A stretch of DNA of 64,000 bases from a virus. The notes under the pieces are model-generated. The model was not told the DNA's origin. It did not search any database and worked only from the letters and a program-made list of their open reading frames with translations. The number at the start of each line of letters is the position of its first letter. The first letter of the stretch is position 1. Location of the stretch: IMG/VR virus record IMGVR_UViG_3300045747_000454, positions 52,034 to 116,033 of that record. One strand, written 5' to 3'. Of the stretch, positions 1-64,000 are shown one piece after another. The position numbers and the translations under genes were made by a program.

Positions 1-5
1 TAGGC

Positions 6-11
6 TATTTA
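6..11 (-). promoter_or_regulatory. late promoter (TAAATA) firing out of the left edge of the window
   Basis: TATTTA at 6-11 in an intergenic gap; the same motif precedes most structural genes here (compare the T4 gp55 promoter TATAAATA). Confidence 0.6.
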
Positions 12-39
12 TGGCATTGCGAGATTTCAAAAAGTTGGG

Positions 40-531
40 TTACGGTAGGACGGCGTCCTTACGAATCAGCCAGACGCGCGTGACATCCTTACTCCAAGCC
101 TTGATGACATTCTTAGACCAACTGCGAAAGTTGGCGTCGTCAACCTTCTCGAGGTCCGTGACTCGAACGTAGCCGAGCTGCGCCGCGTGCCGCCCGACTA
201 TAGCATCGTAGAGCTTGACTCGGCTTAGCTCGCTGTTCTTGGAGCTGAAGCCAATGCCAAGTGGCTTGTTCTCGGCGACGGCTTTCTTCAACACGTCAAA
301 GACCGTGCTGAGAATGCGCAGAGCAACGATCCTGTCGGCTGGACTATCGCCAATCAGATCCCACGTTCCCTTTCGCTTGAAATCGACGATGTAGGTCTGA
401 CCACCCTGCCACCAATCGAGCGTGATAATGACAAGCTCATTCGAGCCATCCAGAAAGTGCGCCTCAATGCTCTTGTTGTTCTCTTCAACCTCGTACTTGT
501 ACGGAGAGTCAAGCAGCTCTTGCAGAATCAT
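40..531 (-). CDS. hypothetical protein with capsid-targeting-like leader (MILQELLD)
   Basis: Likely start is ATG 531, which forms an ATGA overlap with the gp6-like stop; the track's longer 40..762 ORF overlaps the gp6-like gene. Confidence 0.75.
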   Translation of the reverse strand: MILQELLDSPYKYEVEENNKSIEAHFLDGSNELVIITLDWWQGGQTYIVDFKRKGTWDLIGDSPADRIVALRILSTVFDVLKKAVAENKPLGIGFSSKNSELSRVKLYDAIVGRHAAQLGYVRVTDLEKVDDANFRSWSKNVIKAWSKDVTRVWLIRKDAVLP

Positions 532-3500
532 TTGACGGCCTGCCTGATCACGGTTGGCGTCAGAGCGTCGACGATCTCGATGTCGCCCAACTCTGCTGCG
601 GATTGAAGAATCTCGTCGATGCCTGACTCGACGGTGAACATCGCACCGAATGAGTTCGTGCTGTACGTTGGCACCAGCACGACCGTCGCCACGTCGGCAG
701 GCAAGCGCTGGTGAATCAGACTGGACAGCTCGGTGGCGTAGAACGTGTCGCCGAAGTCCCAAGTGTCGATGCTGAAGTACGTGTTGATGACGTTCAGAAT
801 CTCTTCCTTGATGCGCTCGTTCGTCAGCGTCGAGGACTGCGCACGAACGACCTTGAACTTGGCGCGCAGCTGAGGTTCAGCAAGACCACCGAAGAGCAGG
901 CGCAGCTTGCCTGGATGCAGCACGAGCGTGTCGCTCAGCATCTTGTTCTCAAGCAGATAGCCGTAGGTGTTGCGCAGGTCGAGCGGCGTCGGTGGCGTCG
1001 GAGCAGACAGCGAGGTGCCACGCACGTAGCTGATGACGTTGTCGTAGTAGCCGCGCGTCATCAGATAGGCGTCGTGAATGTTCGTTGGCGACGGATCGAT
1101 GACGTTCGTGAATGGTGTGAAGTGCTCCCACATGAAGTCGAGGCCCTTGTCGCTGTTCGACACGGACGACAGCTTTGGCATACGAAGGTTGCGCCCGTGC
1201 GTCAGCGAGTTGTTGATTGTGGCGCCAGCTTGCCAGGATCCAGGCGTCGGGTCAGCGGCAGACAGCACGGTTGGCGTTGCCAGCGAGAAGTACTCGTAGC
1301 TGTCGGCGGCAAATGTTTCAAACTGCAGCAGGCGATCAGGGATCAGGTCGCCAGAGGTGTCCTCATTCAGCAGGTCAGACGGCACGATTTCAAGCTGATT
1401 GACGTTGATCGATCCGCTTGAATCACGAACAGCACCGACAACGTCGTACAGCTGTGAAGTGCCAAGCGGCTGTCCAGCCGTGTCGAGATTGGAGCGCAGC
1501 ACCTTGACATTGTCGAAGACGCGCTTCTTAGTGTCGGTGTCGATGAGAACATCAAGATTGTTGTACCAAAAGCGAGTCGTTGGCGACTCGACGATGAGCT
1601 TGAAGTTGCGATGATTGACCTCGTAGCCAACGACTTGCAGCGTCGAGACGGCGCGAATCTTGCGAACGAAGATGACCCAGCTATGCTGCTTCAAACTCGT
1701 CGTTGTGGTGAAGACCTGCGGGTCTGCCATTGACGAGGCGAAGTCAACCATGCCTGGCGCTGACGCTGGCATGATCTGCCACCAACCATTCAGATTGACC
1801 TTGCAGGTCCACGTCGGACTGGCGGCACCGCTGGTTGCTGAGCGAAGAGACAGCACACCGGTTGCGCTGGTGTCGAGAATGAAGGCGTCACCTGCGACGA
1901 GCGTCGTCGTGCCCTGCGTCACGGTGAACATCGGAGTGCTGTTCGTGAAGCCAACAGGCTGAATGTCGTACTCACTGCCAATCTTGCCAGTCGGGAATGT
2001 CCCACGCAGATTGGAGCGCACAGCCAGCGTCAAACCATCAGCTTGAACTTCAATCGTCCAAACCTCACCAGCTTGCCAGAATCCGCTTGCAACCCAAGTG
2101 CCGTTGATTGCAATGGTACCATTGCCGATTGCAGCGAGCGTGCGATTGTAGCGCAGTCCAAAGTAGTCTTGAGCAGCGACCGATTGAATGCCTGAGCCAG
2201 TGTCGCCAGGTGGCGACTTGTTGATGCTGTCGATGGTGCGTGGCAGCGTCGCATCGTAGAGGTTGCCATCGTCCTCAGCGTTTGGACCTTGAACTGGAAT
2301 GACGCCGAGCAGCGTGCCGTTGGCGTCAACAACTCGATTCAGCGGCTCGCCGTACCAGTGACGGTCGATGAGGCCCTGCATCGCAGTCTTCTCCTTGAGC
2401 GAGCCGTTGCCAGCAAAGCCAAGAACGGTATCGACCTTGGTCGTGGAGCCGACGATGTTGTATGGTCGAGCGCGATTGTCCTCGATGAACTTGCGGCGGG
2501 GCGCCGACACAACACCACGAGTGGCTGGGTCAGTTGCCGAAATGTGCAGCAGCAGGTCAACGACGCCTGGCTCCTTGAGCAGCGGTTCGATGACGTCATC
2601 GATGAGACCCTTGCCAGACACGCTCGTCGTGATCGTGTTCATCGTCATGACGTAGCGCATGACCAGGTCGTCGCCGAACAGCTTGACATTCTCGTACTGA
2701 CCTGATGCGTCGTTCCAGTCGATGTACTTTGGCTGTCCAGCGAAGGTGCGATTGATCGTTTTGAGGCGAAGGATGGTTGGGTCCTTCAGCAGAAACGTGT
2801 TGTAGTCCTGCCCATTGACCATGCGGTTCTGAGCGTAGTAGGTTGCCGGCGCTGAGCGACGAACGTGCTCAATCGACTCGGTGGCTGAACCATTCTGCAG
2901 CGTCGAGGTCAGACTGAACGTCATCGTGATCGATTCGGCGTTGCCGAGCGTCGACGTGTAGTTCAGCGCCATCACCTGATTCGAAATGCGATTCTTCTGA
3001 ATGACGATGCTGCGGTTCGCTGACTGACGAAGCCAGAAGCGATACGAGCCGATCGGCGCGTCAGAGAAGTCACCATCGCCAAAGATGACGGTGACCTGAT
3101 CATTCTCGCGAGTATCGACCTCGAACTTCTTGCGAGTGCTGCGAATGTCGTTGAAGACCAGATTCTGCTCAGCGACTGTATCAACCTGCTGCCAACGCTC
3201 TGCCACGCTGCCATTCAACGCCAGACCTTGAACCCAGACGTCAGTGTGATTGACGTTCTCAGGATCGAAGTCGAGGCGACGATTTGGAAGGCGCTGCGTG
3301 ATGTCGTAGTCGATGCGCGTCAGAATGCCCTGCTTCGTGAAGAACAGAAAGCCAGTGTAGTCTGAGCCGTCGCCAATACCGTCGTTGGCGTACATGATTG
3401 AGAGCGGCGCTTGAAGGTCAGGCTCACGCTCGAACGGACCATTGTCGTCGACGTCAGCTGACACGATTTCCATGTTGAACGACTCGAGACCAGTTGACGC

Positions 3501-4094
3501 CTTGTAGGCGAACACCGCATTACGCAGAGTGGCAGGGTCGTTGCGCAGCGCGTAAAGGTCAAACACGACATCGCCAACCGTCTGTGTCTTCTGTGGTTGG
3601 CCGAGACGCGAACGAAGAATACGGTTCATGACGAGCGTGAACTGCTCCTTCCAATTCACGTTGTTCGCATCGTTCCACGTGATGGTTAGACCAGAGAGGT
3701 CGACGCCACGACTGTCGATGACGCGCTCGGTCGTCGAGACGGTGGTGACCTTCACCAGACCACGCACTGGAATGTTGCGCGTCGCCTTGTAGCTGATGAG
3801 CTTGGCGAGCTTGAGAATCGACTGCTTGCGCTGCGCCGTCGTGATGAAGTTCTCGTGCGCAACCATGTCGACACGGTAGGCGAGCTGCTCGGCGATGTAC
3901 GCAAACAACTCGAGCATCGCGATGAACTCAGACGACTGAATGTAGTCGTTGAACTGCTCGGGATAGTACGTGCGCGTGTAGTCAACCAGCGACTGCTTGA
4001 TTGTGTCGAAGTCGTACGAAACGAAGGAGACTGCGTTGAAAGCCTGATAGATCTTGTCCCAGGTTTCAGCGGAGTAGGTTGTGCGAAGCGCCAT
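528..4094 (-). CDS. baseplate wedge subunit, T4 gp6-like (1188 aa)
   Basis: N-terminal YDFDTIKQSL..Y..FNDY..SSEF..MLELFAY..ENFITTAQ and internal QNRMV..QDY are typical of gp6; lies next to gp25. Confidence 0.9.
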   Translation of the reverse strand: MALRTTYSAETWDKIYQAFNAVSFVSYDFDTIKQSLVDYTRTYYPEQFNDYIQSSEFIAMLELFAYIAEQLAYRVDMVAHENFITTAQRKQSILKLAKLISYKATRNIPVRGLVKVTTVSTTERVIDSRGVDLSGLTITWNDANNVNWKEQFTLVMNRILRSRLGQPQKTQTVGDVVFDLYALRNDPATLRNAVFAYKASTGLESFNMEIVSADVDDNGPFEREPDLQAPLSIMYANDGIGDGSDYTGFLFFTKQGILTRIDYDITQRLPNRRLDFDPENVNHTDVWVQGLALNGSVAERWQQVDTVAEQNLVFNDIRSTRKKFEVDTRENDQVTVIFGDGDFSDAPIGSYRFWLRQSANRSIVIQKNRISNQVMALNYTSTLGNAESITMTFSLTSTLQNGSATESIEHVRRSAPATYYAQNRMVNGQDYNTFLLKDPTILRLKTINRTFAGQPKYIDWNDASGQYENVKLFGDDLVMRYVMTMNTITTSVSGKGLIDDVIEPLLKEPGVVDLLLHISATDPATRGVVSAPRRKFIEDNRARPYNIVGSTTKVDTVLGFAGNGSLKEKTAMQGLIDRHWYGEPLNRVVDANGTLLGVIPVQGPNAEDDGNLYDATLPRTIDSINKSPPGDTGSGIQSVAAQDYFGLRYNRTLAAIGNGTIAINGTWVASGFWQAGEVWTIEVQADGLTLAVRSNLRGTFPTGKIGSEYDIQPVGFTNSTPMFTVTQGTTTLVAGDAFILDTSATGVLSLRSATSGAASPTWTCKVNLNGWWQIMPASAPGMVDFASSMADPQVFTTTTSLKQHSWVIFVRKIRAVSTLQVVGYEVNHRNFKLIVESPTTRFWYNNLDVLIDTDTKKRVFDNVKVLRSNLDTAGQPLGTSQLYDVVGAVRDSSGSINVNQLEIVPSDLLNEDTSGDLIPDRLLQFETFAADSYEYFSLATPTVLSAADPTPGSWQAGATINNSLTHGRNLRMPKLSSVSNSDKGLDFMWEHFTPFTNVIDPSPTNIHDAYLMTRGYYDNVISYVRGTSLSAPTPPTPLDLRNTYGYLLENKMLSDTLVLHPGKLRLLFGGLAEPQLRAKFKVVRAQSSTLTNERIKEEILNVINTYFSIDTWDFGDTFYATELSSLIHQRLPADVATVVLVPTYSTNSFGAMFTVESGIDEILQSAAELGDIEIVDALTPTVIRQAVK

Positions 4095-4120
4095 GAAGAA
4101 TGTCCTGTGTGAGCGTCAGC

Positions 4121-4126
4121 TATTTA
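4121..4126 (-). promoter_or_regulatory. late promoter TAAATA for the gp6-like gene
   Basis: TATTTA about 27 nt upstream of the start at 4094. Confidence 0.7.
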
Positions 4127-4516
4127 TGATCCAACGGGGAACGTGAGCTTGAGCGTTTCCTTCGTGTTCAGGCGAAGGTAGATGACGTCAACAAAGGCGA
4201 CGATGGCGTTGTTGTCTGGCAGCGCCATGACGGCAATGTCAACCATCTGAAGGCGAGGGTCGTACTCAATGACCATTCGCAAATCGTCCTCAACGACTTT
4301 CAGGCTTCGCTCGTCAAGTGGCTCGAACGCCATCATCGGAATGCGCGTGCCGAAGTTCGGTTGCATGACGCGCTCGCCAGGCGTCGTGTAGATATGGTTG
4401 AGCAGATCACGCTTCACGGTTTCGAAGTCGGTGGTCGTGAACGGACCACCACGCGTCTCGTAGCTGCTCGCAGTGGAAAAACCACGGTAGATTGCTGCAT
4501 TAGGATTGAAGGACAT
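4124..4516 (-). CDS. baseplate wedge protein, gp25-like
   Basis: DLLNHIYTTPGERVMQPNFGTRI..FEPLD..YDPRL is the gp25/GPW signature. Confidence 0.92.
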   Translation of the reverse strand: MSFNPNAAIYRGFSTASSYETRGGPFTTTDFETVKRDLLNHIYTTPGERVMQPNFGTRIPMMAFEPLDERSLKVVEDDLRMVIEYDPRLQMVDIAVMALPDNNAIVAFVDVIYLRLNTKETLKLTFPVGS

Positions 4517-4519
4517 ACG

Positions 4520-5644
4520 TTACGCTTTCCAGTTTGGGCCACGCTTGCCCGTAGTGCCAGGCCTCGGCCAGGGCTCGTGATCAGGCACGATGGTAGGTTT
4601 ATCAGCGCACTTCGCCTCGGTGGCCTTGGGACCGTTCAGTTGAATCGCTGTGCCAGTCAGGAACAGAATGCCCTTCGACAGAATGTTGAACTTCACGCCA
4701 GACGTCAGGTCAAGACCACCGTCACCAGAAAGTGAAACATCCTCGCACGCCGTCATGCGCGCGTGCCCAGTCGCGTTGAGGTTCAGATTCTTGCCAGCCT
4801 GAAGATTGATGTTGCCAAGCGCCGACACGTTGAAGTCACCGCCAGTCGACATGCTGATAGCCTCGGCTGCGTAGATGTGCACGTGGCCATCAGCGTCGAG
4901 CTCGACCCAAGTCTTGCCCTGCGCCGTCGAGACGTAGATGCGCTCGTTGGCGTCGTCGAAGATGACCTGATGCCCTTCAGCAGTCTTGATGCGAATGCGA
5001 GCAAAGCGGGCATCGTCCTGCAGAATGATGGCGTGTCGCCCAGGCGTCGTAATGCAGTAGGTCTGTGGGTCAAGCCCAGTGCTCTCGGTATCCTTGTCCT
5101 TGACCGTGGCAGTGCGCGTCGAGTAGCCCTCTGCGTCAGACTTGTCCGTCAGCGCCTGCGCAGCCTGTCGCTCGTAGGCGCCACGCGTCTTGGCAATCGA
5201 ATCACCGAGCTTGCCGTTGAACTGCGCCTTCAGATTTGAGGCGGCTGGTTCAATCGTCTCGAAGGTGTCTGACACTGGGGCACCACCATCCTTGTTGCGA
5301 CCGGCAGGCAGCGAGCGATTCGTGTGCACATCGAAGTATGAGCCCATGTAGACGCGCAGGCTCGGGTCGTCGTAGAGGAAACCGATGATGACGTGAGCGC
5401 CGACGCGCGGCACAGCCCACAGTCCGTAGGCGACTGGTCCAGTCGCCTTGGCGCCGCTGCCACCGCCAGCGTAGTCCTCAGCAGAGCCAGCTAGCTGCGA
5501 GGTGTAGAGAACCCACGGCAGCGTGTTGACGTCGAACGAGGTCAGGTCGCCATCGATTGACGGACACCAGACCTTGAAGCGACCCATCTCTTGTGGGTCA
5601 GCCGTTTCAACAACTACGCCCTCAACTAGTCCTGGCAAATTCAC
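4520..5644 (-). CDS. baseplate hub / central spike, gp5/VgrG-like
   Basis: OB-fold start GVVVETADPQEMGRFKVWCP..LPW..VPRVGAHVIIGF; C-terminal beta-helix-like repeats; ends with P.HEPW. Confidence 0.85.
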   Translation of the reverse strand: MNLPGLVEGVVVETADPQEMGRFKVWCPSIDGDLTSFDVNTLPWVLYTSQLAGSAEDYAGGGSGAKATGPVAYGLWAVPRVGAHVIIGFLYDDPSLRVYMGSYFDVHTNRSLPAGRNKDGGAPVSDTFETIEPAASNLKAQFNGKLGDSIAKTRGAYERQAAQALTDKSDAEGYSTRTATVKDKDTESTGLDPQTYCITTPGRHAIILQDDARFARIRIKTAEGHQVIFDDANERIYVSTAQGKTWVELDADGHVHIYAAEAISMSTGGDFNVSALGNINLQAGKNLNLNATGHARMTACEDVSLSGDGGLDLTSGVKFNILSKGILFLTGTAIQLNGPKATEAKCADKPTIVPDHEPWPRPGTTGKRGPNWKA

Positions 5645-7680
5645 TTCGTCTCCTTAGCTGGTGTTCCTTGAGTCGCTGGACCTGCGGCGGCAATCTTGTT
5701 GCCGCCGAAGATGTTGTGCGAGTAGAGCTCGAGCGTCTGCGTGAAATTGTGCCCAGTAAACTCATTCGACACCTTGAACACCGTATAGTAGCAGTCGGTC
5801 AGCACGCTGGTAGCGTAGTCGCCGTCTAGCTCAGTGTTGGTCTTGAAGTCGACGTTCGGACCCATGACCTTGACGCGAACGAAGACTGGCGAGGCGATGT
5901 AAGAAGCTTCAGACAGCGCAGATTCTTGCATCTTGAACTTGCCATTACCCTTACCCTCAAAGCCGAGGCGAGCAATGCGAGCGTCGAGGTCAGCACGATA
6001 CTTCAGCACGCCGTCTGCATCGCCCGCTGGCCTGTGGTCGAGCAGCGTGTCGATGTTGAACTTGTGCAGAATTTCTGGATTGCCCTTAATGCGCATCGCC
6101 ACGGTAATTGGCGAGCCAGCGTAGAACTTTGTGAGGTTAGCTGTGTAGCGCTGCGCCTCTTGCTGTTGCTCTAGCTGCTTGGCGCCAGATGCCATCTCGT
6201 CGCTTATCTTCTTGAAGTTCATCTTGACCGCGTCCGTGTCAAGCGGCATCAACAGCGGGTCCTTCGGACGAGTGTAGAGCAGGTCCTCAATGGCGCGCTT
6301 CACGTCGTCTGATTGCGTCTTGTCGGCAGCAACGCGCAGCGCTCCATCACCCATGCGCAGATTGGAGGCAAGCAGAAACTGAAAGTCTTGAACCTTCATC
6401 TCGAACTCAAGAATGTCCTTGTTCGCGCCGGTGAAGATGTAATCGTATTCGATGAAGTTCTGTGGAACGCGCTTCTCGGTGCCAGTCGTACCGTCTGGCA
6501 CAAGCTTGTACCAACGAGCTTCCTTCTCGCTGACGGTCGTTGGCGTTGACTTCTGATGCAGAAAGACGTTCGGCACCTCGAACTCGTAGACGTCAATGTG
6601 AACTGTGAGCGTTTCTTCATCGCTTGTGATGCCGACCAAATGCTTGTAGAATTTGATGGAGCCTTCTTTGATTGAGTCGCGCTGTTGAAAGTTGCCGAGC
6701 TTGGCAATCTCTGGGACCTGCACGAAGATGAGGTCGAGCGCCTTAGTCAGCGAGGTCCCTGGTGGTACGGCGCTGTACGATGTGGCAACCTTGCCAGCCT
6801 TCTCATCTGCCGCCTTCTTGGCGTCAATAGCACGCTGAGCAGCATCACGAATGCGCTCCTCCGCCTTGCCAGACACGCCGCCCGCAAATGTCATGTCATT
6901 CCAGGCGTCTGGAATCGTGATTTGATACTGCACCATTCGTCCAGTCGTCTTCGTACTGCCAGTGCCATTCAGCACGCCTTGAACTGCGCCGTAGTACTCT
7001 TTTGAGACCGCGTTCAATCGGTCGTTGAGACTTTTGATGGCGCTGCTGAGCTTGTTGTCTTCTGACTTGTACGACGTTGCCGTTGAGACCGTGAGAAAGC
7101 GACCGAAGCGATTGACATTGAAGTTCATGTTTGGCATGAACTCGAGCGTGTAGGTGCCACGCCCAAAGTCGAGATTGATGTCCATGCGATTCAGATGCAT
7201 TGGAATCGTTTCAGACTGCACAGTCTCTGATGAGCCGTCTGGATGGTGGCCGACGAAGATGGTGCGCAGCATGAAGACCATGCCATCGTAGTTTGTCTGC
7301 AGCTGCTTGTCCATCAACCACTGCATGAAGTTGCCGAAAGAGATGCCGACGCTGTCGAGAATCTGCATCGATAGGTCAGTCGCCAGATTCGACGTTGCCG
7401 CACCGGCCTGCAACCCATTGACGTACACATCGTACTTCAGCGATTCAACGGTGAATTGTCCGAAGCGGCGTGTGTCGAGAACAAGATACACGTCGTCATT
7501 GACGCCACCAACGCTGATTGGCGCGCCAAGATAGGTGGCAGCGTCGATAGCTTCAAGCGTGGCTTGCTTAAAGGATGAGTTCGCAAAGTTGAGTGCAGTC
7601 TGCGTCGTTCGGCAGGCCACGAGAATGTAGTGAATCGAGTACGACGAAAAGTCGTCAAGTGGATTTTTGATGTATGGCAT
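5641..7680 (-). CDS. baseplate hub protein (gp27-like), putative
   Basis: Position between gp53-like and gp5-like genes; C-terminal MRIKGNP...YTVFKVSNEF.G.NFTQTLEL pattern of hub proteins. Confidence 0.6.
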   Translation of the reverse strand: MPYIKNPLDDFSSYSIHYILVACRTTQTALNFANSSFKQATLEAIDAATYLGAPISVGGVNDDVYLVLDTRRFGQFTVESLKYDVYVNGLQAGAATSNLATDLSMQILDSVGISFGNFMQWLMDKQLQTNYDGMVFMLRTIFVGHHPDGSSETVQSETIPMHLNRMDINLDFGRGTYTLEFMPNMNFNVNRFGRFLTVSTATSYKSEDNKLSSAIKSLNDRLNAVSKEYYGAVQGVLNGTGSTKTTGRMVQYQITIPDAWNDMTFAGGVSGKAEERIRDAAQRAIDAKKAADEKAGKVATSYSAVPPGTSLTKALDLIFVQVPEIAKLGNFQQRDSIKEGSIKFYKHLVGITSDEETLTVHIDVYEFEVPNVFLHQKSTPTTVSEKEARWYKLVPDGTTGTEKRVPQNFIEYDYIFTGANKDILEFEMKVQDFQFLLASNLRMGDGALRVAADKTQSDDVKRAIEDLLYTRPKDPLLMPLDTDAVKMNFKKISDEMASGAKQLEQQQEAQRYTANLTKFYAGSPITVAMRIKGNPEILHKFNIDTLLDHRPAGDADGVLKYRADLDARIARLGFEGKGNGKFKMQESALSEASYIASPVFVRVKVMGPNVDFKTNTELDGDYATSVLTDCYYTVFKVSNEFTGHNFTQTLELYSHNIFGGNKIAAAGPATQGTPAKETK

Positions 7681-8055
7681 TTAGACGATTGGGAGAATAG
7701 CGATTGGAACTTCGCGAGTCGAGGCAACGCCGCCAGGCGTTCCGGCAAGCAGCGCTTGCAAACGAGACTTCGACGGCATATTGAGAACGACGCCCTCGGT
7801 GATCTCGCCATATGGGTCAAGAATGTTGTTGTACTGAGCGACGACCCACCACACGCGAGGTTCGTTGTAGAACATGGTTGTGATGAGGTCGAGGCGTCCG
7901 ACTAGCGCCTTCTCAACGACGTAGGTCGTGTCGTCGATGTTCAACGAGAAGCCGATGCGATCCCACCACTCAATGGCGTTGGCATTGACCTCGGTTGTCC
8001 CGCCGCTTACGTAACGAGACGTTTTCACTAGAGTGCTATTCTTTTCGGCCATCAA
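7681..8055 (-). CDS. baseplate wedge protein, gp53/LysM-like
   Basis: GRLDLIT..FY.EPRVWWVVAQYNNILDP..G..L.MP. Confidence 0.8.
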   Translation of the reverse strand: MMAEKNSTLVKTSRYVSGGTTEVNANAIEWWDRIGFSLNIDDTTYVVEKALVGRLDLITTMFYNEPRVWWVVAQYNNILDPYGEITEGVVLNMPSKSRLQALLAGTPGGVASTREVPIAILPIV

Positions 8056-9350
8056 TCGCCTCCGTCAATTCCAAAGCTACCGGTCTGTTGCAGCGAGCCA
8101 ATCTTCAGCGTGGTTGGAATCTTAGCTGTAGCGTTTGAAATCAATTCAGACGCCTTGGCTTGCGCCTGCGCCATGAATGAAGGTCCATTCAGCATCGAGC
8201 CGGCGAATGCTGGGTCGATGGCTGGTGTTATTCCAGACAACGTTGCTCCGCTGGTGTCCGTGAGATACTTCGGATCCTGCATCAGCTTATTTGGCATAGT
8301 CACTGTCTGAGCCTCTTGCTTGTTAGCCGCTGCGTGTGGTGAGGTCGGACCAGCTGTGTCTTCGTTTGCCGGCGCCTTGAAGGCGTCTGCGTAAAAGCCA
8401 AGACGATACCGATCAAGATTGAAGTTGTTGAACTCCGTCGTACTGTAGCTCTCGGTCAGATTGATGGCCACCGACATCACGGCAGGGAATGGTGTCTTTG
8501 GCTCCGATGACGGTTTGTTCAACTTCTGCGGGTCAGTCTCGTTGTCAATGTCGATTGGGTCCCAGGCAGGAAGATAGTCAACGTCCTTTGGCCAAGTCCA
8601 GTTCAGCGTGGTGACAACCACCGGCACCTCACCGACAAGACCGCGTAGACCCTTCAGCTTGAGCACTGGCGGTGGCGCACCGATCTTGCCCTTGAACTGC
8701 GGGTCCTTTGCGGTGGCGGCACCGAAGTACGGCATGACCCAAGCGCGCAGTCGAAAGATATTGCGAAGATTGATTGATGCCTCAGCCGAGGTGCGCGAGA
8801 TGAACATGCAGTTCAGATTCCAAGTCGTGCTGTCTGTGCCCTTGTACTTTTGAAAGGCACCTGGAAACTGTGGTGGTGCAACTGCGTCATACTGCGCACC
8901 GCGATTCTCAACGATGTCAGGCAGCACGACGAACTCCATGACGTAGCCCTCGCTGTCGGTCAGCGAGACGATGTGCTCCTTGTCGAGCATCACCACACCA
9001 GACAAAGCTTTCGCCTGAGCGGCTGTCGTAGTGGAGGTGCCAATCGCGCTGCTTGGAACTAACGCGCCAGGATTGGCGCCGCCGAGCGCACCAATCTTCT
9101 TCTGCGCATCGCCAATCTTCAAACCAAAGCCAGCTGCGATTGCTGCCGCACCCTCCTTAGCCTTGGTCGGAAGGTTGCTGAGTGAGAAGCCGCCGACCTG
9201 ATACTTTGTAGCTTCGTTTGCGAGGCTTGCAAGACGCTGTCCAGCTGACTGCATCTCTGGATTGTCGCCGCTCTCGGCAATGGCTCGAGCAGCCTTGTCA
9301 GCGATTGATTCACCTGCCGCTGGCAGCTTAAATGCTCCGTAGTCTTCCAT
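8052..9350 (-). CDS. baseplate / tail-tube initiator protein (gp48-like), putative
   Basis: YKGTDSTTW...LRAWVMPYF...GAPPPVLKL.G...VPVVVT...WPKDVDY resembles tube-initiator proteins; baseplate operon context. Confidence 0.6.
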   Translation of the reverse strand: MEDYGAFKLPAAGESIADKAARAIAESGDNPEMQSAGQRLASLANEATKYQVGGFSLSNLPTKAKEGAAAIAAGFGLKIGDAQKKIGALGGANPGALVPSSAIGTSTTTAAQAKALSGVVMLDKEHIVSLTDSEGYVMEFVVLPDIVENRGAQYDAVAPPQFPGAFQKYKGTDSTTWNLNCMFISRTSAEASINLRNIFRLRAWVMPYFGAATAKDPQFKGKIGAPPPVLKLKGLRGLVGEVPVVVTTLNWTWPKDVDYLPAWDPIDIDNETDPQKLNKPSSEPKTPFPAVMSVAINLTESYSTTEFNNFNLDRYRLGFYADAFKAPANEDTAGPTSPHAAANKQEAQTVTMPNKLMQDPKYLTDTSGATLSGITPAIDPAFAGSMLNGPSFMAQAQAKASELISNATAKIPTTLKIGSLQQTGSFGIDGGD

Positions 9351-10139
9351 TTACTTCTTCGCCTTCGCAGCCTTAGCAGCCGCCTTCGCTGCTTCCTTTG
9401 CATCAAGCGCAGCCTGCTTTGCAGCCGCCTTCTCAGCAGCCGCTGCAGCCTTGGCGTCAGCCTCCGCCTTCTCGGCTGCAGCTGCTGTCGCCAGCGATGC
9501 AGCTACCTTCTTGAAGATGATGTCAGACAGCGATTGCTTGACGCCGAGAATCTTGGCGAACGCAACCTTGTAACCCATCTTCACGGCGAGACGCGCCATC
9601 GAACCTGAGATCATGTGAACTGGAATGTCCTCGCCCTTTTCGGCGATGGCGAGAATCTCCTCAGACGGAGTTCCCTCGTCATCTGGGTCGCTGCGCTCCT
9701 CAAGCCCTGGCATCACGACGTGCTCGAGCTTCTCGCCGTTCGGACCGGTGAAGTACTTGTCAAGCAGCTCGATGTACTTGGACGCCCGGTCTGAACCTGC
9801 GGCGATGGCGTAGGGTTCGTAGCCGGCCTTCCGAACCTCCTCGAAGGCAGCCATGGCCGACGGGGCGGTGATGATCTTGACGCCGTTGGCTCGGCCGGAG
9901 GCCGTCATGAACTTGATGCGATCCTCAGCGCTCAGCGGGTTCTTGCTCAGATCCTTTGAGGTTTCGGCGCCGGCAACGACCACGACGATCGGCACCACGC
10001 CCTTGTGCTCACGCTCGAACTTCTTCATTCGGTCGATGACTGTGTAGTGTCCGGCGGTTGGCGGGTTGAAGCGACCAACGGCGACGACGGCTCGAGTCTT
10101 CTGCTGCCCAACCGTGTCCTCAAAAAGGTCTTGATCCAT
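9351..10139 (-). CDS. HIGH-superfamily nucleotidyltransferase (cytidylyltransferase/NMNAT-like) with Ala/Lys-rich tail
   Basis: GRFNPPTAGH, KNPLS, AGSDR and ISGS.AR motifs; start moved to ATG 10139 (GGAG RBS; TAAATA at 10163-10168). Confidence 0.8.
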   Translation of the reverse strand: MDQDLFEDTVGQQKTRAVVAVGRFNPPTAGHYTVIDRMKKFEREHKGVVPIVVVVAGAETSKDLSKNPLSAEDRIKFMTASGRANGVKIITAPSAMAAFEEVRKAGYEPYAIAAGSDRASKYIELLDKYFTGPNGEKLEHVVMPGLEERSDPDDEGTPSEEILAIAEKGEDIPVHMISGSMARLAVKMGYKVAFAKILGVKQSLSDIIFKKVAASLATAAAAEKAEADAKAAAAAEKAAAKQAALDAKEAAKAAAKAAKAKK

Positions 10140-10162
10140 AAGTAGTCTCCGATGCGGTGGAG

Positions 10163-10168
10163 TATTTA
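10163..10168 (-). promoter_or_regulatory. late promoter TAAATA heading the baseplate operon
   Basis: TATTTA 24 nt upstream of ATG 10139. Confidence 0.7.
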
Positions 10169-10213
10169 TCAAGATCAGGCATCCTGATTTTCGTGAGCAT
10201 TGTCGCTCGCAAA

Positions 10214-10222
10214 TGATACAAT
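10214..10222 (+). promoter_or_regulatory. early/middle sigma70-like extended -10 (TGaTACAAT)
   Basis: Related boxes precede other non-structural operons: 28317 TACAAT, 29111 TGaTACAAT, 29736 TGaTAGAAT, 50138-50143 TACAAT on the minus strand. Confidence 0.55.
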
Positions 10223-10270
10223 GTACTCACGCTGTCTCCCACCTAAACTCCCGTAAGAAGGGCAAAACTG

Positions 10271-10816
10271 ATGACAGCACCCAAAAAGCACTGTTTCACG
10301 ATCTATCACATCCCAGGTCTAAAGGTCGGATGTACTTCAAACTTCAAGAAGCGTCAGAAGGCGTATCCCGAAGGAACGATCTTCGAAGTGATTGAGGTTC
10401 TGGAAGGCATCTCAGAAGAAGCCGCAGGCAACCGCGAGTGGGAATGGGCGGATCACTATGGCTATCAGCGTGGCGGCTTCTACGCCAATCATTGGGGCAA
10501 CCACATCACCGACGAAATGAAGTCGGTCCTCGGCAAGAAGGGCGGCAACGCCTTGGCAGCTCAAGGTCGCAAGTGGGGTCCGCAATCCGACGACCATCGC
10601 GAGAAGATCGGTGCTCCACAGCGTGGTGTGCCACGCAAGAAACACGATGCGGCATCCAAAGCCAATCTCGCCGCCAAGCTCAAGGGCGCAACAGTGTGGG
10701 TTGTGAAAGATCAATCCCCTGTGAAGGTACGAACTGAGGCTCTTCAAGACTACTTGTCTGCGGGCTATCAGCGTGGTCGGAAACTCAAGTCGGGAGGTCA
10801 TCATGACTGCGCCTAA
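10271..10816 (+). CDS. free-standing GIY-YIG-like homing endonuclease (NUMOD3-like motif)
   Basis: TIYHIPGLKVGCT..R..E..E N-terminal half, HREKIG..QRG DNA-binding motif, C-terminal GYQRGR. Confidence 0.65.
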   Translation: MTAPKKHCFTIYHIPGLKVGCTSNFKKRQKAYPEGTIFEVIEVLEGISEEAAGNREWEWADHYGYQRGGFYANHWGNHITDEMKSVLGKKGGNALAAQGRKWGPQSDDHREKIGAPQRGVPRKKHDAASKANLAAKLKGATVWVVKDQSPVKVRTEALQDYLSAGYQRGRKLKSGGHHDCA

Positions 10817-11276
10817 GAAGATGGTCAAAGTTCGTAAGGAACGTTCGACTTCTACAAGAAATCACTACGTCACCAACCAGCAGCTGATCGAGGCAATCGC
10901 TGAGGACAAGGCAAACGGCATGAAGCTTTCCAACAAGCTCGCCGGTTACCTGCACATGATCGCCGAGCGGTACTCATACAGCCCGTCGTTCGCCGGCTAC
11001 TCCTTTCGCGAGGACATGGTCTCGGTCGCTGTGATGAACCTCGTCGCCAACTGGCACAAGTTCGATCCGGCAAAGTCCGACAACCCCTTCGCGTTCTACA
11101 CGACGGCAGCCTATCGTTCGTTTCTGCAGTACCTTGCTGACGAGAAGAAGCATCGCGAGATTCGCGACAACCTGCTCGTGAATGCTGGTGCCTCGCCGTC
11201 GTTCGCCTATCAGGACAAGACGAAGCCTGGTGCAACCCACGACGAAATGGCGTTCCGTTCCTCCTCGGAGGACTGA
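10803..11276 (+). CDS. late-transcription sigma factor, T4 gp55-like
   Basis: NHYVTNQQL...IAERYS..P.F.GYSFREDM...KFDP.KS.NPFAFYT..AY.SFLQ...EKK; GGAGG RBS before ATG 10803; upstream of gp47/gp46 as in T4. Confidence 0.92.
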   Translation: MTAPKKMVKVRKERSTSTRNHYVTNQQLIEAIAEDKANGMKLSNKLAGYLHMIAERYSYSPSFAGYSFREDMVSVAVMNLVANWHKFDPAKSDNPFAFYTTAAYRSFLQYLADEKKHREIRDNLLVNAGASPSFAYQDKTKPGATHDEMAFRSSSED

Positions 11277-11281
11277 TCAAC

Positions 11282-12349
11282 ATGGCGAAGATTCACACCG
11301 CCCGGGTTAGGGGCGAGATCACCAAGCTGGCGATGTTCACGGACATTCACTGGGGCGCTCGCAACAACTCTGACCAGCACAACCTCGACAACCTCGACTA
11401 CATCGATTGGTTCATCGAGCGCGCCAAGGAGGAGAAGCCGAGCCACATCGCCTTTCTCGGCGACTGGTTCGAGAATCGCAACGCCATCAACGTGCGCACG
11501 CTGAACCACGCCACTGAGGGTGCTCGCCGTCTGAACGCGCTCGGCATTCCAATCATCTTCATCGTCGGCAATCACGATCTGTACCATCGGTCGAATCGCA
11601 AGATCTTCAGCACGAACATGTTCGACGATCTTGAGAACTTCACCGTCATCAGCGAGCCAACTCGCCTGTCCAAGGACTGGTTCGTCGCACCGTTTCTGTT
11701 TCGTGACGAGTACCCAACCTTCACCGAGGATCTGAACAACTCGAAGTTCGTGCTTGGTCACTTCGAGTTTCGCAACTTCGTCGTGACGGGTGCGACGCGC
11801 GTGATGGAGCACGGACCAGACGCTGAGCTGTTCTCAGGTCCCAAGTACATCTTCTCTGGGCACTTTCACAAGCGGCAGCACAATCGCAACATCGTCTACA
11901 TCGGCAACACGTTCCCGACGAACTACGGCGATGCTGGCGACAATCAGCGTGGCTGCGCTGTGTTCGACGTCGAGAACGATGACGTCTACTTTCACGACTG
12001 GGAGGGTGCACCGCTGTTCTTCAAGACAAAGCTGACGCACATTCTCGCCGGTGAGGTGGAGTGGGCGCCGAAGTCGCGCGTGCGCTGCACGCTTGACATG
12101 GACATCGGCTACAGCGACGTGCAAGCGCTGAAGGAGGAGATGATCAAGACCTACGAGCTGCGCGAGTTCTCGGTAGAAGAGGACATCATCGCTCGCAAGG
12201 GACTGCTCAGCGAGGGTCTCGAGCTCGACACTGAGCTCGACATGTCGTCGCTCGATAGCACGGTTCGACAGCTCATCAATGAGGGCGTCGCACCATCACC
12301 AACCATCGACCCGCAAGTGCTGGTCAAACTGTATGAGGAGCTAGGATGA
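11282..12349 (+). CDS. recombination endonuclease subunit, gp47/Mre11/SbcD-like
   Basis: Metallophosphoesterase motifs DIHWG, LGDWF, GNHD, GHF, SGHFH. Confidence 0.95.
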   Translation: MAKIHTARVRGEITKLAMFTDIHWGARNNSDQHNLDNLDYIDWFIERAKEEKPSHIAFLGDWFENRNAINVRTLNHATEGARRLNALGIPIIFIVGNHDLYHRSNRKIFSTNMFDDLENFTVISEPTRLSKDWFVAPFLFRDEYPTFTEDLNNSKFVLGHFEFRNFVVTGATRVMEHGPDAELFSGPKYIFSGHFHKRQHNRNIVYIGNTFPTNYGDAGDNQRGCAVFDVENDDVYFHDWEGAPLFFKTKLTHILAGEVEWAPKSRVRCTLDMDIGYSDVQALKEEMIKTYELREFSVEEDIIARKGLLSEGLELDTELDMSSLDSTVRQLINEGVAPSPTIDPQVLVKLYEELG

Positions 12350-12540
12350 TTCGCTCACGCCAACCAAAGGTCGACCTCACGATCAAGAATCCAATCGAGC
12401 AGGCCGTCGTTGACCTGACCTGGGACACTTCACCGAGCCTGTCTATTTCGATCGGTCAGCTCATGTGGAATGATGAGCTTCAGAGCTTTCACATCTGGAT
12501 CGGCGACAAGTGGGTGCAGGTCTCTGGACACTCGCTGTGA
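12346..12540 (+). CDS. small hypothetical protein (single G-x-L-x-W-N...W-x-G-x-x-W repeat)
   Basis: ATGA overlap with gp47; 64 aa. Confidence 0.6.
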   Translation: MIRSRQPKVDLTIKNPIEQAVVDLTWDTSPSLSISIGQLMWNDELQSFHIWIGDKWVQVSGHSL

Positions 12541-12683
12541 GATTCGACACGGTCTTCTTCATGACGCTCGGCAATCGGTGGTTCACGCTGACGCTGAGCG
12601 TCTCGCGAGCGTGGCGCTCATTGTTTCTGACTCGTGAGCAGAAGCGCCTACAAACCATCGCCGGCATTCGGAACAAACAATGA
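12537..12683 (+). CDS. small hypothetical protein, 48 aa (not in ORF track)
   Basis: GTG..TGA ORF MRFDTVFFMTLGNRWFTLTLSVSRAWRSLFLTREQKRLQTIAGIRNKQ; fills the gap with 4-nt overlaps at both ends. Confidence 0.6.
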   Translation: MRFDTVFFMTLGNRWFTLTLSVSRAWRSLFLTREQKRLQTIAGIRNKQ

Positions 12684-14419
12684 CCTCAACGCTCAAGTTC
12701 AAAACCATCTCGATCAAGAACTTCATGTCGATGGGCAACAGCCCGTCGGAGATTGATCTTGACGAGCAGGGCACCGTCACCATCACTGGCGAGAACATCG
12801 ACCGTGGTGGCAGCAACGGCGCTGGCAAGACGACGATCATCAACGCCCTGTGCTACGCCATCTATAACAAGGCGTTCGACAACATCACGCTGCAGCGCCT
12901 GATCAACACGACCAACGCGACGAAGAACACGCAGATGGAAGTTCGGCTGACGTTCGAGAAGGACGGCTTCGACTACGAGGTCTTCCGTGCTCGTGGCTCC
13001 GAGTACAAGATCGAGATTCTGCGCGACGGCGAGGACATCACGCCGGGCAAGGGTGCGATCGAGTGCGACGCGCTGCTCGTCGACATCATCGGCATCAGCT
13101 ACGAACTCTTCACCAAGACGATCATCTTCTCTGGCAACTCGCCAGCCTTTCTGCAGCTGCCGCTGTTCCAGCAGCGCAATCAGATCGAGGAGCTGTTCAA
13201 CATCACGATGCTGTCCGAGAAGGCAACGCTGCTGAAGGAGCAGATCAAGACAACCGAAGGCGACATTAAGGTCGCTGAGGCGGTGATCAAGCAGCAGGAG
13301 GGTGCCGTTGAGCTGCATCGCAAGCACGTCGCCGAGGCGCACGCGCGAGTCGAGCGATTCGAGCGCAATCGCGTTGACACGATTCAGGAGATTGAGGACA
13401 CGCTGCAGATCGTTGGCAAGGTTGACTTCGACCTTGAGAAGGCGCTGCACGCCGAGCGCAGCTCACTCAAGCAAGAGGGCGCCTATCTCGCCGCCAAGCT
13501 TGCTCCGCTCCGCAAGGACAAGACGCAGCTCGAGAAGGATGTGAACAAGTTGATCGCCGAGCACGAGCATCTCGCCGACGCGCGCTGCCCGTACTGCACG
13601 CAGACGTTCCCAGATGCGCCAGTGAAGCTCGCCAAGGTCGACGCTGACATCACCACGAAGGGCGACAAGCTGCTCGAGGTCGAGACGAGCGTCGAAGCGC
13701 TGACCACCGACTCGACCGAGAAGCAGCGTCGACTGAAGGAGGTCGAGACGCTCATTCAGTATCAGGAGCTCGATGAGCTGCTCGAAGCTCGTGACAACGC
13801 CACTCAGCTGCGCAAGAAGGCGGACGAGCTGCGCACTGCCGTGAACCCACACGTTGAGGCGCACGAGAAGCTGGCTGCCGAGAAGACCGGCACCGTCGAC
13901 TATCTGAAGGCCGACGGTCTGCGTCGCAAGCTCGACCATCAGCAGTTCCTGCTGAAGCTGCTCACGGACAAGAACTCGTTCCTGCGTCGTCGCATCATCA
14001 ATCGCTCGATTCCATTCCTCAACAACAGGTTGAACCACTTCACCAACGCGCTGGGTCTGCCACACATCGTCAAGTTCGATGCCGACATGTCCTGCACCGT
14101 AGCCGAGTTCGGTCGAGAGCTCGACTTCGGCAACCTGTCCGCTGGCGAGAAGAAGCGCCTGAACACGGCGATGGCGCTCGCCTTCCGTGACGTGCTGCAT
14201 CATCTGCACGCCAAGACGAACCTGCTGATGATTGACGAGCTCGACGGCGCTCTGGATCAAGAGGGCATCGACAGCATCGTGCGCATTTTGAAGGAGAAGA
14301 GTCGTGATGAGGAGCTGTCCGTCTTCGTCATCTCACACCACCCAAGCATCGCTGGGCGGTTAGATCACAATCTCATTGTCCGTAAGGAGTCTGGGTTCAG
14401 CTTCGTAGTACTGGAGTGA
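12680..14419 (+). CDS. recombination ATPase subunit, gp46/Rad50/SbcC-like
   Basis: Walker A GSNGAGKTT, coiled coil with CPYC zinc hook, LSAGE signature, Walker B LLMIDE, ISH. Confidence 0.95.
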   Translation: MTSTLKFKTISIKNFMSMGNSPSEIDLDEQGTVTITGENIDRGGSNGAGKTTIINALCYAIYNKAFDNITLQRLINTTNATKNTQMEVRLTFEKDGFDYEVFRARGSEYKIEILRDGEDITPGKGAIECDALLVDIIGISYELFTKTIIFSGNSPAFLQLPLFQQRNQIEELFNITMLSEKATLLKEQIKTTEGDIKVAEAVIKQQEGAVELHRKHVAEAHARVERFERNRVDTIQEIEDTLQIVGKVDFDLEKALHAERSSLKQEGAYLAAKLAPLRKDKTQLEKDVNKLIAEHEHLADARCPYCTQTFPDAPVKLAKVDADITTKGDKLLEVETSVEALTTDSTEKQRRLKEVETLIQYQELDELLEARDNATQLRKKADELRTAVNPHVEAHEKLAAEKTGTVDYLKADGLRRKLDHQQFLLKLLTDKNSFLRRRIINRSIPFLNNRLNHFTNALGLPHIVKFDADMSCTVAEFGRELDFGNLSAGEKKRLNTAMALAFRDVLHHLHAKTNLLMIDELDGALDQEGIDSIVRILKEKSRDEELSVFVISHHPSIAGRLDHNLIVRKESGFSFVVLE

Positions 14420-14421
14420 GA

Positions 14422-14427
14422 TAAATA
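14422..14427 (+). promoter_or_regulatory. late promoter TAAATA
   Basis: Intergenic, 22 nt before ATG 14450; another copy at 14935-14940 precedes the resolvase. Confidence 0.65.
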
Positions 14428-14449
14428 GCGCATTGACTCAAGGACTCAC

Positions 14450-14917
14450 ATGAAACTCAACGAACTCTATGGCACCCGCCTGAATGAAGCTGAAGCGATC
14501 GAGGTCAAGAAGGCTGGCGACATCTGGAAGGATGCGTCTGACGGCTCGAAGACCTTCATTGCGAACACCGTCTACGATGTTCGCAAGATCGATGGCGGTG
14601 CTAAGTACGAGGTCTCCACCGAGGTTGGCACCGAGCGCAAGCCGTTCACGAAGCTTGACAAGGCTGGGCTCGACGCTGCGTTCACGCCAACGCACCCGAA
14701 GCAAACGCCAGACGCAGAAGGCTACACGCAGTACCGCAAGACGGACGAGATCGAAGCGATCAAGTACGACCAAGACACGCTCAAGGTCGACCTTGGCGAT
14801 GGCACCAACGTGCTGCTCAGCAAGGGCGATTACCTGATTCGCAAGGCGACTGGCGACACCTTCACCTACGAGGTCAAGAAGGCCAAGGACTTCGAGGTCA
14901 ACTACGCTGCAAAGTGA
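14450..14917 (+). CDS. hypothetical protein with capsid-targeting-like leader (MKLNELYG..LNE)
   Basis: Has its own late promoter and an AGGA RBS; KGDYLI motif. Confidence 0.75.
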   Translation: MKLNELYGTRLNEAEAIEVKKAGDIWKDASDGSKTFIANTVYDVRKIDGGAKYEVSTEVGTERKPFTKLDKAGLDAAFTPTHPKQTPDAEGYTQYRKTDEIEAIKYDQDTLKVDLGDGTNVLLSKGDYLIRKATGDTFTYEVKKAKDFEVNYAAK

Positions 14918-14962
14918 GCGCGGTTTAGGACGAGTAAATAGCTCCATTCACTTGGAGCTACA

Positions 14963-15511
14963 ATGGCAGAAGAAAAGACAAAGCGCAAGATGCGCCCTGG
15001 CGGTGGCAAAGCAAAGGGCGGTGCGTTCGAAGCGCGCATCGCCAAGGCGCTCTCCGCAGCGCTGCCACTCAACTTCATCAAGTCGCCTGGTTCAGGCGCT
15101 CGCATCGGCGGCAAGAACTTCGCCACCATCGGCAAGCTGATGGGTGAGGAGGCGATGAAGCTGTTCAACGCTGACGTCGTGCCAGTCAATGAATCGGCGA
15201 CTGGCATTCACTTTCGCTTCAGCGTTGAGTGCAAGTGCTACGCCACTCCAGACAACTTCGTGTCGCTCGTCAGCGGCACGGCGAACGTCTTCAAGTGGTT
15301 TGGCGAATCTGTGGTTGACTCGGCAAAGATTGAGCGCCTACCGATTCTGATCTTCAAGTGGAACGCCACGAAGGTCTTCGTCGCAGTTCGTCACGACACC
15401 TTCACTGGAGTCGAACCGAAGCTGCACCTCTCCAATAGCACCTCCGACCTCGACATCTACGAGTTCGACGAGCTGCTCAAGCTTCCAGACCTCTGGATCA
15501 ACCGAACCTAA
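14963..15511 (+). CDS. Holliday junction resolvase-like PD-(D/E)xK nuclease
   Basis: GKAKGGAFEARIAK...SG...ADVV...SVECK. Confidence 0.8.
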   Translation: MAEEKTKRKMRPGGGKAKGGAFEARIAKALSAALPLNFIKSPGSGARIGGKNFATIGKLMGEEAMKLFNADVVPVNESATGIHFRFSVECKCYATPDNFVSLVSGTANVFKWFGESVVDSAKIERLPILIFKWNATKVFVAVRHDTFTGVEPKLHLSNSTSDLDIYEFDELLKLPDLWINRT

Positions 15512-15518
15512 GAACAAC

Positions 15519-16103
15519 ATGACAGAAACAACTCTCCCACGCTGGGACGTAAAACGGGACGCCCATCGCCCACACGGGTTCAGCGACCTACTGCCAATCA
15601 TGGCGCACCACTATCGAACCATCGAGGCGCTCCACGCCTTTCTTGGTCCGTACAACGCTCGTCAGCGCAACTCGAATCGTCCGTACCTACCACCTGACAA
15701 GGAGACGCTGAAGCAGCTCGTCAAGCAGGGCGGCATGAACGACTTCTCGTATCAAGCGCTGATCAACGGCGTCATTCGGTTCTGCGAGCACACGAAGGGT
15801 CGTCGTGGTCTGCCCGAACCGCACCCATCCACGATCCACAGCATTCAGCTTCCACAACCTGCCTTTGAGCTCACGAACGGTTCGCCGGGGTGTACAATGG
15901 TCAACATCGCAGGAGCGGAAGAGCCCATTGAAGTTCAGGCAATCACCGGCGACTTTCGGTTCATCATCGTTCGTCCCAAGCTTTCACAGCTCGGCACGGC
16001 ATCGGCGACGAACTGGGAGGTGCTGTTCTTCCGTCACCCACACGGCTACATTCCCGATTGGGCTGACTCAACCCTCAACCCACGCTGGTCAGGCAAGTTC
16101 TAA
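15519..16103 (+). CDS. hypothetical protein
   Basis: Fits operon spacing and codon bias. Confidence 0.65.
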   Translation: MTETTLPRWDVKRDAHRPHGFSDLLPIMAHHYRTIEALHAFLGPYNARQRNSNRPYLPPDKETLKQLVKQGGMNDFSYQALINGVIRFCEHTKGRRGLPEPHPSTIHSIQLPQPAFELTNGSPGCTMVNIAGAEEPIEVQAITGDFRFIIVRPKLSQLGTASATNWEVLFFRHPHGYIPDWADSTLNPRWSGKF

Positions 16104-16112
16104 GGAGATTCC

Positions 16113-16313
16113 ATGCTCGTACAATTCACACCAATCGCACAACTCCCACCCGACGTCGCAGCTCGCCTTCGGTCGCATCTTGCCTCGCTGCCGCTGCGCA
16201 TGGACGACTCGCCGCTGCTCTTCGAGGGCTTTCACCTGCTGGCGAGAGACGTCATGTTGGTTCAGCGCGTCGCGAAGAACGCTTCGTCATCGTCAACCGC
16301 ACTGTTCGGCTGA
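16113..16313 (+). CDS. small hypothetical protein
   Basis: AAGGAG RBS. Confidence 0.6.
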   Translation: MLVQFTPIAQLPPDVAARLRSHLASLPLRMDDSPLLFEGFHLLARDVMLVQRVAKNASSSSTALFG

Positions 16314-16315
16314 TC

Positions 16316-16579
16316 ATGAGCGCCAAGAAAGCAAAGCTGCTTCGCCGAGTGGCGCTCGGACTCGCCGTGCAGGCTGAGGAAGCTGGTCGCAAGATCGATG
16401 CGCGCGGCACCGAGACTGTCGACGTCGGCCCATCCGGCCCATCCAGCATGATCAGCTCGGACCCTGGCGGCTGGCGCCGGCCAGCAGAGTTCGACCCGTT
16501 TCGAGGGCGCGTGATGGTCGTCAATCGGCGCGACACCTACCGTGGCATCGTCCGCGAGCTCAAGAAGGGCATGAAGTGA
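16316..16579 (+). CDS. small hypothetical protein
   Basis: Tight packing; GTGA overlap with the next gene. Confidence 0.6.
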   Translation: MSAKKAKLLRRVALGLAVQAEEAGRKIDARGTETVDVGPSGPSSMISSDPGGWRRPAEFDPFRGRVMVVNRRDTYRGIVRELKKGMK

Positions 16580-17811
16580 CGCTCTACAAGGTGGCTTCAA
16601 CCAAGCCACTTGATCATGACGACCCACTCCACTGGTCTCGCTTCTACCCTGACAAGCAGCGCCATCATCACGGCACGATGGCGAGACGGCAGGACCTCAT
16701 TCTCTATCTCGCCAACCTGCACGCTCGAGCTCTTGACTCTGGTATGCCATTGGGCATGATTCGCATTCCGATTCGCCTGACCTCGCTGCGTCAGTGGGTG
16801 CGAGACTATCGTCCAGTGCTCGACGCCTTCTTTGAGGTCGACCAGCTCGGCTACAATCTCGGCGATGCTGACTTTGAGCTGAGCACGCTGATACCACGTA
16901 ACGTCGTCAATGGTAAGCGCAAGGCGTCTGATGCTGCGCGCGAGCTCGTCTACGTTCCGCCAGAGCGCGTCGAGACCGAAACGGTGACGAAGGTCTTCAT
17001 TCAACAGCAGAATCGTGACGTCATTCTCAAGACGCTGGCGCTGACGAATCGCCTCGACCTGCGAGCGCCAGTCGAGTTTCTGCTGAGCGAACCAGAGTTC
17101 AACTTTCACTTCATTCGGGCAGGACGCCTTCAACAGCGCGACACGTCCGTCTGGCCAGTCGCGGCTGTTGAGACGTGGCCATCGTGGCTTCGTGAGTGGC
17201 TCTTCGGGCGTGGTGTCGACATCGACGCAGCGTACACGCAGTTTCTGCTCGAGCAGCTCAATCTCGTCTACGCTGACAAGCCACACCTCGTCAACATGCT
17301 GTTCCCAGATATCGTGCAGTCGCTGCACCACAAATCTGAGTGGCGAGCGAAGCTCTGCATGGAGACGCTTGGATTGCCGTGGAACGATGACAACATCGGC
17401 GTGGTCAAGCGAATCTGCATGAGTCTTGCCAACGGCAGTCGCATCAGTCCGGCGATTCTGTCAGGCGGTCGAGCGTACAGCGTCACCGCTGACATCGTGG
17501 TGGCAGCAACCGACGATGTCAGTCTGCTGAACTTCGAGCGCATTGGCACTCGATTGAAGTACATCGCCGAGCAGTACGCCACAGCGCGCAAGGTTATCTG
17601 CACGGGGTTGCAGCATCGACAAGCATCACGCGAGAATCAGAAGGAGATCTTCGGGTCGTACTTCGCGTGGGAGCGAGACGCTCGCTACAAGATCTGGGAG
17701 GAGTGTGGCAAGTGTGGCATCATGGTTCACGATGGGATCGACGGCGTTCCACAAGAGTACCTCGACCGAATGCCTGAGATCATGCGCAAGCTCGGAATTC
17801 TGTTGAGCTAA
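16576..17811 (+). CDS. hypothetical protein with family-A polymerase-like palm motifs
   Basis: GVDIDAAYTQFL (motif A-like), VVKRICMSLANG (motif B-like), IMVHDG (motif C-like). Confidence 0.5.
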   Translation: MTLYKVASTKPLDHDDPLHWSRFYPDKQRHHHGTMARRQDLILYLANLHARALDSGMPLGMIRIPIRLTSLRQWVRDYRPVLDAFFEVDQLGYNLGDADFELSTLIPRNVVNGKRKASDAARELVYVPPERVETETVTKVFIQQQNRDVILKTLALTNRLDLRAPVEFLLSEPEFNFHFIRAGRLQQRDTSVWPVAAVETWPSWLREWLFGRGVDIDAAYTQFLLEQLNLVYADKPHLVNMLFPDIVQSLHHKSEWRAKLCMETLGLPWNDDNIGVVKRICMSLANGSRISPAILSGGRAYSVTADIVVAATDDVSLLNFERIGTRLKYIAEQYATARKVICTGLQHRQASRENQKEIFGSYFAWERDARYKIWEECGKCGIMVHDGIDGVPQEYLDRMPEIMRKLGILLS

Positions 17812-17818
17812 CACCAGC

Positions 17819-17856
17819 CGCGCACATTTAATAGCATTAGTTGCCAAATAAGGAAT
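17819..17856 (+). repeat. 38-nt AT-rich dispersed element, copy 1
   Basis: cgcgcacatttaatagcattagttgccaaataaggaat; 36/38 identical to the reverse complement of 47040-47077. Confidence 0.9.
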
Positions 17857-17876
17857 GGGACCGCTCGGTCCCATTC
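17853..17876. terminator. hairpin between convergent operons
   Basis: GAATGGGACC-gctc-GGTCCCATTC; pyrimidine-rich tail on the minus strand. Confidence 0.7.
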
Positions 17877-17879
17877 GGG

Positions 17880-18104
17880 TCAGTACACCGGATACGGACT
17901 CTTCTTCTGACCCTCAAGCCGCTCGTTCACGAATTGAATCGCGATGTCGCGCTCCAACGGCGACATGTTCAGCGCCGTCTCGTACTGAATCGAACCACGA
18001 GAGAACCAAGCGATCTCCACCGCTTGCTTGAGCAGATTACGAACGTCAACACCCATTGAGTTGATCATGGCGGCGATTCTGCTCGTATCGCCTGACATGA
18101 TCAT
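17880..18104 (-). CDS. baseplate hub assembly protein, gp51-like (possibly also the -1 frameshift extension of the upstream gene)
   Basis: ALNMSPLERDIAIQFVNERLE resembles gp51-like/tail-chaperone C-terminal domains; ATGA overlap at 18101-18104. Confidence 0.7.
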   Translation of the reverse strand: MIMSGDTSRIAAMINSMGVDVRNLLKQAVEIAWFSRGSIQYETALNMSPLERDIAIQFVNERLEGQKKSPYPVY

Positions 18105-18877
18105 TCGGTGAAAAAAGAGATTGGGTTTAGCGGCAGCTCGACGGTCATGTCGCCGCCGCAGTCCTTGCACACGAGCGTTGTCGTCTGCGCCGGACCCCAG
18201 TCGTTCGTCCGATCAATCGCTTCGGTGATGCGATTGTGAAACGGCCCAGACGCAGCCCGAACCCACTCTTCGATCAGCTTCTTATCGCTGATGCCGTCGA
18301 TGTCGCTGATGATAGAGGTCAAGTTGAACACAAGGTTCTTCTTGAGATCATCTGGCGTAAAGTCGGTCTTGTTGGCGTTCAGATGGAACAGCTTGATCAT
18401 GTGATCGAATTTGATCGGGTGAACTCGAACGACCTGCCCGTTCGGCATCACGGCGATGAACTTCTCATCCGCCACCGTCGGGTCGAGAGTCTTCATGTTC
18501 TGAATCGCCGTCTCGATGTTGACCAGGTACGAGTGCTCCTTGGCGCCCTCGCAGGTGTGCGTCACGCTGATCGCGAACTCAGGACCGTAGGTCACCAACC
18601 GCAGAAAGTACATGATGGCGTCGATGTCACGCCCATACAGCTCGGTCGGCTTCTTGATCTCTGGGATGCACTCGGCAAACACGGCTTCGATTGCCTTGCC
18701 GTTGAACAGCAGATCAGGATTCTTCAGCGTGATCTCAGCGATCGCCGACAGTGGGTGAACGTGAACCTCGCCCTCAGTGCTTGACAGCTCACCGCTGGTG
18801 TAGAGAGCGCCGGCGGATGGCAGCTGAAAGGTTCGACCGGGCAGCTTGAGCTTTGCGAGCAGGGGATTGACTTCCAT
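18101..18877 (-). CDS. baseplate hub assembly chaperone, gp26-like
   Basis: QLPSAG.LY...LKNPDLLFNG...DIDAIM..LR..TYG, C-terminal CKDC, ends ..ISFFTE; GGAG RBS before ATG 18877. Confidence 0.8.
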   Translation of the reverse strand: MEVNPLLAKLKLPGRTFQLPSAGALYTSGELSSTEGEVHVHPLSAIAEITLKNPDLLFNGKAIEAVFAECIPEIKKPTELYGRDIDAIMYFLRLVTYGPEFAISVTHTCEGAKEHSYLVNIETAIQNMKTLDPTVADEKFIAVMPNGQVVRVHPIKFDHMIKLFHLNANKTDFTPDDLKKNLVFNLTSIISDIDGISDKKLIEEWVRAASGPFHNRITEAIDRTNDWGPAQTTTLVCKDCGGDMTVELPLNPISFFTE

Positions 18878-18894
18878 TGGAACTCCAGGTTGGA

Positions 18895-18917
18895 TAAATA
18901 GCCTATGCCAGTATTTA
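18895..18917. promoter_or_regulatory. face-to-face pair of late promoters
   Basis: TAAATA (+) at 18895-18900 and TATTTA (-) at 18912-18917, 11 nt apart, between divergent genes. Confidence 0.7.
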
Positions 18918-18939
18918 TCGTCTTCGAACCGACACAAAA

Positions 18940-21897
18940 ATGACCAACTCAGAACTAGAACAGTTCTCGACTGCTATCGTCAATGCTATCAAGAAGTCTG
19001 GGCTTGCCGCTTAGGCGCCCCCCAAGCGGCAAGCCACTACTGAAGACCGCAAGGAGCAAGCCGAAAAGAAGCGTGGTGCTGGTGTCATCTTCTCGACGAC
19101 TACTTCGATCAAGAGCCTTGGGGCAACGGCTGACCTAGCCGCAGGTGCGCTTCGTGATCTTTCAAAGACCGCGCTGCGATCCATCATTGGCCTGTCTCAA
19201 TTCACCTCAGCGCTTGAGGACTCTTCAAAGAGGACAACGACTAAGGGCAGAATCGCTGGTCGGGTCGCGGCGAAGCCGGCCAAAGTATCGGCGGATGCTG
19301 CCATTGCACGTGCAATGGCATCACTCAAAGACCAGGAGCGTGCCGAAGAGCGTGAACGCAACGGGCGTGAGAGTCAGCGCATTTTGGCTGAACAAGCCAG
19401 AGCGCGAAAGGAAAAGGCTCGCCAAGACCGTGTTCAGAAGGCTCGCGTCACGCCAACTGGAAAGCCAGAGCGTTCAGAATTTGTCGGGCCAATCAAGCCA
19501 GAAGAAATCATTGATACCTCTGACAAGCTCAAGCCCATCGATCTCATCGACACAAAGAAGCAGCTTGAGTGGAAGACTGGTCCAGAGTTCATCATGGACA
19601 AATACCTTAAGCCGATTGCTGTCGACATCGACAAAAAGCTTAAGGCACGAACAGCAGCATTTGCGAAGTTCGAGGGAGATGAGGATCTAGCCAATGCTCG
19701 GCGTCGCGATGCAATTGATCACAACGTCCTGCAAATTGGCGCCTTCGCGACCAAGTCGATGGGCATTCTTTGGCGCACAACGCTTGATTCACTGAACATT
19801 ATGTTTGGCACGCTTGCACAGCGTGGCTACGGTACATCAGACTCATTCAGCACTCTTGCCGTGAACTCAGCACGCGCTGGCATGAGCATTCAAGAGTACA
19901 CAGAGATGATGGACAGCAGCATGGCTGTTGTCTCGCGCTCGTCAAGCTTCGCTGACTTCGACAGTAAGCTGAAAGTTGGAACTAACGCGCTGAAGGAGTT
20001 CGGCATTGCCGGACCAGAGGCGACCAAGGCCGTTGCTAGCTTGATGACATCATCGACGCAGCTTGGCATTCCACAGGACCAGCTGAAGGAGAGTATTGAA
20101 GCTCAGATGACGGCGTTCAGACAGCTGCAGAAGACTACTGGCATTACGATCACGGACTTCGCTCGACTGTCTGCCGAGGTTAGCTCGTATGAGTCGGTTC
20201 AGACGGAGCTTGCCGCCCTTGATCCGGCGCAGCGTGATGCTCGTCGTGCTGCGCTGACTCAGCAGTACGCGTACGCCAAGTCGCTTAACATCTCAGAGCG
20301 CGCTCAAGCTAGCTTCACACAAGCCATCATTGAGCAGCGCCGCTCAACAGTCAAGACTCGCTACAATCAAGCTGGTCGTCTGATGCAAGCCGGCGGTATG
20401 GTTGGCATGGGTGCTGATCAGATCGAAGAGATGCGTAAGCTCTCGCTCAATCGTTACAAGAGCGATGATGAGCAGAAGCGCTACATGGATTTACTTGGCA
20501 AGCTCGGCACTGGCATGGAGCAGGTTCAGCAGCAAGGTGGTCCAGGCTCGCAGTACCAGATGGACACAATGAAGGAGCTGCTTGACTCGAACGGCATGAC
20601 CTCGGCAATGGACGCCGCCATGGCTATCAAGCTTGGCAAGGAATCTGGAAAGACTGGCAATGCCGACATGTCGCGCAGCGTTAGCGAGCTCGATAAGAAT
20701 CTGTCTGGCTTGTTCACGTGGGTAAAGGGTTGGGGTGCTAACCCCATTGGCGCAGCTGCCATCTCTATAACGTCTGCTTTCGTCGCTCTCGCATCGTCAA
20801 TCAAATTCGGCCTCATTGAAGTGGCGCCGATGCTCGGCACGATAATTGGCGACAGAGCTGGAACAATCATTGCGCGAATGATGTCTGGGACGGCGCATGG
20901 CTTTGGGTCAGACTCTAAAAATCCTATCCCGTCTGATACTGGCTCAGACCCTACAAAGCCAAAGATGAGCAAGTGGGTCAAGGGTGCTGCTATTGCTGGC
21001 GGCGTTCTTGAAGCCGGCATGGCAGGCTATGGGGCCTACAGCACCTACTCAGACATGAACAAGAAGGAAGCTGAGGAGGGTGGTCCGACCAAGGAGACGA
21101 AGGAGAAGAAGGCTGAGGCTGTAGGCAATGGCGTGCTTGGTGGGCTTGGTGGTGTAGCTCTGGCAATAGCACCATTCCTCGGGCCGGCAGCGCCATTCGT
21201 AGCTGGATTCGGACTTGTCGCCTCAGCGCTCAATATGTTTGGCGCAGGCGGCGCCGTTGGCAAGCTGTTCGTCAGTAATGAGACGGCCGTCGAGAAGAAC
21301 ACTCGCGAGACAAACAAGCTGACCAAGGAGATGAACGAGGCTCGTGCGGCTCAAGCGAATGACGATAATGTCATGGACGCTTCAGCGCTGGCTGGGTTGC
21401 CAACTAGTGCAGTCAGAGCCGGCATTGCAGGTTCAATCGCTTCAGCAGATGAGGTTGCCAAGGCGCGACCAGTCGATCCTGCCGTCATAGCTCAGAACCT
21501 CAAGGACACACAAGACAATGTAAGCGAGATGCTGGAGGCGCAGGCTCGAGTCGATGCCGCGGCGGCCTATGGAAAGCCAACCAAGACAACGCCAACGTCG
21601 ATTGCCGGCTCATCTATCGCTCTGCCAACGAGCGTAGCACCAAATCGCGTCAATCCTACGACCGTAAATACAGCTACGGACGAGGCGGCAGAACGGAAGA
21701 CATCACAACTGCCAGCAGTGCTGAAGCGCGATGCTGTTGATCAGGTGGCGATTCTGCAGAAGCAGACTGACATTATGCAGCAGCACACAGATCTTATGCA
21801 GAAGAGCATTGATGCGACGAATGATCTTACTCGCACTCTTGCAACACGCTCAACTCAGCCAAGCACTGAAAACCTCTACCGTCGAGCTACTGGCTAA
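18940..21897 (+). CDS. probable tape-measure protein; frame starts at ATG 18940 and contains one in-frame TAG (19012-19014)
   Basis: The track ORF 19315..21897 is long, helical and Ala-rich with Gly-rich hydrophobic segments; 100 sense codons without ATG/GTG/TTG precede it in frame back to the TAG, then 24 codons to an ATG just after a late promoter. Confidence 0.65.
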
Positions 21898-21919
21898 CGA
21901 ATAACGCAGGACAATCACC

Positions 21920-23608
21920 TTGAGCACACTATCAAACTACTGGCGAATCATCACTCCGGCATCGCGCAAGCAGATGTACACGACGCTCGCCACCGACGCG
22001 TACGACCCGAGAACGACTGACGTCTCGTCGCTCTCGTCCGTGCAGTGGTACTCACAGGTTCTGCGTGGTCCTGGATCGCGCTCGCAGATGTACAAGCAGT
22101 ACGACGCGATGGACGGCGACATTGACATCTGCCGCAGCCTCGACATCATCGCCGAGGAAATGTCAGGCAAGAACGACAAGACCGACCTGCCCTTCGAGAT
22201 CAGCTACGAGAAGGAGGACAATCAAGATGTCTCCGACTCTACGGCAGTCACGCTCCGTCAGGCAGTTCGTCAGTGGTCAGAGCTGCAGGATTTGAAGCGT
22301 CGCATCTACACGATTGGTCGAACGATGATCAAGTACGGCGACTGCTTCTTTCAGAAGATGTCTGACACGAAGAAATGGAAGTACATCGACCCGTCGCTCG
22401 TCTACGGTATCGAGGTCAACGAGTTCGGCGACAAGATTGCCTATCACGTAAAGCGTCCGCACGCCGGCATGGGCAGCCCATTCGCTCCTCGTCAGGAGCA
22501 GCTCGACGTGATTCCGGCTGACGCCATGATTCACTTCACGATGTGCGACGACATGGGCGACTCCGCTCCGTTCGGTCAGTCGGTCCTTCGTCCAGTCTTT
22601 CGTGTCTATCGTCAGCTGGCGATGATCGAGGACGCCGTCATCATCTACCGTATCGTTCGCGCTCCAGAGCGCCGCGTCTTCTACGTCGACACCGGCAACA
22701 TGCCACCACAGCGCGTCAAGCTGTACCTCGAGCAGATCAAGAACGAGATTCGTCAGAAGCGCTCGCCAACCTCGAATCAAGGCGGCAAGGACACCGTTGA
22801 CGGTGCCTACGACCCGATGTCGATTCAGGAGGACATGTTCTTCCCTGTCAACGCTGCTGGTCGTAGCTCACGCGTTGAAACTCTGCCAGGCGGCACCGAA
22901 GACTTCGGCACGAACCTGCTCAAGTACTTTCAGGACAAGGTTTTCCGTGGTCTGCGCATTCCAACCTCCTACATGTCAGGCGGCGACGGGCAGGGCGCTC
23001 AGTACAACGACGGCAAGGTCGGCATCGCGTACATCGAAGAAATGCGCTTCGCCAACTTCGTCATGCGTCTTCAGGATCGTCTTGAGGAGCACTTTGACAG
23101 CGAGTTTAAGACCTATCTGAAGGTCGTCGGTCTGAAGATCGACGAGGAGATCTTCAAGCTCAAGCTGCCTGATCCATCTAACTTTGCGCTGTATCGTCAG
23201 GCTGCGCTCGACGCCGACCTGATTGGCTCGTTCAACAACATCGAAGCGACGAAGTATCTGTCGCGTCGCTTCATTCTCAAGCGCTACCTTGGTCTTAACG
23301 ACGACGAGATTCAGATGAACGAGGTCATGATCAAGGAAGAGCGTGGCATCACCGAAGCATCAGACATTCCGTCCATTCAGCAGATCTATGACCCAACGGT
23401 CTACGAGAACCGTGAGAGCCGGACCGTTGATGCTGGTGAGGGTGAAATCGCTGGTGGTCTGGGCGGCGAGGAGGACATTGGCATGGAGCCAGGCGGCTTC
23501 ATGCCTGACCCAATGGCAGGCGGCGATCTAGGTGCTGAAGAACCATTGGCTCCTGAAGCTCCAGCCCCAGCAGGCGGCGCGGAACCGGCCGCAGAACCAG
23601 CGGTTTAA
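21920..23608 (+). CDS. portal vertex protein, T4 gp20-like
   Basis: EDAVIIYRIVRAPERRVFYVDTGNMP, EDMFFP, VETLPGG, LRIP.S. Confidence 0.96.
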   Translation: MSTLSNYWRIITPASRKQMYTTLATDAYDPRTTDVSSLSSVQWYSQVLRGPGSRSQMYKQYDAMDGDIDICRSLDIIAEEMSGKNDKTDLPFEISYEKEDNQDVSDSTAVTLRQAVRQWSELQDLKRRIYTIGRTMIKYGDCFFQKMSDTKKWKYIDPSLVYGIEVNEFGDKIAYHVKRPHAGMGSPFAPRQEQLDVIPADAMIHFTMCDDMGDSAPFGQSVLRPVFRVYRQLAMIEDAVIIYRIVRAPERRVFYVDTGNMPPQRVKLYLEQIKNEIRQKRSPTSNQGGKDTVDGAYDPMSIQEDMFFPVNAAGRSSRVETLPGGTEDFGTNLLKYFQDKVFRGLRIPTSYMSGGDGQGAQYNDGKVGIAYIEEMRFANFVMRLQDRLEEHFDSEFKTYLKVVGLKIDEEIFKLKLPDPSNFALYRQAALDADLIGSFNNIEATKYLSRRFILKRYLGLNDDEIQMNEVMIKEERGITEASDIPSIQQIYDPTVYENRESRTVDAGEGEIAGGLGGEEDIGMEPGGFMPDPMAGGDLGAEEPLAPEAPAPAGGAEPAAEPAV

Positions 23609-23609
23609 G

Positions 23610-23626
23610 TAAATAGGTTCATCACA
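23610..23626 (+). promoter_or_regulatory. late promoter with extended motif TAAATAGGTTCATCACA
   Basis: Near-identical copies at 50227 and 50927. Confidence 0.75.
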
Positions 23627-23642
23627 TTCGAAAGGCTTCATC

Positions 23643-24251
23643 ATGAAAATTCTATCAGAACACCTTGCACCAGCGCAGTCGAAGCTTACCGAAATGCGCC
23701 GCGGCAACGACCTCTACCTGTCTGGCATCATGATGCAGGCTGCGCTGAAGAACGGCAACGGCCGTTGCTACCCGCTCGAAGAGATCTCGAAGGCCGTTGA
23801 GACGGCAAAAACTCGCATCAGCGAGGGCAACTACATCTGCGGTGAGCTCAATCACCCAGACGTGCTGTCGATCAATCTCGCCAACGTCTCGCACGCCATC
23901 GTCGAAGCCAGCATGTCTGGCAATGACGCCATCGGCAAGATGAAGCTCCTCAACACACCGTCTGGCAACATCGCCAAGGGTCTGATCGAAGGTGGCGTTC
24001 GTCTCGGCGTGTCGTCACGCGGCACCGGCAACGTGAACGAAGGCGGCAACGTCTCTGACTTCTCGTTCGTCACCGTCGACATCGTCTATCAGCCATCGGC
24101 ACCAGGCGCCTACCCGAACGTCGTTCACGAAGCGATGGGTTCGAAGAAGGTGATGACCCTCGCCGAAGCCATGGTCCACGATCCGAAGGCGCAGAAGCAC
24201 TTCGCCAAGGAAATCAAGACGTTCCTCGAAGCCCTCAAGCTGAACAAGTAA
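23643..24251 (+). CDS. prohead core protease, T4 gp21-like
   Basis: N.NGR.YP, GELNHP, VSH, TPSG.I, GVSSRG.G, D.V.QPSAP.AY. Confidence 0.95.
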   Translation: MKILSEHLAPAQSKLTEMRRGNDLYLSGIMMQAALKNGNGRCYPLEEISKAVETAKTRISEGNYICGELNHPDVLSINLANVSHAIVEASMSGNDAIGKMKLLNTPSGNIAKGLIEGGVRLGVSSRGTGNVNEGGNVSDFSFVTVDIVYQPSAPGAYPNVVHEAMGSKKVMTLAEAMVHDPKAQKHFAKEIKTFLEALKLNK

Positions 24252-24254
24252 GCC

Positions 24255-24524
24255 ATGGAACACTCACGTCTCCTCCACCTCGCTGGCGTTCCACTCACGG
24301 AAGCCAAGGCCTCATCGCTCAACGACACAGAAAAGAAGTTCGCCGCAGCCGTGCGCGAGTACTTTCTGAACACGCTGAAGGACCGCATCGGCAATCCAGA
24401 CAACGGCTCCGACGTGCTCGTACAGTTTGAAGACGAGTGGGGCGACCTGCCACACGCCGTTGACTTCGTCGTTCGCAGCGTGATGAAGTCTGAAAAGGCC
24501 AGCGTTCGCAAAGAACTCAAATAA
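24255..24524 (+). CDS. small prohead-core-associated protein (N-terminus SRLLHLAGVPLTE)
   Basis: Head operon context; N-terminus paralogous to the next gene. Confidence 0.7.
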   Translation: MEHSRLLHLAGVPLTEAKASSLNDTEKKFAAAVREYFLNTLKDRIGNPDNGSDVLVQFEDEWGDLPHAVDFVVRSVMKSEKASVRKELK

Positions 24525-24542
24525 TCCTAACTAGGAATCATC

Positions 24543-24839
24543 ATGAACCAATCCCGCCTCCTCCACCTCGCTGGCATTCTCACTGAAGCCAAGAAGCCAC
24601 CGATGGACGTGCCAGACATGGACGGCGATGCTGATGACGCACCCGTCGCCAAGAAGGCACCAAAGGGCGACAAGGCTGCTCCAGCCAGCGACGCACCGCC
24701 GACCAAGGCTGAGATCATTCAGCAGATCTGCGATGACACTGGCCTCGAAGAAACCCTCGAGGGCAAGGACTGGAAGAAGGCCTGCAGCGCCATCAAGAAG
24801 GCGTTCGACGCTGGTGTGAAGAGCTGCTCAGCAAAGTGA
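24543..24839 (+). CDS. small prohead-core-associated protein (N-terminus SRLLHLAGILTE)
   Basis: AGGA RBS; paralogous N-terminus. Confidence 0.7.
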   Translation: MNQSRLLHLAGILTEAKKPPMDVPDMDGDADDAPVAKKAPKGDKAAPASDAPPTKAEIIQQICDDTGLEETLEGKDWKKACSAIKKAFDAGVKSCSAK

Positions 24840-24910
24840 GACGAACCTGTGAAAAGTTGGCATCCCTTGAACCATAAATAAGGTTGCCAACACTCAACAG
24901 GAGAGCACCT

Positions 24911-25111
24911 ATGTCAGAGCACGCCGAAACACTCAAGTCCATGCTGCAAAGCATCATCAACAATCGTGAAGAGGACGCCGCCGTTCAGATTCACGACTAC
25001 TTCGTCGCGAAGACTCGCGAGGTCGCAGGTCTTCAGACTCAAGCACCGACCGACTACTCGGACGTCGAAGAGCTTGAGGACGTCGTCGACGCCGATGCCA
25101 CCGACGACTAA
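24911..25111 (+). CDS. small acidic prohead core protein (gp67/gp68-like), putative
   Basis: TAAATA at 24875-24880, AGGAG RBS, ATG 24911; acidic tail; lies between protease and scaffold. Confidence 0.6.
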   Translation: MSEHAETLKSMLQSIINNREEDAAVQIHDYFVAKTREVAGLQTQAPTDYSDVEELEDVVDADATDD

Positions 25112-25133
25112 AAGCCTCACAGGCTTATGTCAG

Positions 25134-25169
25134 GCGGCGGAAAATCAGCGAGATTTCCGCCGCATTTTT
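25134..25169 (+). terminator. Rho-independent terminator
   Basis: GCGGCGGAAAATC..GATTTCCGCCGC followed by ATTTTT; the next TAAATA is at 25182-25187. Confidence 0.7.
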
Positions 25170-25294
25170 CTGCAACCTCGCTAAATAGGATGTGCGCTTA
25201 AGGTTCGGGTCCAAAGACCTTGAACTTCGCGAAATCAAAAGAGTAGGACTTGTCAAGTCGACAGCCTGCGTTCCCGTAACACAAGGAGAAACCA

Positions 25295-26182
25295 ATGGAT
25301 GAAATCCTGAATAAGTTGCTTCAGTCTGAGCTGCTCAGCGAAGACACGAAGGCTGAAATCTCCGAGCAGTGGACGGCATCTGTCGAAGCTTACAAGACGC
25401 AAGTGCGTGAGGAAGTTTCCGGCCAGGTCCGTCTCGAGCTCGCAGAACAGTGGACCCAAGAGCGTGATGAACTCATCGCCAAGGTCGACACCTTCGTCTC
25501 TGAAGCGCTGGTCAACGAGCTCAAGGAACTGCACGGCGACATCAGCCGCTTCCGCGACCTCGAAGCCGAACTGGCCGAGAAGCTGGTCGAAGAGAAGCAC
25601 GCCCTCGCTGAGCAAGTCGCTGAAGAGCTCGATGCTCTCGTCGACAAGATCGACGCCTTCTTCGAGATGCGCCTGAGCGCTGAGCTGGAAGAGCTGAAGG
25701 AAGACCTCGACGTGGTCAAGCAGAACGAGTTCGGTCGCAAGATCTTCGAAGCGTTCGCCAAGACCTACGGTGAGTCCTACGTGGACGAAGATGCCGTTCA
25801 GTCGAAGCTGGCCATCGCTGAAGCCAAGCTGGCCGATGTCGAGTCCACCCTCGTCGAGCGCGAAGCCAAGATCAATCGCATGGTCCGCGAAGCCAAGATG
25901 GAAGAGATCCTCTCTCCGCTGTCTGGCAAGAAGCGCGAGCAGATGGCGATGATTCTCAAGAACGTTGACACCAGCCGCCTTGAAGAGTCGTACAAGTATT
26001 TCATCGGTCGTGTGCTGAAGGAAGACGAAACGTCAACCGCCAAGCCGCTGACTGAAGGTGCTACTGGCACCGCAAAGACTACTGTCGTCACTGGCGAGCC
26101 AGCCAAGACGATCGTGGAATCCGCACAAGGATCCAAGGGTTCCAACCTGGACAATCTGCGTCGCCTCGCGGGTATTCGTTAA
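25295..26182 (+). CDS. prohead scaffold (core) protein, gp22-like
   Basis: Acidic coiled coil directly upstream of the major capsid gene; LSEDTK..I...W; FGRKIFEAF; LTE/IVE candidate cleavage sites; C-terminal LRRLAGI. Confidence 0.88.
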   Translation: MDEILNKLLQSELLSEDTKAEISEQWTASVEAYKTQVREEVSGQVRLELAEQWTQERDELIAKVDTFVSEALVNELKELHGDISRFRDLEAELAEKLVEEKHALAEQVAEELDALVDKIDAFFEMRLSAELEELKEDLDVVKQNEFGRKIFEAFAKTYGESYVDEDAVQSKLAIAEAKLADVESTLVEREAKINRMVREAKMEEILSPLSGKKREQMAMILKNVDTSRLEESYKYFIGRVLKEDETSTAKPLTEGATGTAKTTVVTGEPAKTIVESAQGSKGSNLDNLRRLAGIR

Positions 26183-26209
26183 TCCTGCCAAACCAAAGGA
26201 GAAAATCTC

Positions 26210-27562
26210 ATGCAATTGATTGAAAACTGGCAAGAAACCAAAGAGGCGCTGCTCGAAGGCCTTCAAGGTTCCAAGAAGTCCGTCATGGACACCCTGCTCG
26301 AAAATCAGAAGAACTATCTGATCGAAACAGCAGGCCCACAAGCTGTCGCCACCGGCGCCATCAGCAACTTCCAGAAGATCACCATTCCGATGATCCGACG
26401 TATCCTCCCAGGTACGATCTCTTCGGACCTGGTTGGTCAACAGCCAATGGCTGGCCCAGTCGGCCTGGTGTACTCGCTGCGCTTCGCCTACGGTGAAGAC
26501 GCGACGACTCCGACGACCGGTACTGACATCACTGCTGGCGACGAAATCTACAGCAACAACGTCTCGAAGTTCAAGCGCTTCTACTCGACGCAAGTCGGCG
26601 GCACCACTGGCTACCCGCCAGTCGGCACCACGACCTCTGACGGTCACCCAGTCCCGAACGTTGACACCCGTCCTGACGCTTCGATCACCAACACGACCGG
26701 CACGTTCAATCCGATGGACAACACGTCGGCCGGTATGGAAGGCTTCGGCGGTCGCTCGCTGCGCCTCGCTGTTCTGAAGCAGACGATCACGGCCGGTTCA
26801 CGCAAGCTGCAAGCTCGCTGGACCATGGAAGCTGCTCAAGACCTGAACAGCCAGCACGGCATGGACCTCGAGTCCGAGCTGACCGCTGCTCTGTCCACCC
26901 AGATCGCTCATGAAATCGACAACGAAATCCTGACCGACCTGATGGGTCTCGCTTCGACCGTCGCTACGTTCGACTTCGCTGCAATCCCGGCTGGCATCAC
27001 CGCCAACTACCTCGGCGACCGCTACGCCCACCTCGGCATCCTCATCAACAAGATGGCGAACGAGATCGGTGTCAAGACCCGTCGTGGCCCAGCAAACTGG
27101 CTCGTCGGTGGTCACCTGATCACTTCGATGCTGCAGTCCGCTGCCAAGTCGGTGTTCGCCCCGGCCGTTCAAGGCTCGTTCGCTGACCCGATCGGCAACA
27201 AGCTGGTCGGCACGCTGAATGGCTCGATCAAGGTCTACGCATACAACTGGGGTCTCCAAGACGCCTGGCAGATGTCGTCGACTGGCTCGCCAACCGGCAT
27301 GGTCAACGCCATGGGTACCGTCGGTGAAGAAGTTCTGCTCGGCTTCAAGGGCGGTTCGTCCGAACTTGACACTGGCTACTTCTACTGCCCGTACATCCCG
27401 CTGATGAGCACTGGTGTGGTCATGGACGCCAACACGTTCAGCCCAGCCGTCTCGCTCATGACGCGCTACGGCAAGTGCACGTTCCTGAACACGAACACGT
27501 CGCTCGGGAACTCAGCAGATTACTACGCCAGAATTTTGGTCAAGAACGTCAGTTTTTCCTGA
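26210..27562 (+). CDS. major capsid protein, T4 gp23-like
   Basis: LLENQ, IPMIRR, QPMAGPVGLVYSLR, SRKLQARWTMEAAQDL...HG.D.E.EL, TRRG.AN, FYCPYIPL, MTRYG. Confidence 0.97.
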   Translation: MQLIENWQETKEALLEGLQGSKKSVMDTLLENQKNYLIETAGPQAVATGAISNFQKITIPMIRRILPGTISSDLVGQQPMAGPVGLVYSLRFAYGEDATTPTTGTDITAGDEIYSNNVSKFKRFYSTQVGGTTGYPPVGTTTSDGHPVPNVDTRPDASITNTTGTFNPMDNTSAGMEGFGGRSLRLAVLKQTITAGSRKLQARWTMEAAQDLNSQHGMDLESELTAALSTQIAHEIDNEILTDLMGLASTVATFDFAAIPAGITANYLGDRYAHLGILINKMANEIGVKTRRGPANWLVGGHLITSMLQSAAKSVFAPAVQGSFADPIGNKLVGTLNGSIKVYAYNWGLQDAWQMSSTGSPTGMVNAMGTVGEEVLLGFKGGSSELDTGYFYCPYIPLMSTGVVMDANTFSPAVSLMTRYGKCTFLNTNTSLGNSADYYARILVKNVSFS

Positions 27563-27597
27563 GATCAAGCGCACGGTGCGACGCAAGTCGCACTACC

Positions 27598-28215
27598 TCA
27601 AGAGGGCTCCTTCGGGAGCCCTTTTTGTTTATACTGACGCCCACGGTACCAACCTTCGCCTGGACACTCGCGCCCCGCCTTGGTGATTACACCGTTGGTC
27701 CACCAGAAGGTCCCAGATCTGATGGCGACAAGTTTCGCCTTACATTCATCAGACTTAGGGATGCCTTTGTGCCCTTCTGAAATAGCCTTGCACTGCGCCT
27801 CGCTGAGTTTTCTGCCTGTCATCGTCTTGACTTGCCTCGCAATTGATTCAGGCTTCTTTGGCTTCCCCTTCTGAGAAGCGCTCATACGCAACTTCGTCTC
27901 TTCACTGTGTTTGCGCCCCTGCATAGTTGGCACATTGTCAATGGTCTTGTTCAGAAACAGCGGGTTGACATCCGCCTTCATTCGCTTCAGGACTTTGTGT
28001 TCCCAATCACGCGCCTTCGCTGGCTCTACAAATGTCTGGCGTATCTGAATGACAGATGGCTCACCGTGTTCTTGTCTGAACAACTTGACATACTTAGATG
28101 ATGTGAAGTACTTTGTCCAAAGGTCTGATGGGTCGCAGTTCGGGCGCCAGCGAACCCCGTAGTACCACGTGTTGTGTTCGGGCCAGCCAATCAAGTATGT
28201 GTAGGGTGTTGTCAT
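27598..28215 (-). mobile_element. free-standing GIY-YIG (Seg-like) homing endonuclease with NUMOD3 repeats
   Basis: YTYLIGW...WYYGVR..YFTSSK..WEHKVL..FLNK; HSEETKLRMS-type repeats; lower GC; late TAAATA at 28242-28247. Confidence 0.85.
27603..27626 (+). terminator. Rho-independent terminator after the capsid gene
   Basis: AGGGCTCC-TTCG-GGAGCCCT-TTTT; preceded by a second hairpin GTGCGAC-GCAA-GTCGCAC at 27576-27593. Confidence 0.9.
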
Positions 28216-28348
28216 AGGGTTTCCTAAAGTTCCAAACGTTCTATTTATCTAATCGGACAGGCGAAAACTGCCGGTGCCAGAACCTGACCTTAGGTCGCGC
28301 GGCACCGCCGACAGAATACAATAGGAACTTCTAGTTAAAGGAGAGTTC

Positions 28349-28582
28349 ATGCGCGTTGACATCGAATCAATAATTCTGGAGTGTGCCGAAACGGTCTCAC
28401 ACTTCCTTGGCGACCCGTCGCTGCAGGACAGCTTCGCCACCATGTGCTTCGACAGCCTCGACATGGTTGACTTCGTGATGGAGGTCGAGGACGCCTTTGA
28501 CCTCGAGATCGACGATGACGCTGCCATGAGCTGGGTCACGCTGCAGGACACGGTTGACTATGTCAAGAGCGTGCTGACATGA
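28349..28582 (+). CDS. acyl carrier protein 1
   Basis: FDSLDMVDFVMEVEDAFDLEIDDD...T..D.VDY; phosphopantetheine Ser intact; AAGGAG RBS. Confidence 0.85.
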   Translation: MRVDIESIILECAETVSHFLGDPSLQDSFATMCFDSLDMVDFVMEVEDAFDLEIDDDAAMSWVTLQDTVDYVKSVLT

Positions 28583-28809
28583 GCGTCAAACAACGAGTAG
28601 AAGAGCTCCTCGCCAAGCTTGGCGATTGGGAGCTAACGAGCCTCAGCGACGACGCGAACATTTTCCTTGACCTAGGCTTCGATAGTCTTGATTCAATCTC
28701 TATGGTGATGGATGCCGAAGAGTGTTTCGAAATCGAGATTCTCGATGAAGAAGCCGGCAAGATTCAAACAGTCGGCGACCTCGTTCGCCTGATTGAAAGC
28801 AAGCTATGA
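28579..28809 (+). CDS. acyl carrier protein 2
   Basis: DLGFDSLDSISMVMDAEECFEIEILDEEAGKIQTVGDLV is a canonical ACP pattern. Confidence 0.9.
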   Translation: MSVKQRVEELLAKLGDWELTSLSDDANIFLDLGFDSLDSISMVMDAEECFEIEILDEEAGKIQTVGDLVRLIESKL

Positions 28810-29078
28810 GCGATCCACTTCGCGACCTTCTCGACGAGCAAGCAGCCATTCGCGCAGAGGCAACGGTTGTTGAGCTGCGCGCCGCTGGCATTCGCAAGCG
28901 CCAGTCAGCAGTGCTCGACAAGATTCGTGCCATCTGTCCGCACGAGACGACGAAGGAAACCTCGAGCTACTACTCAGGTTCCTACTACGACAAGGCTTCG
29001 ACGGTCTATCAGGTCCACTGCACGGTGTGCGGACTGAAGGTCGACGAGCACACGGTGATGCACTGCTACTACGGCTGA
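28806..29078 (+). CDS. small putative zinc-binding protein
   Basis: CPH...CTVCG; ATGA overlap. Confidence 0.6.
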   Translation: MSDPLRDLLDEQAAIRAEATVVELRAAGIRKRQSAVLDKIRAICPHETTKETSSYYSGSYYDKASTVYQVHCTVCGLKVDEHTVMHCYYG

Positions 29079-29145
29079 ACTCAAACGTCGGTCGCGTCAT
29101 CAGCCAGCTTTGATACAATGAACAACCATCAACTCAGGAGACTAC

Positions 29146-29697
29146 ATGTCCTGTCACACCGATAACTGCCCAGACTGCGCTGGAACCGACTGCGGTTCAC
29201 AAGACGACACCGACATCGCCCTCTACGGCGGTGGTGACTGGGTCTTCGACAACGCCGAGATGCACGCTCAGTTCGGCGTCAACGAAGCCGTCGACAAGCT
29301 CGGCCGCCTTCAGCTGCTGACCTTTCTGAAGTTCCGCCTCGACTTTCTGCAAGAGGAGCTGAACGAAGCTCGCCTCGCCTACGATGTGCTCGCCCTTCTG
29401 CCGAACAACCTCAGCAGCAAGGACGATGTTCTGAAGGCCGGCAACACCGCTGCTGAGGACGTCGTCGACGCGATGATCGACCTGTGCGTCGTCGCCATCG
29501 GCACCCTCGACCTCTTTCAGGTCGACGCCTACGAGGCTTGGGATCGTGTCCACGTCGCCAACATGTCGAAGGAGGTCGGCATCAAGCCTGGTCGTCCGAA
29601 CCCGCTCGGTCTGCCTGACCTCATCAAGCCACCAGGCTGGGTTGGTCCGACGCACGCAGACAACGTCGGCATTTTGCCACGGTTGTACGAGGCGTAA
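29146..29697 (+). CDS. MazG/PRA-PH-like nucleoside triphosphate pyrophosphohydrolase
   Basis: LQEELNE...EDVVDAMIDL...AWDRVHVANMSK...LIKPPGW.GP. Confidence 0.8.
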   Translation: MSCHTDNCPDCAGTDCGSQDDTDIALYGGGDWVFDNAEMHAQFGVNEAVDKLGRLQLLTFLKFRLDFLQEELNEARLAYDVLALLPNNLSSKDDVLKAGNTAAEDVVDAMIDLCVVAIGTLDLFQVDAYEAWDRVHVANMSKEVGIKPGRPNPLGLPDLIKPPGWVGPTHADNVGILPRLYEA

Positions 29698-29750
29698 GGC
29701 TTTACAGTCGTAACGAGCGCGTGGACGAAAATTTGTGATAGAATGCTAGC

Positions 29751-30365
29751 ATGAACATCTTCGTCCTACATGATGACCCAGCGCGCGCCGCTCAGCTTCA
29801 CCTCGACAAGCACGTTGTCAAGATGATCCTCGAGTACGCGCAGCTCCTGTCAACCGCTCATCGGGTGCTCGACGGCAAGCTGACCACCGTGAACATCACG
29901 CGCAACGGCAAGACCAAGCTCAAGCGCGTGCTGCTCCTATCGAGCGAGACCGCCGACTACGCGACTGGCGAAATTCACGACCCCAAGTGCTACAACGCCA
30001 CGCACGTCAATCACCCAAGCGCTGTCTGGGCTCGCACCAATCTCGCCAACTATCGCTGGCTCTTCCGTCTGTTCAGCGCTTGCCTCGACGAGTACACGCA
30101 CCGCTACGGCAAGGTTCACGCGACGGCTCGGCTGGCGCCGTTCCTCGCAATGCCGCCTACCAACATTCCATTCAGCGCTGACCGCACACCATTCGCGCTG
30201 GCAATGCCGGACGAATACAAGGACGCCGATGCTGTTGTGGCTTACCAAAATTACTACGTGGGCTCGAAAGCTACGATGGCACGCTGGACCAACCGTTCAG
30301 CCCCAGCCTGGTTTGCGGCCCGTACAAAGGACTTCGATGCATCCACTTTCGAACGAACGCGCTGA
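29751..30365 (+). CDS. pyrimidine-dimer DNA glycosylase (DenV-family-like)
   Basis: MNIFVL..DP..AAQ.H.DKHVVKMILEYAQLLSTAH; THVNHP...W; EY..RYGK.H; AMPD; AY..YY. Confidence 0.85.
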   Translation: MNIFVLHDDPARAAQLHLDKHVVKMILEYAQLLSTAHRVLDGKLTTVNITRNGKTKLKRVLLLSSETADYATGEIHDPKCYNATHVNHPSAVWARTNLANYRWLFRLFSACLDEYTHRYGKVHATARLAPFLAMPPTNIPFSADRTPFALAMPDEYKDADAVVAYQNYYVGSKATMARWTNRSAPAWFAARTKDFDASTFERTR

Positions 30366-30612
30366 GTGGCTTCGCGCTCGCCTCTTTCTGCTTGACCGCA
30401 TGATCCGCGAGTTCAACGAGCACACGCCGCGCTATCAATCCAGTCAAGGCATGGTGCGACAGCACGCCGCCGTGATGAACCAGCTCGAGGCCGAGCGGCT
30501 CACGTTCACCATCGAGCACAACACGCTCACCGAGTATCTCACCGTCGAAGCCGCTGCACGTTTTGCTCGTGCACAAGCCGAGCTTGACGGCGACCCAGCA
30601 CTGAACGGCTAA
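30337..30612 (+). CDS. hypothetical protein
   Basis: AAGGA RBS before ATG 30337 (MHPLSNERAEW). Confidence 0.6.
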   Translation: MHPLSNERAEWLRARLFLLDRMIREFNEHTPRYQSSQGMVRQHAAVMNQLEAERLTFTIEHNTLTEYLTVEAAARFARAQAELDGDPALNG

Positions 30613-30614
30613 TC

Positions 30615-31199
30615 ATGGGCGCTAACCTAACACGAATCCTCGTCGTCGACATCGAGTCGACCTGCTGGGAAACGCCTGACGAGCAGGGCAACAAGCCGAT
30701 GGAGGTCATCGAGATCGGCGTCTGCGAGCTGCGCGTCAAGTCGCGTGAGATCGTCAACAAGCAGTCGTTCCCCGTGCGGCCGCAGTTCACGAGCGTCTCG
30801 CCGTTCTGTGAGAAGCTGACTGGCTGGACGCAGGCCGAGGTCGAGAAGGCGCCGCCGATCGACGCCGTGCTGCTCGAGATTCAGAAGGCCTACGGCATTA
30901 CCAAGCACCACGTCTGGACGAGCTTCGGCGAGTACGACCGTGTCAAGCTCAGCTCGGACCGTGATCAAGAGGGTGGTCTCTTCAAGCTCTACAACATCGA
31001 GCGCGAGAACAACCCATTCTCGTTCATGCGAGCGCACTACAACATCAAGACGTTGATGGCCCTCAAGGAAGGTCTCGACCGAGAGCTGGGCATGGCGCGA
31101 GCGCTGAACTTCTACGGCGAGAAGCTGGAAGGTCGGCATCACAACGGCGCTGATGACGCCTACAACATTGCCAAGATCGTTCGAAGGGTTCTATCGTGA
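30615..31199 (+). CDS. DEDDh 3'-5' exonuclease (ERI1/KapD-like)
   Basis: VVDIESTCW, EVIEIG, LTG, GEYD, GRHHNGADDA. Confidence 0.9.
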   Translation: MGANLTRILVVDIESTCWETPDEQGNKPMEVIEIGVCELRVKSREIVNKQSFPVRPQFTSVSPFCEKLTGWTQAEVEKAPPIDAVLLEIQKAYGITKHHVWTSFGEYDRVKLSSDRDQEGGLFKLYNIERENNPFSFMRAHYNIKTLMALKEGLDRELGMARALNFYGEKLEGRHHNGADDAYNIAKIVRRVLS

Positions 31200-31387
31200 A
31201 GTGCACTGCCCCATGCGTTCCGCCGTGTGAACACGAAGCCACCACAGAGCTGCTGTCGATGGCCAACGCTCACCTCGGCTACAACTGCGATGCACACATC
31301 GCTTCGCTGCGCGTGAAGCAAGTCGGCAGCATCGCGCAGGAGTATCGCACGAAGCCGCTGGAGACGAAGAGTGAACCTGTCGCCTGA
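31196..31387 (+). CDS. small hypothetical protein
   Basis: GTGA overlap; fills the operon gap. Confidence 0.45.
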   Translation: MKCTAPCVPPCEHEATTELLSMANAHLGYNCDAHIASLRVKQVGSIAQEYRTKPLETKSEPVA

Positions 31388-31649
31388 CACCATCAATGCA
31401 GTCTTCGAGCTGTCTGGCGGCTTCTTTCTGCTGAACCACTGCCGAACGCTGTGGGCCTCGAAAGAGGCGTACGGCGTCTCACTGCTCTCCACAGCGTTCT
31501 TTCTGCTTTGGGGCTGTTGGAACATTTTCTACTACCCGCACCTCGGGCAGATGCTCAGCTTCTACGCTGGGCTGTTCATTATGTTCGCCAACACGCTGTG
31601 GGTCGGCATGATCATTTATCTGCGAGCGAAACGAGCGAAGCTGGTGTAG
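31371..31649 (+). CDS. small three-helix membrane protein (PQ-loop/SemiSWEET-like)
   Basis: Three hydrophobic segments with K...GVS motif and W..W..YY; GGAG RBS. Confidence 0.6.
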   Translation: MNLSPDTINAVFELSGGFFLLNHCRTLWASKEAYGVSLLSTAFFLLWGCWNIFYYPHLGQMLSFYAGLFIMFANTLWVGMIIYLRAKRAKLV

Positions 31650-31860
31650 TGTCAACCAGATTCCCGTAGTCGTCGACGACCTCGAACGGCGCTGGAATCT
31701 TGAACATCATTCCAGGGCGCGGGAGCGCCGAGTAGTTCAGCTCGTTGAAGGCGTGGCGCAGATGCGTCAGCTCAGCGTGCGTGAGGTTGTGACGCCCCTT
31801 CAGCCGAAGCACCGCGTCGATTGTCTCCGACGGTCGAAAGGCGTGAAGCACGTAGCGCAT
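31612..31860 (-). CDS. small LysM/tail-X-like late protein
   Basis: ETIDAVL...N.LN...PRPG..FKIP; ATG 31860 downstream of minus-strand TAAATA at 31893-31898. Confidence 0.55.
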   Translation of the reverse strand: MRYVLHAFRPSETIDAVLRLKGRHNLTHAELTHLRHAFNELNYSALPRPGMMFKIPAPFEVVDDYGNLVDTTPASLVSLADK

Positions 31861-31865
31861 AGCCA

Positions 31866-31905
31866 GGAATCCCATAAATAGTGAACACCAGCTATTTAGG
31901 ATTCC
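31866..31905. promoter_or_regulatory. face-to-face late promoter pair within an imperfect palindrome
   Basis: GGAATCCcaTAAATAG...CTATTTAGGATTCC. Confidence 0.7.
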
Positions 31906-31906
31906 C

Positions 31907-33778
31907 ATGGCAGACATTACCGCAAAGACAACCCATGACCTTTGGGTTGAGTCACGCGAGTTCTCGCTCAGCATCTCTCGCTCGGCGCCAACCTCCATCA
32001 CAATCACCGTCACTCGACCGGCTAGTCTAACGGTCGTCGACGGCGCGGTGGTGCTGCTCTCTACGAGCCCTATTGCTGCTGCGAACTATCCGACCGACGG
32101 TCGACAGTACACCCCGTCGGTCGACGAGCTCATTCCAGCCGACCGCATCGTCGGTGTTGACGGCGCGCACGTCGTTGGCTCCTACTCCGGCGTTCTCGGT
32201 AGCCCGATGCCGACAGGTACCCTTGATGCAGCGACTGGCAAGGTGTCGTTTGACATCGTGGTCACCAACACTGATGCAACGAAAATCTACTACGCGTCAG
32301 TCCACGGCGTGTCGAACGTTCTTCAGTACTACCCAGTCGGCATTCAGTCGTACCCAATCGAAGGCTCACGCGTTGAGAAGGGCGTCGAGGGCTTCGCTGG
32401 CAACATTCCATCTCTACCAGAGGCGCCAGTCTCACCGACCGAGGGCTTCGTCTATCACGACCAGCAGCTCAATCTCTTTCAGTACTGGACCGGCACGACT
32501 TGGGTCCCAACGCGTGCTGACACCATTCTTACTGGCGACAACTTCCCTGGTGCAATTGGCTACACCTACCTGCTGAACGCTGGTCCGCCGCGCATCTTCG
32601 ACGGCGTCAAGTGGGTCTTCGCCAATGAGACGAACCTTCAGTTTCGCACTGGCGCGACTTGGACTCCGATTCATGGCTACTCAGCCTACACAAAGCTGCC
32701 AGAAGCACCAACCATCGGCGACCTTATCTGGAACTACACGTCACAGCGTGGTCAGTACTGGGATGGCGCTCAGTGGGTTTACCCAGGTCCGAGCAACTCT
32801 CTGTTCGACACTGGGACTGGTCTCATTCCAGCCTTCGTCAATCCACTTGGCATCGAGTTCACGATGCTGCCAACGCCGTACGTTGGCCTGCTGTTCTACA
32901 ACACCACGACCAAGGAGCTGAGCGCTTGGACTGGCACTGAGTGGCGTCGCGCCAACACTGATCAGATCGGCTCACCAATCAGCGACAAGCTGACGGTTGG
33001 TAACGATGGCTCCTACAATGAGCGCATGCGCCTCATCAAGGTGCTGAAGTCGCAGCTCGGCTGGCCGCAGTCGTGCGTCGAGCTCGAGGAGGAGCAGTTC
33101 AACATCGCCATCGACAACGCGCTCGACAACTTCCGCATGTGGTGCGACGGTGCCTATCGCATGAAGTACGTGATGTTCAAGCTGTACAATGGGCAGCAAA
33201 CGTACTATCTGAACAGTCAAGTCGATCAGACCGACAAGATCGTGGATGTCGCCAAGATTCACCGACTGAACATTCTCGGTATCGAAACGGCGAATGGTAA
33301 CGACGCCGTCTGGACATCTGGCATTCTGACGTCATACTACAGCGCCGTGTCTGTCGACATTCTGTCGCTCAACATGCTGTCGATGATGTCGGAAGAGTTT
33401 CAGCGGCTGTTCGCTGGTGACCTTACCTTCCTTTGGGATGAGCCGAGTCGTGAGCTGTTCGTCACGCGCAAGATCTATCGCGACGAGAAGGTCATCGTCG
33501 AGTGTCTGATGGAGCGGACGGAGCAGGAGATTCTGGTCGACCGTTGGAGCAAGCAGTTCATTCAGAACTGGGCCTTGGCTGAAGCCAAGTATCAGCTCGG
33601 CATGATTCGTAGTCGCTTCAGCTCTGGCACGCCAGGTGCTGCCGGCACCATCACGCAGAACGGTGAGCTGCTCATCACTGAAGCTCGACAGGACATGACT
33701 GAGCTGAAGCAATCGGCGCTCGACTTCGAGTGGGGTGGACACGTTGGTCACGGCAACGTCAGCTTCCTTTTTGGATAG
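31907..33778 (+). CDS. neck protein, gp13-like, with long N-terminal extension
   Basis: C-terminal LGWP...VELEEEQ..IAIDNAL...WALAEAK.QLG.IRSRF..PG..G.ITQNG..L..EA; N-terminal P..G..Y...W.G..W repeats. Confidence 0.88.
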   Translation: MADITAKTTHDLWVESREFSLSISRSAPTSITITVTRPASLTVVDGAVVLLSTSPIAAANYPTDGRQYTPSVDELIPADRIVGVDGAHVVGSYSGVLGSPMPTGTLDAATGKVSFDIVVTNTDATKIYYASVHGVSNVLQYYPVGIQSYPIEGSRVEKGVEGFAGNIPSLPEAPVSPTEGFVYHDQQLNLFQYWTGTTWVPTRADTILTGDNFPGAIGYTYLLNAGPPRIFDGVKWVFANETNLQFRTGATWTPIHGYSAYTKLPEAPTIGDLIWNYTSQRGQYWDGAQWVYPGPSNSLFDTGTGLIPAFVNPLGIEFTMLPTPYVGLLFYNTTTKELSAWTGTEWRRANTDQIGSPISDKLTVGNDGSYNERMRLIKVLKSQLGWPQSCVELEEEQFNIAIDNALDNFRMWCDGAYRMKYVMFKLYNGQQTYYLNSQVDQTDKIVDVAKIHRLNILGIETANGNDAVWTSGILTSYYSAVSVDILSLNMLSMMSEEFQRLFAGDLTFLWDEPSRELFVTRKIYRDEKVIVECLMERTEQEILVDRWSKQFIQNWALAEAKYQLGMIRSRFSSGTPGAAGTITQNGELLITEARQDMTELKQSALDFEWGGHVGHGNVSFLFG

Positions 33779-33847
33779 CGAACCTAGGAACATTTTAGCT
33801 GCCGTCTGAAAATGGTGTACTATACGCTATTACAGACGGGAGCTAAA

Positions 33848-34663
33848 ATGCGAGCGGACCAACGCCAATACCACATCATCTACAAGACCACTTGCCTCAC
33901 AACAGGCAAGTGGTATCTCGGGATGCATTCAACTGATGACCTCAACGACGGGTATCTTGGTAGCGGGCAACTTCTCTGGAAGTCGCTCAAGAAGTACGGG
34001 AAGGACAATCATCAATACGAGATTCTAGAGTATCTGCCATCTCGAAAAGCGTTGATCCTTCGAGAAGAGGAGTTGATCACCGACGAAGTCAGAAATCAAC
34101 CGCAGTGCCTGAATCTTCGCAACGGCGGGACAGGCAATGACCCTGGATTCTGGGAGATGACGGACGAGGACAAGCGCACCCAAGCTAGCGAGCGTCTATC
34201 TGTCAAGAGCAAGAAGATGTGGGCGGAACGCAAAGCGGACCCAATCGCACTTGCTGAGCACATTGCCAAAGCTATTACGCCTGAAAGCATTGGCAAACGA
34301 GCTGCTACTACCAGAGCTAGAGCTCACAAGCGAACACCAGAGCAGCTTGCCAATCTTACTACTGGGCAACAGAGCTACTACGCTAACGTTGACCCGACGG
34401 TGCTAAAGACACGTGGGCAGAAGGCAGCTCAAACACGTCTAGAGCGAGGCACCAACAAAGGCGGACGACCGAAAGGTATCCCAGCGACTGAGTCGCAGAA
34501 GCAATGCAAGACCTGGATCATTCAGACCGAAGATGGCGCCAAACAAGTCATTCGCAATCTCAAGGCGTTCTGCGAAGAGCACAACATCAGCAGAACGTCG
34601 TTCGTACGTTCTGCCAGTAATGACAAGTTTATGAACGGATTCAGATTGGTTGGACCCACTTGA
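33848..34663 (+). mobile_element. free-standing GIY-YIG (Seg-like) homing endonuclease
   Basis: IIYKTTCL.TGKWYLGMHST..L.DGYLGSG..L..KKYG...E..LI...CLNL..GG; atypical codon usage; GGGAG RBS before ATG 33848. Confidence 0.9.
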
Positions 34664-34707
34664 TACCAACCCATTGGCATAAATAACCCAGCTCAGCTGG
34701 ACACTAC

Positions 34708-36567
34708 ATGCCAACACCATCTTGCCCCGACTCAGTCGGCAGCGTCAACACACCGAACTCCACGGCGATCCCCGTATCGCCAACGAACCCGGCGCGGGCG
34801 TACGTCGCTCCAGCGCTGAACATCGGGACCTACTCTCTCACCGACGCCTGCTCGAACCTTGACTCGAAGTATCAAGAGGACGTCGCAGCAGAGAACCTCA
34901 ATGTGTCTGGTGCACCGGTCAACGTCTTCAAGCTGCTTGGCATTCACGAGCAGGGCAAGCTCATCGACCTCACTGGGACCGGCGCGCCACTCGGCAGCGG
35001 TGCTCCAGATCAGGCGTTCGATGCGCTTGCTGGGTCGTGGATCAGCGCTGAGACCGGTGCTGCCGTGCTTGAAGCGCCAGCCTACATCGGCTACGACTTC
35101 GGCGCTCGTCTCACATCATTCGGACAACCAGAGACGGTGCCGGCCCCGAACATTCAGCTGCACGTCACGTCCTTTCGCATTCAACAGGGTTCAGACCCAG
35201 CCACTCGCGCCCTTCAAGTTCGCATCGACCGAAGCCACGGTGGCTATCGCGTTGACCCACTGAAGGTCAACTTCACAGGCGTTGGCAATGGTGGCTTCGG
35301 CAGCTTCAGCGCTGGCGTTGAGGCGAAGCCTGGCACGCTGATGCTGGCTGCTCTCTCGCCAACGCAGTTCAGCGTCTTCTTCACGGGCAGCGCTGGCACC
35401 GTGGTGCTTGGCGTCGCCACCGTTGGTGTGCGCTTCAACTCAACGATCTGCTCGTTCACTCTCACGACTGGGTCAATCCCATACGATGTCAATGACCTCT
35501 TCACCGTAGTCATCGAGCTCGAGTGGCTGCGAGTTGACGTCGTCAATCTACCGAACCTCGCTACACCAGCCCTCATTCGCGTACGTCAATCATCGCAAGC
35601 TCGCTACTGGCGCGTTGTGCCGTTGAGCTTCGCTGGCGTGCTGAGCAATCAACCTTGGGTCGTTGAGAAGCTCGAGCTGTTCGACTTTCAGCAGACGCGC
35701 CTCGACGACATTCAAGATAGTCTGTACATGGAAAACCGTGACCGCGACTACGCCAAGGCGTCGATGCAGCTCAAGGCAGCGTACACACCGTTCGACGCCG
35801 TCAGCGACCTGTCGAAGTTCGGCTTCAGCATCGCCGACATCTACACCTTCACCACCAGCTTCGCGCAGATGGTCGCCACGCTTGGTCGTCCAATCGTTGT
35901 TGGCGATGTGCTTGAACTGCCAGGCGAGCTTGGCTTCGACCACAACCTCAAGCCAGTGCGCAAGTTCCTTGAGGTGTCAGACGTGAGCTGGAGCGCTGAG
36001 GGCTTCACCACGAACTGGCGTCCAATCCTCTATCGCTTTCAAGCGCAGAACCTGATCCCGTCGCAGGAGACACGCGACATTCTCGGCACCGCCGACACGC
36101 AGAAGTACATCATCGATGATGGTTCATTCTTCGCTGGCATCGAGCAGATCTCGACGGCCGACCTTACTGCCGCCGAGCGTAATCAAGCTGAAGCGGTCGA
36201 TGCTGTGCCTGAGAAGGGCACGAACGTTCGTGAGGAGGCCTCTGGCACGAATCGCTTCGGGCAGCCTGGCTCCTATGATGGCGTTGGTGTCTACGTTGAG
36301 GATGGTCTGCCGCCAGATGGCAAGCCATACGAGACTGGCTTCAAGCTGCCAGACGTTGGTACCGGTGTGAACGGATCCTTCTTCCGTCTTGAGTACGATC
36401 CGAAGCTCAACATTCCAGCTCGCCTCTACAAGTTCTCGAGCATTAAGGGCAAGTGGATCTTCGTTGAGACTGACCGTCGCACCGCTCGCTCAGCGCATCG
36501 TCCATCGCAGCTTGAGATTCTGAATCGCACGACCACGATGCCGCTCAACACTAAGAAGCCAGTCTGA
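34708..36567 (+). CDS. neck protein, gp14-like, with inserted domains
   Basis: E.L.V.GA.V.V.K.LG; IQD.LYMENRDRDY; DLSKFG; LGRPIVVGDVLELP; TAAATA at 34680-34685. Confidence 0.8.
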   Translation: MPTPSCPDSVGSVNTPNSTAIPVSPTNPARAYVAPALNIGTYSLTDACSNLDSKYQEDVAAENLNVSGAPVNVFKLLGIHEQGKLIDLTGTGAPLGSGAPDQAFDALAGSWISAETGAAVLEAPAYIGYDFGARLTSFGQPETVPAPNIQLHVTSFRIQQGSDPATRALQVRIDRSHGGYRVDPLKVNFTGVGNGGFGSFSAGVEAKPGTLMLAALSPTQFSVFFTGSAGTVVLGVATVGVRFNSTICSFTLTTGSIPYDVNDLFTVVIELEWLRVDVVNLPNLATPALIRVRQSSQARYWRVVPLSFAGVLSNQPWVVEKLELFDFQQTRLDDIQDSLYMENRDRDYAKASMQLKAAYTPFDAVSDLSKFGFSIADIYTFTTSFAQMVATLGRPIVVGDVLELPGELGFDHNLKPVRKFLEVSDVSWSAEGFTTNWRPILYRFQAQNLIPSQETRDILGTADTQKYIIDDGSFFAGIEQISTADLTAAERNQAEAVDAVPEKGTNVREEASGTNRFGQPGSYDGVGVYVEDGLPPDGKPYETGFKLPDVGTGVNGSFFRLEYDPKLNIPARLYKFSSIKGKWIFVETDRRTARSAHRPSQLEILNRTTTMPLNTKKPV

Positions 36568-37223
36568 TGCTCCTACAAGAACTCACAGTCAAAGACACCA
36601 AGGATCCAGAGGACATTCTCAAGATCCTTCGGCGAGACTGCAAGCCGTTTCTATCGTCTGGTCTTTCGCATCCATTCTATCGTGGTCTGCCACGCGCCTT
36701 TGCCGGTAAACAAACCCCGATCATCACGCTCGAGTACGATCTGAAGGAAGTGCATCTGATCAAGATGACGCGTCAGCACGATCGGTTGCCTACTGGCACG
36801 AACCCAGCCGTTCACGACCTGTTCGACACGCTGTTCAACTCAAAGTTCGGTTGGAAGGCTCGATCGTCTGGCGTCTTCGCCTCTGCCGAGTGGGCTCAAG
36901 CCAACGGCTATGGCATGCCATTCGCCTTCTTTCCAATCGGCAACTTTCACTCGCTCTGGTCGCCTGAGGTCTACGATCTGTTTGCAGCGCTGCCACGCGG
37001 GCTCGAGACGATGATCGTCCACGGCAGCTCTAAGGAGAAGGTCGAGGGCAAGCTGCGGTTGCGCCACTACTTCGACACGCTCGACTATCATGCGGATGAT
37101 CTGAAGAGCCTCGGCGACGACCATCGCGAGGTGATGTTTGACTGCGACAGCTACTATCTGGTTGATGCTCATAGCAAGTGGGACGAGACTGACCATCCAG
37201 TGCTCAAGGAACTTTTCAAATGA
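36567..37223 (+). CDS. array-1 paralogue 1, putative ADP-ribosyltransferase-fold internal head protein
   Basis: FYRG / GVFAS..QANGYG..FFPIG / REVMFDC; leader MLLQEL. Confidence 0.6.
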   Translation: MLLQELTVKDTKDPEDILKILRRDCKPFLSSGLSHPFYRGLPRAFAGKQTPIITLEYDLKEVHLIKMTRQHDRLPTGTNPAVHDLFDTLFNSKFGWKARSSGVFASAEWAQANGYGMPFAFFPIGNFHSLWSPEVYDLFAALPRGLETMIVHGSSKEKVEGKLRLRHYFDTLDYHADDLKSLGDDHREVMFDCDSYYLVDAHSKWDETDHPVLKELFK

Positions 37224-37879
37224 TGACCTTCAAGGACTTTATCGCCGAGGACATAGTGCCGAACATGCCGCTGGCGCAGTATGTCAAGATGCGCTGCGCA
37301 CCGTACCTCAAGCTGCCGGGCGCTACGTCTGGTCTGCTGTTTCGTGGTCTTGGGCCGTTTGGCACCTCGTCTAAGGAGAAGATCAACGGCACCGATGTCA
37401 AGTGGAAGGTCGTCACCGCTCGCAAGAACCGTCCGGCAGGCGACACGCCGCAGGAGTTCTCAGACGAAGCAGACAAGTACTTTCAAGAGATGTTTGGTTG
37501 GAAGGCTCGTGGCGACGCGACGTTCGTATCTGGCAACATGTTTCAAGCCGGCAACTACGGCGACGTTCACATCGTCATTCCAATGGGCGAGACGAAGTTC
37601 GTTTGGTCGCCAAAGCTCGTAGACCTGTACACCGAAGTCTTCATAAAGCTCTTTGGGCGCTATGGTCCAAAGAGCAACAAGGACCCAGAAGAGCATGCCA
37701 AGTTCATTGAGGCAATCAAGAAGGCGAACTACATCGACACCGATCTGACGAAGGCTATTAAGTCTAAGCACGAGATCGCGCTGAACTGTCAGCGCTACGT
37801 CGCCATCGACATATCAAAGGTGCCAGCGCACGGTCGCTGGGACATCGCTGGCGCAATCGGAATCAAGAATCAAACATGA
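37220..37879 (+). CDS. array-1 paralogue 2, putative ART-fold internal head protein
   Basis: LFRG / ATFVS..QAGNYG / HEIALNC; leader MMTFKDFIAE. Confidence 0.6.
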   Translation: MMTFKDFIAEDIVPNMPLAQYVKMRCAPYLKLPGATSGLLFRGLGPFGTSSKEKINGTDVKWKVVTARKNRPAGDTPQEFSDEADKYFQEMFGWKARGDATFVSGNMFQAGNYGDVHIVIPMGETKFVWSPKLVDLYTEVFIKLFGRYGPKSNKDPEEHAKFIEAIKKANYIDTDLTKAIKSKHEIALNCQRYVAIDISKVPAHGRWDIAGAIGIKNQT

Positions 37880-38514
37880 AGCTGCGCGACCTCTTCGAGG
37901 ACCAACAGACTCTTGAGCAAGCTCTCAAGGACTGCGAGCCATATCTCAATCTGCCTGGCGCTAAGAACGGCATGCTGTTTCGTGGCATGCGCAACCTCAG
38001 CTTCGACGACTACAATCGTGATATGGCGACTGGCACTCGCTGGTTGAACTTCAAATCTCGGCGTAATCGTCTGCCATCTGACACGCCATCTGAGTACGCA
38101 ACTCTCGCTGACGACGTGTTTCACGAGAAGTTCGATTGGTACCCACGGACCAACGGCACGTTCGTCACCGGCAATCTCAAGGATTCTCGTGAGTACGGGA
38201 TTCCGCACGTCGTCATTCCAATCGGGCCGACGCGCTACGTCTGGTCGCCGAAGGTCAAGGATCTGTTCCTTTGGCTCACTCAAGGGCTAGGGCTGTACAC
38301 CGCGATGGCGGAGATGGCAGAGGACGAGCGGCACGCCTTCTTCACAGCCGAGCTCAAGAAAGCCGGCTACAAGGACACCGATCTTGGAGCTGGCATCCCA
38401 AGTGGTCACGAGATCATGCTCAGCTGCGATAGATACATAGCCGTCCGCTGTGATGGCGGCGAGTCTGGCATCATGGCTGCCGTCTACGAGCTAACCGACA
38501 TCGAACCGGACTGA
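37876..38514 (+). CDS. array-1 paralogue 3, putative ART-fold internal head protein
   Basis: LFRG / GTFVT..SREYG / HEIMLSC; leader MKLRDLFE. Confidence 0.6.
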   Translation: MKLRDLFEDQQTLEQALKDCEPYLNLPGAKNGMLFRGMRNLSFDDYNRDMATGTRWLNFKSRRNRLPSDTPSEYATLADDVFHEKFDWYPRTNGTFVTGNLKDSREYGIPHVVIPIGPTRYVWSPKVKDLFLWLTQGLGLYTAMAEMAEDERHAFFTAELKKAGYKDTDLGAGIPSGHEIMLSCDRYIAVRCDGGESGIMAAVYELTDIEPD

Positions 38515-38516
38515 GC

Positions 38517-39167
38517 ATGAAACTACAAGATCTCTTTGAATGGCAAGAAACGCTTGGATCGGCGCTGAGGTCTAACTGTGGCGCCTATCTCAAGGCGCCA
38601 GGCGCTCACGCCGGCTTTCTGTTTCGTGGCATGCGCGCCAATCAGCTCGCACGGTACAACGAGGACAATGAAACTGATCTGAAGTGGACCATTCTTCAGA
38701 CTCGCAAGAATCGCCAGCCGTCGGATACGCCAGACGAGTTTCACGAGCTGGCAAACGAGTTCCTTCTTCAGAAGTTTGGTTGGAAGCCACGCACTGATGG
38801 TGTCTTTGCGACGAGCAGTCACAAGGAGGCTAATGGCTACGGTTTGCAGCACGTCTTCTTTCCAATCGGTCCTGTCGACTACATCTGGTCGCCGCACGCC
38901 CATGATCTGTACGTCAACATCTACCACGACATCCTGGCGCATGGTCCGAACAGCGCGCTTGATGATGACGAGCAGCACAAGATCTTTCTGAAGGCGCTTG
39001 AGAACGCGGAGTATCAAGACTGGGGTCTGAGCTACGCAATTGAGAAGGGTCATGAGATCATGTTCAACTGCGACCGTTATCTCGTTGTTCGCTGTGGTTC
39101 CAACGAGAAGGATGAAGTGCTTGAAAAGCTCGCCGAGCTAACTGGGATCGACCATGAAGCTGAGTGA
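38517..39167 (+). CDS. array-1 paralogue 4, putative ART-fold internal head protein
   Basis: LFRG / GVFATSS..ANGYG / HEIMFNC; leader MKLQDLFE. Confidence 0.6.
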   Translation: MKLQDLFEWQETLGSALRSNCGAYLKAPGAHAGFLFRGMRANQLARYNEDNETDLKWTILQTRKNRQPSDTPDEFHELANEFLLQKFGWKPRTDGVFATSSHKEANGYGLQHVFFPIGPVDYIWSPHAHDLYVNIYHDILAHGPNSALDDDEQHKIFLKALENAEYQDWGLSYAIEKGHEIMFNCDRYLVVRCGSNEKDEVLEKLAELTGIDHEAE

Positions 39168-39753
39168 CCTCTTTGAAGATGACAGCGAATCGCTTGAGGA
39201 CGCCATCAAGCTCTGTCAACCGTACCTCTCAATGCCTGGCGCCAAGACCGGCTTGCTCTGGCGTGGCGTCAACACAGAGGACGATCGCTTTCAGCGAGAT
39301 GAGCAGGACGACGGCACGGTTATCTCGTGGGGCATCTTCAACCGTCGAAACTATCGTCAGCCGAAGTCAACACCACTCGAGTACTCTGAGGCTATGGACG
39401 AGGTCTTCAAGAAGGAGTTTGGTTGGAAGCCTCGTCAGCAGGGCGTCTTCGTCACTGGCTCGCGTGGGCACGCATCTGGCTACGGCAAGGAGTACGTCTG
39501 CGTTCCTATTGGTCCGACGCGCTTCGTGTGGTCTGGCAATGTTGAAGACCTGTTCATCATTTGCCAGAACTTTCGCGAGCGACAGGGCGACTCCGTTGAG
39601 AAGTTCAAGAAGTTCCTCCTGACGCTTGATTACATCGACACTGATCTATCGCGCGCCATCAAGTCGCATCACGAGATCATGCTCGACTGCGATAGCTATC
39701 TGCTGCTGTACACCAACGATCGTAGCAAGATCAAAACGCTACTAGGCATGTAA
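39154..39753 (+). CDS. array-1 paralogue 5, putative ART-fold internal head protein
   Basis: LWRG / GVFVT..ASGYG / HEIMLDC; leader MKLSDLFE. Confidence 0.6.
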   Translation: MKLSDLFEDDSESLEDAIKLCQPYLSMPGAKTGLLWRGVNTEDDRFQRDEQDDGTVISWGIFNRRNYRQPKSTPLEYSEAMDEVFKKEFGWKPRQQGVFVTGSRGHASGYGKEYVCVPIGPTRFVWSGNVEDLFIICQNFRERQGDSVEKFKKFLLTLDYIDTDLSRAIKSHHEIMLDCDSYLLLYTNDRSKIKTLLGM

Positions 39754-40415
39754 TGATTCTACAAGACCTCTTCGAAGCAAAGGCGACCATCGCCTCAACC
39801 ATCGCTCGCTGCAAGCCATACCTCAGCATGCCTGGCGCCAAGACCGGCTTGCTGTATCGTGGCATCGAGCTGTCGTGGAAGGACTATCGCCACGAGGAGG
39901 TGACGCTGCCAAGTGGTGAGGTCATCGCCATTGACTGGACGATTCTGAAGCGTCGAGTCGGTCGTGAGCCGACCGCAACGCCACACGCGTACGCTTCTGC
40001 GGCTGATGACTTCTTCAACGAGAAGTTTGGTTGGCGCTGTCGGTCGGCTGGTACGTTTGCAACTGGGTACGAGCTTGAGACCGGCATCTACGGCGACACG
40101 CACATTTTTCTGCCGATCGGCAAGACCCGCTTCGTGTGGTCAGACTTCGTTCGCGACATGTACGAGCTGGTGAACAAGATTCGAATGTCGCCAAAATTTA
40201 GCAACCTCAATGATGACGAGCGCATGAAGGCTCTCGTCGAAAAGCTTGAGAGCTCTGACTACGTCAGCAGCGGTCTGGGTGATGCTATTCGTTCGCGCAA
40301 GGAGATCATGGTCGACTGCGGCAGCTACATTGCTGTTCTGGTTGACCGAAACAGCACTACCGTGAACGATGTGGCAACCCGTAAATACATCAAAGACCTG
40401 ACTGGCATCTCATGA
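39753..40415 (+). CDS. array-1 paralogue 6, putative ART-fold internal head protein
   Basis: LYRG / GTFAT..TGIYG / KEIMVDC; leader MILQDLFE. Confidence 0.6.
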   Translation: MILQDLFEAKATIASTIARCKPYLSMPGAKTGLLYRGIELSWKDYRHEEVTLPSGEVIAIDWTILKRRVGREPTATPHAYASAADDFFNEKFGWRCRSAGTFATGYELETGIYGDTHIFLPIGKTRFVWSDFVRDMYELVNKIRMSPKFSNLNDDERMKALVEKLESSDYVSSGLGDAIRSRKEIMVDCGSYIAVLVDRNSTTVNDVATRKYIKDLTGIS

Positions 40416-41092
40416 ACCTACGAGACCTCTTCGAAGTTAAGAAGCCTGCGCTTCATCCATCTGAGCTCGGCGACCTACTTGCCGCCGATGCTGGGAAGTA
40501 TCTCAACACTGCTGGCGTGAAGACAAGCTTTCTGTACCGTGGTCTGACCGTCCCGCTTCAGAGCTACACGACCGAGGAGATCGACGGTAGCGAGGTGTCG
40601 TGGATCATCATGGACGCACGCCGTGATCGCGAACCCGTGAGCACGCCGAAGGCGTTCTCTAACGCCGCTGACGCCTACTTCAATCAGCACTTTCGTTGGA
40701 CGCCACGCCGCGATGGCACCTTCGCCGTCAAGAACCTCAGTCTCGCTCGCGACTACGGCGAGGGTAACATCTTCATTCCGCTCGGCGACTTTCGCTTCAT
40801 CTGGTCTGAGGACATTGCCGACCTCTACATCGCCTACGATGAGATCAAAGAGGACTGGTATGAAGCCAACCTGTCGAGAGACGAGATGATTGAGAAGTGG
40901 GTCGAGTATCTTGACACAGCTGGCTACACCAATCAAGACCTTGGGCGCGCTATTGCATCTGATCATGAGATCATGTTCGACTGCAATCAGTATCTGCTCG
41001 TTCATCTTCCGCTGTCTCGTGGTCCGAACGGTGGCACTGCTGTCGCTAAGGTCATGACCGCCCTCACCGGCATCAAGTACGGATACAAATGA
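40412..41092 (+). CDS. array-1 paralogue 7, putative ART-fold internal head protein
   Basis: LYRG / GTFAV..ARDYG / HEIMFDC; leader MNLRDLFE. Confidence 0.6.
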   Translation: MNLRDLFEVKKPALHPSELGDLLAADAGKYLNTAGVKTSFLYRGLTVPLQSYTTEEIDGSEVSWIIMDARRDREPVSTPKAFSNAADAYFNQHFRWTPRRDGTFAVKNLSLARDYGEGNIFIPLGDFRFIWSEDIADLYIAYDEIKEDWYEANLSRDEMIEKWVEYLDTAGYTNQDLGRAIASDHEIMFDCNQYLLVHLPLSRGPNGGTAVAKVMTALTGIKYGYK

Positions 41093-41877
41093 TCTCTAAC
41101 TACCACTTTGACAATCAGCTGCGCGCTTACATGCTGCAGTTCGTCAGCATCTTCTACGGACTGCAGGTGCAGACTGGCAAGGGCGAGTGCGATGAACCTG
41201 AGTTCATTCAAGTGCCAGTCGTCATCGGCAACAAGGACAAGGTCGTTGCTGCCATCATGACTGGCAACACCAACAATCGGTCGTTCGCGCTGCCGCTGAT
41301 GTCTGCTCACCTCGTCTCACTTGCACAGGCGCCAGAGCGCCGCAAGGTGCAGGCGTACGTCGACCAGCGCGTCACGATGAAGGCTGGTGGTGTGTTCCCA
41401 GATGACCTGACGGTTGTCAAGCGCGCCATGCCAATCCCATACAACATGACGCTCGAGCTGTCCATCTACGCCTCGAACATGCAGCAGCGCGATCAGATTC
41501 TCGAGCAGCTGCTGGTGCTGTTCAACCCAGACCTGCAGATTCAAAAGAGCGATGGACCATTCGACTGGACGAAGTTGACGAAGGTCGAGCTGACCGACAT
41601 CAGCAACGAGGAGAATTATCCGACTGGCACTGACAAGCGGATAATCACCTGGACTCTAATGTTCGAGGTTCCAATCTATCTGAGCATTCCAATGGGCGTC
41701 AAGGACGATCTGGTGCGCCGCATCACGATTCGCATCGGCGACCTTGACAGCATGCAGATTGGCGTCGTTGATGAGAACGGTGAGATTCTGCCGTTCGGCA
41801 CCGTGCTGACCACGCTTGACATCACGACTCGCGACCCGTCTGGTCCGACACCATTCCCACCGACGCCACTGCCATGA
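41089..41877 (+). CDS. tail terminator / sheath stabiliser, gp15-like
   Basis: Y.FD.QLR.Y..QF..IF; VPV..G; LP.MS; PIPYNMT.ELSIYA.N..Q..QILEQ.L.LFNP. Confidence 0.88.
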   Translation: MISNYHFDNQLRAYMLQFVSIFYGLQVQTGKGECDEPEFIQVPVVIGNKDKVVAAIMTGNTNNRSFALPLMSAHLVSLAQAPERRKVQAYVDQRVTMKAGGVFPDDLTVVKRAMPIPYNMTLELSIYASNMQQRDQILEQLLVLFNPDLQIQKSDGPFDWTKLTKVELTDISNEENYPTGTDKRIITWTLMFEVPIYLSIPMGVKDDLVRRITIRIGDLDSMQIGVVDENGEILPFGTVLTTLDITTRDPSGPTPFPPTPLP

Positions 41878-43421
41878 TCACCTTTCGTCAGTATCTAGAA
41901 GAGCGCTCGATGAGCGCAACTGAGCTTGAGAAGGTCGCGACTCGGCACGCCAACACTGCGAAGATCGGCTTCGAGTTCGAGTTCGCCCTGCCGCCTGGAC
42001 ATCGCCTCATCTCCGCCGAGAGCAACGAGATGCGCGACACGGCAACGCTCGACGAGTTCGATGACATGGAGGAGCTGCTGCACGCTCTTGGTGCTGCTCG
42101 CCGAGACTTCAGCAGCTTCAACAGCGCCTACAACGATTGGAAGGAAGAAGCTCAGAACCTCTGGGTTGATGAGAACTGGAACGCCTATAACGAGAATGAT
42201 GAAGATGAGGGGCGCAGCGAAGCGTTGGATTACTACGAACGCAGAGAAGCTGAAGGCATGACCGAGCTCGAGTTCGTCAAGAGCGAGTATGGCAGTCGCC
42301 TTGAGATGCTGGCTCACTTTGGCGTGTCGCCAGACCACGGCTGGAGCGACGAGCGCAACAACGACCGATCAGCCTTCTACACCTCGCAAGCATCTGAGGA
42401 CGATGAGAAGTTCACGCACGAGCTTGTCGCCAAGGAGCTGCACAGCGACCTCGGCGTTGACATCGTTGTCCCAGCAATTGAACCACACGAACCGTCGACG
42501 CAGTGGATGGTGGTGCCAGATGGTTCAATCAGCGGTGGCAGCGGCGTCGAGGTCGTTTCACCACCGTTGCCGCTGAAGGAAGGTCTTGAGAAGCTTGCTG
42601 AGATGTTCGCGTGGATGAAGAGCCAGTACGTCATCACCAACGCGAGCACGGGCTTTCACATCAACGTCAGCACGCCAAATCTTTCGAACCTCGACCCAGT
42701 CAAGCTCATCGTCTTTCTCGGTGAGAAGCACGTGTTGACACAGTTCAATCGGGTGCTGAACACCTACACATCGCAGCAGTCTGAGCGCATCATCAACTCA
42801 GTCGGCTCATCAGGCAAAATGCCGAAGGAGGCGCAAGCGCTCATCGACCTGGCAAAGTCGGTGCTGTCCAATCAGAAGTACTCGTCGGTCAATCTGAGCA
42901 AGCTGGCGCACGGCTATCTTGAGTTTCGCATCGTCGGCAACGAGAACTATCACAAGCGCCTGAACGAGGTTCGCTCAGCCTCGCTGCGCTTCGTCTCAGC
43001 GCTTGAGGTCGCCTGCGACCCTGACGCCGAGCGCAAGCTGTACCTGAAGAAGCTGGCAGCGATGATGGACCTCGGTACGACGCGCGACCACAACGATGAC
43101 TTCGACAATCGCCCAATCACCGACATTCTCGACATGGCGAGCGAGAACAATCTACCGTATGACCAAATGATGGAGATGGCGAAGAAGGGCAACGTCACGG
43201 CAGTGCAGCGCGGCAAGGCGGTGAACTTCATCATCAACATTCTGATGGAGCAGCTTCACTCTTCATTTGTCTCACTCGGCATCAAGCATCCAAGCGCGCG
43301 CCACCGTGCTGAGCTGAAGCTGCTGCTGAAGCGCCTTGGAGTGACAACGGATGACCTTCACGCGGTGGCAGACAGACCTGAAAGTACCCTCAACCTTCGT
43401 TGGTTCTTCGCCGAAAAGTGA
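41874..43421 (+). CDS. amidoligase (COOH-NH2 ligase) family enzyme with capsid-targeting-like leader
   Basis: IGFEFE, DGSI, EVVSPP, NASTGFHINVS, KY.SVN, LEFR; leader MITFRQYLEE. Confidence 0.8.
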   Translation: MITFRQYLEERSMSATELEKVATRHANTAKIGFEFEFALPPGHRLISAESNEMRDTATLDEFDDMEELLHALGAARRDFSSFNSAYNDWKEEAQNLWVDENWNAYNENDEDEGRSEALDYYERREAEGMTELEFVKSEYGSRLEMLAHFGVSPDHGWSDERNNDRSAFYTSQASEDDEKFTHELVAKELHSDLGVDIVVPAIEPHEPSTQWMVVPDGSISGGSGVEVVSPPLPLKEGLEKLAEMFAWMKSQYVITNASTGFHINVSTPNLSNLDPVKLIVFLGEKHVLTQFNRVLNTYTSQQSERIINSVGSSGKMPKEAQALIDLAKSVLSNQKYSSVNLSKLAHGYLEFRIVGNENYHKRLNEVRSASLRFVSALEVACDPDAERKLYLKKLAAMMDLGTTRDHNDDFDNRPITDILDMASENNLPYDQMMEMAKKGNVTAVQRGKAVNFIINILMEQLHSSFVSLGIKHPSARHRAELKLLLKRLGVTTDDLHAVADRPESTLNLRWFFAEK

Positions 43422-43514
43422 GTCGAAAACGATGGCGTGAAATCGTCATCGCCATAAATACTCCCATGAACAATCAGAACGGTCGTTGACCGTCTACTCA
43501 GGAGAAAATCAAAC

Positions 43515-45368
43515 ATGGCAGCTCTCATTTCACCGGGCGTAAGCGTAACGGTCACCGACCAAAGCTTCTTCTTCCCGACCGCTGCGGCGACAGTCCCGCT
43601 CATCTTCCTGGCAACTCGCGCCAACAAGCGTCAGGCTGACGGCGTCTCGACGGCGTCTGGCACGCTTGAAAGTGGCGTCGTTCGCACCATCACCTCAGTG
43701 ACGCAGTCGCTGCAGCTGTATGGCGTGCCGTACTTCCACACCGACATCTCTGGTCAGGGTCTGCACGGCGATGCTCGCAATGAGTACGGTCTGTTCACGC
43801 TGAACAACTTCCTCGGCATCGGCAACCGTGCCTTCGTCGTTCGCGCCAACATCGACCTGAATGACCAGACCGACACCTTCATGTCGCTCGGCACTCCAGT
43901 CGCTGAGAACCTTCAGTTCGTTGGTCTCGGCACTGGCACTTGCACTGGCATCAGCGCTGCATCAAGCCTGGTCAAGACGCAGACGATCACTGTGACCTTC
44001 TCAAGCCCAACGTCCTTCGGCATCACTGGCTCGGTCAGCGGCTACATCACCGCCGGCAACGTCGGTCAACCATTGCCAGTCGCATCGCCAATTCAGCTGT
44101 CGATCACCGCTGGTGCTGGTGTTGGTTCGCACGCCTTCGTCGCTGGCGACAAGTTCACCTTCGATCTCGTTTACGCTGCTACCCCAGCCGTTGGCAACAC
44201 GGGTAATGGCACCGTCACAAGTCTGCGCACTGACGCTTATCTGACGAACAGCGTTTGGACCATCACGTTCTCGTCACCGACCGCCTACTCGGTGTCTGAC
44301 GGCATCAACACTCCAGACTCTGGCGTCGTTGGCTCGCCGTTCGACAACAACAAGCTGAACTTCACCATTCTGGCTGGCACACTCCCGTTCGTCGCTGGCG
44401 ACGAGTTCGACATCACCGCAGCTCAAGTTCAAATCGTCTCGCCGCTCGGCTCGACCGACCTGGCTCGTCGCGGTGAGATCGCCAAGGCTCTGCGCGCCGC
44501 GATTGGTCTCAACGTCGAAATCCGTTCTGAGCTCTATGAGTACAACCTCATTGTCTGCCCAGGCAACTACGACGTCGCAGCCTCGCTCATCGACCTCGCC
44601 AACAGCATTCACGACGAAGCCTTCGTTCTGCTCGACACACCGTGCGACCTGAACCCAGAGCAAGTCACATCGTGGGCAATGACCTCGAAGCGTCAAGGCG
44701 GCAACGGCAACGCGTACTACTACCCATGGGCCATTCAGTCGAACCTCGACGGCGCCCTCGTGTTGATCCCGCCATCGGCTGTCGCGCTGCGCACGCTGGC
44801 TTTCAGCGATGATCAGTCGTACGTCTGGTTCGCACCAGCCGGTACCGCTCGTGGTCGCACCTTCGGCATTCAGTCGGTTGGCTACGTCACCGGCACGCTC
44901 GGCACCGCAACGACCTTCATCGAGACGAACCTGAACCAAGGTCAGCGCGATGACATGTACATTCAAGGCCACGCCATCAACCCAATCACATTCTTCCCAG
45001 GTCGTGGTACCCTCGTCTGGGGTCAGAAGACCTCGCAGTACGACTCGTCAGCCATGGACCGTATCAACGTCGTCCGTGGTGTCATGTTCCTGCGTCGTGT
45101 GCTTCGCAAGGGTGCGATGCCGTTCGTGTTCGAACCGAATGACCAGATCACTCGTGACAACCTGAAGGCAGCCGCCGACGCTCTGCTCAGTGACATGATG
45201 GTCAAGCGCGGTCTCTATGACTTCGCCACCTACTGCGATGGCACGAACAACACGCCAACCGTGATCGACAACAACCAGCTGATCCTGGACATTGCCATCA
45301 AGCCAACGCGTGCGGCAGAGTTCATCTCCATCCCAATCCGCGTCGTGGCTACTTCAGCCACTATCTAA
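43515..45368 (+). CDS. tail sheath protein, gp18-like
   Basis: SPGVSVTVTDQS; YYPW; WFAPAG..RG; RD.MY...INPI; WGQKT; DRINV.R; FEPND..TR; IKPTRAAEFI; TAAATA at 43455-43460. Confidence 0.96.
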   Translation: MAALISPGVSVTVTDQSFFFPTAAATVPLIFLATRANKRQADGVSTASGTLESGVVRTITSVTQSLQLYGVPYFHTDISGQGLHGDARNEYGLFTLNNFLGIGNRAFVVRANIDLNDQTDTFMSLGTPVAENLQFVGLGTGTCTGISAASSLVKTQTITVTFSSPTSFGITGSVSGYITAGNVGQPLPVASPIQLSITAGAGVGSHAFVAGDKFTFDLVYAATPAVGNTGNGTVTSLRTDAYLTNSVWTITFSSPTAYSVSDGINTPDSGVVGSPFDNNKLNFTILAGTLPFVAGDEFDITAAQVQIVSPLGSTDLARRGEIAKALRAAIGLNVEIRSELYEYNLIVCPGNYDVAASLIDLANSIHDEAFVLLDTPCDLNPEQVTSWAMTSKRQGGNGNAYYYPWAIQSNLDGALVLIPPSAVALRTLAFSDDQSYVWFAPAGTARGRTFGIQSVGYVTGTLGTATTFIETNLNQGQRDDMYIQGHAINPITFFPGRGTLVWGQKTSQYDSSAMDRINVVRGVMFLRRVLRKGAMPFVFEPNDQITRDNLKAAADALLSDMMVKRGLYDFATYCDGTNNTPTVIDNNQLILDIAIKPTRAAEFISIPIRVVATSATI

Positions 45369-45387
45369 GTCGACCAGCGCGTCGACG

Positions 45388-45409
45388 AATGGGGACCTAG
45401 GTCCCCGTT
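45388..45409. terminator. hairpin/palindrome after the sheath gene
   Basis: aatGGGGACCTAGGTCCCCgtt followed by TAAATA at 45414-45419. Confidence 0.6.
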
Positions 45410-45450
45410 GCTGTAAATAGACGCAGCACAATCCACACCGGAGATGACAC

Positions 45451-46089
45451 ATGAAGGTCACTGAACTATTCGAAGCCTACTCAGTTCTGCCAAAGCTTGA
45501 GAACATTGGAACCATCGGCGTCAAGCAGGCTGGCAACGTCTACACCGTGTCAGCCAGCGCCAAGTCAGGTCCCATCGTGGCCGGCATCATGAGCGTTTGC
45601 AAGACGCTCGGCAGCAAGAAGGGCTACACGCTCAAGACCCTCACTGGCAAGGTCATCGACCAATCGGTGCTGTTCAAGCTCTATGACACTCGCCCATACG
45701 GCGTGAAGGTCGTGTCCGACGAGCCGAACGCCGCCGAGGTGATTCAGAAGGCAGCGGAGTCCGCTACCGCTGGAGTCATCTCTGACTTCAAGAAGATGGT
45801 GCAGCACAAGAAGGACGCGCCGAAGCGTAAGGCTGAAGCGTCGAAGTACGCTGCCGCTGGTCGCCGTGAAGACATGAAGAAGTACGACGAGCTCTACGGC
45901 AAGGGTACTTGGAACCGTGTCACGTACAAGCAAGAAGGTGGCGACGACGGCTATCAGTACGTCGTGCGCGTCGATGGCAGAGTGATTGACAATGGTCTCA
46001 CGCTGTCTTCAGCCAAGTACGAGAAGCGTGAAGCGGTCAAGCGTCTCGCCAAGAAGGAAGGTCTGGGAACCTTCGGGAAGAAGTCATGA
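45451..46089 (+). CDS. basic hypothetical protein with leader MKVTELFE
   Basis: Late promoter, GGAG RBS. Confidence 0.75.
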   Translation: MKVTELFEAYSVLPKLENIGTIGVKQAGNVYTVSASAKSGPIVAGIMSVCKTLGSKKGYTLKTLTGKVIDQSVLFKLYDTRPYGVKVVSDEPNAAEVIQKAAESATAGVISDFKKMVQHKKDAPKRKAEASKYAAAGRREDMKKYDELYGKGTWNRVTYKQEGGDDGYQYVVRVDGRVIDNGLTLSSAKYEKREAVKRLAKKEGLGTFGKKS

Positions 46090-46433
46090 AGGTAACTGAA
46101 CTATTCGAAAGTCTGGCACCAGGTCAAGCGGCTTGGAAGGCTGAGATGACGAAAAAGGGAGCCGTCAAGTTCAAGCGCGACGAGCACGGCGGTGGCGCCG
46201 TTGATCGCATCGTCGCCTACAACGAGGCTGGCAAGGTCGTTGGTGGCTTCAATCTGAAGGCACGCGTCGCCGAAGGCGTCAAGGACAACTCCGAGAAGCT
46301 GGCAACGCTGAAGCGCCGCCTTCGTGAGCTGACAACTGACTTTCACAACATGGGCTACACCTTCGGTGAGGCTGAGCGCAAGCTTCGCGTCAAGCAGATC
46401 AAAGACGAGATTGCCGAGATCGAGGCGAAGTGA
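46086..46433 (+). CDS. hypothetical protein with leader MKVTELFE
   Basis: Same 8-aa leader as the upstream gene; ATGA overlap. Confidence 0.75.
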   Translation: MKVTELFESLAPGQAAWKAEMTKKGAVKFKRDEHGGGAVDRIVAYNEAGKVVGGFNLKARVAEGVKDNSEKLATLKRRLRELTTDFHNMGYTFGEAERKLRVKQIKDEIAEIEAK

Positions 46434-46993
46434 TCACCTTCAAGCAGTTCCTCGAAGAGGAAGAACGAACCATCCACGCCAAGAAGATCAAGGACGCAAA
46501 GCCTTGGTCTGCTAAGCTGGCTGAGGGCGACTACACCATCGGTGACGTCACGTTCAGCGCAGCCAATGGTCTTGGCGCGGTGCCGTACAATCAAGAGGTC
46601 AACTACTTCGGCTTCGTCGGGATGACAAAGCCATCAACGTTTCTAGAGCTCGCTCTGCCGCACGACGGTCAGCGTGAGCTTGACGCGAGCAACATTCAGC
46701 GGCTGATTGAGGAGGGCTACGCGTGTGGCATTCCGTTCATGCAGCTTCGACTGAACGACGAGGGTCTGCCACGCATCGAGGGGCATGAGGGTCGAGCTCG
46801 CATGATTGCCATTCAGAAGATTCTCGGCGATCAACCAATCCCAGTTCACTTTCTGCTGATGAACGGACTGCGCTCGAAGAACCTGACGCCAGAGCGTCTC
46901 GAAGCTATTCGGGATGGCATCGAGTCTGAGAACGGCAGCAAGTACGTTCGACATCCATTCTCACGAATCTACGTCAAGGGCGAAGCCGCCTAA
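46430..46993 (+). CDS. ParB/sulfiredoxin-like domain protein with leader MITFKQFLEE
   Basis: P..FL.LA...I...IEEG...GIPF.....RIEGHEGRARMIAI..I.GD..IPV. Confidence 0.6.
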   Translation: MITFKQFLEEEERTIHAKKIKDAKPWSAKLAEGDYTIGDVTFSAANGLGAVPYNQEVNYFGFVGMTKPSTFLELALPHDGQRELDASNIQRLIEEGYACGIPFMQLRLNDEGLPRIEGHEGRARMIAIQKILGDQPIPVHFLLMNGLRSKNLTPERLEAIRDGIESENGSKYVRHPFSRIYVKGEAA

Positions 46994-46998
46994 AACGA

Positions 46999-47024
46999 CA
47001 ATGGGAGTCGACTAACTCCCATTG
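46999..47024. terminator. hairpin between convergent operons
   Basis: CAATGGGAGT-cgacta-ACTCCCATTG. Confidence 0.7.
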
Positions 47025-47039
47025 GGTGAACCGCACGCG

Positions 47040-47077
47040 ATTCCTTATTTGCCTACTAATGCTATTAAATGTGCGCG
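47040..47077 (-). repeat. 38-nt AT-rich dispersed element, copy 2
   Basis: Reverse complement cgcgcacatttaatagcattagtaggcaaataaggaat; includes the kinase stop codon. Confidence 0.9.
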
Positions 47078-47625
47078 AGTGATTTTGTGATCACGAAGTA
47101 GACGCACATGTCGAACACGTAGTCGCTCCACATCGTCCGAGTCGTTGGTTGATCATCGGTATCACGGTCGAGGACCTGATAGTTGGTGCCGTACTTCTGG
47201 TACTCTGTGAGACCGGCATTGAACTGCTCAACGGTTAACTTGATGCGATCGTCGACGAAGGGTTGCGTGACGGGTGGTCGAGTGAAGAAGACCTCGAGCA
47301 CGTCGAACCGACGTAGAAACTCTGCGTGATAGAACTCAGACACAGCGGTCGACTCGCCACGCAGCACCTTGTCGTAGACGAGGTTCGACACGACGAAGCG
47401 GTCGAGCAGATAGACCTTGGACGGGTCGAGCAGCTCGAACATCGAGAACAGCAGCTCGAAGTCCTTCTCGGTGTTGATGCGCAGCAGGTCGCCAGACGGC
47501 AGCGTCTTCTTGAACTCGATGATGTGCGCAGCACCAGGACACGCGTGCTTCACTTGGCGCATCATCGTTGACTTGCCGCAGTTGTCCATGCCGTCGAAGA
47601 CAATGAAGCTAGTTTTTGCAGACAC
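47065..47625 (-). CDS. dNMP (thymidylate-like) kinase
   Basis: IVFDGMDNCGKST P-loop, LLDRF..S..VY; GTG 47625 with AGGAG RBS. Confidence 0.85.
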   Translation of the reverse strand: MSAKTSFIVFDGMDNCGKSTMMRQVKHACPGAAHIIEFKKTLPSGDLLRINTEKDFELLFSMFELLDPSKVYLLDRFVVSNLVYDKVLRGESTAVSEFYHAEFLRRFDVLEVFFTRPPVTQPFVDDRIKLTVEQFNAGLTEYQKYGTNYQVLDRDTDDQPTTRTMWSDYVFDMCVYFVITKSLAHI

Positions 47626-48652
47626 GCACGAACTCCTGGTTGTAGTACTGGTCGGTCTCCGCCGGCTCGTAGACGAACGGAGTATGGTCGAGCATATTAT
47701 ACCACGCCGTCTCAAGCGCAGTCTCAAGCTGATCGAGGTTGTCGATCGCCACTGGGTTGTCGATCAGGTTCGAGGTGAACGTCACCATTGGGCAACCGTA
47801 GTACAGAAACTCGACGGTGCCTGGGTGCAGGACCGTGTCGATGTCGTCGAGCATCACGATCATCGGCACCGAGTCGAGGTGACCGTAGTACTCGGCCTTC
47901 GTCGGCTTGATCCGTTGAACATAGTCTGGCAGCGCGTCGCCACTGCTCTCGTTCGGATCGGTGATGACGACGAACCAGCCCTTGTCGGCGAGGCCTTGGC
48001 GCTCGAACGCTTCGAGAAACTCAGTCCACTTGTAGGCCTTGTCGGACAGGCGGAACGGCCAGAAGATCAGCATCGGGTCGCAGGCCGGCGGCGTTGGCTT
48101 GGACTTCGGCAACAGCAGCGAGTGCGCGCACTTCAGATCGAAGAAGACACGGTCGATCAGGTCCGGACGAACCTCGAGGATGTACTCGCGCTGTCGAGGG
48201 TTGATGACCGTCGTGAAGAGCGATTGCTCGATCGACTTCAGATCCTTCTCGAAGAACTTGTCGATGTACGGCCGATCGAGCTCTGGCAGCTTCGTGATGT
48301 TGAAGTTGTAGATGACCGGCAGCTTGCCGTAGTAGCCAGTGATGTCGGTGATCAGCAGGTCGAAGCCGTGAATCTTGTCCACGTCGTTCGCAGCCCAGAA
48401 GATCTCACGAGTCTCGACGGCATTCTCGCCGTACTCGAACGGACGAATCTTGATGCGGTCGGTTCGAGCGTGAACGAAGGCAGCGGCCTCAGCGTAGTCG
48501 CTCGAGTTGAGCGGCACGCCGAGCGCGACGTAGTCGAAGTCGGACGCGAGCGCGCGAGCTAGAGCCAGCTGAAAGTTGCCATCCTTGAGGATGGCGTACT
48601 TGCCGGTCTCATAGCTGCGCATCGAGAAGATGGGCAGCCAGAGCGCTCTCAT
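47609..48652 (-). CDS. putative DNA glycosyltransferase (GT-B-like)
   Basis: 347 aa; FDLLITDITG, IFWPFRLSDK.Y, late H.G.VEFLYYGCPMV resemble GT-B motifs; lies between the TS-like gene and the kinase. Confidence 0.55.
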   Translation of the reverse strand: MRALWLPIFSMRSYETGKYAILKDGNFQLALARALASDFDYVALGVPLNSSDYAEAAAFVHARTDRIKIRPFEYGENAVETREIFWAANDVDKIHGFDLLITDITGYYGKLPVIYNFNITKLPELDRPYIDKFFEKDLKSIEQSLFTTVINPRQREYILEVRPDLIDRVFFDLKCAHSLLLPKSKPTPPACDPMLIFWPFRLSDKAYKWTEFLEAFERQGLADKGWFVVITDPNESSGDALPDYVQRIKPTKAEYYGHLDSVPMIVMLDDIDTVLHPGTVEFLYYGCPMVTFTSNLIDNPVAIDNLDQLETALETAWYNMLDHTPFVYEPAETDQYYNQEFVRVCKN

Positions 48653-49602
48653 TGCGAAGCGACCTTCAGGTCAGGCATCGTCGGCACGAAGCTGTTCCAG
48701 CCACCGGTGGTTGGCGGCTCAACACCATCCTCGTCGTTGAAGATCACCGCAGCCGGGACCGTGATCGTCTTGATCTGCGGCGGTGCCTTCTTCTGAATCA
48801 CGCCAATGCGACCGTCTTCGGCGTCGGCCAGAATCTTGTCGACCAACGGCTGCTCACGCTCGAAGTAGTGAGCGCTGACGATGTTGTGATGGTAGATGCC
48901 GAGCTCGAGCGCTGGGTGCACGGCCTTCAGCGCCTTCCACAGGTACTCGTGCAGCATCGTCATGTTGAACACGTCGTAGCAGAGGGTGAGGACCATGTTG
49001 TTGGAGCGCATGTGGGTGTACATGTTCAGATGACCGTCGCGAATCAGCCACGTGAAGGAGTCGGTACATGGGTACTCTTCCTTCGTGTCGGTGCCGAGCA
49101 TGTTGAGGTCGTCCTCGTTCAGCACGTGAATGACGCAGCGACGTGAGTCAGGGTCGCGCGTCAGCTCTTCGATGATGAAGGGCAGCTGCTTGAGAATGCG
49201 CGGACCGTACGCCGTCGAGAAGTTCGTCGGCATCGCCTTGTCGTCCTTCGGCTTGTCGATGAACTCGACCGCGTGCTTGTTGGCGCCGGAGACGTAGGAG
49301 AAGTCGGTGTCGCCGTTGACCATCCAGATGAAGAACTTCATCGCGAACTCGTAGTTGACCTCGCGAGCCTTGTTCCAGACCATGCGGTCGCGCGGGTCGG
49401 TCAGCTCGAAGGTCAGGTTCGTGATCTCACGCGAACCAACGCCACGCGGCGACGGGGTGTACTCGGGATTCTCCTTCAGCATGCGCAGCATGTCGAGGTA
49501 GATCGTCTCGAAGTTGTTGCCGATGAAGTACTTCTGCGTTGCGCAAACGGCCCAGAACTCGCCAGCGGCCTGTTCGTCATCGGAGGTGTAGTCGAGAGTC
49601 AT
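48649..49602 (-). CDS. thymidylate-synthase-fold dCMP-modifying enzyme (dCMP hydroxymethylase-like)
   Basis: AYGPR, DPDSRR, YPCT catalytic Cys, MRSNN..L.L.YD (Asp at the TS Asn177 position), SAHYF; start ATG 49602. Confidence 0.85.
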   Translation of the reverse strand: MTLDYTSDDEQAAGEFWAVCATQKYFIGNNFETIYLDMLRMLKENPEYTPSPRGVGSREITNLTFELTDPRDRMVWNKAREVNYEFAMKFFIWMVNGDTDFSYVSGANKHAVEFIDKPKDDKAMPTNFSTAYGPRILKQLPFIIEELTRDPDSRRCVIHVLNEDDLNMLGTDTKEEYPCTDSFTWLIRDGHLNMYTHMRSNNMVLTLCYDVFNMTMLHEYLWKALKAVHPALELGIYHHNIVSAHYFEREQPLVDKILADAEDGRIGVIQKKAPPQIKTITVPAAVIFNDEDGVEPPTTGGWNSFVPTMPDLKVASQ

Positions 49603-50114
49603 GATTGTCCTTGAAGGTTGAAGCCGGTGTTGTAGGCTGAGGTGAGATAGGCGTCGGCGAGGGCTGGCGTCATGCGTGGGCCCACGTTGCTGCAGACGTG
49701 AAAGGAGGGATGAAGGCCACAGTAGCGCATGGCATCGCCAAGATAGGTCAGGTCTGGATCCTTGTCCTGACCCAGCGTGATGAAGCACGTCACTGGGATG
49801 TTCAGCGTTGGTGTCATTCTACCAAGCTTCTCATCGTACTTGAACGCCATGTCCCGGACGAAGACTGTTTGAAGCAGGTCGACGAGCTTGGCCGGCGGCA
49901 TCTCCCACCAGCACGGGTAGACGAAGTTGATGTGCTCTGCCCAACCCGTTGTCACAAGCCGATGAACGAAGTCAGAGCAGCCGCCGTCGAAGGCGTGCGC
50001 GCGTCGAACCCAATGTTTGGCGTCGTCAGCACCCTTGTGAAACTTGTCCGCCAACTGATGACAGAACGATCCATGGCGTGGATCGGGGTGAGCGATGATT
50101 TGAAGGACGTTCAT
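49599..50114 (-). CDS. flavodoxin-fold NAD(P)H oxidoreductase (Flavodoxin_2-like)
   Basis: VL.IIAHP...SF...LA; A..I.FVYP.WW..PPA.L...L..VF..D.AF. Confidence 0.8.
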   Translation of the reverse strand: MNVLQIIAHPDPRHGSFCHQLADKFHKGADDAKHWVRRAHAFDGGCSDFVHRLVTTGWAEHINFVYPCWWEMPPAKLVDLLQTVFVRDMAFKYDEKLGRMTPTLNIPVTCFITLGQDKDPDLTYLGDAMRYCGLHPSFHVCSNVGPRMTPALADAYLTSAYNTGFNLQGQS

Positions 50115-50272
50115 GGTCTTTCCGTAGTGATGAGCAGATTGTATCTTATCGGCGGCACGCCTCGACCCGTCTTCAGGATCAACGAACCGCCTGCTCAGGA
50201 TGCACCAAAATTTCAGTGCCCTCGCATAAATAGGTCATCACACTGCTCTATGAGCTCACAGGAGATAAGACA

Positions 50273-50866
50273 ATGGCAACACTGGCTAACATGGGTATTC
50301 CGGGCGCCGGCGCTGGTATTCTTCACCCACGCCTTCGCAACAAGTTCCGCATCACGTTTCTGAACATTGGTCAGCTCGTGCCAGGCACCAACTCACGCAA
50401 CATGACAATGCAGGTCACGACGATCACGCTGCCGAACATCTCGTTCACCGAAGTTGTTCTGCATCGTTACAACTCGACTGCGTACATCGCCGGCAAGCAC
50501 GAGTGGCAGCCAATCAACGTGACGGTCGAAGACGACATCACCGGCCTCGCCGCCACGGTTGTCAAGGCTCAGCTCGAGACTCAAGGTCGCATCATCGGCG
50601 TTGACCTCGACGGTCGTTGGCTGAACACTGCTGCCACTGGCTCGGACTACAAGTTCGGCGCCAAGATCGATCAGCTCGACGGCGACGAAGGCGTTGTTCA
50701 GACCTGGATCCTTGAAGGCTGCTTCATCGCTTCCGCTGACTTCGGCGATCGTGACTACTCGGCTTCTGAAGCCGCTACCATCGTGATGTCGATTCGCTTC
50801 GACCACGCTCGCCACATCGAGACCGGCGCTGGCTACGGTACTGCGCTCGGCGGTAACGTCGCTTAA
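50273..50866 (+). CDS. tail tube protein, gp19-like
   Basis: P.LRNKFR..F; LP..SF.EV....YNS..YIAGKHEW.PI...EDD; DYKF; QLDG; W.LEGCF; IRFDHA; TAAATA at 50227. Confidence 0.93.
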   Translation: MATLANMGIPGAGAGILHPRLRNKFRITFLNIGQLVPGTNSRNMTMQVTTITLPNISFTEVVLHRYNSTAYIAGKHEWQPINVTVEDDITGLAATVVKAQLETQGRIIGVDLDGRWLNTAATGSDYKFGAKIDQLDGDEGVVQTWILEGCFIASADFGDRDYSASEAATIVMSIRFDHARHIETGAGYGTALGGNVA

Positions 50867-50885
50867 GCTTTCACGAGCACATTGG

Positions 50886-50907
50886 AACGGGACCCTAGGG
50901 TCCCGTT
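50886..50907. terminator. perfect 22-bp palindrome/hairpin after the tube gene
   Basis: AACGGGACCCTAGGGTCCCGTT. Confidence 0.65.
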
Positions 50908-50955
50908 GTCGTATCCTGAAAGCAGATAAATAGGTTCATCACACTTGGACCGTAA

Positions 50956-52317
50956 ATGCCAGCATCAATCAAAGGCCTACTGAACGACTCGCAGATCGCG
51001 CTTGAGAAGCAAGCGTCCGATAAGTTCGGTGCGGCGGTTGAGGGCTTCGCGCACGGCACGCTCGGGCTTACTGATCCGAACAAGGTTCAACCAAAGGTCA
51101 ATCGCAATGATGGGTCGTGGTACGCAACGTCCTACGCTGCGGCTCTTGCTGGTGCCTCAGACTTTCGCCCGAAGCTTAAGTTCCTCTTCAAGGTCGAGTT
51201 CAACTTCACCCCAGAAGCTCAGAAGGTCATCAACACCGTTCCAAATCTGAAGAGCAAAGAGTTCTCGTTCATGATCAAGCAGGTTGACCGCCCGAAGATT
51301 ACCTTCGAGTACGAAGAGGGCGTCAACATGTACAACTTTCGCACGAAGGCGCTGAAGAACATTCAGCACCGAGAGTTGACGATGATCTTCATGGACGACG
51401 TTGGCAATCGCGTCTTCGACTTCTTCCGTGTCATGATGATGATTCACTCTCCAATCACGCAGCGTGCTGTTGCTCGTGATGGCACGATGCTACCGCCAGA
51501 GCGCATTCAAGCTTCGTACAATGCCGGCAACAGCATGGCATTCACGCAGCTGACTGAGAACATGCTCAACAAGCAGGCGGCGAACAATAAGGACAACGCT
51601 CACCGCGCCGTCGTCAACTCGACGTTCGGCAACTCTATTGAGAGCATTCGAGTCAAGCAAATCTTCGTCAACCCAATGAAGGGTCTGGCAGACGCAGTTG
51701 AGATGGTCTCGTACGACTTCATCAATCCACGCATCACCAACTTTGACCTTGATGAGCTGTCGCACGAGAGCAATGAAGTCAATCTGCTGACAATGGTCTT
51801 CGACTACGACTGGATGGAAATGGTCGACATCGGCACCATCGGTTCGAAGACCGTGTCATACGGCGATGATCAGAAGCAACAGATGATGGCGAAGGGGTTG
51901 CACGGCGCCCCAACCGACATCTCACCAAACAGCGTGAATGGCGGCACCAACGCTACTGCTGCTGGTGGCAACAAGGGATTGTCTGGTGCGCTCGGCTCCA
52001 TCGTCGATCGCCAGCTCACGAACGTCTCAAAGGACCTCGCCTCAAAGGCGCTCAAGACCGTGGCAGGCAATGGACGCTTCGCTAACGTCATCTCACAGCA
52101 AGCTGGCAGCGCCTTTGGCGGTGCTGGCGACGCACTGTTGAATGGCGCCGTATCTGGCATTGGCGGTCTGCTCAGCAGCGCCACGAACCCGAATGGGCGC
52201 ACCGCGTCCAATGTTAGCTCATCATCTCGCCCTGGCGCAGACTCAACTTCGACTGGCACACCGTCAATGACGCAGGTGACATCGACTGGCGTTGACATCC
52301 CTTACGGACAGACCTAA
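50956..52317 (+). CDS. tail-tube-like baseplate junction protein (gp54-like), putative
   Basis: PKLKFLFKVEF; K.VDRPK..F; N.YN; INPRIT.FD.DELS; L...FDYD; G/S-rich tail. Confidence 0.65.
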   Translation: MPASIKGLLNDSQIALEKQASDKFGAAVEGFAHGTLGLTDPNKVQPKVNRNDGSWYATSYAAALAGASDFRPKLKFLFKVEFNFTPEAQKVINTVPNLKSKEFSFMIKQVDRPKITFEYEEGVNMYNFRTKALKNIQHRELTMIFMDDVGNRVFDFFRVMMMIHSPITQRAVARDGTMLPPERIQASYNAGNSMAFTQLTENMLNKQAANNKDNAHRAVVNSTFGNSIESIRVKQIFVNPMKGLADAVEMVSYDFINPRITNFDLDELSHESNEVNLLTMVFDYDWMEMVDIGTIGSKTVSYGDDQKQQMMAKGLHGAPTDISPNSVNGGTNATAAGGNKGLSGALGSIVDRQLTNVSKDLASKALKTVAGNGRFANVISQQAGSAFGGAGDALLNGAVSGIGGLLSSATNPNGRTASNVSSSSRPGADSTSTGTPSMTQVTSTGVDIPYGQT

Positions 52318-52769
52318 TGGCACATCAAGGTCGCTTCATTCCAAAGAACCCGCAGAAGTACGTGGGGCGCAGCACGAACCAAATCATGTTTCGGTCGTCG
52401 TGGGAGTGCGCCTTCATGAAGTGGCTCGACACCAACAATGCCATTCTGCGCTGGGGTTCAGAAGAGCTCGCCATTCCGTACGTGCATCCCTTTGACGGGC
52501 GCATGCATCGGTACTATCCAGACATGGTCATCATGTACATGGACACGACCGGCGCGGTCAAGCGCGAGATCATCGAGATCAAGCCGCACAAGGAAAGCGT
52601 TGTGACGCCAAAGATGACCGATCGCGATCGTCAAGCGCTCATGATCAATCAAGCAAAGTGGAAGTACGCCGCTGAGTACGCCGAGAAGAACGGCGCAGTC
52701 TTTCGCGTGCTCACTGAGCAAACCATGTTCAAGCAAAAGCCGAAGAAGGCAGTAGGAGCAGCAGTATGA
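52317..52769 (+). CDS. head completion protein, T4 gp4-like (TnsA-type nuclease)
   Basis: GRF.PKNPQKY.G; FRSSWE; W.SEE..IPY; RYYPD; IEIKP; NQAKW; F.VLTE. Confidence 0.93.
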   Translation: MAHQGRFIPKNPQKYVGRSTNQIMFRSSWECAFMKWLDTNNAILRWGSEELAIPYVHPFDGRMHRYYPDMVIMYMDTTGAVKREIIEIKPHKESVVTPKMTDRDRQALMINQAKWKYAAEYAEKNGAVFRVLTEQTMFKQKPKKAVGAAV

Positions 52770-53053
52770 AGGTCAATGAACTACTCGATGAAGGTTGGGC
52801 GAGCAAGACAGCGATGATCGCTGCGCCATTCGCTATCGCCGTTGGGACTGCCTACGTTGCGCCAAAGGCAACGATCGACGGCAACACCTACGACAAGACA
52901 ACGATCCACATGATGGACAAGGCAAAGGACCTCAAGCACGGCGTGACCACGCTGCACGGCAAGAAGGTCAAGGTCGTGTACGGCACCGTCACGTCGCAAG
53001 CAAAGGGTGGTCCACGCGACATCAAGGTCTACGCAGTGAAGGACGACCAATGA
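52766..53053 (+). CDS. small protein with leader MKVNELLDE and a hydrophobic segment
   Basis: AGGAG RBS; ATGA overlaps at both ends. Confidence 0.65.
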   Translation: MKVNELLDEGWASKTAMIAAPFAIAVGTAYVAPKATIDGNTYDKTTIHMMDKAKDLKHGVTTLHGKKVKVVYGTVTSQAKGGPRDIKVYAVKDDQ

Positions 53054-53520
53054 GCGACGTTCGCACTCTCGGCAAGGTCAAGATTACCAACCCATTGGAT
53101 GATCTCTTCAACACGCTGCCGAACGATCTCGAAGAGGCGGACAACTACGTTGGCGTCACTGAGGGTGAGCTCGCGGTAGCGCAGGGCAACGATGGCACCG
53201 CGGTCGTCGAGAAGGACGACGAGGACATCGAGATCGATCGCAAGGTCGATGAGGTCTACGAGGCAGCCATCGGCGCCTTCAACACGCAGACCGCCTACCT
53301 CGAGGTCATCGAGCCACGCTACGCCGCTCGCAACGCAGAGGTCGCCGCTAACTATCTGAACATCGCGCTGAACGCAGCGTCGGTGCGCGCCAAGGTCAAG
53401 GGTGATCGCAAGAAGAACGCAGCGTTCGTACCGTTCTCAAACAACAAGACAAGCGGTGCGGTCGTCGCCTCGCGTGAAGATCTGCTGCGCATGATGGCAA
53501 CGGACGCGGAGCTGAAGTGA
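53050..53520 (+). CDS. putative terminase small subunit (gp16-like)
   Basis: EPRY.AR..EVA..YL..AL.A...K and C-terminal VVASREDLLRM; start ATG 53050. Confidence 0.6.
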   Translation: MSDVRTLGKVKITNPLDDLFNTLPNDLEEADNYVGVTEGELAVAQGNDGTAVVEKDDEDIEIDRKVDEVYEAAIGAFNTQTAYLEVIEPRYAARNAEVAANYLNIALNAASVRAKVKGDRKKNAAFVPFSNNKTSGAVVASREDLLRMMATDAELK

Positions 53521-54425
53521 TCACGTTCAAGCAGTTCCTTAGCCTCGGCGAGGCTATCATCAAGCCGTGGGAGCAGTTCTCCGTTGAGACGGAGAAGGCT
53601 GTCGGCATGCTGAACTCCTCGCATCGTGATGGTCTCAAGGCCATCACGACCGGCGGGCTGCTGTTCCGCGGGTTCAAGGAGCTCGGCGTTGAGCGTGGCT
53701 CGATGGCGATCGTCGATCCATCGAAGGGCGAGCGCACCTCACGCGACTCGAACAACATGTATCAGCTCGCGATGGATCGCTCTGCTGCGCTGAAGGATTA
53801 TCCGTCTCGCAGCAAGGCGCTCATCTGCTCGACGAGCGCCTACGACGCTCGCCACTACGGTACGCCGTACGTCATCGTGCCAGTCGACGGTACGAAGATT
53901 GCGGTGTCGCAGTCTGAAGACTTCGCAACTGAGACGTTCATGAAGGGCAGCTTCACCTCGTCCGTTGAAAGCTTCAGCACGCTGCTACGGCGCGTCGCTG
54001 AGCAACTCAAGATTGATCACCGCGGTGATGGCAAGTTCACTGATGCTGATGCGCTCAATCGTGTCTTCGACTCTAAGACGCCTGAAGAGATCGCTGAGGC
54101 ATTCGACTCGTACAGCTACTGTGTGATATCGAAAGAAGATTTGATCGACTTCTTTGAGAAGCACAAGAAGAATCGCTTTGACGCGATCGCCACGTTCAGC
54201 TTTACACCAGCGACGATCAGCACTCGCCTCGTCGAGTACGGCGAGAACCTTGAACCAATCTACGACTACGAGTGCTGGCTCAGCGCGCGCTGCATGGCAA
54301 TCCCGTGCCCGATGTTCGGCGACATTCTGAATCGACTTAAGGAGCAGAGCTTCCCGATTCACGCTAAGTACAAGACGATGATGGAAAACGGAATCTTTCC
54401 AAAGATGATTGGGCGACAAGAGTGA
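53517..54425 (+). CDS. array-2A paralogue 1, putative ART-fold internal head protein
   Basis: LLFRG / RTSRDSNN.YQL / RS..LICSTS...A.HYG / ECW; leader MITFKQFL. Confidence 0.62.
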   Translation: MITFKQFLSLGEAIIKPWEQFSVETEKAVGMLNSSHRDGLKAITTGGLLFRGFKELGVERGSMAIVDPSKGERTSRDSNNMYQLAMDRSAALKDYPSRSKALICSTSAYDARHYGTPYVIVPVDGTKIAVSQSEDFATETFMKGSFTSSVESFSTLLRRVAEQLKIDHRGDGKFTDADALNRVFDSKTPEEIAEAFDSYSYCVISKEDLIDFFEKHKKNRFDAIATFSFTPATISTRLVEYGENLEPIYDYECWLSARCMAIPCPMFGDILNRLKEQSFPIHAKYKTMMENGIFPKMIGRQE

Positions 54426-55291
54426 TCACCTTCAAGCAATACCTCAACGAGGTCATTCTCAAGAAGTGGGAGGAGGAGCCAGTCGAACACGACAAGCTCT
54501 TCGACCTGCTGATAAAGAGCGAGTCAGCGCTGAAGGCTATCGAGAACGGTGGGCTGCTGTTCCGCGGCTTCAATACAGCGACCGTCAAGGACTCTGTCTA
54601 CATCGACCCGACGTCTGCTGCCCGCACCTCACGCGACTCGTACAACCTGTATCAGCTTGGTATGGACCGGTCTGTCTCGCTACAAGACTATCCGAAGCGC
54701 TCGCACTCGCTCATCTGCTCGACGAGCTGGCACCACGCTGATGACTATGGAAACGTGTTCGTCGTGTTTCCACCGAACAACGCGAAGGTCGTGATGTCGA
54801 ACGTCTCAGACTTTCTAGAGCAGCCGATTGAGAGCGACTTTGGTAGTCGCGTCACAAGCCTCGACAAGTTCTTTCGACGCCTCTGCAATCTGCTCGACAT
54901 CGAGCCTAATGAGCAGGGCAAGTTCATCGACGCTAAGCCAATCAACGCTGCACTCGACGCCGTCACATCGCGCCGTGCTGCCGAGCTCGTGTTCGACGCA
55001 GCATCACCGGCAGACCTCATCTACTACGAAAAGTTCTTCGAGACGCACAAGCGCAATCGCTTTGACGCGCTCGCCAGCGATGAGCTGACACCACGAGCTC
55101 TTGAGCTGCGCCTCAAGAAGTTTGGCGAGACGCTCTCTCCTGATCGCGGCGTCGAGTGCTGGGTTGACACGCGCTGCCTCGTCATCGCAGTGTCGCGCTT
55201 CGCCTCAATCATTCGACAGCTTGAGGATGCCGACTACTCAATCTATCGACAGTACATCGGTGACGCGACCGCGTGGCACTACAAGAACTAA
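54422..55291 (+). CDS. array-2A paralogue 2, putative ART-fold internal head protein
   Basis: LLFRG / SLICSTS...ADDYG / ECW; leader MITFKQYLNE. Confidence 0.62.
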   Translation: MITFKQYLNEVILKKWEEEPVEHDKLFDLLIKSESALKAIENGGLLFRGFNTATVKDSVYIDPTSAARTSRDSYNLYQLGMDRSVSLQDYPKRSHSLICSTSWHHADDYGNVFVVFPPNNAKVVMSNVSDFLEQPIESDFGSRVTSLDKFFRRLCNLLDIEPNEQGKFIDAKPINAALDAVTSRRAAELVFDAASPADLIYYEKFFETHKRNRFDALASDELTPRALELRLKKFGETLSPDRGVECWVDTRCLVIAVSRFASIIRQLEDADYSIYRQYIGDATAWHYKN

Positions 55292-55293
55292 CT

Positions 55294-56157
55294 ATGCTGA
55301 CCTTCAAAGAATACCTGGAAGAAGCCGTTCTCAAGCCGTGGAAAGAGAAGGACATCGACACCAAGAAGCTGACGAAGCGATTGAGCGAGACGCACTCGAA
55401 CTGGTTGTCTGCCGTGACGAATGGTGGACTGCTGTTCCGTGGTCAGCACGACATACACGGTGAGGTTCGTCAGATCAATCCAGCGAAGGGTCTTCGCTCG
55501 TCGCGCGACACGAACAACATCTATCAGCTCGCGATGGACATCTCACCAGCAATGAAGCTCTATCCATCGCGCGGTAAGTCGCTCATCTGCTCAACAACGC
55601 CAAGTGGTGCCAGCACCTACGGCTACGCGTACGCGCTCATTCCGGCAAACGACGCGAAGATTGCCGTCTCTGAAGAGGGTGACTTTCTCGAGCAGACTAT
55701 TCACGATTCGATTGTGTGCGATGAGATTCGAGCCTTCGGACCTGACCTTCAACGTCTAGTAAAAGACTGCGGCGGCGAGGTCAAAGATACGTTTGAAACG
55801 GCAGCAGAGCTCAACAAGATCTTCTCCAAGCTCAATGCGAAGAAGTTCACAACAGCGCTTGTTGCCCGCGCGTCAAACACAATTGACTCTGGCGCTCAAG
55901 CGATGCTGCTCAAGGAGTTTGAGCGAAACGTTCACAACCGCTTCGACTATCTCGCCGCTGATTCAATGTCGCCTCTTCAGCTCGATCTTCGCCTGGTTCC
56001 GTACGGATCCTTTCTCAGCGACAAGAGCGTCGAGTGCTGGGTCTCATCGAAGTGCCTCATGATTCCGATGAAGATCTTCAAGGGCATGTTGCAAGAGCTA
56101 GACAAGAGCGGACACGAGATCGCTCACAAGTACGCTAGCATGGCGTGGCAAACATGA
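55294..56157 (+). CDS. array-2A paralogue 3, putative ART-fold internal head protein
   Basis: LLFRG / SLICSTT...ASTYG / ECW; leader MLTFKEYLEE (ATG 55294). Confidence 0.62.
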   Translation: MLTFKEYLEEAVLKPWKEKDIDTKKLTKRLSETHSNWLSAVTNGGLLFRGQHDIHGEVRQINPAKGLRSSRDTNNIYQLAMDISPAMKLYPSRGKSLICSTTPSGASTYGYAYALIPANDAKIAVSEEGDFLEQTIHDSIVCDEIRAFGPDLQRLVKDCGGEVKDTFETAAELNKIFSKLNAKKFTTALVARASNTIDSGAQAMLLKEFERNVHNRFDYLAADSMSPLQLDLRLVPYGSFLSDKSVECWVSSKCLMIPMKIFKGMLQELDKSGHEIAHKYASMAWQT

Positions 56158-57023
56158 TCACCTTCAAAGAGTTCCTCGCCGAGAAGGTCATCAAGAAGTG
56201 GGAGAGCCAGAATCTCACGGTTCGCAAGGCGATCGACATTCTGAACACCTCACATCGGGACGGGCTTAGCGCCATCTCTAACGGTGGGCTGCTGTTTCGT
56301 GGCAATGAGAACGCGCCTGACGCCATTCACACGATCGACCCGCGAACTGGCATTCGAACCTCAAGAGACTCGAACAGCCTGTACCAGCTCGCAATGGAGC
56401 GCTCGACAGCGCTGCAAGACTATCCGTCTCGCAGCAAGTCGCTCATCTGCTCGACGAGCTTTCTAAACGCCAACGCCTATGGTTCGGTGTACGTTGTGAT
56501 TCCAGAGGATGGAACGCAGATTGCTGTTTATGAGAAGCGAGATCTGCTCTACGCCAAGTACAAGACCGGCACCTTCACTCAAGGTCTTGAGAGCTTCAGC
56601 TACCAGCTTGAAAATCTTGCCACTAGTCTTGGCTACGAGCCTAAGGGATACAAGTTCACGGACGCTGCCATGGTCAACAAAGCTTTCGCAAAGGCGACGG
56701 CTGAGGAGTTCGTCACTGAGCTGGCTGCCGCGATGCCGAAGACATTCAACTGGCCAACGTACACCAAGATCTTCGAGAAGGTCAAGAACAATCGCTTCGA
56801 CTACATCGCCTCGCAAGACCTAACCCCGGCAACTTTGAAGCTGAGCCTGCATAAATACGGCAGTGCCCTCGGTGTCACGAACGTCAACAGCCCTCACGGA
56901 AAAGAGTGCTGGTTCTCAGCAAAGGCGATCTTGATTCCAGTCAGCATCTTTCGCGAGATTCTGACTGAGCTGGAGACGCAAGGACACCCGATTCACAAGG
57001 CTTACCAGAAGAACGCGATATGA
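56154..57023 (+). CDS. array-2A paralogue 4, putative ART-fold internal head protein
   Basis: LLFRG / SLICSTS...ANAYG / ECW; leader MITFKEFLAE (ATG 56154). Confidence 0.62.
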   Translation: MITFKEFLAEKVIKKWESQNLTVRKAIDILNTSHRDGLSAISNGGLLFRGNENAPDAIHTIDPRTGIRTSRDSNSLYQLAMERSTALQDYPSRSKSLICSTSFLNANAYGSVYVVIPEDGTQIAVYEKRDLLYAKYKTGTFTQGLESFSYQLENLATSLGYEPKGYKFTDAAMVNKAFAKATAEEFVTELAAAMPKTFNWPTYTKIFEKVKNNRFDYIASQDLTPATLKLSLHKYGSALGVTNVNSPHGKECWFSAKAILIPVSIFREILTELETQGHPIHKAYQKNAI

Positions 57024-57784
57024 TCACCTTCAAGCAGTATCTCGACGAATCAATCAACGACAAGGGTCTCTTCAAGGCGATCTTCGTCATCGGGCTGCCT
57101 GGCTCTGGCAAGAGCTACACGATCACGAAGCTCAGCGGCGGCGTTGAGCCGCGCATCGTCAACACCGACCGTGCTGTTGAGCACCTCACTGGCATCACGA
57201 AGAGCAAGAAGAACATTCGAACCGACGCAAAGACCTTCGACAAGAATGAGGATGAGGTCGATGACCAGTGGACTCAGGACATTGCCGACTCGGCGCAGCG
57301 CATCACGGTCAACACGCTCACTGGCTACATCGATGGCATGCTGCCGCTCTTCGTCGACGGCACCTCGAACAACGTATCGCGCATCATGCACCGTGTCGGC
57401 ATTCTCGAATCGCTTGGCTACGACGTGGGTATCGTGTTTGTGAACGCCACCTTCGAAACCGCTGTGCAGCGCGCCAACAACCGTCGTCGCAAGGTCACGC
57501 AGGACTTCATCAAGTTCGTCGCCGATCAGAACGCCGAGAACGTCGCCTATCTGAAGTCGAAGACTACCTTCTTCCGTCAGGTCGACAACGACGCAGGTCA
57601 GCTCAACGATGACGCCTTGAAGAAGGCTTACAAGTCGGTGCAAGCGTTCTTCAGCGCACCGCTCAAGAATCCAGTTGGTAAGCGCACGCTCGCCAAGCTT
57701 GAAGAGACGAAGCAGAAGTATCTGAAGCCATCGATCGTCACGGATGACAAGCTCAAGCAGCTCGTCAATGGGTGGTACAAATGA
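57020..57784 (+). CDS. P-loop kinase (zeta-toxin/AAA_33-like) with leader MITFKQYLDE
   Basis: GLPGSGKS, VNTD, FVDGT, LGYDV..VFV, A.QR...R.RKV. Confidence 0.8.
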   Translation: MITFKQYLDESINDKGLFKAIFVIGLPGSGKSYTITKLSGGVEPRIVNTDRAVEHLTGITKSKKNIRTDAKTFDKNEDEVDDQWTQDIADSAQRITVNTLTGYIDGMLPLFVDGTSNNVSRIMHRVGILESLGYDVGIVFVNATFETAVQRANNRRRKVTQDFIKFVADQNAENVAYLKSKTTFFRQVDNDAGQLNDDALKKAYKSVQAFFSAPLKNPVGKRTLAKLEETKQKYLKPSIVTDDKLKQLVNGWYK

Positions 57785-58566
57785 AGCTCGCCGAACTCTA
57801 CGAAGCCGCTGCTGGTAAGGAGCTTCAGTTTGAGCCGGTGCCTGATGTTCAGAAGGCGATTGACCTGCTCAACGCTCACTGCAAGGACGCGCTGTGGATG
57901 CTGCACAACAACACGCCGATCTGGCGTGGTTTTTCGCACGCGCCAAACTTGCTGTTTCAAATGATCGACACGAGCAAGACCGAGCGAGTCAGCGAGAACA
58001 CATCGAACTACTACACTGCCATTCTCGACAACAATCCGAAGATGGCGAAGTATCCGAAGCGCAGCAGGTCGCTCATCTGCTCGATGGACAGGCATGATGC
58101 TGAAGCCTTTGCGTCTGGTAATCTTAGTGCCTTCGCCATCATCCCATTTGACGGCACCAAGATTGGCGCTGTCAACGAGGCCGACATGTGGAACGTTCAA
58201 GTGTCGATCTTTGGCCTAACTGAAAGCATCTCCAATATCAATGAGGTCTACGAGCAGTGGGGCATTGAGGACAACATTCGTAGCCTTGAGGAGTTTGCTG
58301 AGAACCTTCGAGCCGGCGACGTCAAGCCAAGTCTGAAGTACGGCAGTGCAAGGCTTTCAATCACGTATGACGTTAAGGAAAACTTCATGGACGAGCTGTA
58401 CGATGCCTACTCGCCACACAAGCTCGGCTTCTCTTTGCACACCACCTCTAATCTGCACGGCGTCGAAGGTGAGGTCTGGGTCGGCGGTCGAGTCATGATG
58501 ATTCACCCAGACATGTTGGACAAGCTTGTCAAGACCTACAAGTCACTTACCAAGGGCGCCAAGTGA
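57781..58566 (+). CDS. array-2B paralogue 1, putative ART-fold internal head protein
   Basis: IWRG / R.SENT.NYYT / SLICS....A.AF / GEVWV; leader MKLAELYE. Confidence 0.6.
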   Translation: MKLAELYEAAAGKELQFEPVPDVQKAIDLLNAHCKDALWMLHNNTPIWRGFSHAPNLLFQMIDTSKTERVSENTSNYYTAILDNNPKMAKYPKRSRSLICSMDRHDAEAFASGNLSAFAIIPFDGTKIGAVNEADMWNVQVSIFGLTESISNINEVYEQWGIEDNIRSLEEFAENLRAGDVKPSLKYGSARLSITYDVKENFMDELYDAYSPHKLGFSLHTTSNLHGVEGEVWVGGRVMMIHPDMLDKLVKTYKSLTKGAK

Positions 58567-59354
58567 ACCTACAAGAGCTACACGAATCTGCCGTCTACGG
58601 CAAGGACATGCAGATTGAGAGTAAGGGTGTCAAAGACGCCATTGACCTTCTCAACAAGCACTGCAAGAAGGCGCTGTGGATGTTGCACGACAACAATCCG
58701 CTGTGGCGCGGGCACAAGCATTCGCTTGAAGACTTCTCAACCGTCGACACCTCCAAGTCGGAGCGCGCCAGCACCAACACGCGCAACTACTACACAATCA
58801 TCCTCGACAACAATCCGAAGATGGCTGGCTGGCCAAAGCGCAGCAAGTCGCTCATCTGCTCGAAAGATCTTGATCGTGCGTTTGGCTACGCGCAGCACAA
58901 TAGCAGCTGGCTCTACGCCTTGATTCCATATGACGACGCCAAGATCGGCGCTGTGAACAGCGAGGACATCTGGGACGCTAGAGTCTCCTTAGGGTCTGTG
59001 ACGCAGGAGATTGAAGAGTGGAATGACTTCTGGCGCTATCTTGGCGCAGCCGAAAGCATCGAGGGGCTTGAGAAGATTGCGGCACGAGTGAAGGCTGGCG
59101 ACATTCATCAGCTGGATAAGATGCTGACAGCCGAGCAACGGCAAGACCTGATGGGCACCATCTTCGACGCGTACGATCCAAAGAGGCTTGGCTTCACGCT
59201 TCACAACTCAGCGACCGTGAAGAGAGCTAAGTTTGGTGAGGTCTGGGTCGAGGGCAAGGTCATGCTGATCAAGAAGAAGATGTGGGACCGCATTCGCGCG
59301 TCGTACAAGGAGTTGAGCAAGGCAGCTGGGCAAACGGTTGAGGACGACGAATGA
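58563..59354 (+). CDS. array-2B paralogue 2, putative ART-fold internal head protein
   Basis: LWRG / SLICS....AFGY / GEVWV; leader MNLQELHE. Confidence 0.6.
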   Translation: MNLQELHESAVYGKDMQIESKGVKDAIDLLNKHCKKALWMLHDNNPLWRGHKHSLEDFSTVDTSKSERASTNTRNYYTIILDNNPKMAGWPKRSKSLICSKDLDRAFGYAQHNSSWLYALIPYDDAKIGAVNSEDIWDARVSLGSVTQEIEEWNDFWRYLGAAESIEGLEKIAARVKAGDIHQLDKMLTAEQRQDLMGTIFDAYDPKRLGFTLHNSATVKRAKFGEVWVEGKVMLIKKKMWDRIRASYKELSKAAGQTVEDDE

Positions 59355-60124
59355 AGCTACAAGAACTCTATGAAGCCGCAGTCAAGGGCAAGGCGATCAA
59401 GTACGATCCGAAGAAGACGAAGGAGGCGATTGACATTCTCAACACGCACTGCAAGAACGCCCTTTGGATGCTGCACGAGAACAAGCCAATCTGGCGTGGT
59501 GCGAAGACGAACAAGGCTGCGCCGTTCCTCGTCGTTGACACGAGCCAGTCAGAGCGCAAGTCTGAGAACACGAAGAACTACTACACGGTCATTTTCGACA
59601 ACAATCCAGCAATGGCTGGCTTTCCAAAGCGCAGTCAGTCGCTCATTGGCACAACTGAGAAGACTCGGTCCTATGACTTCACTGGCTTCGGCTCGTACCT
59701 CTATGCCATGATTCCATTCGACGATGCCAAGATTGGCGCGGTGAATAGCTTCGACATCTGGGATGCGACGGTGTCGTTTGGCGACTTCGAGCAAGAGCTG
59801 AACTACATGAACAAGAAGTTCGAGCAAGCCGGCATTCCAGATACGATTGAGGGTCTCAAGGCCTTCGCCAAGAAGCTGAAGGATCCGAAGTTCGAGGTGC
59901 CAAGCGGCATGAAGTACATCTCACAAGAAGAGCGCAATGACTTCATGGCCTACCTCTATCGCGAGTACTCGCCAAAGAATCTTGGCTTCACGCTGCACAC
60001 CACCTCGAACATGAAGGGCGTTGAGGGCGAGGTCTGGGTTGGTGGCAAGGTCATGATGATCGAAGAGCCAATGTGGCAGCGCATTCGCAAGGCGTATGAC
60101 GCTGGCGTGCAGGATGACGAATGA
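59351..60124 (+). CDS. array-2B paralogue 3, putative ART-fold internal head protein
   Basis: IWRG / SLIGTT / GEVWV; leader MKLQELYE. Confidence 0.6.
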   Translation: MKLQELYEAAVKGKAIKYDPKKTKEAIDILNTHCKNALWMLHENKPIWRGAKTNKAAPFLVVDTSQSERKSENTKNYYTVIFDNNPAMAGFPKRSQSLIGTTEKTRSYDFTGFGSYLYAMIPFDDAKIGAVNSFDIWDATVSFGDFEQELNYMNKKFEQAGIPDTIEGLKAFAKKLKDPKFEVPSGMKYISQEERNDFMAYLYREYSPKNLGFTLHTTSNMKGVEGEVWVGGKVMMIEEPMWQRIRKAYDAGVQDDE

Positions 60125-60915
60125 GACTCGCTGAACTCTTCGAAGCCGAGGTCAAGGGATCGCCGCTGAAGCCTGAGGTCATTGAGAACGCGCTTGAGCT
60201 GTTCAAGACATCGTGCAAGAACGCGAAGTGGATGCTGGAGAAGGATCGTCCGATTTGGAAGGGCTTTCACGGAGTGCAGCCAGCGCCAGAAGGCAAGATC
60301 GCAGTCATCGACACGCACCAGTCAAAGCGCAAATCGCAGAACTCGCAAAACTACTACACTGAGATCCTCGATCACAGCAGCTACTTTGAGGGCTGGCCGA
60401 AGCGCAGTCAGTCGCTCATCTGCTCGCTCGACAAGAACTACGCCGAGGGCTACTCGCAGCGCAGCGGTGGGCTCTACGCAATCGTTCCGTTCAATGACGC
60501 GAAGATTGGCAGCGTCGAGGCCGTTGACATTTGGGGCGTTGAGTTTCAACCGTTCGGCGTTGGAAGCTCTATAGGTTTTGAGGACTTCAACTCTTGGCTT
60601 AAGCATCTCAAGATTACAGACACGATTGATGGCCTCTGCGACTTCGCCGAGAAGCTCGCCAATCGGGATGAAGATGCCGTCAAGGGCTTTGAAAAAGCGT
60701 TTCCAGAGGCGGCGAAGGACACGGACGTTCTCGACGACTTCATGGGTTATCTGAACGGCAGCCTGTCACCTGAGATTCTTGGGTTCGAACAGTACGATTC
60801 ACGATCAGTTCGCAACGCCATGGACGAGGCAGAGGTATGGGTGTCCGGCAAGGTGCTGATCATGACCGACAAGACCTGGGATGCTCTTGTTCTTCAGAAC
60901 AAGATGTCTGGGTGA
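60121..60915 (+). CDS. array-2B paralogue 4, putative ART-fold internal head protein
   Basis: IWKG / SLICS....AEGY / AEVWV; leader MRLAELFE. Confidence 0.6.
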   Translation: MRLAELFEAEVKGSPLKPEVIENALELFKTSCKNAKWMLEKDRPIWKGFHGVQPAPEGKIAVIDTHQSKRKSQNSQNYYTEILDHSSYFEGWPKRSQSLICSLDKNYAEGYSQRSGGLYAIVPFNDAKIGSVEAVDIWGVEFQPFGVGSSIGFEDFNSWLKHLKITDTIDGLCDFAEKLANRDEDAVKGFEKAFPEAAKDTDVLDDFMGYLNGSLSPEILGFEQYDSRSVRNAMDEAEVWVSGKVLIMTDKTWDALVLQNKMSG

Positions 60916-60948
60916 AGTAAATAGGCGATGCCTACAAACACCGACACC

Positions 60949-62076
60949 ATGATCACCTTCAAGCAGTTTCTCGCCGAGGCCAGCTCTGGCCCCGACAAGT
61001 GGGATAAGTACTTCGCCGACGCTGACACCGAGACGATCGTCAAGACCGACGGTGCGCAGCTCTACGACGTCTTCGGCACGCCGGTCGAGAAGGAGGTCGC
61101 TCGCGGCGACAAGATCAAGGTCCTCGCCGGCGAGTACGACACCAAGCCACGCGTTCGCATTGGCAAGGGTGAGTATCGCATGAAGCTCACCGACATCGAC
61201 AAGCCATTCAAGATGGACCACACGGTCAAGAGCGATCTGAAGCCTGACGTGCTTGGTCTCACCGGCAAGCAGAAGATCTCGACGCTCGCCAAGAAAATCA
61301 AGACGCTCATCGACGATCACAGCGACATTCCTGAGGAGACCGGCGCCTATCTGAAGGCGCTCGTCGATCACGCTGAGAAGCCGACCGACACGAAGAAGAC
61401 TGACAAGGTCAAGGAGCTGTACGTCGACAATGGCATCAAGGGCGACACAGCCCTGACGAACTCGATCAGCCGCGACTTCATGGAGCTGCTCGGACCATTC
61501 TTCGTTGTCAACGAGAAGCCAGAGTTCAAGGGTGGCACAGCCAACTTCCCAGAGCTCGGCAATGCTCCGCTGTTCGACTTTGAGGTTGAGAAGGACGATC
61601 AGACGACGCAGTTCTCCTCGAAGAAGTCAGGCAGCAACAGCAACACGCTGAAGGTCAGCGAGGTCGTCAAGCTGGTGGATGGCAACGCAGCGCTGAAGAA
61701 GAAGTACAAGCGCGAGTTTGATTTGATGACGATCATCAACACCTCCTCCGTGAAGCTTGCTCCTGCCAAGATCAACGACTGGCTTGCGACGACGTTCCCA
61801 GGCAAGTACAAGAAGGCTGCAGCGCCGACCGACGATACGACGATTGCTCGTCTCGAAGCCTCGACCGTCAAGTGGATCAATGAGCAGGCTGGACTGAACT
61901 TTCTGCCGCTCGTGCAGCTTTCCATTCCAGATCTCTGGTACGTTAAGTCGAAGTTGAACTCTGACGGCACGATCAAGGTTGAACCGCTCAAGTCTGGTCG
62001 CGACATCTCGAAGGCCAATCTGCGCAGCAAGTCCTCACCAGGCCACCTTGCTGACAAAATTGGCTTCGCAATGTAA
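60949..62076 (+). CDS. hypothetical protein with leader MITFKQFLAE; possible PD-(D/E)xK nuclease domain
   Basis: TAAATA at 60918-60923; DF.E.LGP...FP...N.PLFDF.....QFSSK. Confidence 0.55.
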   Translation: MITFKQFLAEASSGPDKWDKYFADADTETIVKTDGAQLYDVFGTPVEKEVARGDKIKVLAGEYDTKPRVRIGKGEYRMKLTDIDKPFKMDHTVKSDLKPDVLGLTGKQKISTLAKKIKTLIDDHSDIPEETGAYLKALVDHAEKPTDTKKTDKVKELYVDNGIKGDTALTNSISRDFMELLGPFFVVNEKPEFKGGTANFPELGNAPLFDFEVEKDDQTTQFSSKKSGSNSNTLKVSEVVKLVDGNAALKKKYKREFDLMTIINTSSVKLAPAKINDWLATTFPGKYKKAAAPTDDTTIARLEASTVKWINEQAGLNFLPLVQLSIPDLWYVKSKLNSDGTIKVEPLKSGRDISKANLRSKSSPGHLADKIGFAM

Positions 62077-62119
62077 GCCTGCACGAATAAATAGAGAACA
62101 CTCACTGGAGCATCCAAGC

Positions 62120-64000
62120 ATGTCCATTCTGCAAGAACTCACCTCTTCGGCGTACAATACGTCGGAGCTCAAGGCCATTCAGAGCTTTCTACTGGCAGAG
62201 AGCAAGACGCTCTCCGACCTCACGCTGAAGACCTGGCTCGGTACGGGCGAGAATCAAATCGCTAAGCGCGCTGCTGCGCTGCTCGACGACGACCTCGAAG
62301 CGCTGTACGCCTACTACAAGAGCAAGCCACGTCCAAAGGACACTGTTGGCGAGATGCGCTACGCCGCCATCATGTCGGCGTACAAGAAGCGTCACCACAT
62401 CACCGAAGCACAAGACGGCGAGCTCTCCGTTGGCGACACTGTCGAGGTCTCTGGCAACGTTCAGTTTCAAGACTGCGTCGGCGAGGTCGAAAGCCTGCAC
62501 GGTGGCTTCGTTGCCGTGAAGATCTACAGCTCGAACAGCACTCACTCATTCCACGCCTCTGACCTGCGCAAGATCGATGACGATCACGACCATGGCGATG
62601 ATGGTGATAACGAAGATGAGTACGATGGCGGTGACGGTGATGAATCGTTCTTCGTGGTCATTCACGACAGCGACGAGAACAAGTCGTTCATCGGCGAGTT
62701 CGAGAAGGACGGTGGTCGCTGGCGCGAGCACGTGGTGTCTGGCAAGCCGCCATACGCCTGGGGTGGTCGATTCATGAGCTACCTCAGTGCTCACGAGATC
62801 ATGTCGATGCTGACCCGCGACTTCAAGCACTACGAGGTCGAAGGTCCATTCGACAGCAAGGAAGAAGCCGTTGAGTTCGTTCACGGCAATCACGGTCACG
62901 ACACGCTGAAGGAAAGCGAAGAGCTCAAGGCGCTTGGTCGCAACATCAAGAAGGGCAAGAAGCCACCAGAAGATGAGTTGCCACCAGCTAATGATGAGCT
63001 GCCACCTGAGGACGGCGAGACTCCGCCAGTCGACGATGAGGCATCAACCGACGAGCCAGCACCAGAAGACGGTGATGTGCCTGCTGACGATGAGCTGCCA
63101 GCCGATGACGCTGCGCCGACCGACGAGCCGCCTGCCGATGAAGAGCCAGAAACAACGACCGCTGACACCGATACAGTGTCCGCCGACGCTGTCACGCCTG
63201 AGTTCAAGGTTGGCGACGTCGTCAAGCCGAACAAGGGTCAGCACGCTGGCGAACCACATGAGGTCGTTGGCATTCACCCAGACGGTGGTCTGCTCATCAA
63301 GCCACAGGGCCTCGATGACCAGGCAATCAAGTACACCGCCAAGTCGAAGACAGCCAAGATTCGCACCGACGACGTTGCCATCGTCGAGAGTCAGCAGCTG
63401 AAGCGTGGTCTGCTCAAGGCCGTCACTGAGACTCGTGTCGACAACGGTGCGCTGACGATGCCTGAGCTGCTCAAGCTCCGCAACGGTCTGTACGAAGCCG
63501 GCGACATGGTCGGCTATCGCGTCCTCGTTCAAGCCATCACCGAAGCCAAGAGCGGTGGCAAGCCACGCATGAAGGAAGTTGAGGGCAAGCTCGCAGCGCA
63601 CGCCAAGAGCAAGGGTGATCGCGAAGCCAAGTACGGCACGCTGTCGCCAGGCGACCAAGTGTCGCACGAGCAGACTCGCACGCGTCTGTTGAAGGACCTG
63701 TCGCGTGAGCGCAGCAAGGCCAACTGCTCTGAGGGCAAGGTCGGCGACTTCGTCGCAAAGGTCAAGCGCGGTGCCGAAGCAACTCAGAAGGCTCGCGGTG
63801 AAGCCGCAAAGATCTGGGGTTCGAAGGATGAAGACGAAGCCAAGAAGCACGTGAAGAACAGCAACCGCTACTCCAACCTCGGCACCGAGCGATCAGGTAA
63901 GTCCGACTACGTCCCACCGAAGAGCGCGCTGACCAAGCTGGCTGGCGCCGTCATGGGTCACCCAACCGGCGCGCCGAAGTACAAGGTCGGTGACACCGTC
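62120..64000 (+). CDS. large multidomain late protein, truncated by the window end (not in ORF track)
   Basis: TAAATA at 62088-62093, GGAG RBS, ATG 62120, open for 627 codons to the edge; MSILQEL leader, three (S/K)VGD.V KOW-like motifs, P/D/E-rich linker. Confidence 0.85.
   Translation, partial: MSILQELTSSAYNTSELKAIQSFLLAESKTLSDLTLKTWLGTGENQIAKRAAALLDDDLEALYAYYKSKPRPKDTVGEMRYAAIMSAYKKRHHITEAQDGELSVGDTVEVSGNVQFQDCVGEVESLHGGFVAVKIYSSNSTHSFHASDLRKIDDDHDHGDDGDNEDEYDGGDGDESFFVVIHDSDENKSFIGEFEKDGGRWREHVVSGKPPYAWGGRFMSYLSAHEIMSMLTRDFKHYEVEGPFDSKEEAVEFVHGNHGHDTLKESEELKALGRNIKKGKKPPEDELPPANDELPPEDGETPPVDDEASTDEPAPEDGDVPADDELPADDAAPTDEPPADEEPETTTADTDTVSADAVTPEFKVGDVVKPNKGQHAGEPHEVVGIHPDGGLLIKPQGLDDQAIKYTAKSKTAKIRTDDVAIVESQQLKRGLLKAVTETRVDNGALTMPELLKLRNGLYEAGDMVGYRVLVQAITEAKSGGKPRMKEVEGKLAAHAKSKGDREAKYGTLSPGDQVSHEQTRTRLLKDLSRERSKANCSEGKVGDFVAKVKRGAEATQKARGEAAKIWGSKDEDEAKKHVKNSNRYSNLGTERSGKSDYVPPKSALTKLAGAVMGHPTGAPKYKVGDTV

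Follow-up and report, generated by a model that had tools for sequence, protein, structure and literature searches.

A putative flavin reductase gene coupled to a predicted 5-hydroxy-dCMP synthase gene in giant T4-like phages

Gene arrangement at the locus

The cassette described here lies in a window of 64,000 nucleotides (the whole stretch of viral DNA that was analysed), and its features are collected in Table 1. As the first-pass annotation had already read from the sequence, it consists of four overlapping open reading frames on the minus strand at 47065–50114, coding in this order for a flavodoxin-like protein, a thymidylate synthase (TS) homolog, a glycosyltransferase (GT) and a nucleotide kinase. 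The described antisense position among tail genes was likewise found: the cassette is flanked by a tail sheath gene (phrog_10581) and a tail tube gene (phrog_4542), both of them on the plus strand. The flavodoxin/TS and TS/GT junctions each consist of an ATGA overlap, and the GT and kinase genes overlap by about 17 nt. A start of the TS gene at GTG 49788 was rejected in favour of the ATG that overlaps with the flavodoxin stop codon, and the likely GTG start of the kinase gene is preceded by AGGAG. The source phage is a giant (jumbo) T4-like phage of pond and wetland metagenomes.

Scanning for the sigma-70 consensus returned no promoter site upstream of the cassette. The gaTACAAT box found there also occurs 5' of several other genes of the genome, at a similar spacing to the ribosome binding site and ATG, and is a candidate for the cassette promoter. 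At the opposite end, a terminator-like hairpin closes the cassette and sits between convergent genes. As the best explanation of this layout, we propose that the cassette is transcribed as a single unit, opposed to the late tail genes.

Table 1. Features of the cassette (positions within the window)
Feature	Position	Strand	Evidence
TACAAT box, candidate -10 element of the cassette	50138..50143	-	sequence; context gaTACAAT, 24 nt 5' of flavodoxin ATG
Flavodoxin-fold NAD(P)H-dependent flavin oxidoreductase (putative), 171 aa	49599..50114	-	PF02525 and AF2 model
TS-fold enzyme, 317 aa, predicted 5-hydroxy-dCMP synthase	48649..49602	-	PF00303 and ThyA alignment
GT-B glycosyltransferase, 347 aa	47609..48652	-	phrog_3891 and AF2 model
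Thymidylate-kinase-like P-loop nucleotide kinase, 186 aa from GTG 47625	47065..47625	-	phrog_761 and JS98 gp040 homology
Intrinsic-terminator-like hairpin, 11-bp stem followed by TCGTTTT	46999..47024	-	terminator scan and sequence

The thymidylate synthase homolog

The TS homolog matched PF00303 above the cut-off (E 3e-13) as well as 62 TS-family sequences in the PDB. Alignment with E. coli ThyA reproduced the motif pairing of the first-pass annotation, RSNNMVLTLCYD with RSCDVFLGLPFN, and both substitutions that it had pointed out, Asn for Asp169 (RSNN opposite RSCD) and Asp for Asn177 (LCYD opposite LPFN), the latter being the change connected with dCMP specificity. The catalytic Cys146 is retained in an invariant column (EYPCTDS aligned with LAPCHAF), and a Glu stands opposite Leu143. 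D169N was present in all flavodoxin-linked homologs. When searched against the PDB with HMMER, the protein matched the entries 9iqc/9ir2/9iqu with an E-value of 3e-42, followed by MilA (5e-23) and, far behind, T4 gp42 (4e-5). The first three entries presumably represent the hydroxylase of E. coli phage HY126. Among cultured phages, the protein is 36% identical to JS98 gp039 (RB69 gp48 type) and 31–38% identical to the enzymes of Straboviridae.

TS homologs with the D169N change form 5-hydroxy-dCMP, with loosely bound FMN co-purifying with the enzyme and the oxygen atom coming from O2, as 18O2 labels the product (Lee et al., NAR 2026, PMC13326640). Every D169N homolog assayed in that study gave 5hodC. 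D169N is reported there as diagnostic for the hydroxylases, and the combination L143E/D169N/N177D with Cys146 is the signature of FMN- and O2-dependent 5-hydroxy-dCMP synthases; moreover, D169N synthases of diverse phages needed no phage reductase to yield 5hodC in E. coli (PMC13326640). Because of these signature residues and the much closer match to 9iqc than to T4 gp42, the TS homolog of the window is predicted to be a 5-hydroxy-dCMP synthase, hydroxylating dCMP at C5. The same evidence favours the flavin-assisted hydroxylation that the first-pass annotation had put forward over folate-dependent hydroxymethylation. Its hint at non-canonical C5 chemistry thus holds as regards the flavin route, but the chemistry of the core pathway has meanwhile become known through publications of 2025–2026. 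With the 5-hydroxy-dCMP synthases of cultured phages (RB69 gp48, Acinetobacter phage DLP3 gp80, Rhizobium phage RL38J1 gp216 and HY126), the protein has in common the TS fold, Cys146, the L143E, D169N and N177D changes and the neighbouring genes for a GT-B enzyme and a thymidylate-kinase-like kinase. It differs from them by RSNN instead of RSQN, by about 60 additional residues at its C-terminus and by the translationally coupled flavodoxin-fold gene 5' of its own, a gene absent from the cultured phages.

Glycosyltransferase, kinase and the search for sugar genes

The 347-aa protein, initially described as GT-B-like, indeed adopts a GT-B fold in its AF2 model (pLDDT 92), for which Foldseek returned MshA (3c4q) and sucrose-phosphate synthases as best matches, and also the glycosyltransferase 9ir0 of phage HY126. 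It matched phrog_3891 (E 7e-70) and was 41–42% identical over 287 residues (E 1e-50) to JS98 gp038 (RB69 orf047c-like) and its relatives, whose genes adjoin those for their TS homolog. The protein is a homolog of RB69 gp46:47 and DLP3 gp79 ('arabinosyltransferase 1') and is predicted to glycosylate 5-hydroxycytosine (5hoC) in DNA.

The kinase matched phrog_761 (E 6e-13) and, weakly and in the P-loop, PF02223 and TIGR00041, and it was 37% identical to JS98 gp040 (E 3e-23). It had first been described as a dNMP kinase, which stands in so far as it is a nucleotide kinase, but it is probably not of the T4 gp1 type, since its matches are thymidylate-kinase models (phrog_761, PF02223) and proteins of the JS98 gp040 and RB69 gp45 type. 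By sequence, it is a homolog of RB69 gp45, DLP3 gp78 and RL38J1 gp214, and its substrate is probably 5-hydroxy-dCMP.

The genes for TS, GT and kinase therefore correspond to JS98 gp039, gp038 and gp040 and to RB69 gp48, gp46:47 and gp45, respectively, so that this trio is already known and the novelty lies in the reductase gene. In the arabinosyl-5-hydroxycytosine core of RB69, the same three families form a tight unit, and hydroxylation takes place at the nucleotide, followed by glycosylation on the DNA (PMC13326640). In contrast to the RB69 cluster, the cassette of the window belongs to a jumbo phage and runs antisense to the sheath and tube genes between which it lies, and sugar-activation genes are absent from the 116 kb examined (32% of a genome of about 360 kb). 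A transferase of the RB69 gp46:47 type would be expected to use UDP-arabinofuranose made by the products of phage AfhE, AfhF and isomerase genes. Within this portion, we found no genes for a SIS/arabinose-5-phosphate isomerase, an NTP-transferase, an AfhE-like or a HAD protein, and none for MazG, a dimeric dUTPase or Glycos_transf_1 proteins. Four related fragments, from records that are 19–43% complete, contained no SIS or AfhE-like genes either. He and co-workers are said to have described the AfhE/AfhF sugar-activation genes.

The flavodoxin-fold protein

The flavodoxin fold assigned in the first-pass annotation was confirmed by a match to PF02525 exceeding the Pfam cut-off (E 2e-13) and by an AF2 model (pLDDT 93), whose best Foldseek matches were NAD(P)H:quinone oxidoreductases, azoreductases, MdaB and NQO1. 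Sequence matches in the PDB were 3lcm and 4r81, and the flavin-loop motif P-x-W-W aligns with that of 3lcm. The protein has the fold and the flavin-binding loop in common with quinone oxidoreductases and azoreductases (4r81, 3lcm, AzoR, MdaB, NQO1), but is only 13–20% identical to them, is shorter (171 aa versus about 190–270) and in every case accompanies a D169N TS. Typical members of PF02525 reduce quinones or azo compounds and bind their flavin tightly.

We collected 43 homologs of about 165 aa, which share the conserved loops AHP..SF, P.WWEMPPA and GQ.K; those from IMG/VR were obtained by a profile search, whereas a single-protein search of IMG/VR gave none. The subfamily was confined to phage-like contigs among these finds. 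A tblastn search against 50,697 records of cultured phages gave no match, nor was a relative revealed when 185,579 prokaryote genomes were scanned for a pattern of two short motifs, which excludes close family members only. Longer, fused reductase-TS forms were also searched for and none was found, which is weak evidence. Within the lineage, the protein identity falls to about 43–55%, and a distant member found in locus L023 is 33% identical; the gene stays intact, and its dN/dS values of 0.14–0.37 indicate purifying selection. Judging from its sequence and gene context, the flavodoxin-fold protein is probably the flavin reductase component for the dCMP hydroxylase.

Linkage of reductase and hydroxylase genes in other phages

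The first-pass annotation had made its reading depend on a conserved flavodoxin link, and the link was found at every related locus with enough DNA: the reductase gene lies immediately 5' of the D169N TS gene in all 20 of the 20 related loci with downstream DNA, and the GT and kinase genes follow wherever the related contig extends far enough. Nearly all of these loci come from a single phage lineage and share the sheath-tube site of the cassette, so that their agreement reflects inheritance rather than repeated independent association. The linked TS genes are deeply diverged, with either 31–36% or 65–69% identity to the TS of the window. Outside this setting, the L023 member of the reductase family heads a complete arabinosyl-5hoC operon in another context, which comprises genes for TS, a MazG-like protein, GT, kinase, a SIS isomerase and an AfhE-like kinase/uridylyltransferase and thus contains the sugar-activation genes missing from the portion examined here.

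An unrelated FMN-reductase family, PF03358, directly adjoins a D169N TS gene in locus L067 and occurs 2.4–5 kb upstream of such genes in four further loci of uncultured phages (L053, L070, L057 and L038). The L067 reductase had no match by tblastn among the 50,697 phage records; in IMG/VR, pattern scans recovered only its own contig, whereas a Pfam-based search of the records gave more. The PF03358 family beside D169N TS is of the SsuE/ChrR FMN-reductase type.

Discussion

We consider it fairly probable that the cassette codes for a two-component dCMP 5-hydroxylase of the phage itself, consisting of a reductase and a TS-fold oxygenase, which would serve to replace cytosine by glycosylated 5-hydroxycytosine. 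The flavodoxin-fold protein would oxidise NAD(P)H to provide reduced flavin (FMNH2). Cys146 of the TS-fold enzyme would then attack C6 of dCMP, and reduced flavin and O2 would hydroxylate C5 to yield 5-hydroxy-dCMP, as shown for homologs with the D169N, N177D and L143E changes. The thymidylate-kinase-like enzyme and/or host kinases may phosphorylate this product up to the triphosphate for incorporation by the phage polymerase, and the GT-B enzyme would finally glycosylate the 5-hydroxy group in the DNA with a nucleotide sugar as donor, as shown for related clusters. The sequence of events outlined in the first-pass annotation, from modified dCMP via kinase and incorporation to glycosylation on DNA, agrees with the published pathway. 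A dedicated reductase is not essential for it, because the synthases work in E. coli without a phage reductase and because cultured Straboviridae lack such a gene, which counts as evidence against the proposed role.

The arrangement resembles SsuE/SsuD, EmoB/EmoA and RutF/RutA (in E. coli, Fre supplies reduced flavin more generally) in that a small NAD(P)H flavoprotein gene stands beside that for an O2-using oxygenase which binds flavin loosely. SsuE and EmoB have a flavodoxin-like fold as well. The protein of the window differs from these reductases in belonging to the PF02525 (NQO1/AzoR/MdaB) branch rather than to PF03358 or PF01613, and its partner in having a TS fold. Classical reductase partners of two-component monooxygenases fall in other families.

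In an alternative, protective role, the reductase would act like a quinone reductase and keep oxidisable 5-hydroxypyrimidine nucleotides reduced by two-electron transfer, or limit the damage from uncoupled flavin, and thereby stabilise the modified pool. 5-Hydroxycytosine has a low oxidation potential. The closest structures and sequences, all of them NAD(P)H:quinone oxidoreductases, azoreductases, MdaB or NQO1, fit this role, and a conserved linkage to the hydroxylase would be equally expected. We nevertheless regard it as unlikely, as cultured 5hoC phages manage without any such described enzyme, the second family near D169N TS genes is of a type that fits flavin supply at least as well, and the loosely held FMN of the published enzyme (PMC13326640) points to a need for free reduced flavin.

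We judge it quite improbable that the reductase gene is an unrelated auxiliary redox gene which merely shares an early transcription unit in one lineage, so that the linkage would be historical and not functional. Such a history would agree with the predominance of one lineage and one insertion site, with the activity of the hydroxylase in E. coli without a reductase (PMC13326640) and with the failure to find a fused protein. Evidence against it is that the reductase gene has stayed intact under purifying selection despite its divergence, that it keeps its place directly 5' of TS genes that differ as deeply as described above, that the pair recurs in a different operon in L023, and that other phages carry a second, unrelated reductase family next to or near their D169N TS genes. 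We rejected, as a very remote prospect, that the TS homolog is a folate-dependent dCMP hydroxymethylase of the T4 type, which would lead to glycosylated 5-hydroxymethylcytosine: although N177D and an acidic residue 143 are common to T4 gp42 (PMC13326640; ThyA alignment) and many database records still label relatives as dCMP hydroxymethylases, D169N has given 5hodC in all homologs assayed (PMC13326640), the HMMER match to 9iqc is far stronger than that to T4 gp42, and the adjoining GT and kinase are of the types found in 5hoC clusters. The likeness to T4 gp42 and its alpha- and beta-glucosyltransferases lies in a TS-fold enzyme acting on dCMP (N177D) and in the later glycosylation of DNA against restriction, whereas the T4 enzyme retains Asp169, uses methylene-tetrahydrofolate, forms 5hmC and is only distantly related. 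We know of no flavoprotein partner for gp42 in T4.

Returning to the two-component hydroxylase, we tentatively suggest, at somewhat below even chances, that environmental 5hoC phages have on two or more occasions acquired a flavin reductase of their own from unrelated flavodoxin-fold families (PF02525 in the window and L023; PF03358 in L067, L053, L070, L057 and L038), each forming a true two-component monooxygenase with the TS-fold hydroxylase. Lee et al. 2026 left open the question of how flavin came into use in a family of folate enzymes (PMC13326640). In the literature searched, which did not reach He et al. 2026 and Mahler et al. 2025, either of which possibly describes the reductant or such a gene, we found no statement on the origin of the hydroxylase's reducing equivalents and no mention of a reductase partner. 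The coupled and conserved reductase gene lends independent genomic support to the flavin mechanism and offers a concrete partner protein. That a single reductase family is paired with two TS subtypes which have diverged deeply suggests an uptake of free reduced flavin by the hydroxylase. The cassette would represent a compact, self-sufficient 5hoC module for hosts with possibly poor flavin reductases, and the combination of reductase and D169N TS provides a simple signature for 5-hydroxycytosine DNA in uncultured jumbo phages. If the twofold recruitment is true, the supply of reduced flavin would be a limiting, host-dependent step, and the reductase gene would be a genomic marker of 5hoC phages.

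Organisation of the cassette

Four genes coding for a flavodoxin-fold reductase-like protein, a thymidylate synthase (TS) homolog, a glycosyltransferase (GT) of 347 aa and a P-loop kinase are placed between the tail sheath and tail tube genes, on the strand opposite to both, in a source IMG/VR record of 116 kb with an estimated completeness of 32% (CheckV). The first-pass annotation had described this minus-strand cassette among tail genes, and we confirmed it after correcting two start codons: the TS gene starts with the ATG at 49602, which forms an ATGA overlap with the flavodoxin stop codon, and not with an upstream GTG, while the kinase gene most likely starts with the GTG at 47625, preceded by AGGAG. 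The TS stop and GT start codons share another ATGA overlap. The first ATG of the cassette is preceded at a distance of 24 nt by a gaTACAAT box, which recurs at window positions 10217, 28317 and 29114 (plus strand) and at genome positions 87 and 6709, upstream of the window. The copies are found on both strands, 25–40 nt 5' of start codons that follow a good ribosome-binding site, and the box may be a phage-specific promoter element. Because of the overlaps, this box and a terminator-like hairpin behind the kinase gene, the cassette looks like a single compact transcription unit, antisense to the late structural genes.

Among the neighbouring genes, the first two of three small coupled genes code for products starting with MKVTELFE and the third for one starting with MITFKQFLEE, and a second, much longer tail-tube-like protein is encoded directly 3' of the gene for the 197-aa tube protein. 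In several loci, tblastn alignments of the kinase ORF do not stop at the likely GTG start but continue upstream into the overlap with the GT C-terminus, probably because the GT frame is conserved there and not because the kinase is longer.

Features of the cassette and its surroundings (window numbering) and of related loci (L-numbers, fetched IMG/VR or metagenome loci in their own numbering)
Feature	Position	Strand	Remarks
Tail sheath gene	43515-45368	plus	phrog_10581
Three small coupled genes	45451-46993	plus	between sheath and cassette; no PHROG match
Terminator-like hairpin	46999-47024		3' of kinase; terminator scan
P-loop kinase	47065-47625	minus
Extension of kinase alignments	47609-47727	minus
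GT, 347 aa	47609-48652	minus
TS homolog	48649-49602	minus
C-terminal extension of TS	48649-48840	minus	~60 aa
Flavodoxin-fold protein, 171 aa	49599-50114	minus
gaTACAAT box	50138-50143	minus
Tail tube gene	50273-50866	plus	phrog_4542
Tail-tube-like gene, 453 aa	50956-52317	plus	phrog_4542 at 8e-13
L023 operon	521-7015	one strand	reductase, D169N TS, MazG-like pyrophosphatase, GT, kinase, SIS isomerase, AfhE-like NTP-transferase/APH protein
PF03358 gene, L067	2466-2936	minus	beside 2989-3696
PF03358 gene, L053	56-607		2.4 kb upstream of TS
PF03358 gene, L070	182-646		2.4 kb upstream of TS
PF03358 gene, L038			~3.8 kb upstream of TS
PF03358 gene, L057			~5 kb upstream of TS
PF03358 gene, L085	1414-1902
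PF03358 gene, L088	1393-1866

The reductase-like gene and its linkage to the TS gene

The flavodoxin-fold protein matched PF02525 above the cut-off and shares a flavin-loop motif with the NADPH:quinone oxidoreductase 3lcm. Its structure model (pLDDT 93) was closest to NAD(P)H:quinone oxidoreductases, azoreductases, MdaB and NQO1, a neighbourhood that would also suit a quinone-reductase-type protector of oxidation-prone 5-hydroxy nucleotides, which we regard as a rather unlikely role. A metagenomic protein collection contained 43 homologs of about 165 aa, all belonging to PF02525 and with strongly conserved loops; the family had no match among 50,697 cultured phage records, and scanning 185,579 prokaryote genomes for motifs did not detect it.

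Profile-guided scans yielded 12 IMG/VR and 10 metagenome loci, some of them representing one contig filed twice. The next gene downstream of the reductase gene was a TS homolog in all 20 loci with downstream DNA, followed by GT and kinase genes wherever the contig was long enough. All linked TS genes carry the motifs RS[QN]N...D and E-[FY]-P-C, and pairwise dN/dS values of the reductase gene were 0.14–0.37. The flavodoxin link pointed out in the first-pass annotation is thus conserved, though the linked loci also share the sheath (~66% identity) and tube (72–87%) genes around the cassette. Nearly all of them belong to a single phage lineage in which the cassette was inherited at one position, and they do not count as associations that arose independently.

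Three observations reach beyond inheritance. The first is a 7-kb metagenome contig (L023) without any of the flanking genes of the window, where a reductase 33% identical to that of the window precedes a TS gene with Asn for Asp169 of E. coli ThyA (D169N TS) in what looks like a complete 5-hydroxycytosine arabinosylation operon, which also contains a 205-aa ORF and a DUF6794 ORF. The second is another flavodoxin-fold family, PF03358 (FMN_red; motif PE[YFW]NGS[YF]P), which other large uncultured phages encode near their D169N TS genes and which is unrelated to the PF02525 family of the window as judged by hhalign. In L067, such a gene directly adjoins the D169N TS gene in divergent orientation, beside an arabinose-type cluster, and in several loci a DNA ligase gene lies between the two (NAD-dependent in L053, ATP-dependent in L038). 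Neither PF02525 nor PF03358 genes were present in two complete cultured-type Straboviridae genomes carrying D169N TS genes.

The third is a change of TS subtype. The TS genes of the window, L013, L023 and L024 are of an RSNN/EYPC subtype (65–69% identity to the window TS) and those of the remaining loci of an RSQN/EFPC subtype (31–36% identity to the window TS, ~54% to that of phage JS98), whereas reductase, GT and kinase are homologous across both. Within the single lineage of the window and L002–L013 (tail tube 72–87% identical), the two deeply diverged TS subtypes stand beside GT and kinase proteins that are still 50–63% identical, and the TS gene was therefore probably exchanged inside the cassette, as judged from these identities. 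The reductase gene immediately precedes TS genes of both subtypes (in L024 the contig end removes the upstream DNA), so it remained in place while the TS subtype changed, which suggests that the reductase is independent of a specific protein interface with TS. That it is a redox gene linked by history and functionally unrelated to the TS gene would fit the shared descent of the linked loci; considering these three observations as well, we find it unlikely.

The TS homolog and the known trio

The TS homolog scored above the Pfam TS threshold. Realignment with E. coli ThyA bore out the first-pass alignment of the TS motif: Cys146, Arg166 and Ser167 are kept, and Leu143 is replaced by Glu, Asp169 by Asn and Asn177 by Asp. 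Its PDB matches were 9iqc/9ir2/9iqu (3e-42), MilA (5e-23) and T4 gp42 with only 4e-5, and a T4-type hydroxymethylase is very improbable. The depositors label 9iqc only as 'thymidylate synthase', but they name phage HY126 for 9ir0 and 9iqz, which belong to that accession series, and 9iqc is probably the HY126 enzyme. D169N TS homologs of RB69, DLP3, RL38J1 and Thanatos and nine metaviromic sequences produce 5-hydroxy-dCMP, a product labelled by 18O2, and a loosely bound FMN-like flavin co-purifies with the RB69 and DLP3 enzymes (Lee et al., PMC13326640); the crystal structure of the HY126 enzyme contains flavin (He et al. 2026, as cited in PMC13326640). The TS gene of the window very probably codes for a 5-hydroxy-dCMP synthase. 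Its C-terminal extension (…VPAAVIFNDEDGVEPPTTGGW…) is absent from most TS homologs (233–257 aa) and may be common to L024, since the tblastn match there extends to query residue 306.

The kinase, TS and GT genes form a trio that is real in the window but already published. The GT is 41–42% identical to JS98 gp038, annotated as RB69 orf047c-like, and to its relatives, which are present in over 300 Straboviridae records; in JS98, the TS homolog and a kinase of the TMK-like type are encoded beside gp038. Direct comparison gave 37% identity of the kinase to JS98 gp040, 36% of the TS homolog to gp039 and 42% of the GT to gp038. The RB69 counterparts are gp45, gp48 and gp46:47, respectively, named 'nucleotide kinase', '5hodCMP synthase' and 'arabinosyltransferase 1' in Table 1 of Lee et al. 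(PMC13326640). The GT model has a GT-B fold (pLDDT 92), with top matches including sucrose-phosphate synthases and MshA 3c4q, which is also given for RB69 gp46:47 (PMC13326640).

Proposed role of the reductase

The first-pass annotation had taken the coupled flavoprotein as a hint at flavin-assisted C5 hydroxylation, a reading that our analysis supports and whose chemistry papers of 2025–2026 have already borne out. With its loose FMN, use of O2 and lack of an NAD(P)H-binding domain, the published enzyme needs external reduced flavin, which the E. coli host evidently supplies, because the phage 5hodCMP synthases are active there on their own (PMC13326640). The coupled gene is most simply explained as coding for the phage's own NAD(P)H:flavin reductase. 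Two-component flavin monooxygenases are known from SsuE/SsuD and RutF/RutA, and the reductase and TS would form a comparable pair. The reductase would use NAD(P)H to make reduced flavin for delivery to the TS-fold hydroxylase, and phosphorylation of the product, incorporation and glycosylation on DNA would follow as in the published pathway; the kinase substrate and the sugar are likewise inferred.

A reductase gene tied to the 5-hydroxycytosine pathway was not found in the literature searched, which excluded He et al. 2026 and Mahler et al. 2025, where one may already be noted. The core trio is known; the new features are the conserved, translationally coupled flavodoxin-fold reductase and a second reductase family that appears in parallel in other phages.

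Follow-up and report, generated by a model that had tools for sequence, protein, structure and literature searches.

Why would a phage line up eight paralogous genes around a kinase gene, and what might their products do? We asked this of positions 53517-60915 of the window, the 64,000-nucleotide stretch of viral DNA analysed here, which belongs to a 116-kb contig. The reading that we favour, with guarded confidence as a whole, is that a T4-related jumbo phage packs ART-fold effectors together with a kinase into its head and injects them into the host.

Organization of the gene cluster

According to the ORF list of the window, the region holds nine plus-strand ORFs that overlap or abut: eight translationally coupled paralogues, divided equally between subfamilies A and B, with a P-loop kinase gene in between. 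The 4+4 array around a P-loop kinase described in a first-pass annotation is thus borne out by the ORF list and the alignment. The features are given below, where the leader is the N-terminal sequence discussed further on and the ART fold is a prediction.

23643..24251, +, T4 gp21-type prohead protease (Peptidase_S77), expected to cleave off the leaders
36567..41092, +, array 1, with seven paralogues from the same superfamily, shorter at 199-226 aa; flanked by neck and tail-completion genes
52317..52769, +, gp4-like head completion gene, directly preceding the cluster
52766..53053, +, 95-aa ORF at the operon start; class II leader MKVNELLDE
53517..54425, +, paralogue A1, predicted ART fold, 302 aa; leader MITFKQFLSLGE; motifs LLFRG, LICSTS and YECW
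54422..55291, +, paralogue A2, predicted ART fold, 289 aa; leader (V)ITFKQYLNE
55294..56157, +, paralogue A3, predicted ART fold, 287 aa from ATG 55294 (ORF open from GTG 55273); leader MLTFKEYLEE
56154..57023, +, paralogue A4, predicted ART fold, 289 aa from ATG 56154 (ORF open from 56145); leader MITFKEFLAE
57020..57784, +, P-loop kinase, 254 aa; class I leader MITFKQYLDE; Walker A GLPGSGKS
57781..58566, +, paralogue B1, predicted ART fold, 261 aa from ATG 57781 (ORF open from 57772); leader MKLAELYE; ExE (EGE)
58563..59354, +, paralogue B2, predicted ART fold, 263 aa; the member used for the structure model
59351..60124, +, paralogue B3, predicted ART fold, 257 aa; strand-2 motif SLIGTT; ExE (EGE)
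60121..60915, +, paralogue B4, predicted ART fold, 264 aa; most diverged copy, with WKG instead of WRG; ExE (EAE)
60949..62076, +, 375-aa protein unrelated to the paralogues; class I leader MITFKQFLAEA; no family match

For A3, A4 and B1, translation likely begins at ATGs inside the ORFs (55294, 56154 and 57781), where the leaders start. The order of the gp4-like head completion gene followed by the cluster recurs in RsoM2USA. ORF257, an abundant virion protein of RsoM2USA, was compared with the ORF that precedes the array (53050-53520), and the two do not match. No T4 late promoter (TATAAATA) was found in the window, the region contains sigma-70-like promoters and terminators no more often than expected by chance, and a megablast comparison with cultured phages returned no match to it.

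An expanded family of paralogues

The alignment of all eight proteins reproduced the motifs quoted earlier for both subfamilies, namely LLFRG, R[TS]SRD, YQL, YP.R..[SA]LICST[ST], A..YG and ECW in subfamily A, and [IL]W[RK]G, NYYT, PKRS.SLICS and EVWV in subfamily B, with the exception of B3, which reads SLIGTT. The S-T-S motif that the first-pass annotation had called canonical is literal in only three of the eight copies; the others read STT, SMD, SKD, TTE and SLD, and the strand-1 arginine is replaced by lysine in B4. Identity amounts to 38-46% within subfamily A, 37-52% within subfamily B and 20-23% between them, and all eight proteins match phrog_12810 with E values of 1e-20 to 1e-29, which places their paralogy beyond chance. 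In the tree, the four A and the four B copies of the window form one clade each (SH-aLRT 99), both nested in multi-phage clades, and other phages exhibit independent expansions of their own, in agreement with the repeated tandem expansion proposed from the sequence; the arms race with host defences that the first-pass annotation invoked may be what drives it. Across the related contigs and the tree, the copy number is hypervariable and the expansions are lineage-specific.

The family extends to array 1 as well. Comparison of the two arrays by hhalign yielded 95.4%, and 98.1% with E 8.8e-14 when deeper alignments were used, in a profile alignment that spans the N-terminal ~125-135 columns only. 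The arrays are therefore homologous at the profile level, and the count of 15 members (8 + 7) in three clades agrees with both the alignments and hhalign.

A profile of the family matches 3756 clusters (50% identity), which are nearly all viral, and Pfam, NCBIfam, PHROGs and UniProt leave the family unannotated. Searches with the paralogues gave no match in Pfam or NCBIfam, the PHROG label is 'unknown function', and BFVD returned uncharacterized entries only, so that the description of the family as undescribed stands. When ten of the longer members were scanned with Pfam, one gave a weak GNAT hint and nothing else emerged, and a homologue search for longer, fused members found none; the kinase fusion described below surfaced through PHROGs and Atu_ph07 instead. 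The pI of the paralogues ranges from 4.9 to 9.0 and is mostly acidic or neutral, which makes a role as DNA-condensing, histone-like internal proteins unlikely.

T4-type leaders and virion localization of homologues

A2-A4, the kinase and the ORF at 60949 share a class I leader, M-[IL]-T-F-K-[QE]-[FY]-L-x-E, while in A1 the site is shifted, with LGE at 10-12. The leaders of B1-B4 belong to a second class, M-x-L-x-E-L-[YHF]-E, in which L-x-E occupies positions 6-8; the second-class leaders of subfamily B and array 1 are less similar to the T4 IPIII tag. The T4 leaders used for comparison are MKTYQEFIAEA (IPII and IPIII) and MKTFKEF (IPI). In T4, targeting needs residues 4 and 7, processing needs residues 8 and 10, and gp21 cleaves after L/I-x-E (PMC9026906). 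The class I leaders keep these positions, with aromatics at 4 and 7, L/I at 8 and E at 10. ORF starts bearing a leader number 22 in the 116-kb contig and 0-1 in 20 shuffles, and the leaders stand on at least seven unrelated proteins. Moreover, the leader-coding DNA of the 375-aa ORF is 90% identical to that of A4, the two genes being otherwise unrelated. The leader segment has low confidence in both AF2 models considered in the next section. The protease gene at 23643-24251 matches Peptidase_S77 above the cut-off (84.8 bits) and phrog_207 (head maturation protease) with E 2e-53.

Since all eight paralogues and the kinase bear a T4-style capsid-targeting tag, they are probably loaded into the head and injected with the DNA. 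Virion data exist for the homologues AUZ94865-94875 of Atu_ph07, which correspond to gp53-gp63, as their computed masses equal those in Table S5 of PMC6102473; all 11 were detected in purified virions by mass spectrometry, with 3-31 unique peptides (PMC6102473 Table S5). By extension from these homologues, the proteins of the window phage are probably present in its virion too, and we regard packaging of the paralogues as highly probable.

Predicted fold and candidate active site

The AF2 models of B2 and of an array-1 member reached pLDDT values of 93.1 and 92.6; since they stem from homologous families, they are not fully independent. When 48,161 chains were searched, the top two matches of both models lay within the ART superfamily, the top ten of the array-1 model were ART-superfamily chains throughout, and nearly all structural matches in a second-look list belonged there as well, the resemblance being modest in Z. 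The closest solved folds are BC2332 (PDB 2aua) and the rifampin ADP-ribosyltransferase Arr, at 9-12% identity, and among the structural neighbours are Arr, DarT and Tpt1-like enzymes in complex with ADPR-DNA. BC2332 is classified as SCOP d.166.1.6, in the ADP-ribosylation superfamily (PMC3000352). By protein-language-model features the nearest named cluster is DUF2441 of the Pfam ART clan, a weak match (0.84). Foldseek against the PDB gave no match with E < 0.5.

Profile similarity to ARTs, whose absence the first-pass annotation had named as grounds for refuting its proposal, was not detected in Pfam, in PDB profiles or against the T4 enzymes: no Pfam ART-clan match was obtained for the eight window proteins or 89 family members even at E 10, PDB sequence-profile searches with the paralogues returned no ART and nothing informative, and hhalign against T4 Alt-C/ModA/ModB gave non-significant probabilities of 4% and 1%. 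The ART-like character holds at the level of the fold, where structural matches coincide with R, S/T and E on the expected predicted strands, and the predicted structure has the split beta-sheet of ARTs.

Among 89 family sequences, the position of B2 R49 is R in 85 (96%), within an aromatic-R-G motif on predicted strand 47-50; position 100 (S100 in B2) is S/T in 82 (92%), within I-x-[ST]-T-x on predicted strand 96-100; and the position of E226 is E in all 89 (100%), at the front edge of predicted strand 226-230. The R-[ST]-E clade of ARTs has its triad on strands 1, 2 and 5 (PMC7955679), and the placement of R49, S100 and E226 in the model is the layout of that clade. From their secondary-structure positions, these residues are candidate equivalents of the NAD+ site, with R37, T99 and E180 as their counterparts in array 1. 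The strictly invariant R68, S70, Y77, R93, D135 and W228 are not classical ART residues, and among the 89 members ExE lacks conservation at its first E. We are fairly confident that the fold is ART-derived, judging from the models; an active NAD+-dependent transferase is a more tentative proposal, for which the case falls slightly short of balanced.

A conserved kinase partner

The call of a P-loop kinase proved sound, as both AAA_33 (35.9 bits, cut-off 27) and Zeta_toxin (31.9 bits, cut-off 22.3) exceed their Pfam cut-offs. Besides this profile match, the protein has the Walker A motif, the catalytic Asp and the arginine-rich lid of the class; its invariant residues are G-x-P-G-x-G-K-S, N48, D50, D113, R151, R155 and R157. 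The best PDB profile match is PSTK (E 5e-7), with adenylate kinases and zeta toxin between it and Pnkp further down. Among ~23 related contigs retrieved with the subfamily A alignment, the kinase occurs in 16 and directly adjoins an ART-like gene in 13, and in Atu_ph07 gp53 the kinase is fused to an ART-like domain. The kinase thus lies between the subfamilies, as the first-pass annotation has it, but is more than a divider of the array: it belongs to the cluster as a conserved member with a leader.

A complex prediction for A4 and the kinase, with two annotated-record sequences left out of the alignment, scored 0.00; this is no answer and counts neither way.

Discussion

The mechanism that we propose starts from what was observed: the paralogy, a kinase that is conserved next to ART-like genes and can be fused to their domain, a leader that recurs on unrelated proteins, a protease gene and a predicted fold. 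The region would be a late operon for head cargo, comprising eight ART-fold proteins, one P-loop kinase and at least one unrelated protein, each provided with a T4-type capsid-targeting sequence of ~10 residues that ends in L-x-E. The tag would bring each protein into the prohead core, where the gp21-type protease of the phage would cut after the Glu, and the mature proteins of ~28-33 kDa would remain with the DNA in the head. At infection they would pass into the host, as do T4 Alt and the T4 internal proteins. There, we postulate, the ART-fold proteins would most likely ADP-ribosylate host targets with NAD+, the paralogues probably differing in target through a variable helical insert, and the co-packaged kinase may act in the same pathway.

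Several known systems resemble the cluster in part. T4 Alt, a head-packaged ADP-ribosyltransferase, is likewise a protein of a T4-type phage that resides in the prohead core and enters the host with the DNA, after gp21 has cleaved off a short N-terminal propeptide (PMC9026906); its N-terminus, MELITELFDE, is similar to class II leaders (MKLQELYE). Alt and its paralogues ModA and ModB also possess R-S-E-type motifs (T4 record), with LYRS, FVSTS and EME in Alt and PLWRG/QLYRG and EQE[VW]MIP in ModA/ModB, which are similar to P[IL]WRG, LICSTS and EGEVWV in the window. However, Alt shows no detectable sequence or profile homology to the paralogues (hhalign 4%) and consists of one protein of 682 aa whose ART domain is C-terminal, whereas the window proteins are 257-302 aa long, occur in 8+7 copies per genome and have a conserved kinase partner; the solved folds nearest to them are BC2332 and Arr, not the cholera-toxin-like ARTs. 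BC2332/DUF2441 (PDB 2aua) and Arr are compact single-domain members of the ART superfamily, but they are bacterial, only 9-12% identical, devoid of leader, arrays or kinase partner, and have His at the first triad position, where the paralogues have Arg. The T4 internal proteins share a near-identical leader (MKTYQEFIAEA and MKTFKEF versus MITFKQFLAEA and MITFKEFLAE), a tag portable over unrelated proteins and hypervariable loci, and they are thought to deliver counter-defence proteins; unlike the ~30-kDa, mostly acidic or neutral window proteins with their enzyme-like conserved site, they are 8-20 kDa, basic and non-enzymatic. The phiKZ-like jumbo phages (phiKZ, 201phi2-1, SPN3US) also keep paralogous, protease-processed protein families inside their heads, and a gp21-related protease cleaves their ejection/inner-body proteins behind a Glu (PMC9026906), but they represent another phage lineage with the cleavage motif S/A-x-E, and the review (PMC9026906) mentions neither an ART-like fold nor a kinase partner for them.

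Other explanations have to be weighed against this reading. A chance resemblance to ARTs, arising from a widespread alpha/beta arrangement in another enzyme class or a new fold, appears very unlikely, as the leading structural matches of both models, the array-1 top ten and nearly all second-look matches fall in one superfamily among the 48,161 chains, the nearest language-model cluster, weak as it is, lies in the ART clan as well, and conserved R, S/T and E sit on the strands where ARTs hold their triad. T4 IPI* is an injected inhibitor of host defence, and the packaged proteins could similarly be non-transferases that use an ART-derived fold as a binding scaffold; they would then either engage host defence proteins after injection, as stoichiometric inhibitors or as decoys, or be structural parts of the prohead core. 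We consider this unlikely, since R68, S70, Y77, R93, D135 and E226 are invariant, and R49 nearly so, over 89 diverse members; such strict polar conservation is what a catalytic or ligand-binding site typically shows, and a binder under diversification does not. Moreover, the conserved kinase partner suggests chemistry, and the mostly acidic or neutral pI differs from that of the basic, DNA-associated internal proteins. Points on its side are the leader of the T4 internal-protein type, the presence of homologues in virions, the missing profile link to active ARTs, the loss of the strand-1 arginine in B4, and the hypervariable copy number with lineage-specific expansion, as at T4 internal-protein loci (PMC3012670).

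A further alternative concerns the substrate: the packaged ART-fold enzymes and the kinase may act on nucleic acid or a nucleotide instead of host proteins. Possible variants are a 5'-phosphate added by the kinase and then capped with ADP-ribose, DarT-like ADP-ribosylation of bases, and the consumption or alteration of NAD+-derived defence signals. Tpt1 and some PARPs are able to cap 5'-phosphate ends with ADP-ribose. The conserved kinase linkage and the natural fusion fit such chemistry, as do the nucleic-acid-directed P-loop kinases that give the best PDB profile matches (PSTK), the structural neighbours Arr, DarT and Tpt1-like enzymes with ADPR-DNA, and the arginines R49, R68 and R93, which would suit phosphate-rich substrates. 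However, the kinase assignment is generic, with AAA_33, Zeta_toxin and adenylate kinases scoring alike; the arginine three residues past the catalytic Asp, which we take from T4 Pnk to be a feature of Pnk-like kinases, is not conserved in the kinase family; and 8-15 diversified copies suit many protein targets better than one chemical substrate, so we give this alternative a low probability.

As a bolder version, we speculate that the ART-fold proteins may, together with the kinase that is packaged with them and in some cases fused, perform an injected two-enzyme chemistry not yet described, for which the paralogue arrays supply the specificities; it could consist of phosphorylating nucleic-acid ends (phage DNA termini, host RNAs) and then capping them with ADP-ribose, or of conversion of NAD+ or NAD+-derived immune signals. 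We think this improbable; if true, it would add a new class to the counter-defence cargo that phages load in advance, one that is common among jumbo phages from the environment.

If our favoured reading of head-packaged, injected ART-fold effectors holds, T4-related jumbo phages pack up to ~15 different ART-fold enzymes and a kinase, ready before phage gene expression. T4 has one packaged transferase, Alt. A functional assignment would annotate thousands of metagenomic proteins, since the 3756 matching clusters are almost all viral and carry no annotation. The leader with its L-x-E site would offer a simple, testable rule for recognizing injected cargo in uncultured T4-like phages, and the diversified paralogues would be a natural set for studying how injected effectors choose their targets. 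As the cultured relatives Atu_ph07 and RsoM2USA exist, these questions are directly testable.

Genomic setting of array 2

The second array of the window most likely belongs to a conserved module of head-packaged, leader-tagged effectors of ADP-ribosyltransferase (ART) fold which, together with a kinase, would be delivered with the DNA. The parent contig is a linear IMG/VR viral sequence of 116 kb, whose final 64 kb make up the window. Its CheckV completeness estimate is 32%, and it is thus only part of a jumbo phage genome of about 350 kb. The genes around array 2 form a T4-type late module:

21920-23608, portal
23643-24251, gp21-type prohead protease
26210-27562, major head protein
between the major head protein and array 1, neck proteins
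36567-41092, array 1, seven shorter ART-like paralogues
after array 1, gp15-like tail completion protein
after the gp15-like protein, sheath and tube
52317-52769, gp4-like head completion protein, followed by the array 2 region
53517-60915 (+), array 2

Array 2 consists of nine plus-strand ORFs, each overlapping or abutting the next: four genes of subfamily A (A1-A4), one for a 254-aa P-loop protein (the kinase), and four of subfamily B (B1-B4). A tenth ORF (60928/60949-62076) comes next. A homing-endonuclease-like gene (33812-34663, +; phrog_314, E 1e-31) lies amid the neck-protein genes. ORF 61979-64000 (+; >670 aa) extends past the window end and encodes very acidic, proline-rich low-complexity stretches (PPEDELPPANDELPPEDGETPP...) and repeats with VGD.V.. 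motifs that resemble KOW or SH3-like elements. The nearest cultured relatives with the same ART-like family are Agrobacterium phage Atu_ph07, Ralstonia phage RsoM2USA and Salicola phage SCTP-2, and the family is also present in an uncultured 484-kb phage.

Detection of the homologues in virions

Packaging in the virion is well supported. Purified virions of Atu_ph07 were analyzed by ESI-MS/MS (Attai et al., 2018; PMC6102473), and Table S5 of that study lists masses of 87.08, 56.49, 29.65, 30.93, 30.16 and 29.20 kDa for gp53-gp58 and of 31.19, 29.55, 29.96, 29.61 and 41.40 kDa for gp59-gp63. The masses that we computed for the eleven tandem homologues of this phage (AUZ94865-AUZ94875) equal these values to two decimals, AUZ94865 being off by 0.01 kDa; thus, all eleven homologues were detected in Atu_ph07 virions, each by 3-31 unique peptides that covered 12-46% of its sequence (PMC6102473). 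The authors' sole remark was that CDS 31-76 code for many unpredicted virion proteins (PMC6102473). Two of the eleven (locus L001, 39484-43316 of the Atu_ph07 record) are composite: gp53 (AUZ94865, 778 aa), named in UniProt only as a 'Zeta toxin domain-containing protein', carries an ART-like domain (31-238) fused to the kinase (250-450) plus about 330 more residues, and gp54 (AUZ94866, 490 aa) has two ART-like domains in tandem.

N-terminal leaders

In the T4 record, the N-termini are MKTYQEFIAEA for IPII and IPIII, MKTFKEF for IPI and MELITELFDE for Alt. The capsid-targeting sequence of T4 is MKTYQEFIAE (PMC8442874); its residues 4 and 7 serve targeting and residues 8 and 10 processing, the gp21 protease cleaving after L/I-x-E (PMC9026906). 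A class I leader, M-[IL]-T-F-K-[QE]-[FY]-L-x-E, is found on A2-A4, the kinase and ORF 60949, and a class II leader, M-x-L-x-[ED]-L-[FYH]-E, on B1-B4 and most of array 1. Across the whole contig, 22 ORF starts bear such a leader, versus 0-1 per shuffle (20 shuffles), and the leaders occur on at least seven unrelated proteins.

The leader-coding DNA of ORF 60949 and of A4, which are unrelated genes, is 90% identical; other phages carry the class I leader on B-type proteins; in Atu_ph07 the whole ART-like family has a different leader, MRWxQL[TNI]E, which keeps the L-x-E ending; and in both AlphaFold2 models (B2 and an array-1 member) it is the leader that is modelled with low confidence. By these signs the leader is a separate, exchangeable module, consistent with a cleavable tag. 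The 90% identity suggests that ORF 60949 and A4 swapped leaders by recombination.

ORF 60949-62076 (+) encodes 375 aa beginning with MITFKQFLAEA; searches of Pfam, PHROGs and NCBIfam gave no match, and no homologue turned up in 27 related loci. Five more leader-bearing proteins (class I or II) lie outside the ART-like family (41874-43421, 45451-46089, 46086-46433, 46430-46993 and 52766-53053, all +), and one of them, of 515 aa, matches an amidoligase-like PHROG. All five are candidates for further head cargo. At least 594 IMG/VR stretches matched the back-translated leader pattern M[ILT][TS]FK[QE][FY]L combined with a second family motif, and among the matches listed only 27 encode ART-like relatives. 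The leader may therefore serve as a tag on many further protein families of uncultured phages.

Relationships and expansion of the arrays

The motifs by which the first-pass annotation had distinguished the two subfamilies were all recovered in our alignment, with small exceptions (SLIGTT in B3, WKG in B4). Members of A are 38-46% identical to one another and members of B 37-52%, whereas an A and a B protein share about 20-23%. The first 257 positions of phrog_12810 are matched by each of the eight paralogues (E 1e-20 to 1e-29), and its positions 260-458 by the kinase. The proposed kinship of arrays 1 and 2 also holds, for the N-terminal half only (hhalign 95.4%; with deeper alignments 98.1%, E 8.8e-14), with parallel invariant residues (array 2 in B2 numbering/array 1): R49/R37, R68/R66, R93/R92, P122/P116, D135/D130 and E226/E180.

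A maximum-likelihood tree built from 71 array-2-type proteins groups A1-A4 in one clade and B1-B4 in a second (SH-aLRT 99 each), so that the fourfold expansions are lineage-specific. Each of the two clades is nested in a larger, well-supported one (98 and 99) that also includes copies of 8-10 other phages, and therefore the A/B split is older than these phages. The duplications in array 2 are old, since DNA repeats among its genes are only 60-85% identical and limited to motif-coding stretches. Independent expansions occurred in loci L008 (4+4), L015 (5) and L020 (3) and in Atu_ph07, and together with the lineage-specific clades they bear out the repeated tandem expansion that had been proposed.

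Predicted ART fold and active site

When 1.84 billion representatives were searched with the family profile, 3756 clusters matched at E <= 1e-3, and 2865 did so at E <= 1e-10. The family had zero matches in Pfam, NCBIfam and the PDB sequence set, and PHROGs label it as of unknown function. All 28 significant structural matches in BFVD are uncharacterized viral proteins, and its ESM Atlas neighbours are 96-100% viral. In protein-language-model space, the nearest named cluster is DUF2441 (weak, 0.84), which belongs to the ART clan of Pfam (PMC7955679).

The ART fold of the paralogues, as predicted by modelling, is reasonably supported. The AlphaFold2 model of B2 (89-sequence alignment) is confident (pLDDT 93.1, pTM 0.89). 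Foldseek gave no match for it in the PDB; exhaustive VIA-align listed, at lower ranks, diphtheria toxin, a Tpt1-like enzyme with ADPR, tankyrase, cholix toxin and PARP15 and, further down, RCD1, AvrPphF, TreX, PARP4, DarT and PARP3. For a separately modelled array-1 member (pLDDT 92.6), all top ten structural matches are ART-superfamily chains, led by BC2332 (5.7), Arr (4.9) and DarT (4.3), with AvrPphF, a PE-like toxin, diphtheria toxin, DarTG, cholix toxin, PARP-1 and DarT at ranks 4-10.

The ART triad sits on strands 1, 2 and 5, and in the R-[ST]-E clade it comprises R-G-x, S-x-S and, on the front edge of strand 5, x-x-E (PMC7955679). In the B2 model, strand 47-50 ends with R49-G50, which follow an aromatic residue, the stretch I98-x-S100-T101 falls in strand 96-100, and strand 226-230 begins with E226. 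Among the 89 sequences, R is conserved in 96%, S/T in 92% and E in 100%; the first E of ExE is variable: B1, B3 and B4 have it, and A1-A4 lack it. The strictly invariant R68, S70, Y77, R93, D135 and W228 are specific to the ART-like family. No profile link to T4 Alt, ModA or ModB was shown (hhalign 4%); ModA (PLWRG) and ModB (EQEWMIP) resemble the window paralogues at the level of motifs.

Kinase partner

The kinase belongs to the ART-like system. In 27 IMG/VR loci (among the matches listed) and in the cultured relatives, a single tandem cluster unites A-type, B-type and array-1-type genes with the kinase, and copy numbers run from 1 to 11. The kinase was found in 16 of about 23 distinct contigs, directly adjoining an ART-like gene in 13, and in every case begins with a class I leader followed by ES[IV]NDKG and a Walker A motif. 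The order in RsoM2USA matches the window: gp4-like gene, small leader-bearing proteins, ART-like gene, kinase. The protein scores above the Pfam cut-offs for AAA_33 and Zeta_toxin, and its best profile match is PSTK (E 5e-7), followed by adenylate kinases, zeta toxin and Pnkp.

Kinase homologues (30% identity, E 1e-22) also occur in marine T4-like phages of ordinary size (141-147 kb), namely Pelagibacter phage HTVC008M (L031, 106562-107224) and the Methylophilales phage Melnitz records. Their N-terminus differs (MIPFILKEG), and no ART-like neighbour was detectable within a 12-kb stretch.

Catalysis by the ART-fold proteins, and the targets they would have, we infer. We conclude that the ART-like family forms a new branch, both large and very divergent, comparable to the Alt-type packaged transferases and the T4 internal proteins, with its multi-copy arrays, two leader classes and conserved kinase partner as unusual features.
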